Below are positions 1 to 44,590 of a stretch of DNA of 44,590 bases, one piece after another. Location of the stretch: the NCBI GenBank assembly GCA_031289675.1, contig JAITOZ010000008.1:1-44590 (forward strand). Reading direction: 5' to 3'. The translations under genes were made by a program, and so were the position numbers. Each line of letters starts with the position of its first letter. Positions within the stretch are counted from its first letter, which is position 1. The notes beneath the pieces are model-generated. The model had not been told where the DNA came from. It did not search any database and worked only from the letters and a program-made list of their open reading frames with translations. The stretch is from Planctomycetaceae bacterium (GTDB lineage Bacteria; Planctomycetota; Planctomycetia; Pirellulales; Thermoguttaceae).

Positions 1-60
1 CTTACACTTACGTGAGGTCAATTTTGCAGCACTTTGCTGCGCTAACAGGAACGTAAACAT
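1..60 (-). CDS. First ~20 codons of a second DUF1559-family paralog that runs off the left edge
   Basis: ATG at 58-60 (minus) is preceded by GGAGAA. The codons [20 protein letters not shown] parallel the leader of the complete paralog that starts at 14262. Nt 1-41 are identical to 14203-14243. Confidence 0.4.
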   Translation of the reverse strand, partial: MFTFLLAQQSAAKLTSRKCK

Positions 61-121
61 AGCATTCTCCTTTTTAAAAGGCGGTTTTTCGCAGAGGCAC
101 AGTACCCCCGCTGTCAGCAGA

Positions 122-150
122 ATTGTAACCTATCAACAGACAAATGTCAA
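122..150 (-). promoter_or_regulatory. Sigma70-like promoter of the left-edge DUF1559 paralog
   Basis: On the minus strand: TTGACA (150-145), a 17-nt spacer, then TACAAT (127-122). It lies about 60 nt upstream of the ATG at 60. The same architecture is conserved at 14323-14351. Confidence 0.5.
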
Positions 151-182
151 GCGGTTTCTGGAATTTTTTTTTTGCTTTTTTG

Positions 183-220
183 AAAAAAAAAAAGAAAGAG
201 GCGGGAGTTCAAGCCCGCTC
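183..220 (-). terminator. Intrinsic-terminator-like hairpin plus T11 run, read on the minus strand
   Basis: Minus-sense sequence is GAGCGGG-cttgaact-CCCGC(C)TC followed by TTTCTTTTTTTTTTT. On the plus strand no T run follows the hairpin, so it looks unidirectional. Confidence 0.4.
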
Positions 221-285
221 TTGCGTGCTTACGAGATTGCGGTAGGTATGATAATAACGCAACCAATTTTTCTTGCGCTATCGTT

Positions 286-3200
286 GTGCGGCAGATGGTA
301 TATTTCGGATTTTTCAAACACAAAGGCAGGAAATCGTGTATAATATCGGCAGCGGCGTGTTTGTCGCTGACATCCCTTTTTTCCCTCCCGCCGCCCTTGT
401 TTAATGCTGTTTGCCCATACTGCTTTACGAGATACACCCTTGATACCTCGCTTCTTGGGAAAAAAGCATCGTGCAAAAACTGCCGGAAAATTTTTCTCCT
501 CGAAGACAGTTCCTCCACGCTGGCATCGGCGGCACAGAAATCTATAACCGATTCTTTCTTTGAAATTCCCACCCAAGAGACCGAACCGTACAACGACGAA
601 TCGGCTGCTGTCATTAAACCGAAAATGCCCTCCGGTGCCTGGAATATCGGCGATGTCATTCTCGGTATTTACGAGGTAAAGGAAATCGCTCCCCGCATAC
701 CGTTTGCTGCCGGCGGCATCGGCATCGTTAATCGGGTCTATCACCGGGAATGGAATATCGACCTTGCCGTCAAAAGTCCTAAATCCGAATTTTTTCAAAC
801 GGAAAACGGCAAAAACAGTTACGAAAAAGAAGCCCAAACGTGGATTGAACTCGGTCTGCACCCGAACATTGTAACGTGCTATCTTGTCCGGCGTATCGGC
901 GGTATTCCCCGCCTTTTTGCCGAATTTGTACCTGACGGTTCTTTGAAAGACTGGGTCAGCAGCCGCAAACTCTACGCCGGCGGCAAAACGGAATCTTCTC
1001 TGCGTATCCTCGATGTTGCCGTCCAACTTTGCTGGGGACTACATCACGCTCATCGGCAGGGCTTGTTACATTTGGACGTGAAACCGGCGAATGTGATGAT
1101 GGCAGGCGAAGTCGCCAAAGTATCCGACTTCGGCTTATCGCAAAGTTTGCTTGATGCCCGATTACCGAAAACGACCGATGAACCGGCGAAAGACGATGCC
1201 CAAACCCGAAGAGCCTACATTTTGGCAAGTTACGGGAACATCGGTTTGACACCGGGTTACTGTTCGCCGGAACAATTCAGCCTCGTCAATGCGATTAAAA
1301 AATTACAATTTGATAATCTGCCGAAGATGACGGTCGGTACCGATATTTGGTCTTGGGCGGTGAGTCTTATGGGACTTTACACCGGCTGTCCGCCGTGCAA
1401 GCGCGGCGGTCAAACTGCCCGGCAGGTTTGCGAGTCCGTTTTGAAGGAACCGCCGCCGAGACCGGAATTGCCGGAAATACCGCCGGATGTCGGTGAATTA
1501 CTGTTACAATGTTTTGAGGAAGCCCCCGCAAAGCGTCCGGCAACGATGGAGGAAATTGCTGAACGGCTCGCAAAAATTTACCGTAACGTTTCCGGTTCTG
1601 CGTATTTCCGCAGCCCGCCGATCAGCGCAACGCAAACGCCGGAAAGCATTAACAATCTTGCCGTCTCGATGCTCGACTTGAATAAACCGGAAGCGGCATC
1701 AAAGTTGTTCAGCAAAGCGTTGTCTTTGCAGCCGTGGCACCCCGAAGTCACATATAATCAAACGCTGTCGTCTTGGCGGCTCGGCAAGATGACCGACTTG
1801 GGAGTCATTGAGCGGCTGGAGATGCTCGTTAAAATGCAGCCGGAATCCTCATCGGCAATGTTCGCGTTAGGTTTAGCGCAGCGGGAGCGGGGCAACACGG
1901 CTTCGGCATTCGATGCGTTTTCAGACGCACTAGAAATTGAAGACCGCAGCGACATACGGAAAGCCGCTGCCGTAACAGAAAATCTGACCGATAAGACGGT
2001 GCGGTGTTTAGACCGGTTCATTATTGCACCGGCAAGCGAAGACAACGTGTTAGTTGACCGCAACGGCGATTTTATTCTCTATGCCTCTGATGAAAAAACG
2101 TTACAACTGCGGTCAACGGTATCGGGGCAGATACTCAATTCTTTTAAGGTGAATAAAAGTGCGGTTACAAAATCAGGACGGCTGGCATTAAGCGATGATT
2201 TGCTGCACGAATTATTGATTGTTGACGGTGATTTAGCCCTGCGCCGGATGGGAGCGAATAAGTATTCGAGTATTTTCAGCAGCACCGGCTGGCAGCGGTA
2301 TTTCGTCAACAAGGCAAAAAAACGTCCGCTGCAAAGTCTTTGTTCTTCCAAAAATTGGCTCGGTCAGGTAACTGACGACCGCGCGGTCATCACCAATGTT
2401 GCGGAGCGTAAAATCATCGGTGAACTTCTCGGACACAACGGAAACATTACAGCATTTGCGTTCAGTTCCGACGGACGCTTTGCCGTTACCGGCTGCGAAG
2501 ACCGCAACCTGCGTTTTTTTGAAATCCCGTCGTGCCGGTGTTTGCGGACTCTGACCGGTTTGCGGGGAACGGCTGAAGCCGTGTACATCGGTACGAATAA
2601 CCGGTTTGCTTTGCTGCTGGCGGCGGGCAGAGAATTGCGGCTTTGGGATATTTCCGCTCTGTGTTCGATGTCCTTTCACGCCCCGATTTTACTTTCGTAC
2701 ATTTCAAGCAGCGAAGAAATCAGCCGGCAGCAATATGAAATGCGGAATATCTGTAACATTATCCGCAAGGCTGCTGCCGATTCGGATTATGCGGCGGTAC
2801 TGCAAAATATTGCTCAAGCCGAAACGATGAAAGGCTGGAATGCGGCGAAGATTGCCTTTGAAACGGACGGAACATCGGACTCTATACGCCGGCACTGCGT
2901 TCGAGAATCGCTGCAATCGGTTTTATGTACGCATACGTTTCAAGGCAGCGAAGAACCCGTTTCAACGCTTGCCGTTTCGCTTGATGCCAATCTCGTTGCT
3001 TCTGCCGGACGGGATATGCAAATCCGAATCTGGAACATTGCCGAACAGAAATGCAGTGTTGTATTACAGGGACATCAGGACTGGGTTCGCAGTATCGCTT
3101 TAACAAGCGATGCAAAATTTCTCGTCTCCGGCTCTTGGGATTCGACAATACGTATCTGGGACATTCAGACGGGGCAGTGTATCCGAACGCTCGGCAACCG

Positions 3201-4050
3201 GATTAAGCAGATTACGAAAATCAGATTAAACCCGCAGGGAACAAAAATTGCGGTTGCGTCCGGCGACGGGACAATGATTCTTTTGGATGCACTGTCGAAC
3301 ACGGTACTCAATCAATGGCAGGCACATAACGGCGGCATCAATGATGTCCGCTTCAGCCGTAGCGGACATTACCTCGTTACCGGGGGCGAAGACGGCAAAG
3401 TTTGTCTTTGGCGGTGTCCGCTGCAAAACAGTACCAACAATAACGCCGAATTGCCGGTCAAGACGGTTTCGGTACATCAGTCCCCTGTTGCATCCGTCTT
3501 GCTGACCGCCGATATTTCACAAATTATTTCAGCGGATACGGCAGGCAAAATTGCTCTGTGGAATTTGAACAATAACCCGCCGCAAGCAGACCGGTTACAA
3601 GCGGAATTCTACGGACATATCAGCGGTGTTTCGGCATTGTCGCTGCTGCCTGATGAACGTTTTTTGCTCTCGGCTTCCAAAGACGCAACGGTACGGATAA
3701 CCCGGCTCTCGGATATGACGGAAGAGAAACGCATTGAGGGAAATCGGGCGGCGGTTTCGGCAATGTCGCTGGACATATCGGGCAGGCGGCTGGCAACCGG
3801 CAGCGAAGACGGTATCGTTCGGATTTGGGATTTGAGTTGGAACTTTATGTTTCCGGGCTGGCAGGAATTGCCGCCGAAGGCAGAAGCGGTACTGCGGAAT
3901 TTAACGTTGTTTTATTCGCCCGACGGTGAAACTATGGCGAAAATTGATGAAGCCGCCGAAAAACGTATCCTCCTCGAAATGGAGTACCGCGGCTTTGGGA
4001 CTATTCCGGCAGCGGTACTCAAAGAAGCATTGACAGCACTGGTACGATGA
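286..4050 (+). CDS. Multidomain Ser/Thr protein kinase: N-terminal zinc ribbon, kinase domain, TPR-like region, C-terminal WD40 repeats
   Basis: CPYC...CKNC zinc ribbon. Kinase motifs are LAVK, HLDVKPAN (non-RD variant of HRDLKPxN), DFG and SPE. The C-terminal half has many GH...WD-type repeats, for example LQGHQDWVRSIALTSDAKFLVSGSWDSTIRIWDI. The start is ambiguous: ATG 286, ATG 295 or TTG 397 just before the zinc ribbon. Confidence 0.9.
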   Translation: MRQMVYFGFFKHKGRKSCIISAAACLSLTSLFSLPPPLFNAVCPYCFTRYTLDTSLLGKKASCKNCRKIFLLEDSSSTLASAAQKSITDSFFEIPTQETEPYNDESAAVIKPKMPSGAWNIGDVILGIYEVKEIAPRIPFAAGGIGIVNRVYHREWNIDLAVKSPKSEFFQTENGKNSYEKEAQTWIELGLHPNIVTCYLVRRIGGIPRLFAEFVPDGSLKDWVSSRKLYAGGKTESSLRILDVAVQLCWGLHHAHRQGLLHLDVKPANVMMAGEVAKVSDFGLSQSLLDARLPKTTDEPAKDDAQTRRAYILASYGNIGLTPGYCSPEQFSLVNAIKKLQFDNLPKMTVGTDIWSWAVSLMGLYTGCPPCKRGGQTARQVCESVLKEPPPRPELPEIPPDVGELLLQCFEEAPAKRPATMEEIAERLAKIYRNVSGSAYFRSPPISATQTPESINNLAVSMLDLNKPEAASKLFSKALSLQPWHPEVTYNQTLSSWRLGKMTDLGVIERLEMLVKMQPESSSAMFALGLAQRERGNTASAFDAFSDALEIEDRSDIRKAAAVTENLTDKTVRCLDRFIIAPASEDNVLVDRNGDFILYASDEKTLQLRSTVSGQILNSFKVNKSAVTKSGRLALSDDLLHELLIVDGDLALRRMGANKYSSIFSSTGWQRYFVNKAKKRPLQSLCSSKNWLGQVTDDRAVITNVAERKIIGELLGHNGNITAFAFSSDGRFAVTGCEDRNLRFFEIPSCRCLRTLTGLRGTAEAVYIGTNNRFALLLAAGRELRLWDISALCSMSFHAPILLSYISSSEEISRQQYEMRNICNIIRKAAADSDYAAVLQNIAQAETMKGWNAAKIAFETDGTSDSIRRHCVRESLQSVLCTHTFQGSEEPVSTLAVSLDANLVASAGRDMQIRIWNIAEQKCSVVLQGHQDWVRSIALTSDAKFLVSGSWDSTIRIWDIQTGQCIRTLGNRIKQITKIRLNPQGTKIAVASGDGTMILLDALSNTVLNQWQAHNGGINDVRFSRSGHYLVTGGEDGKVCLWRCPLQNSTNNNAELPVKTVSVHQSPVASVLLTADISQIISADTAGKIALWNLNNNPPQADRLQAEFYGHISGVSALSLLPDERFLLSASKDATVRITRLSDMTEEKRIEGNRAAVSAMSLDISGRRLATGSEDGIVRIWDLSWNFMFPGWQELPPKAEAVLRNLTLFYSPDGETMAKIDEAAEKRILLEMEYRGFGTIPAAVLKEALTALVR

Positions 4051-4112
4051 CATACAATAATAACACGATTACACAACACAATCAGGTAAATAAATCATCA
4101 GACAAGTAAATA

Positions 4113-6221
4113 ATGGATTTTTCAACAATTTGGACGGTTACGTACAACGTTATTCTCGTTATTATCGGTATCAATGCACTGATTATCGTCCACGAATTCG
4201 GACACTTCGCCGTTGCCCGGCTCTGCGGAGTCCGATGCGATAAATTCTACATCTGGTTCGACTTCTGGGGACTGAAGTTTTTTAAGTTCAAATGGGGACA
4301 AACCGAATACGGACTCGGACTCTTTCCCCTCGGCGGATATGTCAAAATGCTCGGTCAGGAAGATAATCCCGGCGAACTGCGGAAAGAAATCGAACGTGCA
4401 AAACAACAAGCCCAAGAATCAGGCAGTGCTGCGGACAACGTTACTCCTGCCGCATTGCAGGAAGCCGTTTTTGCTCCCGACAGTTATCTCGCAAAAAGTG
4501 TTCCGCAGCGTTTGGCAATCATTGTTGCCGGTGTAACGATGAATTTTCTTTTTGCGATTGTCTGTGCTGCCGCGGCGTATCACATCGGTTTCACCGCAAC
4601 CGCTCCGGCAGTCGGCAGCGTTACACCGGGTTCATCTGCCTGGGAAGCCGGTTTGCAGGTCGGCGATAAAATTACCTCTATCAACGGTGCGCCGGCAAGA
4701 GTATTCACCGATGTCAATATGGCAATGGTCGGCAGCGAAAACGGGGTCAATCTTGCCATCGACAGGAACGCTTTGCCGCTCGAAATCAATCTTATTCCCC
4801 GAAAACGGAAAAGCGATTTAGCACCGATGATTGGAGTCGGTGCGCTGCCGACACTGGACTTGGCGGTGCCGGAAAAAGAGCCGGTACTGCCGCTCGCTAA
4901 AAAATACTACGCACCGCAGGTTATCGAATCGCTGAAAAAGAAAAACGTACGGATTGAAAAAGTCGAAGGTCAAAGCGTTAATAATTATGCCGAATACCTC
5001 GATGCGGTGATGCGGCACTTCGACAAGCCCGTCAAAATAGAGTTTCGCGGCGTTGAAGGCACGAAGGAGATACCGGCAATTCCGATGAAAGAAATTAAAG
5101 ATAAAGATACAGATAAAGCCGTCCGGTTCCGTATGGGCAGCATTACGTCGGTATTGCCGGGCAGCGATGCGCAAAAAAAAGGAATTAAGCCGGGCGACAC
5201 GATTATTTCGGTGGACGGTATTCCGGCGGGCGGTGATACCGGTTTCGACCCGCTGAAACTGCCGCAGATATTGTTACGAAAAGTGAATGCAGAACAAAAA
5301 TCGGTAAAATTGACGCTGGCAAAAAGCGGAACGTCTAACGAAGAGCCGGTAACGCTGGATGTCGAATTGCAGCCTGTCCGCATTTTGCCGAGCCTTAATG
5401 CGGCATCAATACGCGACCCCGTAGGCTCTACGGCGTTGGGTTTGGCGTGGAATGTCGAAGCAGTGCTTGACACCGGCGAACGGGTTACCGGCGTGGAATT
5501 CCGTCATTCGATTGCGCTCTTCCGCAAGAAAACATCGTTTGCCGAAAAAACGCCGGACGGCTTTATGCTCAGCGGCATCGGGAGCAAAATTGACATTCCG
5601 TACATTTTCACGGTGCTGCTGCAAAGTGCCAGAGTCGAAGAAAAAGAAGAGCAGGGAAGCGGCAGCGAACCGGCAAAGGGCGAAGTTTCTGTCCGTTTGA
5701 CTCTCGAAGACAAAGACGGCAGCACCCGAACGGAGGATTTTCCGATTTCAGACGCAACGGACTGGTTTAATACCGACCGCGGCTTTATCCTTGCCGACCA
5801 AAAGTCGGTCGTCAAAGTAAACAACTTCGGCGAGGCGTGTTGGTTAGGCACGCAAAAGATGATTGACTCTTCGCTGGCGGTGTACAAGTTTTTGAAGGCG
5901 TTGTTCAGCGGCGGCGTTTCCCCGTATGCGCTGGGCGGTCCCGTTTTAATCGTTGAGGCTGCGTATGATGTCGTCAGCAGCGGCTTGGGTCCCTATCTGA
6001 TGTTTCTGTGCCTGATAGGGGCGAACCTTGCGGTCGTCAATATCCTGCCGATGCCTCCGTTGGACGGCGGTCACGTGGTATTCCTGCTATACGAGGGGAT
6101 ATTCCGGCGGCAGCCCAATGAACTCATTCAGGTGATATTGAGTTATGCGGGTTTATTCCTGATACTGCTGCTAATGGTCTGGGTGGTGTCGCTCGATTTG
6201 AGTTGCATCCCGCGGTGGTGA
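4113..6221 (+). CDS. rseP: RseP-type site-2 zinc metalloprotease (M50 family) with PDZ domains, long form
   Basis: HEFGH zinc motif at the N-terminus, PDZ-like segments (GLQVGDKITSING, GIKPGDTIISVDG), and the C-terminal LPMPPLDGGH motif followed by a TM helix. Confidence 0.9.
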   Translation: MDFSTIWTVTYNVILVIIGINALIIVHEFGHFAVARLCGVRCDKFYIWFDFWGLKFFKFKWGQTEYGLGLFPLGGYVKMLGQEDNPGELRKEIERAKQQAQESGSAADNVTPAALQEAVFAPDSYLAKSVPQRLAIIVAGVTMNFLFAIVCAAAAYHIGFTATAPAVGSVTPGSSAWEAGLQVGDKITSINGAPARVFTDVNMAMVGSENGVNLAIDRNALPLEINLIPRKRKSDLAPMIGVGALPTLDLAVPEKEPVLPLAKKYYAPQVIESLKKKNVRIEKVEGQSVNNYAEYLDAVMRHFDKPVKIEFRGVEGTKEIPAIPMKEIKDKDTDKAVRFRMGSITSVLPGSDAQKKGIKPGDTIISVDGIPAGGDTGFDPLKLPQILLRKVNAEQKSVKLTLAKSGTSNEEPVTLDVELQPVRILPSLNAASIRDPVGSTALGLAWNVEAVLDTGERVTGVEFRHSIALFRKKTSFAEKTPDGFMLSGIGSKIDIPYIFTVLLQSARVEEKEEQGSGSEPAKGEVSVRLTLEDKDGSTRTEDFPISDATDWFNTDRGFILADQKSVVKVNNFGEACWLGTQKMIDSSLAVYKFLKALFSGGVSPYALGGPVLIVEAAYDVVSSGLGPYLMFLCLIGANLAVVNILPMPPLDGGHVVFLLYEGIFRRQPNELIQVILSYAGLFLILLLMVWVVSLDLSCIPRW

Positions 6222-6229
6222 GGGCAGAT

Positions 6230-7162
6230 ATGCAAATCGTTCATCCGTCCGAAGCCGAATTGGAAACAATGCTGCATTTGGCGTTCCGGCATTTGCCGCC
6301 GCAGGAAGCCGCCGTCCGCATCGGTGCCGTTTTGCAGCAGCATGAAGCCGGCACATTGCAATTCGACAGCCTATTTCTGGCGAAGAACGGCGATACGCTC
6401 GTTGCGGCACTGTACGCTCAAAGCCGACCGGATGGTTCGGTGCTGCTTTGGGTGCCGTCAATGCCGGCGGGGTACAGTGCCGAAGCGTTTTACGATGCCC
6501 TCGAAAAGTATTGTTGTAACGGAAATAAGTATGCCGCCGTGGCATTAGCCGATAGAAATCAACCCTTCGATGAAAGAACGCTCCTTGAATACGGACGCTT
6601 TGAGTTTCTCTCGGACTTGGTGTATCTTGCCGTTGAATTATCGCCGCAGGATGCCGCTTATCAACCGCAGCAGTTACAATTTATTTCCCTGCCGGAGATA
6701 CAGCAAGACACACAATCCGGCACAGAAGACGATACCGCATACGGGACATCGCAGCGTTTGAAAACATTGGTGAAGGCAACGTATGCAGACTCGCTGGATT
6801 TTCCGCAACTGATGTCGGTTGCGCCGGTCGAAAACGTGCTGCTCGGTTATAAAAGCGGAGCATTATTTCGTCCAGAACTTTGGTTTATTGTTCGGTATGA
6901 AGGGCGGGACATCGGCGTACTATTATTGACGGACGCTTCGCCGGAGCAGTTTGAACTGACATATATGGGATTGATTGCCGAAGTGCGGGGGCAAGGGCTG
7001 GCGAGAGAAATCGTGCGTTATGCAAAGTCGGCTGCCGCCCGATGGAACAAGATATTGCTCCTGACATCGGTTGACGAAAAGAATGTGCCGGCTTGCCGAA
7101 TTTATTTGTCCGAAAACCTTCGGGCTTGGGACCGCAAAAAAGTTTTTGCCCGTTTTTATTGA
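6230..7162 (+). CDS. GNAT-family N-acetyltransferase (two-lobed)
   Basis: The C-terminal segment GLIAEVRGQGLAREIVRYA matches the acetyl-CoA binding R/Q-x-x-G-x-G/A motif. ATG 6230 is preceded by GAGGG. The track's TTG at 6203 overlaps the rseP stop and is less likely. Confidence 0.7.
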   Translation: MQIVHPSEAELETMLHLAFRHLPPQEAAVRIGAVLQQHEAGTLQFDSLFLAKNGDTLVAALYAQSRPDGSVLLWVPSMPAGYSAEAFYDALEKYCCNGNKYAAVALADRNQPFDERTLLEYGRFEFLSDLVYLAVELSPQDAAYQPQQLQFISLPEIQQDTQSGTEDDTAYGTSQRLKTLVKATYADSLDFPQLMSVAPVENVLLGYKSGALFRPELWFIVRYEGRDIGVLLLTDASPEQFELTYMGLIAEVRGQGLAREIVRYAKSAAARWNKILLLTSVDEKNVPACRIYLSENLRAWDRKKVFARFY

Positions 7163-7191
7163 CTGTAGTTTTTCACTCCGAGCAGCGTGTA

Positions 7192-8292
7192 ATGAATATC
7201 CTCTGTCTTTCTATTGACGGGCTTCACAGCGGAATGATAGGGGCGTTCGGCAACTCTTGGATACAAACGCCGGCACTCGATTCTCTTGCCGCTCAATCCG
7301 TTCTTTTTGACCGGTACTATACCGATACGCTGGATTTATCTGCCGCTTTTACGGCATTGTCTCACGAGGGGTTTTTTAACGAAAAATTACAATTAATAAC
7401 AGAGCAATCTGTTAGCGGACAAGTTGCTCTAGAACATAGGCGGACGTTTTTCATCACGGATGATTCGGATTTGTATCTGCATCAGTACACGGATAATTTT
7501 GACGAGCGGCATCATCTCGAACCTTTTCACGATACCCAAGCGGCTGCGGTGCTGGATGAGACGCAATTTTGCAAAGCCTTTGCTGCCCTTACCGATATCA
7601 TTGACAGCATCAATCCCGATACGGAAGAGTTTTTTGTGCATTTACATCTTGAAGGATTCCGCGGCTGTTGGGATTTTCCGTTACATTACCGGATACGGCA
7701 TCAGGACGCAAAAGACCCGCCGCCGTATTCAAAAACGGTACTGCCGGACTTTACCGATGCCGACCCCGATACGCTGCAAAGCGTGATGGAAGCATACAGC
7801 GGCGGGATGAGCGTTTTGGACGAAGCGTTAGCGGGGTTGCTCGAATACCTTGATTATCTCGAAGATACGGCATTGATGTTCGTATCGACACGCGGTTTTT
7901 CGCTCGGTGAACACCGCCGGATTGGAGCGAATGATGACATTTACGGTGAAAACATTCACTTGCCGCTGATGATTCGTTTTCCGAAGTGCCGCTTTGCCGG
8001 TTACCGAAGTCAATCGCTTTTGCTGCCTCAAGATGTATTGCCGTTTTTAAGGACAGTGTCATTAAAGGCGGCAATATCTGATACAGAAATACTGGATACA
8101 GCCATACCGGAAGAGGTCGAAGCCGTTCATTCTTTTCTGCATATCGGCAATGCTCTGGTTACGCCGGATTGGTTTTATGTTCCGCCGGAGTTGTATGTTA
8201 AGCCGGACGACCGTTGGGAGGTCAACAACGTTGCCGGCCGATGTCAGCACGTTATTGAGGGACATCTCCGAACACTTCTGACCGCAAAATAA
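7192..8292 (+). CDS. Alkaline-phosphatase-superfamily (sulfatase-like) protein with no visible CxPxR formylglycine motif
   Basis: The N-terminus MNILCLSIDGLHSGMIGAFGNSWIQTPALDSLAAQSVLFDRYY resembles the sulfatase N-terminal metal-binding/beta1 region. No C/S-x-P-x-R follows it. ATG 7192 is preferred over the upstream in-frame start at 7093, which overlaps the GNAT gene. Confidence 0.55.
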   Translation: MNILCLSIDGLHSGMIGAFGNSWIQTPALDSLAAQSVLFDRYYTDTLDLSAAFTALSHEGFFNEKLQLITEQSVSGQVALEHRRTFFITDDSDLYLHQYTDNFDERHHLEPFHDTQAAAVLDETQFCKAFAALTDIIDSINPDTEEFFVHLHLEGFRGCWDFPLHYRIRHQDAKDPPPYSKTVLPDFTDADPDTLQSVMEAYSGGMSVLDEALAGLLEYLDYLEDTALMFVSTRGFSLGEHRRIGANDDIYGENIHLPLMIRFPKCRFAGYRSQSLLLPQDVLPFLRTVSLKAAISDTEILDTAIPEEVEAVHSFLHIGNALVTPDWFYVPPELYVKPDDRWEVNNVAGRCQHVIEGHLRTLLTAK

Positions 8293-8376
8293 GGATTCTC
8301 TTATTTTACTGTTGATATTTTTTACTCCGTAGGGTTTACGCCTTACACGAGACGATTGTCACCCCGTCAGACTGCT

Positions 8377-8407
8377 ATTCGGCTGCCGATAATCTGCCGA
8401 ATTTTTA
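8377..8407 (+). terminator. Possible weak intrinsic terminator after the sulfatase-like gene
   Basis: ATTCGGC, a 12-nt loop, GCCGAAT, then TTTT. The stem is short and the T run is short. Confidence 0.3.
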
Positions 8408-8522
8408 GCGTCAACACTCCCTAAACAAGAGTCTTTGTGATACACTTTGAGATGTACAGACTGTTATACGCGCAATTTGTCCGGCTGCCCAAGCCGTTCG
8501 TTTTTTCATCCCAATATTCTCA

Positions 8523-10142
8523 ATGTTCCGAACAACAATCTTTTCGTTTTGTCTTGCCGGCTTACTGACCGCTAACACTATATCGGCTTACGACATTGTC
8601 ATTTACGGCGGAACCTGTTCGGCTGTCACGGCGGCAATTCAAGCCGAAAAGATGAAGAAGTCCGTCATCATCGTGTCGCCGGATAAACATCTCGGCGGAT
8701 TAAGCAGCAGCGGACTCGGTCTGACCGACTCCGGCAATACCAATTCCATCGGCGGACTCTCCCGCGAATTTTATCAACGCATTTATAACGCTTATCAAGA
8801 TGACAAAGCGTGGAACCGGCAGAAAAAAGATACATACGCTAACGCCGGTCAAGGTACAAAAGCAATGCGGCACGATGACAAGACAATGTGGGCTTTTGAA
8901 CCGCACGTTGCCGAAGCCGTCTTTGAAAATTGGATTAAGGAACACAGCATCGAAGTTGTCCGCAATGCGTACCTCGACCGCGAAAAAGGCATAAAGAAAG
9001 ACGGCAAGAGAATCGTTTCAATAACAACACTGGACGGTAAAACATACGAAGGTAAAGTCTTCATTGACGCAACTTATGAAGGCGATTTAACGGCACTTGC
9101 CGGTGTGCAATACACTGTCGGACGTGAAGCAAACGCACAATACAATGAAACACTCAACGGCAACCAGTTCGATAAAATTAAGCACCATCATTTTGCTAAA
9201 CCGGTTGACCCGTACATCATACAGGGGAAACCGGAAAGCGGAAAAATAAAATACATTGATGACAGCAAAGAGGGCATTGCCGGAGAAGGAGATAAACGTG
9301 TGCAGGCTTATTGTTACAGAATGTGTCTGACCGACTATGAACCGAACCGCGTGCCGTTTCAGAAACCGGAAGGATATGACCCGAACGATTACGAATTATA
9401 CGTCCGTGTATTCCAAACCGGCTGGCGGGGAACGTTTAAGAAGTTCGACCGGATTCCGAATCACAAAACGGACACGAACAATCACGGACCGTTCAGCACC
9501 GATTTTATCGGACAGAATTACGATTATCCCGATGCTTCGTACGAACGGCGGCAGGAGATTCTCGGCGAACATATCCGGTATCAAAAGGGCTTGATGTATT
9601 TCCTTGCGAACGACAGGCGGGTACCGAAAGAAGTACGGGACGCAGCGAGCCGCTGGGGTTATGCGAAAGATGAATTTACCGGCAACGGACATTTTCCGTA
9701 TCAGATATATGTCCGTGAAGCCCGCCGGATGATAGGCAGATATGTGATGACCGAACATAATTGCAGCGGCGGGACACAATGTCCCCAGCCTGTCGGCAAG
9801 GGTTCATACACGATGGATTCGCATAATGTCCGGCGGTACATTACTCCGCAGGGAACGGTACAGAACGAGGGCGATATTCAGGTAAGAACGAAGGATCCCT
9901 ACGGAATTGATTACGGTTCGATTACGCCGAAGCGTGAGGAATGTACGAATCTGTTAGTGCCGGTATGCGTGAGTTGCTCGCATATCGCTTTCGGTTCGAT
10001 ACGAATGGAACCGGTATTTATGATACTCGGTCAAAGTGCGGCAACGGCAGCGGCATTGGCAATCGACAGCGGAGTTGACGTGCAGGATGTCGATTACGAA
10101 AAACTAAAAGTCCGGCTGATTGCCGACGGACAAAGGCTGTAA
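8523..10142 (+). CDS. Secreted FAD-dependent oxidoreductase (FAD_oxidored family)
   Basis: Signal-peptide-like N-terminus followed by the dinucleotide-binding motif YDIVIYGGTCSAVTAAIQAEK...LGGLSSSG. Length is 539 aa. Confidence 0.75.
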   Translation: MFRTTIFSFCLAGLLTANTISAYDIVIYGGTCSAVTAAIQAEKMKKSVIIVSPDKHLGGLSSSGLGLTDSGNTNSIGGLSREFYQRIYNAYQDDKAWNRQKKDTYANAGQGTKAMRHDDKTMWAFEPHVAEAVFENWIKEHSIEVVRNAYLDREKGIKKDGKRIVSITTLDGKTYEGKVFIDATYEGDLTALAGVQYTVGREANAQYNETLNGNQFDKIKHHHFAKPVDPYIIQGKPESGKIKYIDDSKEGIAGEGDKRVQAYCYRMCLTDYEPNRVPFQKPEGYDPNDYELYVRVFQTGWRGTFKKFDRIPNHKTDTNNHGPFSTDFIGQNYDYPDASYERRQEILGEHIRYQKGLMYFLANDRRVPKEVRDAASRWGYAKDEFTGNGHFPYQIYVREARRMIGRYVMTEHNCSGGTQCPQPVGKGSYTMDSHNVRRYITPQGTVQNEGDIQVRTKDPYGIDYGSITPKREECTNLLVPVCVSCSHIAFGSIRMEPVFMILGQSAATAAALAIDSGVDVQDVDYEKLKVRLIADGQRL

Positions 10143-10184
10143 TTTTGACCGGCAAAACTACACGGCAAGACGACAAATAGAGCA

Positions 10185-10817
10185 GTGCAAATCCTTTACG
10201 AAGACAATCATCTTATTGCCCTTATTAAGCCCTGCGGAATTGCCGTGATGGGGCTGCCCGCCGGTCAGGAAACGCTCCTCACGCAAACAAAAGCCTATAT
10301 TAAGGAAAAATATCACAAACCCGGCGAAGTCTATCTCGGCGTTGTCAGCCGGCTTGATGTCCCTGTGTCCGGTGTGGTCTTGTTTGCCCGAACGTCCAAA
10401 GCAGCCGCCAGAATCAACGAACAATTCCGTTCGCATAGCGTTGAAAAAATTTATGCCGCAATCATTGAAGGACGAATTTATCCGCCGGAAGCAGGGTGTT
10501 TTGATAAAATTGAAAATGACAAGCGGCACCGCAAGGCACATATTACGGATAATCCCGAAGGCAAGGAATCGCTGCTGCGTTATAAGACACTTCGGCACGT
10601 TGGAAAAAACACGCTGCTGGAAATCGAATTGGGAACGGGACGCAAACATCAGATTCGTATTCAGTTATCAAGCCGGGGATATCCGATACTCGGCGACATT
10701 AAGTACGGGGCAAAATTGCCGTTCAAAGGCGGCATTGCTTTGCACGCCTGGAAATTGTCTTTTGACCATCCGGTAACGAAAGAACGGATTAAACTCGCTG
10801 CACCGGTGCCGTTTTAA
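10185..10817 (+). CDS. RluA-family pseudouridine synthase, catalytic domain only
   Basis: RLDVPVSGVVLFA (catalytic Asp motif) and GRKHQIRIQL motifs. GTG start. No S4 domain. Confidence 0.85.
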   Translation: MQILYEDNHLIALIKPCGIAVMGLPAGQETLLTQTKAYIKEKYHKPGEVYLGVVSRLDVPVSGVVLFARTSKAAARINEQFRSHSVEKIYAAIIEGRIYPPEAGCFDKIENDKRHRKAHITDNPEGKESLLRYKTLRHVGKNTLLEIELGTGRKHQIRIQLSSRGYPILGDIKYGAKLPFKGGIALHAWKLSFDHPVTKERIKLAAPVPF

Positions 10818-10902
10818 TATAGCGGGGGAGCAGGCAGCGGAGAGTACAATTCCCAGCCGGATTCGGTATAATCAAACAGCACAGCGGTACAGGAACGCAA
10901 CA

Positions 10903-11652
10903 ATGTCAACCAATCAGAATTCAGGGGACAGCCGGCGGCGCGGCGAGTTTGACGATGCTCTCAAAGGCTATTATCAGGACCACGATGAAGTTATTCCTGA
11001 AGAAAATACCGATTACCGGTCACTGACGGCGGAGTCTGTCGGGTCATTCGTACTTGGTTTTCTCTCGCTCTTGACTTTCATCAGCGGCATTTTTATCGTT
11101 TTTCCGATACTCGGTATTATTCTCGGTACGCTGGCTGTCCGTAAAATTCTGGGGGCTTCCAAAGAACTCGGCGGACTCGGTATCGCCTCGGCAGGCGTTG
11201 CTCTGTCGGTACTTTGCGCAACGGCGGGGCTGTCATACCAGGTCTATACGGCTTCGTTTCAGATTCCGCCGGGCTATGTTCCCCTTACCTTTGCCGATTT
11301 GGCAGCCGACCCCGTAACGGGAGAAATACCGAAAGAAGTGCTTGCTTTGGCGTTACGTACTGACCCGCAAAGCAATGAAGTAAGCGGTACGCCGGTGTTC
11401 ATTGAAGGCTATATGTTTCCGACGCGGCAGCGGACAGAAATTACAAACTTTATGCTGGTTCCGTCTATCGAACAAAATAAATTCGGCGCAGCAACGCGTA
11501 ATCCGTCAGAGATGGTTGATGTAACCTTGCGGGGAGAATTAGCAACGGAATACAAAACCAATCAGGTACGCGTCGGCGGAATGTTGACGGTCAAAGAGCA
11601 TCCCGAACCCGGTCAAACGCCGTACTCTCTCGATGCTGACGTGTTCAGATAA
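10903..11652 (+). CDS. Membrane protein with a C-terminal DUF3299-like domain
   Basis: Two N-terminal TM helices. The C-terminal pattern VFIEGYMFP...ITNFMLVPS resembles DUF3299 as I remember it. Not verified. Confidence 0.4.
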   Translation: MSTNQNSGDSRRRGEFDDALKGYYQDHDEVIPEENTDYRSLTAESVGSFVLGFLSLLTFISGIFIVFPILGIILGTLAVRKILGASKELGGLGIASAGVALSVLCATAGLSYQVYTASFQIPPGYVPLTFADLAADPVTGEIPKEVLALALRTDPQSNEVSGTPVFIEGYMFPTRQRTEITNFMLVPSIEQNKFGAATRNPSEMVDVTLRGELATEYKTNQVRVGGMLTVKEHPEPGQTPYSLDADVFR

Positions 11653-11746
11653 GTTTTTATCTCCGCCTGCGGTTGTTCCGCCGAGTATTTACAAGATAGG
11701 GTAAAACTGACATCGCTGCTATTTCAGAACGAACGTATGACATTGG

Positions 11747-11842
11747 GGAATTGATAATTGAGTATTGATAACGGACAATGAAGGAAATTAAAAACGCACC
11801 GCCTGCTTAATTATCAATTATCCATTCTTAATTATCAATTCC
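11747..11842. mobile_element. 96-bp MITE-like palindromic element
   Basis: Perfect 13-bp terminal inverted repeats: GGAATTGATAATT (11747-11759) and AATTATCAATTCC (11830-11842), extendable to about 20/23 matches. Four copies of ATTGATAA/TTATCAAT, two forward and two reverse. A 14-nt direct repeat CTTAATTATCAATT at 11806 and 11827 (21-nt period). Confidence 0.5.
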
Positions 11843-11892
11843 ATTTCGTTATTCTGCTTCATCGAAGAGCGGACGGAGAGCATTGGGACGTA

Positions 11893-12168
11893 ATGCTGGA
11901 AACGGAGTCGGCACTTGATACGTGGTCGATTCCGCCGCAAAACATCAACGGCGAAAATTTCACTGCTCCTGCCGAAACACTGCCGCCGCACCGCAAGGCG
12001 TACTTAAATTACGAGGGCGAAGTTTCCGGTCATCGGGGAAACGTCTGCCGCATCGACACCGGCACTTATGCTGCCCTGTCGCCGGACGTGTTTCTGCTTG
12101 ACGGTCAGATTTTTAGCGGCACGCTGACCGCTGCGCAAAATGCACTCGTTTTTGTAAGCGGCAAGTGA
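11893..12168 (+). CDS. Small LigD_N (3'-phosphoesterase-fold)-like protein, probably 5'-disrupted
   Basis: The pattern HWDVMLE...L.TW...A..L..HR..YL.YEG.VSG.RG.V...D.G.Y resembles LigD N-terminal-domain proteins. The conserved strand HFVILLHRRADGE lies in frame upstream of the first ATG (open from 11782) with no ATG/GTG/TTG. An in-frame ATG at 11737 sits just beyond the 96-bp element. Confidence 0.5.
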   Translation: MLETESALDTWSIPPQNINGENFTAPAETLPPHRKAYLNYEGEVSGHRGNVCRIDTGTYAALSPDVFLLDGQIFSGTLTAAQNALVFVSGK

Positions 12169-12238
12169 TACAGCGATATTATCAAAGGCGGCGGCAGGCA
12201 GCGTACCCGCTGTTATACTGATACTGCTGCTTTGCGTT

Positions 12239-12724
12239 TTAATCGTTGCCTCCGTCTTCCTCTAACTTACCCGCCGCTTCGCCTTCCAGCGTCAGAATTA
12301 ACTTATCGTTCCTGCCCTTCCTGACCGTTATCTTCAAGTCCGACGTTTCCGCTTTGAGATACTTTTCCGGCACCATCTGCGTCCGCTGCGGATGGTAGTT
12401 TTTCGCCCCTATACGCCGCACCTCTGCCGCCGGAAGAATACCCTCCGATTCGATTTTCGATACCGAAATCAAATACTCGCCCGGCTGTACGCCATCGTTA
12501 GAGTGCAGTGTCGTAACCTGAAAATTGCCGCCGGCTCCGCTCAACGCAGCGGCTCCGCGGGTGTCCGGCGTTTGAGGAGAAAACGAAATCGTTGCCCCCT
12601 CAAGAGGCTGACCATTGAGCGTAATCGTCCCGCTGACTTTGGAAAGCCCCTTTAACCCCCGCTGTCCGCAGCCGGCGATAGATAATGTAACAATAAGTAA
12701 TGTAATGATAATAATATGTTTCAT
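12239..12724 (-). CDS. Lipoprotein with a carboxypeptidase-regulatory/transthyretin-like beta-sandwich, partner of the DUF1559 gene
   Basis: Lipobox LSIAGC after a hydrophobic N-terminus, then VSGTITLNGQPLEGATISFSP. It lies directly downstream of the DUF1559 gene. From memory, this gene pairing is common in Planctomycetota. Confidence 0.7.
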   Translation of the reverse strand: MKHIIIITLLIVTLSIAGCGQRGLKGLSKVSGTITLNGQPLEGATISFSPQTPDTRGAAALSGAGGNFQVTTLHSNDGVQPGEYLISVSKIESEGILPAAEVRRIGAKNYHPQRTQMVPEKYLKAETSDLKITVRKGRNDKLILTLEGEAAGKLEEDGGND

Positions 12725-12839
12725 AAGTATTATGGTTAAGTGACTAGTGGTGAGTGACTAGTGACGCGTGGTTAGTTATCCATTTCGACCGCAGGTCGAA
12801 TGACTCGCCACTTGCCACTAATCACTAGCCACTAATTAT
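12725..12839. repeat. Intergenic inverted arrays of heptamer repeats around a central palindrome
   Basis: Plus strand: taagtga ctagtgg tgagtga ctagtga cgcgtgg ttagtta ... TTCGACC gcag GGTCGAA ... tgactcg ccacttg ccactaa tcactag ccactaa. That is 5-6 copies of YTAGTGR on the left and their complement on the right. The structure fills the whole gap between two co-oriented genes. Confidence 0.8.
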
Positions 12840-14262
12840 CTACGGCATTGCCGTTGCCTCTCCGCCGTCGCGGGAGCCGAACGCACCCCAAACGCCGAAG
12901 TTCGAGGGCGAACCGGGTCCCTTCGAGTTTGTCGAGTTCAAGTAACTACTGTCATTGGCGGCGAAATAGGCGGCGGGATTGTTCCAATAGTGCGGCGCAG
13001 CCGACGCTCTGCCGTTGTTTGTCGGGTCCGTTGCCGAGACAACTCCGGTCTGGTTGCCGCAGTCAATCGTTTCTGTAACAAATGCAACCGAAGCATCACA
13101 GCGGGCAAGGTTCACGCCGCCGGTATGATAACTCGTCGGCGGAAGCATACTCACAGAGTGAGGATCCTCATTCGGTCTTCTGCCGACACTGGCAAAAGAC
13201 GGCGAATTAGGAGGTAAAATGTGGTTGTACCACGACTGCGACGGTGCACTGGAATACCAAAGCGTTCCCGCCCAGCCGCTTGTGGGAATGTTCGCAACGT
13301 ATTGTTTTCCTGAGCGGCGGGCTTGAGCGGCACTCGGATTGAAGATTCGATTCACCCTAAAACTTCCTGCAAGACTGTCGGCAGCAGTACTCACATCATT
13401 ACTGGCTCCGAAACGGGAAAAAATGCTGCCGCCGAAGGCTTCATCCACGCCGTCGCCGCAAGCACGCTCGCTGTACATTGCTGTATTGCTGGTTCCGTCT
13501 GTGATGTCGCTCAAAGCCGTTTCCCATATAGGTTGAAACGGTCCGCGGCTGTAAGCCCCCTTTCGAGTCTGATAGTCGCCGCTGTTATCCGCTCTTATGG
13601 CGTAATCCCCCATACTCATCGTATAGTTCCCGCTGCGCCCGAAAGTGGTAAGATTAGTAGCACTCGGGGCAGTGACAGCACTTGAGTCGAAGTTTGTCTG
13701 AAACGATTGGTTGCCGTTGTTGTCGGACGGACAGGCAAGGAAAGCGGCATCGGCAAGGCGGTACTGGTCAACAAGCCAGTACACTTTTGATATTCCGTTG
13801 CCTGACCGGAGTTGGTGAAAACCGTCTTTAGCCCGATAATCGGCTGTCAAGTCATAAGGATGTTCAAAGAGTTCCTTAAACCCTTCGTAGAGTGCTGACT
13901 GTTCGATGAACGGCAGCAGGAACACGTGACCGCTAAACTCCTTAAATTGCGGGTTAGTATCGGCGGGGTCTAACACAGCTTCATATCTGTCAGAGCCGTC
14001 GGGGAAGCGGTTAAAGACATCGTGATGGTTATGCGCAGCGAGGGCAAGTTGCTTCAACTTATTTGAGCATTGCATTCTTCGTGCTGCTTCCCGTGCGGCT
14101 TGCACTGCCGGAAGCAAGAGGGCAATCAGTATGCCGATGATGGCAATGACGACAAGAAGTTCGACGAGAGTGAATCCTATTCTACGGGATTGTTCTCTCT
14201 CTCTTACACTTACGTGAGGTCAATTTTGCAGCACTTTGCTGCGGTGAAACAGTTGTGAACAT
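12840..14262 (-). CDS. DUF1559 protein with prepilin-type N-terminal cleavage/methylation domain; ATG out of frame as sequenced
   Basis: [40 protein letters not shown] followed by a C-terminal [13 protein letters not shown] (H-X9-DG variant). The body frame is open over 12840-14219, but its only canonical start is TTG 14117, inside the TM helix. ATG 14262 (GGAGAA RBS) is in another frame and stops at TAG after 26 codons. Confidence 0.85.
14195..14204. repeat. (CT)5 / (AG)5 dinucleotide tract inside the 5' end of the DUF1559 gene
   Basis: Read directly from tgtt-ctctctctct-tacact. One extra unit would fuse ATG 14262 in frame to the prepilin motif. Confidence 0.9.
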
Positions 14263-14362
14263 TGCAGTTCTCCTTTCAAAAGGCGGTTTTTGCAGAGGCA
14301 CAATACCCCCGCTGTCAACAATAGTGTAACCTATCAACAGACAAATGTCAAGCGGTTTCTGG
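14203..14362. repeat. Copy 2 of the ~160-bp DUF1559 promoter/leader repeat
   Basis: Same alignment as 1-161. Confidence 0.85.
14323..14351 (-). promoter_or_regulatory. Sigma70-like promoter of the DUF1559 gene
   Basis: Minus strand: TTGACA (14351-14346), a 17-nt spacer, then TACACT (14328-14323). Conserved with the copy at 122-150. Confidence 0.5.
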
Positions 14363-14477
14363 GAAAAATTTCAATTTTTTGAAATTCTACGAAAGCGGCA
14401 GTGAGTAGACCTAATACCCCTTGTTTTTGCGGGTTTGCTCTTGAGTGTGCTCTGGCATTGCTAATTCCTTGCTCTTT

Positions 14478-14599
14478 CAGCGAGAAAGCGGATAATGCTG
14501 TTTTGCTTTGCCGCGCCCTTTCCGGCGATTCTCACGTTGCCGCCCATAACGAAACGGACGATTCCGACTGGTGGAAAATTACGGCCGGCACCGGCAAAC
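14478..14599 (+). pseudogene. Duplicated fragment of metX (homoserine O-acetyltransferase)
   Basis: 14491-14599 aligns without indels to 15626-15734 (offset 1135 nt), with about 9 mismatches in 109 nt. It encodes [36 protein letters not shown], versus [36 protein letters not shown] in metX. Nothing resembling the rest of metX flanks it. Confidence 0.8.
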
Positions 14600-14636
14600 G
14601 GCGGCAACAGCGCACAAGATGGGGTGGCGACGGCAC

Positions 14637-14747
14637 GGCGGCGGTTCATTCGTTTATTTTGAGTTAAAGAAGTACAACGAGGAATTTATCGAACGTATCA
14701 ATGCGGCAAAGACGAAAAGCAAATTGGACGAAGTTTATAAAAAAGTG
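14637..14747 (+). pseudogene. Possible remnant of a DNA methyltransferase C-terminal region
   Basis: An AT-rich stretch encodes GGGSFVYFELKKYNEEFIERINAAKTKSKLDEVYKKV. This resembles a segment I remember from COG2189-type (type III Mod-like) methylases. It runs in frame into the CPBP ORF but lies upstream of the plausible ATG at 14748. Not verified. Confidence 0.25.
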
Positions 14748-15431
14748 ATGCAACAACACAAACCGGTTATCATTCTGTTCTACTCCCTTCTCGCTGTATC
14801 GTGCTGGTATTACTTTGCCTTTCCGAAAGCCTTTCCAGTTGTCTCTTGGAATGTCCGGTTTTGGACAGGCTGCGTTCCTTTGCTCTCCGCCTTGTTCCTC
14901 TTCGGTCTCGTTCCGATGTGCATCGTCAAGTTCGTCTTTCGCGAACGTCTTGCCGATTACGGATTGCGTTTAGGAATCCGTTACCGTACCGTCCGGTCGT
15001 TTTGTCTCGCCGCTCCCTTTGTTATTTTGGCAGGTTATTTTACAGGATACAATCCGGCTTTTTACGATGTTTATCCGCTTAACTATGCCGTCCGCACGCA
15101 CGGTCAGCCGCCCGGCGAAACTATCGGACTAGGCATTTTTACTTTTCATTGTGTTTTGTATCTCGGTTATTATTTCGGCTGGGAATTTTTGTTCCGCGGT
15201 TTTATGCAGCACGGACTTTCCGAACGCTGCGGTCTACCGGCGGCAGTTTTGATGCAAACAGCGGCTTCGACAATGCTGCACTACGGGCATCCGGCAAGCG
15301 AAGTCTTCGCTGCTATTGCTGCCGGTCTTGTTTGGGGAACGTTTGCCTACCGGACACAGTCAATTCTCTCCGGCTTCGGACAGCACGCCTTGCTGGGGAT
15401 TGTGCTGGATTATGTCTTGATATACGCTTAA
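14748..15431 (+). CDS. CPBP-family intramembrane glutamic endopeptidase (CAAX protease-like)
   Basis: Polytopic membrane protein with motifs GWEFLFRGF (E-x-x-x-R), TMLHYGH and GQHALLG. The start is placed at ATG 14748. The track ORF extends to 14571 through apparent fragment DNA. Confidence 0.7.
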   Translation: MQQHKPVIILFYSLLAVSCWYYFAFPKAFPVVSWNVRFWTGCVPLLSALFLFGLVPMCIVKFVFRERLADYGLRLGIRYRTVRSFCLAAPFVILAGYFTGYNPAFYDVYPLNYAVRTHGQPPGETIGLGIFTFHCVLYLGYYFGWEFLFRGFMQHGLSERCGLPAAVLMQTAASTMLHYGHPASEVFAAIAAGLVWGTFAYRTQSILSGFGQHALLGIVLDYVLIYA

Positions 15432-15469
15432 CCTTTTGTTAGAATCGTGCAATCATCTAACATTCGACT

Positions 15470-17302
15470 ATGGAATTTGACAGTACCGATTCCGTCCGTA
15501 ATTCCAATCCGCTCAAATATCTGCAAACGGTAACATTTCACGAGCCGCTGCCGCTCGAACACGGCGGCTTTCTGCCTGAAGTTACTGTTGCTTACGAAAC
15601 TTACGGGACTCTCAATGAGCGTAAAGACAATGCCGTTTTGCTTTGCCACGCCCTTTCCGGCGATTCTCACGTTGCCGCCCATAACGAAACAGACGATTCC
15701 GGCTGGTGGGAAATTATGGTCGGCCCCGGCAAACCGATTGATACCGATAGATACTTTGTTATTTGTCCGAACGTTCTCGGAGGCTGCCGGGGAACAACCG
15801 GTCCCGACGCAATCCATCCGCAAACCGGCAAACGCTACGGAGTCGGATTTCCCGAAATCACTATCGGCGATATTGTTGAAACGGAAAGTCTCCTGATTGA
15901 CTATTTCGGTATCAACCGGCTCCTTGCTGTTATCGGCGGTTCTCTCGGCGGTATCTGTACGCTGGAATGGTCGCTGCGGTTTCCAGACCGGCTTATGTCC
16001 GCTGTTTGTTTGGCAGCAGGTCCTCATCTGACGAGTCAATCGCTGGCATTCGACATCGTTGCAAGGAACGCCATTCAAAGCGACCCGAATTTTCATAACG
16101 GAAATTATTACGAACACGGTGTTGTTCCTGCCGACGGTTTGGCTATCGCCAGAATGTTAGGACATATCACGTATCTGTCCCGCGAGTCGATGATGCAGAA
16201 GTTCGATGCCGACCGGAATCAGGGACGCAAAATAGACACGAAGTTTGAGACGAAATTCAGTGTTGGTTCGTATCTGGCATATCAGGGCGAAAAGTTTGTT
16301 GACCGGTTCGATGCGAACAGTTATATCGCCATTTCAACGGCAATAGATACTTATGAACTGGGCAGCAGCCCGGACGAATTACGGCGTAAACTCCGCAAGA
16401 CGATGTGCCGGTTTTTGATATTAAGTTTTTCTTCCGACTGGCTTTTCCCGCCGTTTTTATCGCAGGAAATCACGCAGGCTTTGCTGGTGCAGAACAAGCC
16501 GGTGAATTATTGTAACATTCCCAGCGACTGCGGACACGATGCGTTTTTGCTGCCGAACAACTTTGACCTCTACGGCAATATGATAGGGGCGTTCCTTCGC
16601 TGCGGAGAAGCCGAAGTCAGAAACCAAGCATCGGGAGTAAGAAACAGGATACCGGAAACAGAAGCCCCGCCTCCTGATTCCCATATCTTGGCAGATGATG
16701 CCCGATTTGACGTTACGCAAATCATAGACTTGATACCCGACAACACATCGGTTCTCGATTTAGGCTGCGGCAGCGGCGGATTGTTATCCCGTCTGAAACA
16801 GCGGGGCAACACGCAACTGGTCGGCTTGGAAATCAACGAAGTGAAAATACGGAAATGTCTTGAAAAAGGCATCAACGCTGTGCAAGCCGACATTAATGCC
16901 GGTCTGAAAGAATTTGAAGATGACCAATTCGATTTTGTTGTGCTGTCAAAAACGCTTCAAACGATACGGGATGTTGAATTTGTGTTATCAGAAATGGTTC
17001 GTGTCGGAACACGCTGTATCGTTAGTTTTCCGAATTTGGGTTACAATAAATATCGGCAGCAGTTATCGGAACAGGGACGTGCGCCGCGGATTGAACACGG
17101 TAAAACGGCAGCGGAATGGTACAACACGGACGATGTCCGATTCCTGACGTTGGCGGACTTTGAATATTTCTGTGCCGAGAAAGGTATCCGCATTCACTAT
17201 GCTCTGCCGCTTGACACGAAGCAGCGCAAACACATTTCGGACAATCCGAATTACAATGCAGATACGGTCATTATGGTCGTGAGCGGCGAAGTGATGGACT
17301 AG
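15470..17302 (+). CDS. metX: Fused homoserine O-acetyltransferase MetX and MetW
   Basis: The N-terminal ~370 aa form an alpha/beta hydrolase with HALSGDSH and a GGSLGG nucleophile elbow. A ~35-aa linker follows. The C-terminal ~200 aa match MetW (VLDLGCGSGGLL...FDFVVLSKTLQTIRD...IVSFPNLGY). Confidence 0.9.
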   Translation: MEFDSTDSVRNSNPLKYLQTVTFHEPLPLEHGGFLPEVTVAYETYGTLNERKDNAVLLCHALSGDSHVAAHNETDDSGWWEIMVGPGKPIDTDRYFVICPNVLGGCRGTTGPDAIHPQTGKRYGVGFPEITIGDIVETESLLIDYFGINRLLAVIGGSLGGICTLEWSLRFPDRLMSAVCLAAGPHLTSQSLAFDIVARNAIQSDPNFHNGNYYEHGVVPADGLAIARMLGHITYLSRESMMQKFDADRNQGRKIDTKFETKFSVGSYLAYQGEKFVDRFDANSYIAISTAIDTYELGSSPDELRRKLRKTMCRFLILSFSSDWLFPPFLSQEITQALLVQNKPVNYCNIPSDCGHDAFLLPNNFDLYGNMIGAFLRCGEAEVRNQASGVRNRIPETEAPPPDSHILADDARFDVTQIIDLIPDNTSVLDLGCGSGGLLSRLKQRGNTQLVGLEINEVKIRKCLEKGINAVQADINAGLKEFEDDQFDFVVLSKTLQTIRDVEFVLSEMVRVGTRCIVSFPNLGYNKYRQQLSEQGRAPRIEHGKTAAEWYNTDDVRFLTLADFEYFCAEKGIRIHYALPLDTKQRKHISDNPNYNADTVIMVVSGEVMD

Positions 17303-17361
17303 GCGTGTTGACTCTACGGCAAAGATGGAGCGTCAACGCACCCCTAACTCTAACTAACGCT

Positions 17362-18144
17362 CTAACCGGCAGTTGCCGACCTTTTCCCGCCGTCCACATA
17401 GAGCCGGCAGCCGTCCAGTAACAACGACGCATCATCGGCAAGGAATCGGACTGTTGCGGCAACCTCTTCCGGCGTTCCCCAGCGGTTTAACAGCGAATCG
17501 GCAGCGTAACGTTTTTCTTTGTCCAACGGCAATGAGTCCCCCCAGCGTGTTGTAATCCAACCGAGCGATAAACAACAAACCCGAACGTCTGGACTAACCG
17601 TTTGAGCAAACGAACGGCTAAATCCCTGCAATGCCCCTTTCGCAGTGCCGTAAAGTTCCGCTGTCTCGCCCCGCCAACCGTAATCAACACTGTTTGAGGA
17701 AAAAAACACAATCAATGTCCGCTTTGTGCTGCCGCCGGTATCCTTGCCGGCATTTTTACCGCTGCTTTGCCGGGCAATCGTTCGGGACAGCCGTATCGGA
17801 ACAGCGACATCGATTTGCCAAAGGAGACGCATCTTCTCCTCAAAAGACATTGAGTGTATGGACGGCGACATCAAATCAGCACCGGCAGCGTTCACCAGAA
17901 CGTCAATATGTTCGACCCGCCTGTACACTTGCCGATACAGATTTCCGGCACTTCCGGGGTGCGAAAAATCGGCGGTGAAAACCGCCGCTTCCGCACCGGC
18001 TTTGCGTACTTCCTCCGCAATTCTTTCCGCCGACTGGACGTTTTGAAATGTGTGTAGCAAAACGGTCGAACCAACTTCGGCAAATTTCCGTGCTGTTGCC
18101 GCCCCGATACCGCCGGTTGCACCGGTTATCAATATGTTAGTCAT
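17362..18144 (-). CDS. SDR-family oxidoreductase
   Basis: ITGATGGIGAATARKF Rossmann motif directly after ATG 18144. That start overlaps the gspG stop (ATGACTAA). Confidence 0.8.
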   Translation of the reverse strand: MTNILITGATGGIGAATARKFAEVGSTVLLHTFQNVQSAERIAEEVRKAGAEAAVFTADFSHPGSAGNLYRQVYRRVEHIDVLVNAAGADLMSPSIHSMSFEEKMRLLWQIDVAVPIRLSRTIARQSSGKNAGKDTGGSTKRTLIVFFSSNSVDYGWRGETAELYGTAKGALQGFSRSFAQTVSPDVRVCCLSLGWITTRWGDSLPLDKEKRYAADSLLNRWGTPEEVAATVRFLADDASLLLDGCRLYVDGGKRSATAG

Positions 18145-18556
18145 TTGTCCATTGACCAATGTCGTCGTCAGTTTCGTTAATTCCGTCGGGGCCCCAAGAC
18201 CAAACGTCATAATTACCCTTGCCTCTGGCACTGGGACAAACGTATTGATAGGAATTCCCCCACGGATCGTTTGTTTGTACCGTCTCTTTGATGTAGGGAC
18301 CGCTCCATTTTGCCGGATTGGACAAATCGCCCGGTGCTGCTATCAACGCATTAAGACCCTCATCGCTTGTCGGCGGTCTGCCTATGTTGAGTTCAAAAAG
18401 TTCTATTGCCGAGGCCAGTCCTTTGATATAGACGACCGCACTTTGCCGTTTTGCCTGTGCTAACTGTCCCTGATACGCACCGACAGCGAGTGCCGCCACT
18501 GTTACCAAAATAAAAAGTACCACCATTACTTCGAGAAGCGTAAAACCTTTTTGCAT
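18137..18556 (-). CDS. gspG: Type II secretion major pseudopilin GspG-like, orphan
   Basis: MQKGFTLLEVMVVLFIL prepilin motif plus GspG body motifs (GRPPTSDEGLNAL, WSGPYIK, DPWGNSYQY, SWGPDG...DDI). Confidence 0.85.
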   Translation of the reverse strand: MQKGFTLLEVMVVLFILVTVAALAVGAYQGQLAQAKRQSAVVYIKGLASAIELFELNIGRPPTSDEGLNALIAAPGDLSNPAKWSGPYIKETVQTNDPWGNSYQYVCPSARGKGNYDVWSWGPDGINETDDDIGQWTND

Positions 18557-18575
18557 TTTTCTTTCCTTTCGTCCA

Positions 18576-18584
18576 ATTATATCA
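18576..18584 (-). promoter_or_regulatory. Extended -10 element (TGaTATAAT) upstream of gspG
   Basis: Minus-sense TGATATAAT lies about 20 nt upstream of the AGGAAAG/ATG of gspG. The -35 is poor. Confidence 0.3.
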
Positions 18585-18657
18585 CACCGCTGTACTAAAC
18601 ACCAGAGAGCGGGAATAGTTCTGTTGAAACCCCGTCCGTAATCCTTTCTTTCCGTAT

Positions 18658-20436
18658 CTATGATGCTTCTTTCCCATTTTTGAACCGCTTGCCGGTTTTC
18701 CGTTCCTCTTTAATCAGAGCGGCGATATTTTCGGCAGCACCCGCTATCGGCATAAGGGAAACAGCCGTATCCCAACGCCACTTCAATTCAATTTCACCGG
18801 CGGCAAGCCCCTTCTCACCGATAACGAGCCGCAGCGGAAAACCGATTAAATCGGCATCCTTGAATTTGACGCCGGCACGCTGGTCGCGGTCATCGACCAA
18901 GACCTCAACGCCGCTTTCTGTTAATTGGTCGTGCAATTCCGAAGCCGCCTTCATCATATTCCCGTCCGTAACTTTCATCGGACATATCACCGCTTCATAC
19001 GGAGCCAAGTTGACCGGAAAGATTATGCCCGAATGGTCATAAGACGTTTCTATCAAGCCGGCAATAATCCGGTTCACTCCGATTCCGTAACATCCCATAA
19101 TCACCGTTTTTTGCGATTCGCCGGCATCGAGAAATTGAGCGTTCAAACTTTCGCTGTACTTTGTACCGAGTTTGAAAACGTGTCCTGCTTCGATAGCGGG
19201 TTTCAATTTCATTGTACTATGACAGCGGGGACACGCATCGCCGTCCACGGCATTACGCAAATCATTGACAGCGTCCGGTATGAAATCCCGCGAAGGACAC
19301 ACGTTGACCAAATGTTTGTCCGCCTTGTTTGCGCCCGTTACGGCATTGACAAGATTCATTACAGCAACGTCCGCATAAACCGGTATTTTTTCGGCAAATC
19401 CTACCGGTCCGGCAAAACCAACCGGTGCGCCCGTTACACGGCGGATGACGGCTTCATCCGCAAGTTCTATTTTTGATGCCTTGACCGCTTGTTTGATTTT
19501 GTTCTCGTTCGCATCGTGGTCGCCCCGAATTAAAACGGCTATCGCTTTGTCATCGGCAGCATAAATCAGCGTCTTTATCATCCGGCTTGCCTTAACTTTC
19601 AAAAACTTGCAGACCTGTTCGATGGTGTGGACTTCCGGCGTATCCAGTTCGGCAACCGCTTTGTCCTCCGATGTTTCCTGCATTATAGATGATGAAAAAA
19701 CTTCCTGAAATCCGACTTCGGCTTTTTCAATGTTTGCCGCATAACCGCATTCTTCGCAGTGAACAATTTTATCTTCGCCGTTGGGCGACGGAATCATAAA
19801 CTCGTGCGAAGCGTCGCCGCCGATAGGCCCCGACTCGGCTTCCACCGGCAAAAACGGCAAGCCGCAGCGTTCAAAAATTTTACAGTAGGCGTTGTACATT
19901 TTTTTGTACGTTACATTGAGAGATTCGATGTCGGCGTGAAAACTGTATGCGTCCTTCATCAAGAATTCGCTTGTCCGCAGAACCCCGAAGCGCGGACGCT
20001 CTTCGTTACGGAATTTCGTCTGTATCTGATAGAGCGTTATCGGCAACTGCCGGTAACTTGAAATGTAGCGGGCAACAATGTCGGTTACCTCCTCTTCGTG
20101 TGTCGGACACAGAACAACGGGTATTTTTTTCCCGCTTCTGGGCAAATCCGTTTTAATAAGAACGTTCCCGAAGGCTTTAACTCTGTTTGTCCGTTCATAG
20201 AGCGACACGGGGCATAGAGCGGTCATTAACAGTTCAACGGCACCGGTTTTATTCATTTCTTCCCGAACGATTTGCGCTGCCTTTTGCAAAGACCGCAGTC
20301 CCAGCGGCAGATAAGTGTAAGCCCCTGCCATCACTTGGGAAATCAAACCTGCACGGAGCATCAGAATATGCGAAGGAATTTCCGCTCCGTCCGGCGTTTC
20401 CTTCATTGTCGGAATCAATGTTTGCGACCAATACAT
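18658..20436 (-). CDS. proS: Prolyl-tRNA synthetase, bacterial type with editing insertion
   Basis: N-terminus [32 protein letters not shown], class II motifs, 592 aa. Confidence 0.95.
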
Positions 20437-20635
20437 CGTTATTCTTAACGTTAGTTATCGGTGCGATTATAACGGAATTCCGCCGGCAGGCAAGCCTTAC
20501 AGGCGAAGGGATTTTATTGCAAGAACCTAAAAAATTACTTAACACAGCACAAACAAAATTGGTTGCGATTTTGATTGTGATTCGTGTGGTAAAATGTCCG
20601 AACAATCGGCTTTGCTCGCCGGCTGGGCTGAGGAC

Positions 20636-20664
20636 TTGACAAGCATTTTTGTAAAGTGTAGAGT
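20636..20664 (+). promoter_or_regulatory. Sigma70-like promoter for the corrinoid/MTHFR gene pair
   Basis: TTGACA (20636-20641), a 17-nt spacer, then TAGAGT (20659-20664), about 65 nt upstream of ATG 20731. Confidence 0.4.
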
Positions 20665-20730
20665 TAACACTTGAAAAGTAAATCCCGTTTGGGGTTGCGG
20701 CTTATTGATACTTTATTCTTTGCCCTTATT

Positions 20731-21399
20731 ATGTCCGATTCCGAAAGTATTGCTGAAAAAAGTACGGCTGAAAAAAGTATTGCCGAAAAACTGCAAAATG
20801 CCCTTGCACAGTGCGATGAAACCGAAGTGATGGAGGCGGTCGAACAACTTCTCGCCGGCGGAATGGCTGCCGATAAAGTTGTTGCCGTCTGCAACCAAGG
20901 TATGGGACTTCTCGGCGAACGCTTCGATAGCGGCGAAGCCTTCGTGCCGGACTTGATGTTCGGCGGTGCCATTATGAAAAAAGCAATGGCAAGACTCGAA
21001 CCGCTGCTGCCGAAAGATGCCGCCGCCAGTGCCGGTAAAACTCTCGTCATCGGTACAGTACAGCACGACGTTCACGACATCGGCAAAGATATTACCGCAA
21101 TGGTGTTTCGCGGCAACGGTTTCAATGTCGTTGATTTAGGTGTCAACACAAAACCGGAAGCCTTTGTCGAAGCGATTAAAAAATATTCGCCGGAATTCGT
21201 TGCTATGAGCGTTTTACTGACAACGTGTTACCGTTCTGTAACGGAAACGATGGACTTGATTCGCGCCTCCGGTTTGCGGGACAAGGTCAAGATTTGCATC
21301 GGCGGAGCCGCCGCCAGTGCATTGGTTGCCGAAAAAAGCGGCATTGACTTTTACGGCGAAACCGCCGTTGACGGTGTTAATTGGGCAAAAGCAAACTAG
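20731..21399 (+). CDS. Cobalamin-binding corrinoid protein (methyltransferase-cognate type: B12 cap plus B12-binding domain)
   Basis: DVHDIGK (DxHxxG) motif plus the SVLLTT and GGAA motifs of the B12-binding Rossmann domain. Start at ATG 20731; the track's start at 20671 is a TTG. Confidence 0.8.
   Translation: MSDSESIAEKSTAEKSIAEKLQNALAQCDETEVMEAVEQLLAGGMAADKVVAVCNQGMGLLGERFDSGEAFVPDLMFGGAIMKKAMARLEPLLPKDAAASAGKTLVIGTVQHDVHDIGKDITAMVFRGNGFNVVDLGVNTKPEAFVEAIKKYSPEFVAMSVLLTTCYRSVTETMDLIRASGLRDKVKICIGGAAASALVAEKSGIDFYGETAVDGVNWAKAN
20746..20790 (+). repeat. 3 x 15-nt in-frame tandem repeat (SIAEK/STAEK/SIAEK)
   Basis: agtattgctgaaaaa / agtacggctgaaaaa / agtattgccgaaaaa, read directly. Confidence 0.9.
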
Positions 21400-21412
21400 C
21401 AACCGAAACCCG

Positions 21413-22936
21413 ATGAAGTTAACGTTCAGCGAAGCATTACAGCAATCTGTTCCGGCTTTTCCCGCCGGTGTTGAAGTCGTTACAACACGGGGGATTGATA
21501 CGGGACAGATGTGCCGCTTTGCCCGGGATTTGCTCCAAGACAACCGGATTGCCTGGATTTCCGTTACCGATAATCCGGGAGGGCATCCGATGCTGCCGCC
21601 CGATTATCTTGCCGGTCAACTTGCGGACTTCGCAAAAAATACGGTTGTGCATCTGACGTGCAAAGACAATAACCGCCTCGCTTTGGAATCGCAGCTTTGG
21701 CGTTATGCGGCGGAAGGTTTTTGTAACATTTTAGCCCTGTCCGGCGATTTACCGGCAGCAGGCTATCCGAAATGCGGAGCAAGCGTCTTTGACATTGATT
21801 CCGCCGCTCTGCTAGCGGTGATGCGGGATATGAACGCCGGTCTCAAAGTGCCGGGAAGACGGGGCAATATCGAAACACTGCCGGCAGCGTCCTTCTTCGC
21901 CGGCTGTACCGTATCGCCGTTTAAGAAAAACGAAAACGAACTTGTACCGCAATACGCTAAACTGCTCAAAAAAGTCCGTTCCGGTGCCGCCTGGGTTATT
22001 CCGCAACTCGGTTATGATATGCGGAAATTTGCCGAAATCAAACGGCTGCTGCAATTAAATAACGTCAACATTCCGCTTATCGGCAACGTTTATGTGTTGA
22101 CGAAAACGGCTGCCAAAATATTCAACAGCGGACGATTGGCAGGCTGCGTTGTCAGCAATCCGCTGCTGACGGAAATAGAAAAATATGCTGCCGGTGCCGA
22201 TAAGGGCAAAATGTTTTTTCAGGAATTGGCGGCAAAGCAACTGGCAGTCTTTCAGGGACTCGGCTTTTCGGCAGGTTATCTCGGCGGAGTTGCCAAACCG
22301 GATGATGTTTTTGCGGTTATAGAGAAGGCGAAGCAGTTCGCTGCCGATGATTGGAAAACGTTTTACAAGGAAATACAGTATCCGCAGCAAGACGAATTTT
22401 ATTATTACGATAATGACGTTTTAACGGCAGCGCAGCCTGTCCCAACGGTTCGGAAACGTACCCGCAATGTCAATCTGTTTTACCGGTTTTCCCGATGTGT
22501 TCACGCTTTGGCATTTCATCGGGGACATCAGTTGTATCCGCTGATGAAGCGTCTTTTTGCGGTTTTGGAACAGAAGCACGGTGTTTGTAAGACGTGTATG
22601 AACACGGTGCATTGCATCGAGGAAATGTCGAAACATATCTTGTACGGCTGTAAGGATTGCGGCGACTGTGCGCTGCCGGATACGGCGTATCTTTGTCCGA
22701 TGTCGCAGTGCAGTAAGAATATGCGTAACGGACCGTGCGGCGGTTCGCTGCATAGCCGCTGCGAGGCGGACGACAAGGACTGCATTTGGACAATCGCTTA
22801 TGACCGCTTAAAGTATTTCGGCGATTGGGAGTCCTTTTGCAATGCCGATGTTTCGTTTGCCGATGCAGCACTGCAAGGTACAAGTTCCTGGGCAAACTTA
22901 TACGCCGGCAGAGACCATAGTGCCGTTCAGGAATAA
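21413..22936 (+). CDS. Methylenetetrahydrofolate reductase (MetF-like) fused to a Cys-rich MTHFR C-terminal (MetV-like) domain
   Basis: The N-terminal half has ISVTDNPGG...HLTCKD...NILALSGD. The C-terminal end has CKDCGDCALPDTAYLCPMSQCSKNMRNGPCGGS. Start at ATG 21413. Confidence 0.8.
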   Translation: MKLTFSEALQQSVPAFPAGVEVVTTRGIDTGQMCRFARDLLQDNRIAWISVTDNPGGHPMLPPDYLAGQLADFAKNTVVHLTCKDNNRLALESQLWRYAAEGFCNILALSGDLPAAGYPKCGASVFDIDSAALLAVMRDMNAGLKVPGRRGNIETLPAASFFAGCTVSPFKKNENELVPQYAKLLKKVRSGAAWVIPQLGYDMRKFAEIKRLLQLNNVNIPLIGNVYVLTKTAAKIFNSGRLAGCVVSNPLLTEIEKYAAGADKGKMFFQELAAKQLAVFQGLGFSAGYLGGVAKPDDVFAVIEKAKQFAADDWKTFYKEIQYPQQDEFYYYDNDVLTAAQPVPTVRKRTRNVNLFYRFSRCVHALAFHRGHQLYPLMKRLFAVLEQKHGVCKTCMNTVHCIEEMSKHILYGCKDCGDCALPDTAYLCPMSQCSKNMRNGPCGGSLHSRCEADDKDCIWTIAYDRLKYFGDWESFCNADVSFADAALQGTSSWANLYAGRDHSAVQE

Positions 22937-22996
22937 CGGTGAAAAATGGTGAACGGCAAGTAAATACAGAGGTGAAAACCCGCCGCCCGCCGATAA

Positions 22997-24157
22997 TCAC
23001 CGTTTCCTTCTGCGCCATTTGAGGAAGTACCAAACCAGCAAGAGAATAAAAAAGGCACAAACTGAAATTTGACCGAATGTTTCGTTCGGCTTCTTTTCCT
23101 TTTCCGCCGGCTGCAAGTCGGGATTCCAAATCGGACAGCGTCCAATCAACAGCGGTGCGTAGTGCTGACCGTCCGCCGCATCGTAAATCCAAAGTTTATA
23201 CGGTACTGCCGCAACCGCCATATTGACCGCAAAGTCCGAAGCGTCCCCCGCCGGCATTCCTTCCGGCAGCGAAGTAACGCAAACAACAACGGGATTGCCC
23301 TGCGACTCATCGGTAAAAAGATAGATTTGATAATACTTTTCGATACCAAAAACGGAGCGGACATTTTCGTCTGTAATTTTTGTTTCAAGAATCCGTTTTG
23401 CTGTTCCGAAGAGCAGTACCGGTGTTCCCCGCACCGCTGCCGGATTGTTAAATAAATCGGTCTGCGGTATTTTATTACTGCGGGCCTCCCGTTCCAAATT
23501 TCCCGGCAGCGTTTTCGCAAGGCATTGCAGCAAACCGTAAAACGGTTCGTTATCATTTTCGGTTAACTTGAAAGCGGTACGTTTTGTTTCGTCATCGAGA
23601 GCGTCCATTTCTGTAACACGTTTAACAGGGACTTTATCGAAAGAACTCATATCGAAGTTCAGATTACCGAGAAACGTATCGGGATACCAGCGGATTGCCG
23701 GTGTTATAAAAACGGTTTTTTTATTTTTTCGCAACAGTAATCCGGTGAACCGGCAGCGTTCGGACATTGTTTTGTCCATCTGCCAAGCCGCCGGTACGGA
23801 CGGCGTTAGGACTTCTGCTTCGCTGCCGTCCTGCAATTTGACTTTGCAGCGGAAAACGTTTGTTTTTCCGGCAAACGGGGCGGCGTGAATGACGGCGGCG
23901 GCGGCTTGATACAGATTGCCGGCAGCGGCGGTATCCTTTTTGTAGTCTGTTTGATTTTCGAGAATGAAGCGTTTCGGAACGGTATTGCTCAACGTGTGCA
24001 TTAAACGGACAATCGGTTCCGCTTGTGTTTCGAGCGGAACGTCATCATCCGTCAATGATTGCCAAGCGGCATCATTGTTTTGCAAAAACATCTTTGCCGG
24101 TGTTTTCTCCAAAACATCGGCATCCAGGACGGCGAGGAAAAATAAAACAATTAACAT
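22997..24157 (-). CDS. Hypothetical protein with a C-terminal TM anchor
   Basis: 386-aa ORF with native-looking composition. C-terminal ISVCAFFILLLVWYFLKWRRRKR. The N-terminus MLIVLFFLAVLDA is hydrophobic and has no basic n-region. I recognise no domain. Confidence 0.6.
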   Translation of the reverse strand: MLIVLFFLAVLDADVLEKTPAKMFLQNNDAAWQSLTDDDVPLETQAEPIVRLMHTLSNTVPKRFILENQTDYKKDTAAAGNLYQAAAAVIHAAPFAGKTNVFRCKVKLQDGSEAEVLTPSVPAAWQMDKTMSERCRFTGLLLRKNKKTVFITPAIRWYPDTFLGNLNFDMSSFDKVPVKRVTEMDALDDETKRTAFKLTENDNEPFYGLLQCLAKTLPGNLEREARSNKIPQTDLFNNPAAVRGTPVLLFGTAKRILETKITDENVRSVFGIEKYYQIYLFTDESQGNPVVVCVTSLPEGMPAGDASDFAVNMAVAAVPYKLWIYDAADGQHYAPLLIGRCPIWNPDLQPAEKEKKPNETFGQISVCAFFILLLVWYFLKWRRRKR

Positions 24158-24185
24158 TTATTACGTTTATTTTGTGTAACGTATT

Positions 24186-25124
24186 TTACAAATTGGCACT
24201 GTACGGCAGACTCTTGATATAATTTTCCATAAAATCCCAATCCGGCGTGCCGTCGGATTTTACCGGCAATTTGATACTCCGTTCTTTCAACCGTGTCTGA
24301 CTTGCCTTCAATCCATAATTGTACCGGTACTGTTCCCGATTCAAAATTGTTGCCAAAAAAAGAGCAACAAACCGGCTCATCGGAAACTTCGGAATCAATT
24401 TTTCAACGTGGTCGCTTGCCGCAAAATCAAATTCCTGATGCGAGCAAAAGCCGATGACCGCACTGTCAACAGTTAACACGTTCCCTTTTTCCGTTGCCTT
24501 ATCGTAAAAACCCGCTACGCCGTTGTTTGTCGCCTGCGTGGTAACATACGGATAAATTCCCTTACCAATCTCTTCCAAATCCGGTAACGGAGTTGTTTTT
24601 GTTCCTGTAATCTCGAATAAATCACTCAAATTAAAAGTTTTCCAACTTTTAACATTTAATTCGATTTTATATTTGTTCAATGGTTTTCTATCAAACGTCA
24701 TAACAGCAGAATACTTTTTTAGAAAAGGAGGTAATTCCGGCGGTGCCGGTACGAGAATAGGACGCAGTGTTTTGTTTGCCTGCCGCCCATAATTATACCG
24801 GTATTTATTTTTCTCAATAACGGAACAATAATAGAGCATCTCGACCGGCGATAATTTGTATTTCGGATACAAACAGGCAACGTGAAATGCGGTGTAAAAT
24901 GGTAACGGCTGGTAAAAAGACGCAAGAACAGAGCCGCTCATAGCAACGGAAATTGCTCTGCCCGGCATCGGTTTTATATGGGGGATAACCGCGACTTTTG
25001 CAGCAACACCGTTATTTTCGGCTGTTCGTGAAACGAAAGGAATTCCGTCAGGAGATTCCTCACATTTTATTAACTCCAAACTGTTCCCGTAACGAATGTT
25101 GAAAATTTCGTCAAGCCGCATCAT
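24186..25124 (-). CDS. Restriction-modification specificity subunit with two target-recognition domains (BcgI-B-like)
   Basis: Two ~150-aa half-repeats, each ending in an (Y)RYNYG(R/L) motif: NKYRYNYGRQANKTL and EQYRYNYGLKASQTRL. The start overlaps the stop of the upstream methylase/nuclease gene by 4 nt. Confidence 0.75.
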   Translation of the reverse strand: MMRLDEIFNIRYGNSLELIKCEESPDGIPFVSRTAENNGVAAKVAVIPHIKPMPGRAISVAMSGSVLASFYQPLPFYTAFHVACLYPKYKLSPVEMLYYCSVIEKNKYRYNYGRQANKTLRPILVPAPPELPPFLKKYSAVMTFDRKPLNKYKIELNVKSWKTFNLSDLFEITGTKTTPLPDLEEIGKGIYPYVTTQATNNGVAGFYDKATEKGNVLTVDSAVIGFCSHQEFDFAASDHVEKLIPKFPMSRFVALFLATILNREQYRYNYGLKASQTRLKERSIKLPVKSDGTPDWDFMENYIKSLPYSANL

Positions 25125-26944
25125 TCTTCCACCCCGCTCAAAAATTTGTAAGCAATATACGCCTTAATCTTTTCAGCAAAAGCGGTTTCTGTCAACGTAC
25201 TGTAATCCGTTTCCATATAGGATTCAGCGCACCACTCGTCATCGGCAGTTACGGCTTTCGTGATACTTAAACCGGGTTTTGTCTTGCGGTTCATAAAAAG
25301 TGTCATCCACTCCGCTTTAATCCGGTTCTTAAATTCGTTGAAGAGGTCAATCCGTCCCTTGTTTTTTCGCTTAACGAAGCCGTCTTCTTTGAAATAGCCG
25401 AAGAAAACTTCTTTGTTTTTCGGGTGAGGACGTTTCGCAGTGAAAACCATAATACAGGAAACTACATTGACTTTAGAATTGAAAAACAATTCATTCGGCA
25501 TTGAAAAGACCGCCTCCAATGTGTGGAGTTGCAATACTTTCTTTTTGAATTCATATACTTTGCCGTTTGTTGCCAATGCTGCCTGCATTGGAACAATCAC
25601 AACACAACGTCCGCCTTGTTCCAAACATTCCAGATTATTGAGGATAAATTCGAATTCGTCTGTATCTCTTTTCTTATCCCCTTTGTAAGGCGGATTGAGC
25701 AAGCCGACCGTCGGATGGTACTTTTTGACCTGCTCCATTATTTCTTCGTCAAAACAACTGCCGTTCAAAATGTTCGTCTTGCCGTCCTGATGAATGAACA
25801 TATTAGAACAGGCAAGTGAAAAGATGTGTGCCTGATATTCGACTCCGATAAGTTGTTTCTGCTTGATACGGCGGATAGTTGCCGAATCCCATTCGGCATC
25901 TGCAATCATTTGTTTCATTGCAGAGACCAAAAAGCCGCCGGTGCCGGTACAGTTGTCGTAAATCACACTGTCTCTGTTGACTTCGGCGACACTTGCCATA
26001 AACTCCGTGATGTGCGGCGGTGTCAGAACAATACCCAGTCCTTTATCAGAATTAGCATAGCGTAAAAATTCGACATACAGTTGTCCAAGAACGTCAAAGT
26101 ATTCGTGAGTCTTGATGAAATCTCTAATGTTCGAGTCCACATCACCGATAACGTCGCGCAAAACATTGTCTTTCTTGGACAATGTTGTATCGGTCGTGAT
26201 GAAGGCAAAGCGGCTGCTTAAAATTTCCAGTTTTGCGGAATCAATTTTGCCGTTTTGGAATTCATTTTTAACCGTCAGCACCAAATAATCGGCTAATTGT
26301 TTCGGATTCGTGTACGTGTGATATGAAGCGGCAAATCCCTTATTTTCCAAAGCGATAAGAATACAACTCAAAAGAAGCCCCCGGTCGCTTTCAACGATTT
26401 TATGCGTGTGCAGATTTTCATTGAGTTGCCGGGCAAAGTCGAGCAGATTATCGTAATCCTGGCGGAACTTTTCGGGACTCTGAATATATCCGGTGCGGTA
26501 ATCGTCCGTCGGCAAAAGGGAATTGCCGAACATCAACACTGTTTTGGTCTCCCCTTTCAACTGCAAGAAGTGCGAGACTTTTAACTGACCGGCAGTTTGA
26601 CCGCTTACGGCAATGGATAGCACATCATAATCCTTTGCCAAATACGAGGCGTAAAGCAAAACGCCGTCAACGGCGTAATCCTTGTACTGGTCACGTGTGA
26701 GGCTTTCGTGCTTGTTCGTTTCCGGCTTACATTCGATGACAATGATGAATTTCGGGTCGTGCTTGTATTGAATAATGAAATCCGGCTGTCCTATTCTCTC
26801 TCCGCTTTTGGAGGCGGTCGAAAGCAATTTTTGAATCTTTGCATTATCCGACCGTTGTTCCTCGACAATCACGTCATCGGCAAACTTTTCAAAATGTTTT
26901 CGGACAACCTGTTCCGTTTTGCGTTCGTTTGACATAATGTCCAT
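25121..26944 (-). CDS. Fused PD-(D/E)xK endonuclease and N6-adenine DNA methyltransferase (BcgI-A-like type IIB R-M enzyme)
   Basis: N-terminal GQPDFIIQY...FIIVIECK (PD...ExK, nt 26726-26785). HsdM-like TPPHITEFM...DNCTGTGGFL (motif I) and NPPY (nt 25685-25696). No HsdR gene nearby. ATG 26944 is chosen because of the promoter at 26984-27012; ATG 26935 is also possible. Confidence 0.75.
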   Translation of the reverse strand: MDIMSNERKTEQVVRKHFEKFADDVIVEEQRSDNAKIQKLLSTASKSGERIGQPDFIIQYKHDPKFIIVIECKPETNKHESLTRDQYKDYAVDGVLLYASYLAKDYDVLSIAVSGQTAGQLKVSHFLQLKGETKTVLMFGNSLLPTDDYRTGYIQSPEKFRQDYDNLLDFARQLNENLHTHKIVESDRGLLLSCILIALENKGFAASYHTYTNPKQLADYLVLTVKNEFQNGKIDSAKLEILSSRFAFITTDTTLSKKDNVLRDVIGDVDSNIRDFIKTHEYFDVLGQLYVEFLRYANSDKGLGIVLTPPHITEFMASVAEVNRDSVIYDNCTGTGGFLVSAMKQMIADAEWDSATIRRIKQKQLIGVEYQAHIFSLACSNMFIHQDGKTNILNGSCFDEEIMEQVKKYHPTVGLLNPPYKGDKKRDTDEFEFILNNLECLEQGGRCVVIVPMQAALATNGKVYEFKKKVLQLHTLEAVFSMPNELFFNSKVNVVSCIMVFTAKRPHPKNKEVFFGYFKEDGFVKRKNKGRIDLFNEFKNRIKAEWMTLFMNRKTKPGLSITKAVTADDEWCAESYMETDYSTLTETAFAEKIKAYIAYKFLSGVEE

Positions 26945-26983
26945 TAGACCTGTTCCAGAACCTGCGCTTTCAATTCTCCGTTG

Positions 26984-27012
26984 AGTATAGAGCAGACGAG
27001 TTTTGTCCGCAA
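26984..27012 (-). promoter_or_regulatory. Sigma70-like promoter of the R-M operon
   Basis: Minus strand: TTGCGG (27012-27007), a 17-nt spacer, then TATACT (26989-26984), about 40 nt upstream of ATG 26944. Confidence 0.4.
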
Positions 27013-27117
27013 GAGGTGCAATAGGATTCAGAGCCGCCGTCGCAAGATGACGGACACTTCGCAATCTTGCGGTTACGGCTTGATGCTCTGCTTTTCTTGC
27101 GGAGATAGATACTTAAC

Positions 27118-28083
27118 TTAACGTCTGTTTTTCTCGCGGTATATTTTGCTTGCCTTTTGCAGGAACGCCCGCTCTTCGGCAGTTAAACCGCCTTCACCGA
27201 CCTGACCGTAGCGTGCCAGTATCGCGTCCAAACGGCGGTTGAACTCCGCTTCCTCCTGCTCTTCGCCGTCTCCATTGTCGGCAAAGATGCGCAGCGAGGG
27301 CTTGAATGGCTTCGGCTTGACATTTTTTCGTCTCGTGGAATGAAGAGAAATATAATAGTTGTCCGTCAAACGCACGCCCCGCCTCAAAAAGATAAAATAA
27401 TACAAAGTGGCAAATGCTGCTCCCGTTAAATGGATTGTATAAGCAACTCCCTCGTTGTTTATTCCCGAAGCCCCCATTGCGTCCATCAAGACGATAAACA
27501 TACCGAGTCCCCACATCGGCACCGGTAAAATGCCGTAAACATAGAGAACTTTATTCGGATAGAGCCACGCAAATAAAACCACAATACCGGTAATGCCGCC
27601 GGATGCTCCTAATGCTGCCGCCCGCGGCGAGTTGTAATTGGTCAGCGCAAAGACGATACCGCCCAGCAATATCGTTACAAGATAAAAGAAAAGATACTCG
27701 GTGCGTCCCAGATAGTCTTCAACGTTATCGCTTCGGACAAGTCCGAAACCGCCCGGTCCGATACCGAGCATTAGTCCGTAACCGAACATTATCAAACTGA
27801 TTAAATTGCCGCCGATGTGCCAAAGAGTGGACGGGTCGTGAACGAAACCATAAGTGATGAACTGCCACCATTCGAGCGGATTACGGATGGACGAAGCATT
27901 AAGGCTCAACAAGGCGGTCAGGGTGTTGCCCTCAAAAAATAACCCATTGGCAAGCCAGAGAGCGATATTGACGATAACGAGTTTCATCGTTACGGACATA
28001 CCGCTGCCGTTGCTGCGCCGCCGGCGTTTTGGTTCGTCTTCTGAAGGGTCATAGCGGTTATAATCTCGGTCGCTGAATGCCAT
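27118..28083 (-). CDS. Rhomboid-family intramembrane serine protease
   Basis: WHIGGNL (H..N) and GASGGITG (GxSG) motifs with 6+ TM helices. Start placed at ATG 28083. The track's TTG at 28194 adds an implausible Cys/Phe-rich AT-rich extension. Confidence 0.8.
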   Translation of the reverse strand: MAFSDRDYNRYDPSEDEPKRRRRSNGSGMSVTMKLVIVNIALWLANGLFFEGNTLTALLSLNASSIRNPLEWWQFITYGFVHDPSTLWHIGGNLISLIMFGYGLMLGIGPGGFGLVRSDNVEDYLGRTEYLFFYLVTILLGGIVFALTNYNSPRAAALGASGGITGIVVLFAWLYPNKVLYVYGILPVPMWGLGMFIVLMDAMGASGINNEGVAYTIHLTGAAFATLYYFIFLRRGVRLTDNYYISLHSTRRKNVKPKPFKPSLRIFADNGDGEEQEEAEFNRRLDAILARYGQVGEGGLTAEERAFLQKASKIYREKNRR

Positions 28084-28190
28084 ATAAAAAGTCTTGCAAA
28101 AATTCGTGAAAAAAAAATCCCGCAAAGGGGTAATGAAATTATTCGCTGCAAACCGTTTCATAACGGTTTTTTGCCCATCAATGAAACACT

Positions 28191-29588
28191 TCAATTAAAC
28201 ATTGACTTAAAGACCTCCCTTGCGGCTTCTACCGTTTTCTTTATTTCGTTTTCAGTGATTGCGGCGGAGACAAAAAAGGTCTCAAACTGACTGCACGGAA
28301 AATAAAAACCGCGTTCGAGCATTGCCCAAAAGAATTTAGCGTACTGCTGTGTATCACATTCGGATGCCGTTTTCCAATCGGTGATTTTCACGGAAAACGC
28401 ACTGCCGCTTGAACTCGTTGCCGTCGAACGTGTAACTTTTCCGCCGCCGAACGAGACGTTTTCTATGCGGTACTTTGCAGAACTGTCGTGTGTATCGGTG
28501 AGAAAAAACAGCGTCATCATCGAGCCGATTTGTTCAATCTGTATCGGCACTCCCGCTGCTCTTGCTTCGTCCTCAAACCCTTCGGCGAGCATTGCCGTGT
28601 GCCGCTCCAATGCTGCGAACACCTTCGGCTGCAGCAAAGTTTTAAGTGTTGCAATGCCCGCCGTCATTGCTAACGGATTACCGGAAAGCGTTCCTGCCTG
28701 AAAAACTTTTCCTACCGGCAGCACGTTGTCCATTATTTCCGCCTTTCCGCCGTAAGCCCCGACGGGCAATCCGCCGCCGATGACTTTGCCGAGTGTTGTC
28801 AAATCCGGTGTGATGCTGAACCGCTGACCGGCACCGGCTTTACCGGCTCGGAAACCGCTCAACACTTCATCAAATATCAGCACCGTCCCGCTTGCCTGCG
28901 TCAGGTGCCGGAGTTCGTAGAGGAAATTAGAACTGCCGATGACGCATCCCATATTTCCGGCGACGGGTTCGACAATCACCGCCGCTATTTTGCTGCCGCT
29001 TTTTTCAAACGTCTCTTTTAATGCATCGACATCATTGTAGGGCAGAAGGATTGTATCCTGTATGCTGCCCGGTGTTACGCCCGGTGAATTAGGAACGCCG
29101 AGCGTCGCAGCACTGCTGCCGGCTGCAACGAGCAGCGAATCAACGTGTCCGTGATAATTGCCGATAAACTTAACAATTTTCGTCCTGCCGGTGTAACCGC
29201 GTGCCAGCCGGATTGCCGACATCGCTGCTTCTGTGCCTGAATTAACGAACCGGATTTTTTCAATGGACGGTACGTTGTCGATGATTATTTTGGCGAGTTC
29301 GTTCTCTAATTCGGTCGGCGTACCGAAACTGGTTCCGCTTTGCAGTTGTGATTGTAGAGCGGCAATAACGGCAGGATGACCATAGCCGAGAATCATCGGT
29401 CCCCAAGATTGGACGTAATCGAGGTAGCGGTTTCCGTCAACATCGATGAGGTATGCCCCTTCACCGCGATGCATTACAATGGGTTCGCCGCCGACGGCAC
29501 CAAAAGCGCGGGCGGGACTGTTCACTCCGCCGGGAATTAACTTTTTTGCTTCGAAAAAGACGGCTTGACTGCGTTCGTGTGAAAGCAT
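28191..29588 (-). CDS. hemL: Glutamate-1-semialdehyde 2,1-aminomutase
   Basis: IPGGVNSPARAF, FDEVLSGFR and the PLP lysine context TLGKVIGGG. It is 465 aa, with a ~35-aa insertion relative to typical ~430-aa HemL. Confidence 0.95.
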   Translation of the reverse strand: MLSHERSQAVFFEAKKLIPGGVNSPARAFGAVGGEPIVMHRGEGAYLIDVDGNRYLDYVQSWGPMILGYGHPAVIAALQSQLQSGTSFGTPTELENELAKIIIDNVPSIEKIRFVNSGTEAAMSAIRLARGYTGRTKIVKFIGNYHGHVDSLLVAAGSSAATLGVPNSPGVTPGSIQDTILLPYNDVDALKETFEKSGSKIAAVIVEPVAGNMGCVIGSSNFLYELRHLTQASGTVLIFDEVLSGFRAGKAGAGQRFSITPDLTTLGKVIGGGLPVGAYGGKAEIMDNVLPVGKVFQAGTLSGNPLAMTAGIATLKTLLQPKVFAALERHTAMLAEGFEDEARAAGVPIQIEQIGSMMTLFFLTDTHDSSAKYRIENVSFGGGKVTRSTATSSSGSAFSVKITDWKTASECDTQQYAKFFWAMLERGFYFPCSQFETFFVSAAITENEIKKTVEAAREVFKSMFN

Positions 29589-29695
29589 ATAAACGGCTTG
29601 GACTACATTAAACTCCGTATCCTAACATACAAGGGGGCAATTATAACATATAAAATTGCCGTGTGCTAGACGTGCTGTCTCGAATTTATCGTAAC

Positions 29696-29857
29696 GGGTA
29701 AATACACGCCCCGGCAATATTGTGCCGATTTAATATTGACGCTTATGATGCCTGTTATCTTGAAATAGCCGAGCGGTTTGAATTGCCTGCGTTGACCTTG
29801 GTGAGACAAATAAAACAGTGTGCAATGAAATTCAATATTCCAATTTTGGAGGTGTAA
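29696..29857 (+). pseudogene. C-terminal remnant of a PIN-domain (VapC-like) toxin
   Basis: Encodes ...NIDAYDACYLEIAERFELPALTLVRQIKQ..., which matches the conserved C-terminal D-A-x-D-A-x-Y-L-x-x-A...P-L-x-T segment of VapC toxins. Only about 53 codons are open after a TAA. Confidence 0.5.
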
Positions 29858-29858
29858 A

Positions 29859-29975
29859 ATGCAGGTAATAGCCTATTCAGAAGCGTGCCGGGATTTTCTG
29901 AAAATTTTTGATATTGCCGTTAAAGAAGAAGCCGTTATTGCTAAAGAGGACGGGATAGTGTCATCGAAAGTATGA
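29859..29975 (+). pseudogene. Truncated Phd/YefM-family antitoxin (38 codons)
   Basis: GGAGG RBS, then MQVIAYSEACRDFLKIFDIAVKEEAVIAKEDG..., comparable to the YefM N-terminus MRTISYSEARQNL...V.E....I. The stop comes after 38 aa, versus about 85 aa for intact antitoxins. It is below the ORF-track size cutoff. Confidence 0.45.
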
Positions 29976-30058
29976 TACGGACAAACGCAATAACTATCAT
30001 TTATGCTGGTTTATGGTACAATGGCGGGCGATGGACTCCCGCATCCTTGTGAATTCCT

Positions 30059-31837
30059 TTGAAAAACTTCCAACCGCAACTTTTTTCCGTTTTGCACGAA
30101 GGCTATACGGCAAAACAACTTCTCAACGATACCATTGCCGGTATTATCGTTGGTATTGTTGCCCTGCCGCTGGCAATCGCTTTCGGGATGGCAAGCGGTG
30201 TTACGGCTGAACAAGGACTTTACACGGCAATCATCGCCGGTTTTCTCGTTTCAGTCTTTTCCGGTTCCCGCGTCCAGGTAGGCGGTCCTACCGGAGCGTT
30301 TATCGTCATCGTCTATGGTATCGTTCAGGCACAGGGCATCGAAGGACTGATGCTTGCTACCATCCTCGCCGGTGTGTTGCTGATTCTTATGGGACTCTGC
30401 GGTCTCGGAACATTTATCAAATTTATTCCGTATCCCGTTACGCTCGGCTTTACTTCCGGCATTGCCGTTGTAATTGCTGTCTCACAGGTGCCGCAATTTT
30501 TCGGACTTGTTCTCGGCAGCGAAAAAACGCCTGCCGAATTTGTTATGAAAATGCTCTTTTTTGCCAACCATTTTAACTGCGTTAACTATTGGACGCTCGC
30601 CGTTTCCGCCTTTTCTGTTGCCGTTATTCTGCTGACCCCGAAATGGACGAAACGGGTTCCCGGTTCACTCGTTGCCGTTTTTCTTTGCAGCATTGCCGTT
30701 GCCGTATTTCATATCCCTGTCGATACTATCGGTCAGACTGTCGGCAAGGAAGCGGTGCCGCTGCACCTTGATTTGCCGGTGTTTGCGTTTCCCGTCAGTA
30801 ACTGGAACCGGCTTTTTGCGAATATGTCAAGTATTGTCAACGCTGCCGTTGCCATTGCGATGCTCGGTGCTATCGAATCGCTGTTGTCTGCTGTCGTTGC
30901 CGATGGAATGACCAGCACGAAACACCGCTCGAACACGGAACTTGTTGCGCAGGGGATTGCCAACGTCATTACACCGTTTTACGGAGGGATACCGGCGACC
31001 GGTGCCATTGCGCGGACAGCAACGAATATCCGTAACGGCGGACGAACGCCGGTTGCCGGTGTCGTTCACGCTGTAACGCTGCTCGGTATTGTTGTCTTTT
31101 TCGGAAAATATGCGGCAATGATTCCACTGGCGGTTCTTGCCGGCATTTTAATTACCGTTGCGCTGAATATGTCGGAGTACCGGCTGTTCTTGCGGACAAT
31201 ATACCGTGCGCCGAAAAGCGATACGTCGGTAATGCTGATAACGTTTTTTCTGACGGTGTTTCTTGATTTGACGATTGCGATTCCTGTCGGACTGGTTTTG
31301 GCATCATTCCTTTTTATGCGGCGGATGGAACACGAATTCGGCACCGGTTTGGCGGACAATCAACTATGCCAATTCAGCGAAGATGACCCGCACGAAGACC
31401 CGGCGGCACTGCGGCTCTTCGACGTGCCGGACGGAGTTCACGTTTATGAAGTCAGCGGTGCATTATTTTTCGGGGCGGCAGGCAAGTTTCAGGCGGCAAC
31501 ATCGGGCAATACCTGCCGGGTACTTATCTTCCGTATGCGGAAAGTCCCGATGATGGATTTGACGGGGGTCAATGCCATCGAGGAGTTGCTTCACAAAGCC
31601 GAAAAGGACAAAACAACGGTTATTTTTACAGCGATTCAGCGTCAACCGATGTCGGTGATGGAGCGGTACGGTTTGATTGAAAAAATCGGCAGACAAAATA
31701 TCTGCGATACCATTGTAGAGGCATTACCTTATGCAGCGGACATTGTTGAGGAACAACTCGCGAGGGAAAAGGAAGCGAAACTTTTAGAGTCCGGTAACTC
31801 GGCAAATTTTCTCGTGAATCTTTTACGCCGGAAATAG
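30059..31837 (+). CDS. SulP-family anion transporter with C-terminal STAS domain
   Basis: The N-terminal motif LLNDTIAGIIVGIVALPLAIAFG, about 10-12 TM helices, and a C-terminal STAS-like segment (VRVLIFRMRKVPMMDLTGVNAIEEL). TTG start at 30059. Confidence 0.9.
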   Translation: MKNFQPQLFSVLHEGYTAKQLLNDTIAGIIVGIVALPLAIAFGMASGVTAEQGLYTAIIAGFLVSVFSGSRVQVGGPTGAFIVIVYGIVQAQGIEGLMLATILAGVLLILMGLCGLGTFIKFIPYPVTLGFTSGIAVVIAVSQVPQFFGLVLGSEKTPAEFVMKMLFFANHFNCVNYWTLAVSAFSVAVILLTPKWTKRVPGSLVAVFLCSIAVAVFHIPVDTIGQTVGKEAVPLHLDLPVFAFPVSNWNRLFANMSSIVNAAVAIAMLGAIESLLSAVVADGMTSTKHRSNTELVAQGIANVITPFYGGIPATGAIARTATNIRNGGRTPVAGVVHAVTLLGIVVFFGKYAAMIPLAVLAGILITVALNMSEYRLFLRTIYRAPKSDTSVMLITFFLTVFLDLTIAIPVGLVLASFLFMRRMEHEFGTGLADNQLCQFSEDDPHEDPAALRLFDVPDGVHVYEVSGALFFGAAGKFQAATSGNTCRVLIFRMRKVPMMDLTGVNAIEELLHKAEKDKTTVIFTAIQRQPMSVMERYGLIEKIGRQNICDTIVEALPYAADIVEEQLAREKEAKLLESGNSANFLVNLLRRK

Positions 31838-32047
31838 AGTGTTTCCCTACCCCTCCTACGGGGCTGTTGCAATGCCGGTCGGAGTCAATAAGGTTTGCAG
31901 CCTCTTTGTAACACTCTTTTCGTTCTTGCCCGTTTTTAGAAGTTGCCTCTCAAAACGGATACGAAACAATTTTTTTCTATTTTCCGCTAATGCGGTTTTT
32001 GCGGGCGTAGCAGATTGTTGCCCTTAAAGTTCCGCTATTTTATTTAC

Positions 32048-32076
32048 TTTAACATATCACTCCGTTCGATTATAAT
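32048..32076 (+). promoter_or_regulatory. Candidate promoter of the giant-gene pair
   Basis: TTTAAC (32048-32053), a 17-nt spacer, then a perfect TATAAT (32071-32076), about 30 nt upstream of GTG 32105. Confidence 0.3.
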
Positions 32077-32104
32077 CGGGAGAGTCTTGTTATATGCAGA
32101 ATTT

Positions 32105-35100
32105 GTGCGCAAAATACCGCTGTTTCACCCCTTAAGGGGATTATTGGGGATACTGTGTCTGCTGCCGCTTGCCGTTTCGGTATACGGACAAGGGACAGCC
32201 TCCGGAACAGCAGCACTGCCCGCTGGCACGCCGAACATCCAAAAAGTCCCGCTCGATGCCGTTGTCGTTTTCAACCCCGAAGGAAAACGCTCTATCTATC
32301 TTCCCGAAGGATGGCCGCTCAACGTCCTTGACGAGTTCCATCACTTTTTATTGCAAGACCAGCAGCCCGCCGTGCCGTTCGTCATTCAAGATGTTTCGGC
32401 AAGCGGTAAAGTGAACGGGAACCGCATCGAAGCATCCGCAACCATCTCGTTAACGATACCCTCGTCAAGCGTTACAGGCGGTATAACCGCTGCAAGCCGC
32501 AGTGTCCGGGTACCGCTTGCTTTGCGGGAAGCCGTCATTGCCGGAAACGGGAACATCACCGTGAACGATAAAAACTGGCAGGCGTTTCTCCTTGCCGACG
32601 GCAGCGGTTATGCGGTTTTATTGACAAGCAAAGAGAGCGGAAACGCTCCCGTTGCGCTGAAACTGGAATTGCCGCTGTGGTTTCCTATCCGGAATAACGG
32701 CTTTTCCATTACCTATCCGCTGACAGCATCTTCATCATTTTTATTACAAATACCGGAAACAGGTATTGAAGCAGCCGTTACGGGCAATTCGCTGCTCGAC
32801 CTCAAAACATCGGAAACAATCACCGAAATAAAAATGACCGGTTTGCGCAGCACAACCGAAATCCGCTGGCAAAAGAAGGATACGCAAAAAACAGAGGCAG
32901 GCATCTTGACGGTCGAAAAAGCGTTTTACGCTTATAAACTCGATGCTGCTTCAAGCGTTTGCGAAGCCGTCATTCCGGTAAGCATTTCGGCGGGCAGTAT
33001 CAGTAAATTGCAGATAAGGCTGCCGCAAGAAACGAAAATCGATATGGCGGCAACAGAAATATTGTCCGCCGGAAATTATTCGGTCAGTGTGCCGGACAAA
33101 GATTTTGTAACGAATATTCTCTTGACGGACAAGGTGGCTTCGCAAGTGACGCTTAAGTTAAAAACGCTTCAGGTCTTTAAGTCCAATGAAACCGGTTTTA
33201 CACGGGAATTAAACGGTTTTGAAGTCGTCGGAGCAGAACGTCAATCGGGCAGTTTATCGGTGTCGGTTCCGGCGGGAATGAAATCCAGTTGGGAATTAAG
33301 CAGCGGTATTCGGCGCACGGAAAATTTACCGTCAGAAAGCAAAGACGCACTGAAACCTTCGGGCAGCGTTCTCAACAGCACGGCGGCTTTCCACGAATTT
33401 ATTGCGCAGCCGTTTTCCTTAAAAGTCCGGGCGGCATTGCCGCAAACACGGACAAACGTCAAGGCGGAGTTTCAGTATTACGTCAGCAAAGGACTGTTGC
33501 AATTAACCGGACGCTTCGGCTACACCGTCAGCGGTTCCAAGACGGATAAATTATGGATACAGATGGCGGACAACCGGTGGAATGTCGAAGTCGGACCGCA
33601 AGGTCTTGTCGATACCGTGAATGTGGAACAAGACGAAAAAGGACTCTTGACGGTGCCGCTGCGTAATCCTGCTGACGGAACATTTACCCTTGAACTGCGC
33701 GCCTACCGGCTCTTATCGCCGGAAAAGGAACAAGGGCATCCGCCGAAAGCGGACGCACAGACAAATACACAACCGCTGGTTCTCACGCTGCCGAAGGCAT
33801 TGGTCACGTGGAACGAACCGGCACCGGTTGTCATTGCCGCCGCTAACGATGTTGAAATTCAGCCGATAGATACCGGCAGCGGCAGCAAAACACAGCAAAT
33901 CACGGGGTTAACACGTATCAGCCGCCCTTCGGCAGCACACCTTGATATTGCCGAAGGATTACAGCAAGAGCCGCTGTTTTATTTGAGCGAACCGACCGGC
34001 GGAACCTTTGCTGCGGATATGATTATTCACCGGCAGCAGGCGGCGGCATCAATACAGACCGAAATCCGTCCCTGCGATGAATATTCGTACGTTAGGGAAA
34101 CGATAGCATACAACGTTGCCTATCTGCCGGCAGACAAGTTGTATTTTCAGGTGCCGAAAAATATCGAGTCTGCCGGCAGCGTGCAAATTCGTTACGGAAA
34201 TAAAACATTAGAGTTGAGCGATGTTTCCGGCGATGACAAAAACAACGCATCGGAACGCTGGATAAAAAAAGTGTTACAATTACCAGAGCCGCTTTTCAAG
34301 TTTCAACTCACGCTACAGTATTCGATACCGAAGATTGTGCTTGCCGAGGGTGTGACCGAATCAATGACGCAGCAATTTGTTTTGCCGGTGAACATTCCGG
34401 TAGCGGAACATCGTGTCGATGTTACTCTGCCACAAGGCTACCGCATCGAATTACCGGAAGAACAAAATACAGAATGGACGGCGGTAAAAGACCGGCAAAT
34501 GACGGCATCGGATGTTTCCGCCGTTTTCCGGTCGTCCGAACCGGCAGAAAGAATTGTATTCAGAATTTCTGTTACGGAATCTGATTTTGATTCGGCACTC
34601 GTTGCCGAACGGACTTGGCTGCAAACTTGGTTAACCGGTACGCTCCGGCAGGATAGAGGAACCTATTTATTAACGGCAAAACGCGATTCGATAACGATGA
34701 GACTGCCGCCGGAAGCAGCAAGAGAGCAGCGGGTTTTCGTCCGCATTGACAATGTTCCCGTCAAGGCAGAGGTTTCCGCAGCGGGAGTTTTGTCTATTCC
34801 GCTGACGCTTCAGCAGCGTAACCGGCAGATTTATTTGGAAATTGATTACCGCTTTGATTCGGGAACGCTCGGCAATGCGGCGGTACTGACACCTCCTGTG
34901 TTCGAGAACGAAACGGTCATACGTTACGCTTTTTGGGAAATCATTCTGCCTTCACAGAAATATATCATCGGATTTCCGAAAGATTGGATACCGGAATACC
35001 GCTGGCTTTGGCGGGGCTTCTTTTTTAAGCGGACAGCGTCGATACAAAAAGAGGATGCCGGTTTGACTGCCGACCCCGCAGACGTTGCGGCAATCATCGC

Positions 35101-35545
35101 CCAATCGAATCAATATCTGTTCAGTTCTTTGCGTCCGCCGGAGAGTGTAACACTATACATTGCCGACCGAAGTTTTTTGGTCTTATCGGCAAGTGCGGCG
35201 GCATTAGTCGCCGGTTTGTTTTTGATTTACATACCGCAGTCAAGATATGCCGGTTCGCTTTTCGCTTTGGGAATTGCGCTGGCGGCAGTGATTTTTTACC
35301 GTCCTGCGCCGATGCTGTTGTTGCTACAAATGTCGGTTTTCGGCGTTTGCTTGGCTTTGCTCGCCGCATACATTCACCGAATATTTTATAAAAAGGATGT
35401 TTGGGATACCGGTACTTTGCCGGGCTGGGATGACGGTTTTGAACCGGCATTAACGCCGGTACCGAAACACGACTCCGGCAGCGCAATCTCCATCGAAGAA
35501 ATAAAGAGTCACGAATCGGGACACCTGACTCCTATAATACAATGA
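32105..35545 (+). CDS. Giant membrane-anchored protein, module 1: signal peptide, ~1,000-aa ectodomain, three C-terminal TM helices
   Basis: From GTG 32105 the N-terminus is (M)RKIPLFHPLRGLLGILCLLPLAVSVYGQG. The C-terminal hydrophobic helices are FLVLSASAAALVAGLFLIYIP, YAGSLFALGIALAAVIFY and MLLLLQMSVFGVCLALLAAYI. I recognise no domain. The stop overlaps the next ATG (ATGA). Confidence 0.7.
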   Translation: MRKIPLFHPLRGLLGILCLLPLAVSVYGQGTASGTAALPAGTPNIQKVPLDAVVVFNPEGKRSIYLPEGWPLNVLDEFHHFLLQDQQPAVPFVIQDVSASGKVNGNRIEASATISLTIPSSSVTGGITAASRSVRVPLALREAVIAGNGNITVNDKNWQAFLLADGSGYAVLLTSKESGNAPVALKLELPLWFPIRNNGFSITYPLTASSSFLLQIPETGIEAAVTGNSLLDLKTSETITEIKMTGLRSTTEIRWQKKDTQKTEAGILTVEKAFYAYKLDAASSVCEAVIPVSISAGSISKLQIRLPQETKIDMAATEILSAGNYSVSVPDKDFVTNILLTDKVASQVTLKLKTLQVFKSNETGFTRELNGFEVVGAERQSGSLSVSVPAGMKSSWELSSGIRRTENLPSESKDALKPSGSVLNSTAAFHEFIAQPFSLKVRAALPQTRTNVKAEFQYYVSKGLLQLTGRFGYTVSGSKTDKLWIQMADNRWNVEVGPQGLVDTVNVEQDEKGLLTVPLRNPADGTFTLELRAYRLLSPEKEQGHPPKADAQTNTQPLVLTLPKALVTWNEPAPVVIAAANDVEIQPIDTGSGSKTQQITGLTRISRPSAAHLDIAEGLQQEPLFYLSEPTGGTFAADMIIHRQQAAASIQTEIRPCDEYSYVRETIAYNVAYLPADKLYFQVPKNIESAGSVQIRYGNKTLELSDVSGDDKNNASERWIKKVLQLPEPLFKFQLTLQYSIPKIVLAEGVTESMTQQFVLPVNIPVAEHRVDVTLPQGYRIELPEEQNTEWTAVKDRQMTASDVSAVFRSSEPAERIVFRISVTESDFDSALVAERTWLQTWLTGTLRQDRGTYLLTAKRDSITMRLPPEAAREQRVFVRIDNVPVKAEVSAAGVLSIPLTLQQRNRQIYLEIDYRFDSGTLGNAAVLTPPVFENETVIRYAFWEIILPSQKYIIGFPKDWIPEYRWLWRGFFFKRTASIQKEDAGLTADPADVAAIIAQSNQYLFSSLRPPESVTLYIADRSFLVLSASAAALVAGLFLIYIPQSRYAGSLFALGIALAAVIFYRPAPMLLLLQMSVFGVCLALLAAYIHRIFYKKDVWDTGTLPGWDDGFEPALTPVPKHDSGSAISIEEIKSHESGHLTPIIQ

Positions 35546-38500
35546 TACGTATTTTTCGATTTACCTTTCCGATAATTTTTGCTGCGATAATTTTTGCTGC
35601 CGCTCCGCTGCTTTCCGGCGGTGAAACGGAGACTCTGCGCTACCGGCGTTGGCTTGCACCGTTAGAGCAAATCGAAAACTGGCCGTTTCCTCCCGGTCTC
35701 AACGTACCGATTGACCGGCAACTTTTTGAACAATATATCGAACAGTCTGTAACGGAAACACTGTTGTCGGAATCTTCCCCTGCTGTCTTTTCAAAAACTG
35801 TCCTCAAAGCGGAATTTGACGGCAAGTATTCTATTGCAGGAACCGGAATGTTGGAATTGCCGCAGCAGCGGAAAAATCCTGAATCTCTACCGCTTGAGCC
35901 TCTCAATATCCCCGTTCTCGGAGCAAGATGGAACGATGGAACGCAGGCATCATTCGTTTGTGTTCCAGAGGGAATGCTCCGGCTTGTTGTCCCGAATCAA
36001 AATGTCAAACGTCTTGATTTCCGCTGGTCGCTGCAAAACCATACACCGGCAGAAAGTTTGCCGGTGTTTAATATTGCTGTCCCGTTAAGTCTGCAAAGCG
36101 AGTTACAATTTGATATGCCCGATACGGTGATACCGGCATCGTCAAGCGGCATCTTTATTTCTGAAACAGAAAATAATTCTTACCGTAAATCCTGCCGGAT
36201 TTTACTGGGACAAGAGACGAAAACCACGGTAACGTTTCAATCGCTGGCAGAGAAAAGTGTTACAGAAAAAATGCCGTACCGTCAAACGGTTTCGTACCGC
36301 ATTACCGAACAGGGTTTAGATGTTACCGCCCGGTTTCTCTTTGAGAAAATCAATGTCCGTATCAACGAATTGTTTGCCGAGGTGGAAATACCGCTTCGGA
36401 TTACCGATGTCCGGTGCGGAGAACGCAGTATTGCTTGGCAAAAACTGCCGCTTCTCTCCGCTCAGACTGTCAGGATGGATTTATCCGGTGTCAGTGCGGA
36501 ACAGTTGCGGGATTTGACAGTTTTGGCAACAGCACCAGTGCGGGAAAATACGGATTGGAAATTACCCGGAATACAGATTAAAAGCAGCAATGTGTTTTGG
36601 CTCGAAACCCGATGCGGAGTTAATGTTTTCGCTCCGCTGCGAACGTCCGATATTTTTGTAACAAACGGCGTTCAGGTTACGCCGCGGACGGTTGTTGACG
36701 ATATACAGCGGGAACTTTTTACGTTTCAATACTTTGAGCCGGACGCTTCGGTTACGCTCAATACCCGCTACCACAAAGCACAGATGGAGTGTCAATCGGC
36801 AACACAGATTGTTTGGCGGACGGGTGTCATTATGGCAAATACCGTTTTGGAGTGTCAGCAGGAACAAGGCTCCCGTTTTGCTCTGGAATTTCCGCTAGGC
36901 GAAAACTGGATGATCGATTCCGTCAAGAGTTCCGAGAGAAACGAGACGGACAACGTCGAATCGTGGCAGATTTGGAATGACCCGCAAAAAAATGTGCCGC
37001 AAAAATTACTGATACAATTAAAACGTCCGCTGGAAGCGAAAAAAACGTTAATGTTGCAACTAAAAGGGCGGTATCTGAAAAATACCCAGCAGAAGTTTCA
37101 ACTCGAAACATTATTGCCGCTCAAACTTCCATTACTCAAAAGTTCACCGCATTTTATCGGCATTCAATTCGATGATATGCCGTTTCGTCTGCGTTCTGCG
37201 GCAGCAAAAGCCACCATCGCACATCATTTGACACAGGGATTGACCGGCAGTATTTTTATCCTGGATTCTCAAACGCAGACATCGGAATTAGCATTAGTGC
37301 GTGCAGAACCGGATTATACGGCAGAGATAGCGGAAAATATTCTGCTCGCCGAAAACGGAATTGCTGTAACATTTTTATTCCGGTGTCTGCCGGTCAATTC
37401 TTCGGCGGACAGAATCTATGTCCATTTTTCAGCAAAAAATCCCGCCGGTGAAAATTGGCTCTGGACAAGCAGTCAAAGCAATTTGCTGCCGCTTCGGGCA
37501 AAAAAATTATCCGAAAAAGAATTGCCGGAACTGCTGCCGGTTTTCAAAACGGAAGTCCGGTTAGAGGATTTACTTCAAGGTGAAACATGGGAGATACGTC
37601 TTCCGGCACTGCAAACGGAGCCGTTCGATTTACAGGCAGCGGCAACATTGCCGCTTGAGGAGTCGCTGACTGTTCCTTTGGCGGCACTGCCGGCTGCCGT
37701 GTCGCAAAAAGCGGAGATGACCGTATCGTCGCCGCACCGCTTTGATTACCGTATTGTCAATTCGCGGCTCCGCTCGGTCCCGTCGGCAGCGGAATCGTGG
37801 AACAGATATTCAGACATTCAGGCAGCGTTCCGCTATGATCCCGCCGAAGAGTTGCACCGCCCCGGTCAAACATCGCTGTCGTTACAAAAATTACTGCCGA
37901 ACGAAACGGTCAATCGTGCGTGGATTTGGTCGCTGCGGCTCAATTCACGCTACGAACCGGAAGGGAATATCAAACATAATGTGCTGATGTGTATCGAAAA
38001 CAGGGGACGGGAAAATATCACCGTGACCCTGCCTAACGGAATAAGTGTTACAGATATTTCGTCCGTCTTATGCAGCGGTACTCCGGCGGATTGGCGTGCC
38101 GGCGGAGGAACGAACGGTCCGGAAACATCAGGCAATAAAGAATCAAAAAGTAAAGAATCTGATGAGGCGGCACTGCGGCGTTCGCTTACCATTCCGCTGC
38201 CGGCGGGAAAACGTTTTGTAACAATAACGGTCGAATATTCTCATCGGGACGTTCCGCTGGTACAGCAGCGGAAAGTACGTCCGCGTTCTATCACAGCCGA
38301 CATCCCGGTACTCTCCGGTACTTGGACGGCTTGGTTTCCGCCTGATTATGATGTTTATCTGAACCGTACTTCCGTCTCCCCGGCAAAGCCGGCACATTTC
38401 TACGGACTTTCACGGTGTTTGGCATATTGGGGCAGCAGCAAGGGATTCAATCCGGGGTCGATTGAAGATTGGCAGCAGTTTTTTTCGCAGCAGCGGCAAG

Positions 38501-41500
38501 AGGAAGCGGCAGCCATAGCCGATAAGTTCTTCGCAGAAATGGATGAATCATTGAAAAAGAATCAAATTACATCTTGGGGGAATTTTTTGAATAACGACCA
38601 AATTTCTGCCAGCGTTCTTTTCCGCAGCGGTGAGAGCGTCAGCGTCAAATTACTGATTGATAAGCAGGCGTTTCGTTTTATCGGTATCACACCGGCAGCA
38701 CCGATTAACACTTTGATTGCTGTACCGGGGCGGTCTTTTACCGAAGAATTATTTGACCGCAGCGGACTGGTTTTGCTGGTGTCCTCCCGTTTGCGGGCAG
38801 ATAAAGTGAAGGAATACACGCTCGGTATCACCTCGCCGCTCCGGCTTCCGCTGTACCGGCAAATTCAATCCGAACACGCCGGTCATTGTGTCCGGTCTGC
38901 CGCCCCGCAAATTTTTGAACAGCCGGATAATAGAAAAGAAAAAGGACAAAGCGGCACGAACTTATCCGGCGTACCCCTTTGGGATACGCCGGCACATTGG
39001 GTTTCGGAAACGGCTCTTTCGGCATCGCCGTGGCTCGCTGCGCCGCCGTTCACCTCGTCTTTGAACGCCGATTGGCAAGCCGTTGAGTTGCCGGAGGAAG
39101 AAGAACAATTACTGCGCATCGTCCGCCGGGAAACAATGACGGCACTGCAATGGCTGGCGTTTCTTGCAACCGTCTTGATTACCTCCCGCAAAGCGTTGTC
39201 TTCGCCGGTACTCATTCTGCTTTTGCTTTTCGTAACAGAAATGATAGCAAGGACTGTTATCGAATGTTACGTGATGATACCGGCAGGTGTGTTTCTCGGA
39301 CTTTGCGTTTCGCTGGGATTTACCTTGATATATTCCCGCCGCAATATCAAAATAGGGATGCCGCTGCCGCTACACACCATCAAGCCGTATGAATCGACAG
39401 AACTTGATGAACAATTTGTGCCGACGGCAATCCTCGACCGCCAGACGTTAACGACAGGCATAATTATTTTTGTAACGTTATTGTTCTGCCGGAGTACTGC
39501 CGCCGAAGAGACACTGAAACTTTCCGGCTTCGCTTCGCAGCCGTCATTGCCACAGGCACTAGTGCAAAAGGAAGCGTATCGGGTATTCTATCCGACCGAT
39601 TCTGACAAACAGATTGCCGGAAGTGAGGTTTGGCTGCCCTACGAATTTTTGAAGATACTTTCGCAGCAGCAAAAATCGGCGGCAGATACTGTTCAAGAGC
39701 ATTGGTCTATCGTGAGTGCGGAATATCAGGGTTCGCTGATTCGGAATCCGGCAACAGAGTCTCTCGAATCCAAAGGCGGTTTCACGGCGGAATTCACCGT
39801 CATACTTGACGGCGGTCGTGCCGAAATCACACTGGGAAAACTGCCGGTGCAGACGGCAGCGTGGGACGGCAAAACTGCCGCCGTAAGTCAGCGGCTTAAC
39901 AGCAAAAAAGAAACGGTTGCGGTGTTGCTCATCGAAAACGAAGTACCGGGAAAACATTTATTGAATGTCCGTATGCGGGAAACTGCCGTCAAAAGTTTGC
40001 CGCAGGGCAGCGGAATAACGTTTCCGATTCCGAAAATCCCTAACAGTACGCTGCGTTTGAGTCTACCGGACGCTGTGACAGATATTCATCTTGCCGATAG
40101 TTGCGGCAGCGTAACCCGGACAACACTTGACAGAAATATATTATCTGCCGATATAGGACCGGCAGATAATATTTCAGTCATTTGGGACAACGGTACAGAA
40201 ACGGCTGCGGTTCAGCGGACGAGTGTTGAAGAATATCTTTGGCTTTTCGCAAAAGCGGAACAGACGGAATTAAAAGCATTGTTCCGCTTTCATTTTGCAG
40301 ATAATCAAACGAGCCAGGTCAGCATTAAGGCAGACCCCCGCTGGCTGCGTTCGGGGCAGTTTCGATGCGATTCGGTGTCGATAACCGGTCAAGATACGGG
40401 CGATGTTACACAAATTACGTTCCGTTCTCCGCCGGACGGAGCGGTAACACTTCGGGCAGATTTTGTGCCGAAAAATTTTAGCGGTATCGGGAACGTTCTG
40501 ATGCCGCAATTTCAGGTCTTGCAGGCAAAGACGGCAAAAAAAATGCTGGCGGTATCGGCAGAAAACAATCTTGAACTCACACTGCCGCCGCTTGGTCAGA
40601 GCAGCAGTTTTCTCTCCGACTGGTACGGCGAAGGATTACTACTGGATAAGATTCTCGATACACGCTCTTGGAATACGGCTCCCGCAGCACAATATAACGT
40701 CACACCAATACTTCAGGACTGGGTGCTGGGTATTCAGGCAAAGAAAATACTGCCGGATGTAAGAATCAAGGAAGACGTTCTCTTTGATGTAAAGAAATCC
40801 GTTTTCGTAACAGCCGGCGAATTTGAAACAACTGCCGATATTTTTCAACTGCCGTTCATTTTTGATAAAGCGGCAGCGATTGACAGCGTTGAGGTTCGGG
40901 ACTCGCAAAATGGACTCCTTGAAAGCCGCTATGCAGCGGAAAATATGTTAACAGGAAATACGTCAACGGGAGGTACGGAGAGCGGAGCAGCAGATAAAAC
41001 GGGACGCGGAAAAATATTTTTCCGCAAGGCAGCGAAAGGAAAATTTTCTGTTACGGTAACCGGTTCATTCGATGCCGGTTCGCAGAAATTAGAGCCGATA
41101 CCGTCATTGATTTTTACGGATTGTAACGTTAAAGGTCAAACGCTCAATCTTTTCCGGCGTATTTCCACTTTAACAGAAATACACAGCGGACAAAGTGTGT
41201 GGATGAAATCGAATACCGTTCCGTCTCTGCCGGATGCTTTCGTCAGCCGGTCAGCCGCTCCGCTGGACGCAATCACCCTACCGATACTGCCGCTGGGACA
41301 ATATGATGCCGGTACGGCGGACGGTCGTTCTGTTTTTGCTCTGCCGCAGATGCCGCAGGTTCTTACCAAGGTAAACCTTCCAAACTTGCAAGGCGAAACA
41401 CGGCTGACGCTGCATCAGGAAAACGGCGGCTGGGCGATAGAGTATGCCGTTACCGGCAAAATCACCGGCGGAGAACTCAATGAATTCCGCTTGATTTGGG

Positions 41501-43176
41501 ATGAACACTGCCAAGGCGTGCAATCCGTTCAATGCGTCTCACAGCCCTGTGATTGGTCCCTGAAACAAACCGGCGGACATTCCGTCCTCGTGCTTTCACC
41601 GAAAACGCCGCTCACCGGTCATGTGCAGATACACATTAAAGCCGCTTTGCTGCAAGAGGCAGACGAAGTCAGCGTGCCGGTCATTTTTCCCGAAACTGCT
41701 TCGGCAGCGTTGCAAATGTTTGTGCAAATTCCGCAAAAAGCCGGCGAGGAGACACTACCTTGGAAATTGCAGTATCTTGATGTGGCAAAAGAGAACGATA
41801 CAAAAGAGAGCGGGAGATACAAGAATACACACCTCTTGTACCGCATCACCGATAAAGAATATCGGGCGAAAATAAAGCGGACAAATTATGCGCCGGTCAT
41901 AACATTACTCGATACCGGTTTTTTGTTACGCCCCGACGGAACACTCTTTGGATTAGCGGCGGCGGATATCAAAGTTTGGGGACAAGACTCTTGCAGTGTT
42001 CAGTTGCCTGCGGACTGTGAGGTGATTCAGATGACCAGCAACGGAATTATTTTGGGGGGAACGCAGCTCGGCAATAACCGGTGGCAACTCGACTTTTGGG
42101 ACAGCGATTATCCGCAGCGGTTGATTATCCTGTTCCGGCGGAATAAGCGGAATAATAAGAGTAACAATCATAACAAGAACGGTAAAGAACGGAGGGTAGA
42201 GGATGTGCAGGCGGCGGATAATTTATTGCGTTTTCCGCTGCCGGTTTTTGAAGGCATAAAAGTACAGGAAACCCTTTGGTCTCTTATCAAGGAAAGCGGC
42301 GCACCGCTGGAATATGATGTCCAAACGTTACAAAAAGTCCGAACACAGACAAACTGGGATGACAATACAGTGACAGATTTAGGTCGCCGTAAGTTTTTGA
42401 CCGGCAATGATATCGTGCAAACTCAAATTACGGTCAATTTAATCCGTCAACATCACTTATTGCGGCTCTTAAATTCGCTGCCCGCAGCGGCACCCGGACG
42501 GACAGAAGAGGTAAAACGCTGGTACTCGCATTGGTCGGCAGAGTGGGATAGTGTTACGGAAAAAATTAATTATCAGTCGGCATTGACAGCAGCATCGGCG
42601 GCAAACGAGCCGAACAGAAAACAGACGCTTTTGCTTGATTTGCAGCAGGAGTCCGCTCAAGCCGCTTCGACGGCAGTATTTTTAGAAACAATGACTTCAA
42701 AGACACGTGATGCCTTGCTGTTGGCGAAACAGCAAAGCGTGAAAGAAAAAATAGAGAATGTGCCGGGCGAGGGACAAACTGGCACTGCCGTTGCGGTGCC
42801 GATGCTCAATTCTCTTTCTTACTGGCAGGGTCGGCACGGCGGCGAAACGGTGTATCTTTTTGGTGTCAGCAGCGGGGCGGTGGAGGAAATACGTTTGACC
42901 GCCGGTAAAGGGGGCAACGTGTTTCCTTCTGCGGTTTCTTCGGTGTTTTGGATAGTATTGTGCGTTAGTGCAGCGATATCGATTCTGCTGTATTGTAACC
43001 GAATATTTGTAACAGAATTATTTTTACAATTTCCGCATTTTTGGGGAACCGTCGCGGGCTTGTTTCTTTGGTCGGCGACACCGTTGAGCGGAGCGGGAAT
43101 GATTATTGTGATTTTGACGCTACTGTCGCTTTTCCGTCCGTCTTGGCAGCGGAGAAAGATGCCGGAAAAACATTAG
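35542..43176 (+). CDS. Giant membrane protein (2,544 aa), modules 2 and 3
   Basis: N-terminal signal/anchor (FTFPIIFAAIIFAAAPLL), a central cluster of 3 TM helices plus an internal signal-anchor (nt ~39133-39510), and a C-terminal cluster of 3 TM helices. The uninterrupted 7.6-kb ORF has native composition. I recognise no domain. Confidence 0.75.
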   Translation: MIRIFRFTFPIIFAAIIFAAAPLLSGGETETLRYRRWLAPLEQIENWPFPPGLNVPIDRQLFEQYIEQSVTETLLSESSPAVFSKTVLKAEFDGKYSIAGTGMLELPQQRKNPESLPLEPLNIPVLGARWNDGTQASFVCVPEGMLRLVVPNQNVKRLDFRWSLQNHTPAESLPVFNIAVPLSLQSELQFDMPDTVIPASSSGIFISETENNSYRKSCRILLGQETKTTVTFQSLAEKSVTEKMPYRQTVSYRITEQGLDVTARFLFEKINVRINELFAEVEIPLRITDVRCGERSIAWQKLPLLSAQTVRMDLSGVSAEQLRDLTVLATAPVRENTDWKLPGIQIKSSNVFWLETRCGVNVFAPLRTSDIFVTNGVQVTPRTVVDDIQRELFTFQYFEPDASVTLNTRYHKAQMECQSATQIVWRTGVIMANTVLECQQEQGSRFALEFPLGENWMIDSVKSSERNETDNVESWQIWNDPQKNVPQKLLIQLKRPLEAKKTLMLQLKGRYLKNTQQKFQLETLLPLKLPLLKSSPHFIGIQFDDMPFRLRSAAAKATIAHHLTQGLTGSIFILDSQTQTSELALVRAEPDYTAEIAENILLAENGIAVTFLFRCLPVNSSADRIYVHFSAKNPAGENWLWTSSQSNLLPLRAKKLSEKELPELLPVFKTEVRLEDLLQGETWEIRLPALQTEPFDLQAAATLPLEESLTVPLAALPAAVSQKAEMTVSSPHRFDYRIVNSRLRSVPSAAESWNRYSDIQAAFRYDPAEELHRPGQTSLSLQKLLPNETVNRAWIWSLRLNSRYEPEGNIKHNVLMCIENRGRENITVTLPNGISVTDISSVLCSGTPADWRAGGGTNGPETSGNKESKSKESDEAALRRSLTIPLPAGKRFVTITVEYSHRDVPLVQQRKVRPRSITADIPVLSGTWTAWFPPDYDVYLNRTSVSPAKPAHFYGLSRCLAYWGSSKGFNPGSIEDWQQFFSQQRQEEAAAIADKFFAEMDESLKKNQITSWGNFLNNDQISASVLFRSGESVSVKLLIDKQAFRFIGITPAAPINTLIAVPGRSFTEELFDRSGLVLLVSSRLRADKVKEYTLGITSPLRLPLYRQIQSEHAGHCVRSAAPQIFEQPDNRKEKGQSGTNLSGVPLWDTPAHWVSETALSASPWLAAPPFTSSLNADWQAVELPEEEEQLLRIVRRETMTALQWLAFLATVLITSRKALSSPVLILLLLFVTEMIARTVIECYVMIPAGVFLGLCVSLGFTLIYSRRNIKIGMPLPLHTIKPYESTELDEQFVPTAILDRQTLTTGIIIFVTLLFCRSTAAEETLKLSGFASQPSLPQALVQKEAYRVFYPTDSDKQIAGSEVWLPYEFLKILSQQQKSAADTVQEHWSIVSAEYQGSLIRNPATESLESKGGFTAEFTVILDGGRAEITLGKLPVQTAAWDGKTAAVSQRLNSKKETVAVLLIENEVPGKHLLNVRMRETAVKSLPQGSGITFPIPKIPNSTLRLSLPDAVTDIHLADSCGSVTRTTLDRNILSADIGPADNISVIWDNGTETAAVQRTSVEEYLWLFAKAEQTELKALFRFHFADNQTSQVSIKADPRWLRSGQFRCDSVSITGQDTGDVTQITFRSPPDGAVTLRADFVPKNFSGIGNVLMPQFQVLQAKTAKKMLAVSAENNLELTLPPLGQSSSFLSDWYGEGLLLDKILDTRSWNTAPAAQYNVTPILQDWVLGIQAKKILPDVRIKEDVLFDVKKSVFVTAGEFETTADIFQLPFIFDKAAAIDSVEVRDSQNGLLESRYAAENMLTGNTSTGGTESGAADKTGRGKIFFRKAAKGKFSVTVTGSFDAGSQKLEPIPSLIFTDCNVKGQTLNLFRRISTLTEIHSGQSVWMKSNTVPSLPDAFVSRSAAPLDAITLPILPLGQYDAGTADGRSVFALPQMPQVLTKVNLPNLQGETRLTLHQENGGWAIEYAVTGKITGGELNEFRLIWDEHCQGVQSVQCVSQPCDWSLKQTGGHSVLVLSPKTPLTGHVQIHIKAALLQEADEVSVPVIFPETASAALQMFVQIPQKAGEETLPWKLQYLDVAKENDTKESGRYKNTHLLYRITDKEYRAKIKRTNYAPVITLLDTGFLLRPDGTLFGLAAADIKVWGQDSCSVQLPADCEVIQMTSNGIILGGTQLGNNRWQLDFWDSDYPQRLIILFRRNKRNNKSNNHNKNGKERRVEDVQAADNLLRFPLPVFEGIKVQETLWSLIKESGAPLEYDVQTLQKVRTQTNWDDNTVTDLGRRKFLTGNDIVQTQITVNLIRQHHLLRLLNSLPAAAPGRTEEVKRWYSHWSAEWDSVTEKINYQSALTAASAANEPNRKQTLLLDLQQESAQAASTAVFLETMTSKTRDALLLAKQQSVKEKIENVPGEGQTGTAVAVPMLNSLSYWQGRHGGETVYLFGVSSGAVEEIRLTAGKGGNVFPSAVSSVFWIVLCVSAAISILLYCNRIFVTELFLQFPHFWGTVAGLFLWSATPLSGAGMIIVILTLLSLFRPSWQRRKMPEKH

Positions 43177-43256
43177 GAGGCTTAACTGCAAGGAAGATTG
43201 GAGCGTTGAAATAAGGGCTGAAATCCTTAAATTACCTTTGAAAACAATCTTCAATC

Positions 43257-44590
43257 CTAATCTATCCAACGCCGCTGGTGCAAATACCATTCGGCGGTTA
43301 TCAGGGCTAATGCGGCTAATGTCAGGTAAAACCAAAGCGGATACGCCGCAGCACCGGCGGTTTCGTCTGCTGGCGGTTGAGCGTAAAACGAATCATCGGC
43401 AAGACGCAGATTGCTTTCCCTGCTTGCCGCATTACCGCCTGACACCTGCGGCGGCGGCTGTGCTGTCAATGCCGATAATATGTTCGCCGCCAAAATCGGA
43501 AACGCCGTCTGCATTACGAGACCGCCCCGATTCAAATCCACCGTTAAAACAAAAGCGTTGCCGATACGCAGCAATAACGGATACTCGTCCGGCGTTTGCG
43601 CTAATATCTGAACATTCGCTGATGTGTTCTTCACAGCAGCGGGTATAACACGTCTCGCTCCGCTCCAAACGGTATTTTGTATTTTAATAGAGGATAACAC
43701 GTTTTGCGAATCATCCGGCACAACGCAAATCGGCTTTTCTAATTCCGCTCCCGTCTTGAACAGATTACAATCGCTGCGGGGGTCGATAATCCAAATACCG
43801 CCCTTCGGCAGTATTGACGGAACGGTTTGATGAATAACCAATACACTGTTTTCCGGCAACTCTGCCGGCAATTCTTTTGCATCCTGAATCCGTTTAATGT
43901 CAACGTTTGCCTGAACCTGCAACACCTGATTCAGAAAAAAATTGTCCGCTCCGAAAAGATATACCGTTTGCTTCGGGTATTTTTGCAGCACGGCAGTTGC
44001 GGTATTATCTGCCGGTAAAACATCGTCAACCGGCAGCGTTACCCGAAACGTTTCTTCGTCCGCTGAAATACCGCTGACAATTTTCGTAACAGGAACGTTC
44101 GGCTCTAATTTAACAGGAATCACATCAACAATGCGCCAGCCGTTTTCCGTTTTCCGTTCAATTTCCAACCGGCTTTCAACGCTTGCGGTTCCAAAGTTTT
44201 CGGCAGTTATCAGGATTTCATAACCGGCAGTTGCGTCAAAAGTCCGGCGGGGCTGAAATGCTGTTACAGCCGTATTGTCCGCCGGTTCGCCGATGGGAAC
44301 AAATTTCAGCCGGTTCGCTGCGGCAATTTGGTCTTTGTAACATCCGTCAGTATAAATGATTATCAGCGAATCTGTTTCACCGGCAATCAGTTCTTCGGCA
44401 AGTTTAACGGCTTCAGACATTGCGGCTTCTTCATCGGACGGTTCAATAGAATCAACCGCTCTGCGTAATGAACCGGTATTGTCCGTGAATCCGCAAACGA
44501 TTTTCGGCGTATTTCCCGCCGCAATGATTGCCGTTTTTCTCTGTGATAAGTTTGCCTTTAATTTTTGTTTCGCTTTTTGGAGACGTGTTA
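43257..44590 (-). CDS. BatA-like von Willebrand factor A (VWA) domain membrane protein, 5' end beyond the window
   Basis: The frame stays open to the window edge. The upstream residues ...TAIIAAGNTPKIVCGFTDNTGSLRRAVDSIEPS...DSLIIIYTDG match the end of a VWA fold. The C-terminal TM is YPLWFYLTLAALALITAEWYLHQRRW. Confidence 0.65.
   Translation of the reverse strand, partial: TRLQKAKQKLKANLSQRKTAIIAAGNTPKIVCGFTDNTGSLRRAVDSIEPSDEEAAMSEAVKLAEELIAGETDSLIIIYTDGCYKDQIAAANRLKFVPIGEPADNTAVTAFQPRRTFDATAGYEILITAENFGTASVESRLEIERKTENGWRIVDVIPVKLEPNVPVTKIVSGISADEETFRVTLPVDDVLPADNTATAVLQKYPKQTVYLFGADNFFLNQVLQVQANVDIKRIQDAKELPAELPENSVLVIHQTVPSILPKGGIWIIDPRSDCNLFKTGAELEKPICVVPDDSQNVLSSIKIQNTVWSGARRVIPAAVKNTSANVQILAQTPDEYPLLLRIGNAFVLTVDLNRGGLVMQTAFPILAANILSALTAQPPPQVSGGNAASRESNLRLADDSFYAQPPADETAGAAAYPLWFYLTLAALALITAEWYLHQRRWID

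Follow-up and report, generated by a model that had tools for sequence, protein, structure and literature searches.

Two overlapping genes within the 44,590-nucleotide stretch of Planctomycetaceae DNA analysed here (the window) encode three large membrane-anchored modules, M1, M2, and M3, of about 1,150-1,250 aa each, which profile comparison identifies as homologous and as ancient duplicates of one another. Sequence searches place the gene pair in no described protein family, and the relatives that we retrieved constitute a large, so far unannotated family that is not special to this genome. Our preferred interpretation, which we put forward tentatively and regard as falling just short of even probability, is that the pair encodes a scaffold of fixed stoichiometry and without enzymatic activity, which would be anchored in the cytoplasmic membrane, face the periplasm, and form a structural part of the unusual planctomycete envelope.

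Organisation and predicted topology of the gene pair

ORF1 (32105..35545, forward strand), which corresponds to M1, encodes 1,146 aa from a GTG codon at 32105, within a frame that the ORF listing records as open over 32015..35545 (forward strand); the alternative TTG start at 32087 yields 1,152 aa, the form represented by the public gene call P0001 (100% identical). ORF2 (35542..43176, forward strand), delineated by the ORF listing and the module HMMs, encodes M2 and M3 on a single chain of 2,544 aa. The two frames share the ATGA at 35542..35545 (forward strand), which combines the TGA stop of ORF1 with the ATG of ORF2 (junction sequence CAATGATAC), just as the initial annotation had described for a two-gene unit of 1,146 + 2,544 aa with a 4-nt overlap. 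Directly 5' of the ORF1 start, the promoter-like site TTAACA-16 nt-TATAAT (32049..32076, forward strand) matches the consensus at 11 of 12 positions; one such site was found against 0.8 expected in shuffles, and its designation as a candidate ORF1 promoter is suggestive only. The site speaks against a long extension of ORF1 from the TTG at 32015. The convergent gene downstream (43257-44420) was compared with that at 22997-24157 and is not its paralogue.

Transmembrane segments were located by Kyte-Doolittle scans, and topology was judged from hydropathy and charge. In ORF1, an N-terminal hydrophobic signal/anchor (32114..32197, forward strand; P0001 aa 10-37, with a helix at 17-35 in the structural model) is followed by a C-terminal cluster at aa 1022-1095 (35168..35404, forward strand), which comprises three hydrophobic spans and appears as four helical segments in the AlphaFold model (1028-1048, 1051-1071, 1073-1082, and 1084-1106). 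ORF2 displays this arrangement twice: the M2 signal/anchor (aa 1-29; 35542..35628, forward strand) and membrane-helix cluster (hydrophobic at aa 1211-1265 and delimited as aa 1205-1265; 39154..39336, forward strand) precede a single internal signal-anchor helix (aa 1303-1321; 39448..39504, forward strand), which would re-export M3, and a C-terminal cluster of three membrane helices (hydrophobic at aa 2459-2533, delimited as aa 2461-2531; 42922..43134, forward strand; 1126-1150, 1155-1177, and 1182-1196 in model numbering). The 1+3 and 1+3+1+3 patterns proposed in the initial annotation are thus reproduced, and they recur in homologues: that of ORF2 is kept in P0016-P0018, at identities as low as 19-22%, and among 135 full-length representatives of the ORF1 family, 133 keep that of ORF1, including the C-terminal cluster.

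A Lys/Arg-rich stretch (YKKD, SRRNIK, and RPSWQRRK for M1, M2, and M3, respectively) comes after the last helix of every cluster, which is consistent with clusters that end in the cytoplasm, as deduced earlier from TM parity; like the hydrophobic pattern, these positive-inside residues are retained down to ~20% identity. The signal/anchor sequences and the C-terminal helix clusters suggest that the large domains lie outside the cytoplasm, probably in the periplasm. The predicted cytoplasmic parts are tiny: a tail of ~50 aa, a linker of ~37 aa immediately before the internal signal-anchor helix, and a tail of ~10 aa.

Relationship of the modules and extent of the family

Between the single module sequences of the window, BLASTP and phmmer searches were nearly blank, with E-values of 0.002-0.2 (best 0.002-0.005) over short stretches. 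Profile-profile alignment, in contrast, was colinear and significant for all three pairs, covering 845 columns for M1-M2 (probability 98.7%, E 4e-16), 856 for M1-M3 (98.4%, E 5e-15), and 776 for M2-M3 (98.1%, E 1e-13). Scores of six reversed-profile controls lay at 21-27, whereas the real pairs reached 131-152; the controls gave E-values of 0.1-0.4 and aligned helix segments alone. Furthermore, the module HMMs cross-match colinearly within ORF2, and the three N-terminal motifs quoted in the initial annotation as a loose shared pattern at the ectodomain starts superpose in the profile alignments, so that both this pattern and the suspected likeness of the modules are upheld. The idea that these are unrelated, beta-rich membrane proteins placed side by side by chance, with composition accounting for their likeness, draws on the poor pairwise E-values; it is refuted by the profile alignments and the reversed controls, as far as sequence statistics go, and the colinear HMM cross-matches as well as the architecture and fold neighbours shared by independent models of M1 and M3 (see below) also argue against it, leaving it a negligible probability.

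The predicted periplasmic all-beta array of M1 (32381..34966, forward strand; P0001 aa 99-960, from DSSP of the AlphaFold model) contains an internal repeat with an offset of ~180 aa, visible as an off-diagonal match in a self-hhalign (probability 96%, E 3e-9). M2 aligns colinearly with M1 over aa 6-935 and with M3 over aa 6-846 in profile-profile comparison; its putative periplasmic domain (35629..39153, forward strand; aa 30-1204) carries, before the membrane cluster, an M2-specific insert (38329..39141, forward strand; about aa 930-1200), which P0017 lacks and which is shorter in the fusion protein P0026. The corresponding domain of M3 (39505..42915, forward strand; aa 1322-2458), defined by AlphaFold and hhalign, consists of a beta array and then an M3-specific helical subdomain (42406..42756, forward strand; aa about 2289-2405), which is kept in distant homologues, where R2302, R2326, and W2331 are invariant. 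In the helix cluster of M1, R1028, Y1048, and R1053 are invariant and Q1081 is near-invariant; R1053 and Q1081, polar positions within or close to the helices, are also compatible with a transport or sensing role.

The earlier impression that no domain is recognisable holds for every library searched. Pfam-A gave no family match for the window proteins, 21 diverse members, or the family consensus sequences, and no Pfam-detectable repeat domain (Big, Cadherin, RHS, pAdhesive, and similar) rose above threshold; NCBIfam gave no match for the gene-pair proteins, the PADLOC (anti-phage defence) and PHROGs (phage) models none at E <=0.01, and PDB sequences, searched with profiles, none. No description of this family was found in the literature on giant genes of planctomycetes, on crateriform structures, or on ribophorin.

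While word-indexed searches returned 6-13 relatives, family size was taken from an exhaustive search with the family profile, which gave 2,709 clusters at 50% identity; the relatives are named 'hypothetical protein' throughout. Scores of the window proteins against the family HMMs (1,807 bits for M1, 1,718 for M2, and 1,559 for M3), together with gene order and helix clusters, place them in this unnamed Pirellulales M1 / M2-M3 family. The 80 listed genome loci all belong to Planctomycetota, mostly Pirellulales, except for one bin labelled Nealsonbacteria; assemblies labelled Blastopirellula and Thermogutta are among those that carry homologues. Conservation of the gene neighbourhood, which the initial annotation had proposed to examine, is seen for the pair itself: an M1 gene precedes M2(+M3) in 62 of the listed loci, from different Planctomycetota genomes, and an ATGA-type overlap (-4 spacing) is possible in 36 of these 62. 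Natural single-chain fusions of M1+M2+M3 also occur (P0026, 3,521 aa; locus L015), in which the pattern 1+3+1+3+1+3 is retained and, in P0026, the same internal signal-anchor element joins M1 to M2; split forms are found as well. Gene fusion is a classic sign that proteins associate physically or functionally, and the gene order of the 62 loci, the widely available ATGA overlap, and the natural fusions support the view that the M1, M2, and M3 parts work together. An M1-like gene stands without M2-M3 downstream in L008, L016, L018, L019, and L024, and M1+M2 without a detectable M3 in L021, L045, and L054, so that a complex of strict 1:1:1 composition cannot apply to every genome.

The flanks of the pair vary and consist mostly of housekeeping genes. 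The recurrent neighbours, an inositol-monophosphatase (IMPase)/HisN-like gene upstream in 27 loci and RimI downstream in 14, are read as housekeeping synteny, not as functional partners. The SulP gene upstream in the window is not kept with the pair in related loci, and a possible sulfur theme, based on this SulP gene, a sulfatase in L001, and the CysQ-like family found upstream in other loci, was dropped, since these neighbours vary by lineage and sulfatases are abundant in planctomycetes. Bat/aerotolerance-type operons (MoxR, DUF58, VWA BatA/B, BatD), which are common in PVC bacteria, encode large extracytoplasmic domains with terminal membrane anchors, an envelope architecture comparable to that of the pair, but no Bat genes were found beside it: MoxR, DUF58, VWA, and BatD gave no match among the window ORFs that were scanned or among the genes called around seven related loci, and such genes are missing from the recurrent flanking clusters, so that the linkage suggested earlier is not borne out.

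Predicted fold and structural neighbours

AlphaFold models were obtained for M1 and, independently, for M3 (aa 1336-2535 of ORF2). Since the input alignments comprised 9 sequences, model confidence is moderate (mean pLDDT 71 for M1 and 67 for M3; pTM 0.38 and 0.41), a level at which domain packing is not readable. Both models consist of chains of beta-sandwich domains with three membrane helices at the end, in agreement with the beta-rich segments that had been noted after the ectodomain starts. Likewise, the statement that no Ig-type signature is present stands at the sequence level but not for the fold, which is predicted as a beta-sandwich chain. The nearest folds common to both models in Foldseek are membrane scaffolds of a non-catalytic kind, namely ribophorin I/Ost1, integrin alpha legs, PIG-T, and the LTA4H N-domain, with TM-scores so low (0.33 or less) that these neighbours say 'beta-sandwich array' and little more specific; viral structures returned generic beta arrays alone.

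Ribophorin I/Ost1 is the top match for both models (8b6l_O, 6s7o_E, 6ezn_A, and 6c26_1), with E-values of 1e-8 to 2e-10 and probability 1.0, at target-normalised TM-scores of 0.20-0.33, an rmsd of 15-38 A, and a model pTM of ~0.4. With Ost1, the modules as predicted share a signal peptide, tandem non-cytoplasmic beta-sandwiches, membrane anchorage at the C-terminus, and an absence of catalytic residues. They differ from it in size and origin: each module comprises some five or six units of sandwich size plus three helices, against two sandwiches and a single helix in Ost1, and Ost1 is a non-catalytic subunit of the eukaryotic oligosaccharyltransferase, whereas the modules are bacterial. PIG-T, the scaffold of the GPI transamidase, matches at the level of a domain fold (E 1e-4), as does the N-terminal beta domain of LTA4 hydrolase/M1 aminopeptidase (rmsd 5-8 A over 195-240 columns, probability 1.0); these domains belong to enzymes or enzyme complexes, while the modules contain no peptidase or transamidase domain or motif.

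Ribophorin I/Ost1 serves as a platform for oligosaccharyltransferase and PIG-T for GPI transamidase. By analogy, the pair might encode an accessory, substrate-holding platform for a membrane enzyme encoded elsewhere, whose sandwich arms would present a glycan or polypeptide to a glycosyltransferase, polysaccharide synthase, or peptidoglycan enzyme. The fold matches to Ost1, PIG-T, and the LTA4H domain favour such a role, as does the lack of a catalytic signature in the modules themselves. We nevertheless consider it unlikely: besides the low TM-scores to Ost1, Pfam Ribophorin_I (PF04597) gave no match at E <=1 in the window proteins, 21 diverse members, or consensus sequences, a scan of window ORFs and of the genes called around related loci showed no STT3/PglB/AglB-type gene, and no catalytic partner is kept beside the pair, whose recurrent neighbours are the IMPase/HisN-like gene and RimI.

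Integrin alpha legs (thigh/calf) and the MG arrays of alpha-2-macroglobulin/TEP/CD109 are likewise long beta-sandwich chains, and integrin chains end in a membrane helix. Their Foldseek matches are many (E 1e-5 to 1e-9), at TM-scores of about 0.1, and the models suggest a likeness at the level of an 'array of sandwiches'. Unlike these proteins, the modules have no beta-propeller head, thioester domain, bait region, or Pfam match; MG, A2M, and thioester domains gave no Pfam match, and Foldseek TM-scores to alpha-2-macroglobulin/MG-domain proteins are 0.05-0.07.

A possible role in the planctomycete envelope

P, W, G, and L make up most of the invariant residues of the family, among which a conserved His/Cys/Ser/Asp set is missing; these features, the tiny cytoplasmic parts, and the scaffold-like fold neighbours point to a role that is structural rather than catalytic, and we infer that the parts co-assemble. 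As a scaffold, the products of both genes would be parts of one fixed-ratio cytoplasmic-membrane complex, composed of M1 plus M2-M3 on one chain. Each module would be exported via its N-terminal signal or the internal signal-anchor, would set a beta-sandwich chain of ~900-1,100 aa in the periplasm, and would be held by a hairpin bundle of its three C-terminal helices that terminates on the cytoplasmic side. Together with the linker helix, the nine cluster helices probably pack as one membrane hub, from which three related arms would project into the enlarged planctomycete periplasm, and the complex may act as a structural scaffold or spacer of the envelope, or as a platform that holds other periplasmic components. 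The triplicated, uncharacterised envelope complex envisaged in the initial annotation fits the module homology, the absence of a curated family, the topology, the gene order, and the fusions, as a putative assembly with a probable envelope location.

A transporter, channel, or mechanosensor, in which the ~ten helices would make up a conduit or gate, with the arms acting as a funnel, plug, or force sensor, would accommodate helix clusters that are among the best conserved parts (R1028, Y1048, R1053, and Q1081 in M1) and a C-terminal cluster present in 133 of 135 family representatives. With three helices per module and >85% of the mass in periplasmic beta-sandwich, with neither an ATPase nor an energy-coupling or periplasmic-adaptor partner, with no match to a transporter family, and with an upstream SulP gene that is not conserved with the pair, we judge this role quite improbable. 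A cell-surface adhesin or surface-layer-like protein, exported past the cytoplasmic membrane, is very improbable: long beta-sandwich arrays, sub-threshold Pfam pAdhesive_11 matches (3 of 21 members at E <=1, best E 0.0016; 13.9 bits on the window protein vs a cut-off of 24.3), and low-rank Foldseek matches to MSCRAMM adhesins (ClfA, ACE) and phage tail fibres speak for it, whereas the internal signal-anchor and the C-terminal clusters of three helices would tie the chains to the cytoplasmic membrane, neither an outer-membrane anchor nor a sorting signal or secretion partner is present, and adhesins are typically variable and patchy, in contrast to the fixed housekeeping synteny and orthologous M1/M2/M3 seen across the order.

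Beyond the scaffold that we prefer, the pair could represent an undescribed pseudo-threefold cytoplasmic-membrane machine, specific to Pirellulales-type planctomycetes and underlying an unexplained feature of their envelope, such as maintenance of the enlarged periplasm, the crateriform base with its fibres, or FtsZ-independent polar budding. We regard this as unlikely; if true, it would be a new class of bacterial envelope complex.

Planctomycetes possess an enlarged periplasm and crateriform pits with fibres, and divide without FtsZ. According to a 2025 review, it is unknown which players take up macromolecules in these bacteria, and a large proportion of their genes lacks a known function (PMC12673574). 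The gene pair, which encodes a three-paralog membrane assembly of ~3,700 aa with a fixed gene order and frequent ATGA coupling in sampled genomes that include gut-associated lineages, is a concrete candidate for a core component of the envelope, and one that can be tested. For annotators, several thousand 'hypothetical proteins' fall into a definable family that comprises three orthologous subfamilies. If the complex is merely a passive spacer, the gain would be modest; if it is true that the pair underlies a planctomycete-specific structure, that structure would become open to genetics.

Homology of the three modules

When compared as single sequences, the modules encoded by ORF1 (M1) and ORF2 (M2 followed by M3), each about 1,150-1,250 aa long, return nearly blank alignments. 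Profile-profile alignment, using profiles built from the orthologues of each module, links all three pairs over long, colinear stretches: M1-M2 (probability 98.7%, E 4e-16, 845 columns, residues 14-957 versus 6-935), M1-M3 (98.4%, E 5e-15, 856 columns, residues 11-973 versus 8-974) and M2-M3 (98.1%, E 1e-13, 776 columns, residues 6-846 versus 10-878). The three N-terminal motifs that the initial annotation had found alike by eye are aligned to one another in these comparisons, and the M3 HMM matches the M2 half of ORF2 at the corresponding positions, as does the M2 HMM the M3 half. Six reversed-profile controls scored just 21-27 (E 0.1-0.4), with helix segments alone being aligned, which excludes chance similarity at the profile level. 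On this evidence M1, M2 and M3 are homologous, as the proposal of a triplicated unit had anticipated. Profile self-comparison also showed that M1 repeats internally, shifted by ~180 aa (probability 96%, E 3e-9), implying that each module is itself made of repeated units.

The modules diverge over the final 250-400 aa preceding their C-terminal helices. An insert in M2 (~aa 930-1200) is missing in the family protein P0017 and is missing or shortened in the fusion protein P0026, while the helical subdomain of M3 is universally conserved. In every lineage, the HMM of each module picks out that module's orthologue; the three copies therefore arose before the sampled genomes diverged.

Distribution, gene order and surroundings

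Word-indexed searches returned few relatives, all of them unnamed and from Planctomycetota assemblies. When the ORF1-family profile was run in an exhaustive HMMER search, 2,709 clusters (50% identity) were retrieved at E <=1e-3, 988 of them at E <=1e-30; most measure 1,050-1,300 aa and are matched over their full length. A genome scan, which relied on one genome per GTDB species and a single conserved peptide pattern and is thus not exhaustive, gave 124 confirmed matches. The 80 loci listed, many of them from termite-gut 'Planctomycetaceae' MAGs, include Thermoguttaceae, Pirellulales, Lacipirellulaceae, and Blastopirellula- and Thermogutta-labelled assemblies. All are Planctomycetota bar one match in a bin labelled Candidatus Nealsonbacteria (JABMRB010001437.1), and this contig is therefore probably mis-binned. 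This is a large and old family that is confined, as far as sampled, to Pirellulales-type planctomycetes.

In the window, the long form of ORF1 (32015..35545, forward strand) starts at TTG 32015 and ORF2 (35542..43176, forward strand) at ATG 35542, the two genes sharing an ATGA, with 35545 as the last base of the ORF1 stop TGA. A promoter-like TTAACA-16-TATAAT at 32049-32076 (11/12 consensus matches) makes the TTG-32015 version unlikely; the public call of the ORF1 protein (P0001) begins at TTG 32087 and is 1,152 aa long, and the GTG at 32105 initially chosen gives 1,146 aa. Scoring all loci with the three module HMMs placed M2(+M3) directly after M1 in 62, an ATGA-type -4 overlap being available in 36 of these. 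One termite-gut Planctomycetaceae MAG (locus L015, 3042-13634) encodes all three modules in a single ORF of 3,521 aa (P0026), where the M2 signal-anchor is inserted past the M1 tail as a connecting helix and a 1+3+1+3+1+3 pattern (one anchor, three clustered spans, per module) is retained. The partial protein P0028 (1,975 aa) looks like a second M1-M2 fusion. Three loci (L021, L045, L054) pair M1 with a separate M2 gene of ~1,450-1,500 aa, M3 not being detectable by HMM scoring, and in five (L008, L016, L018, L019, L024) an M1-like gene stands without M2/M3 in the 3-10 kb that follow it; the 1,798-aa ORF downstream in L016 is TPR-like and unrelated.

Genes flanking the pair vary between loci. 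Only two recur: an inositol-monophosphatase/HisN-like gene immediately upstream on the same strand (27 loci, including L004 5654-6484) and a RimI-type acetyltransferase gene downstream (14 loci, including L001 16949-17464). This is housekeeping synteny, and neither gene occupies its position in the window, where a SulP/DauA-type permease gene precedes ORF1 by ~250 nt. The suggested linkage to MoxR, DUF58 or VWA genes was not borne out, none being found among the window ORFs scanned. The gene 3' of ORF2 (43257-44420, reverse strand) is convergent with it and encodes a hydrophobic segment near its end, followed by HQRR; neither Pfam nor NCBIfam matches this ORF or that at 22997-24157 (reverse strand), both ~386 aa, and the two are not related to each other.

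The window otherwise reads as ordinary planctomycete chromosome, with sulfatase, DUF1559, ProRS, HemL and rhomboid genes. A 1,254-aa protein (286-4050, forward strand), with a Ser/Thr kinase domain at its N terminus and a WD40 beta-propeller at its C terminus, precedes an RseP-type M50 protease that carries PDZ domains (4113-6221), and a 610-aa ORF (15470-17302, forward strand) fuses a MetX-like alpha/beta hydrolase to a MetW methyltransferase-fold protein. The type I restriction-modification methylase (N6_Mtase) and specificity subunit (Methylase_S; 24186-27064, reverse strand) lie where GC is lowest (0.42 at 24-26 kb versus ~0.49-0.51 elsewhere), and may form a horizontally acquired island.

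Predicted topology and structure, and possible role

Kyte-Doolittle scans reproduced the 1+3 / 1+3+1+3 hydrophobic pattern described in the initial annotation: ORF1 has an N-terminal segment and a cluster at aa 1022-1095, and ORF2 has segments at aa 1-29, 1211-1265 (cluster), 1303-1321 (single helix) and 2459-2533 (cluster). The ORF2 pattern is kept in homologues down to ~20% identity, and the C-terminal cluster occurs in 133 of 135 full-length ORF1-family representatives. Lys/Arg-rich flanks of membrane helices mark the cytoplasmic side (the positive-inside rule). Such sequence follows every cluster, which suggests that the clusters end in the cytoplasm and that the large domains lie outside.

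AlphaFold models of M1 (P0001, full length; mean pLDDT 71, pTM 0.38) and M3 (ORF2 aa 1336-2535; mean pLDDT 67, pTM 0.41), each built on an alignment of just 9 sequences, share one layout: a short N-terminal helix leads into beta-sandwich units that follow one another over ~850 aa, and then come a beta hairpin close to the membrane and a helical cluster with three spans; in M3, long helices are added ahead of the hairpin. Foldseek searches against the PDB retrieved identical neighbours for both, with low global TM-scores (<=0.33): ribophorin I/Ost1, an oligosaccharyltransferase subunit (E 1e-8 to 2e-10), the legs of integrin alpha, CD109, alpha-2-macroglobulin, TEP1, PIG-T, and the N-terminal beta domain of LTA4 hydrolase and aminopeptidases (rmsd 5-8 Å over ~200-240 columns). 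The models thus point to Ost1/LTA4H-N-like sandwiches arranged in a chain and tethered by a membrane anchor, a resemblance that we do not take as homology to these proteins.

P, W, G and L make up the great majority of the residues that are invariant in diverse members, and no conserved catalytic-type set is among them. The pair is most economically read as a fixed-ratio scaffold of the cytoplasmic membrane that has no enzymatic role. That M1, M2 and M3 co-assemble is suggested by the conserved gene order, by translational coupling and by fusions found in nature; their helix clusters would join into one hub in that membrane, and the three paralogous arms would face the periplasm. A rival reading, to which the ribophorin I/Ost1 likeness is relevant, is an Ost1-like platform for an enzyme encoded elsewhere and unlinked to the pair. 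A channel or sensor and an adhesin are further rivals to the scaffold.

Pfam-A (2025 copy), NCBIfam 20, PADLOC, PHROGs and PDB sequences contain nothing that covers the two proteins, in keeping with the earlier view that they lack a recognisable domain, and literature searches found no description of the family. We rate it as lying outside the known kinds of system, although these predicted proteins may turn out to be a simple structural spacer.
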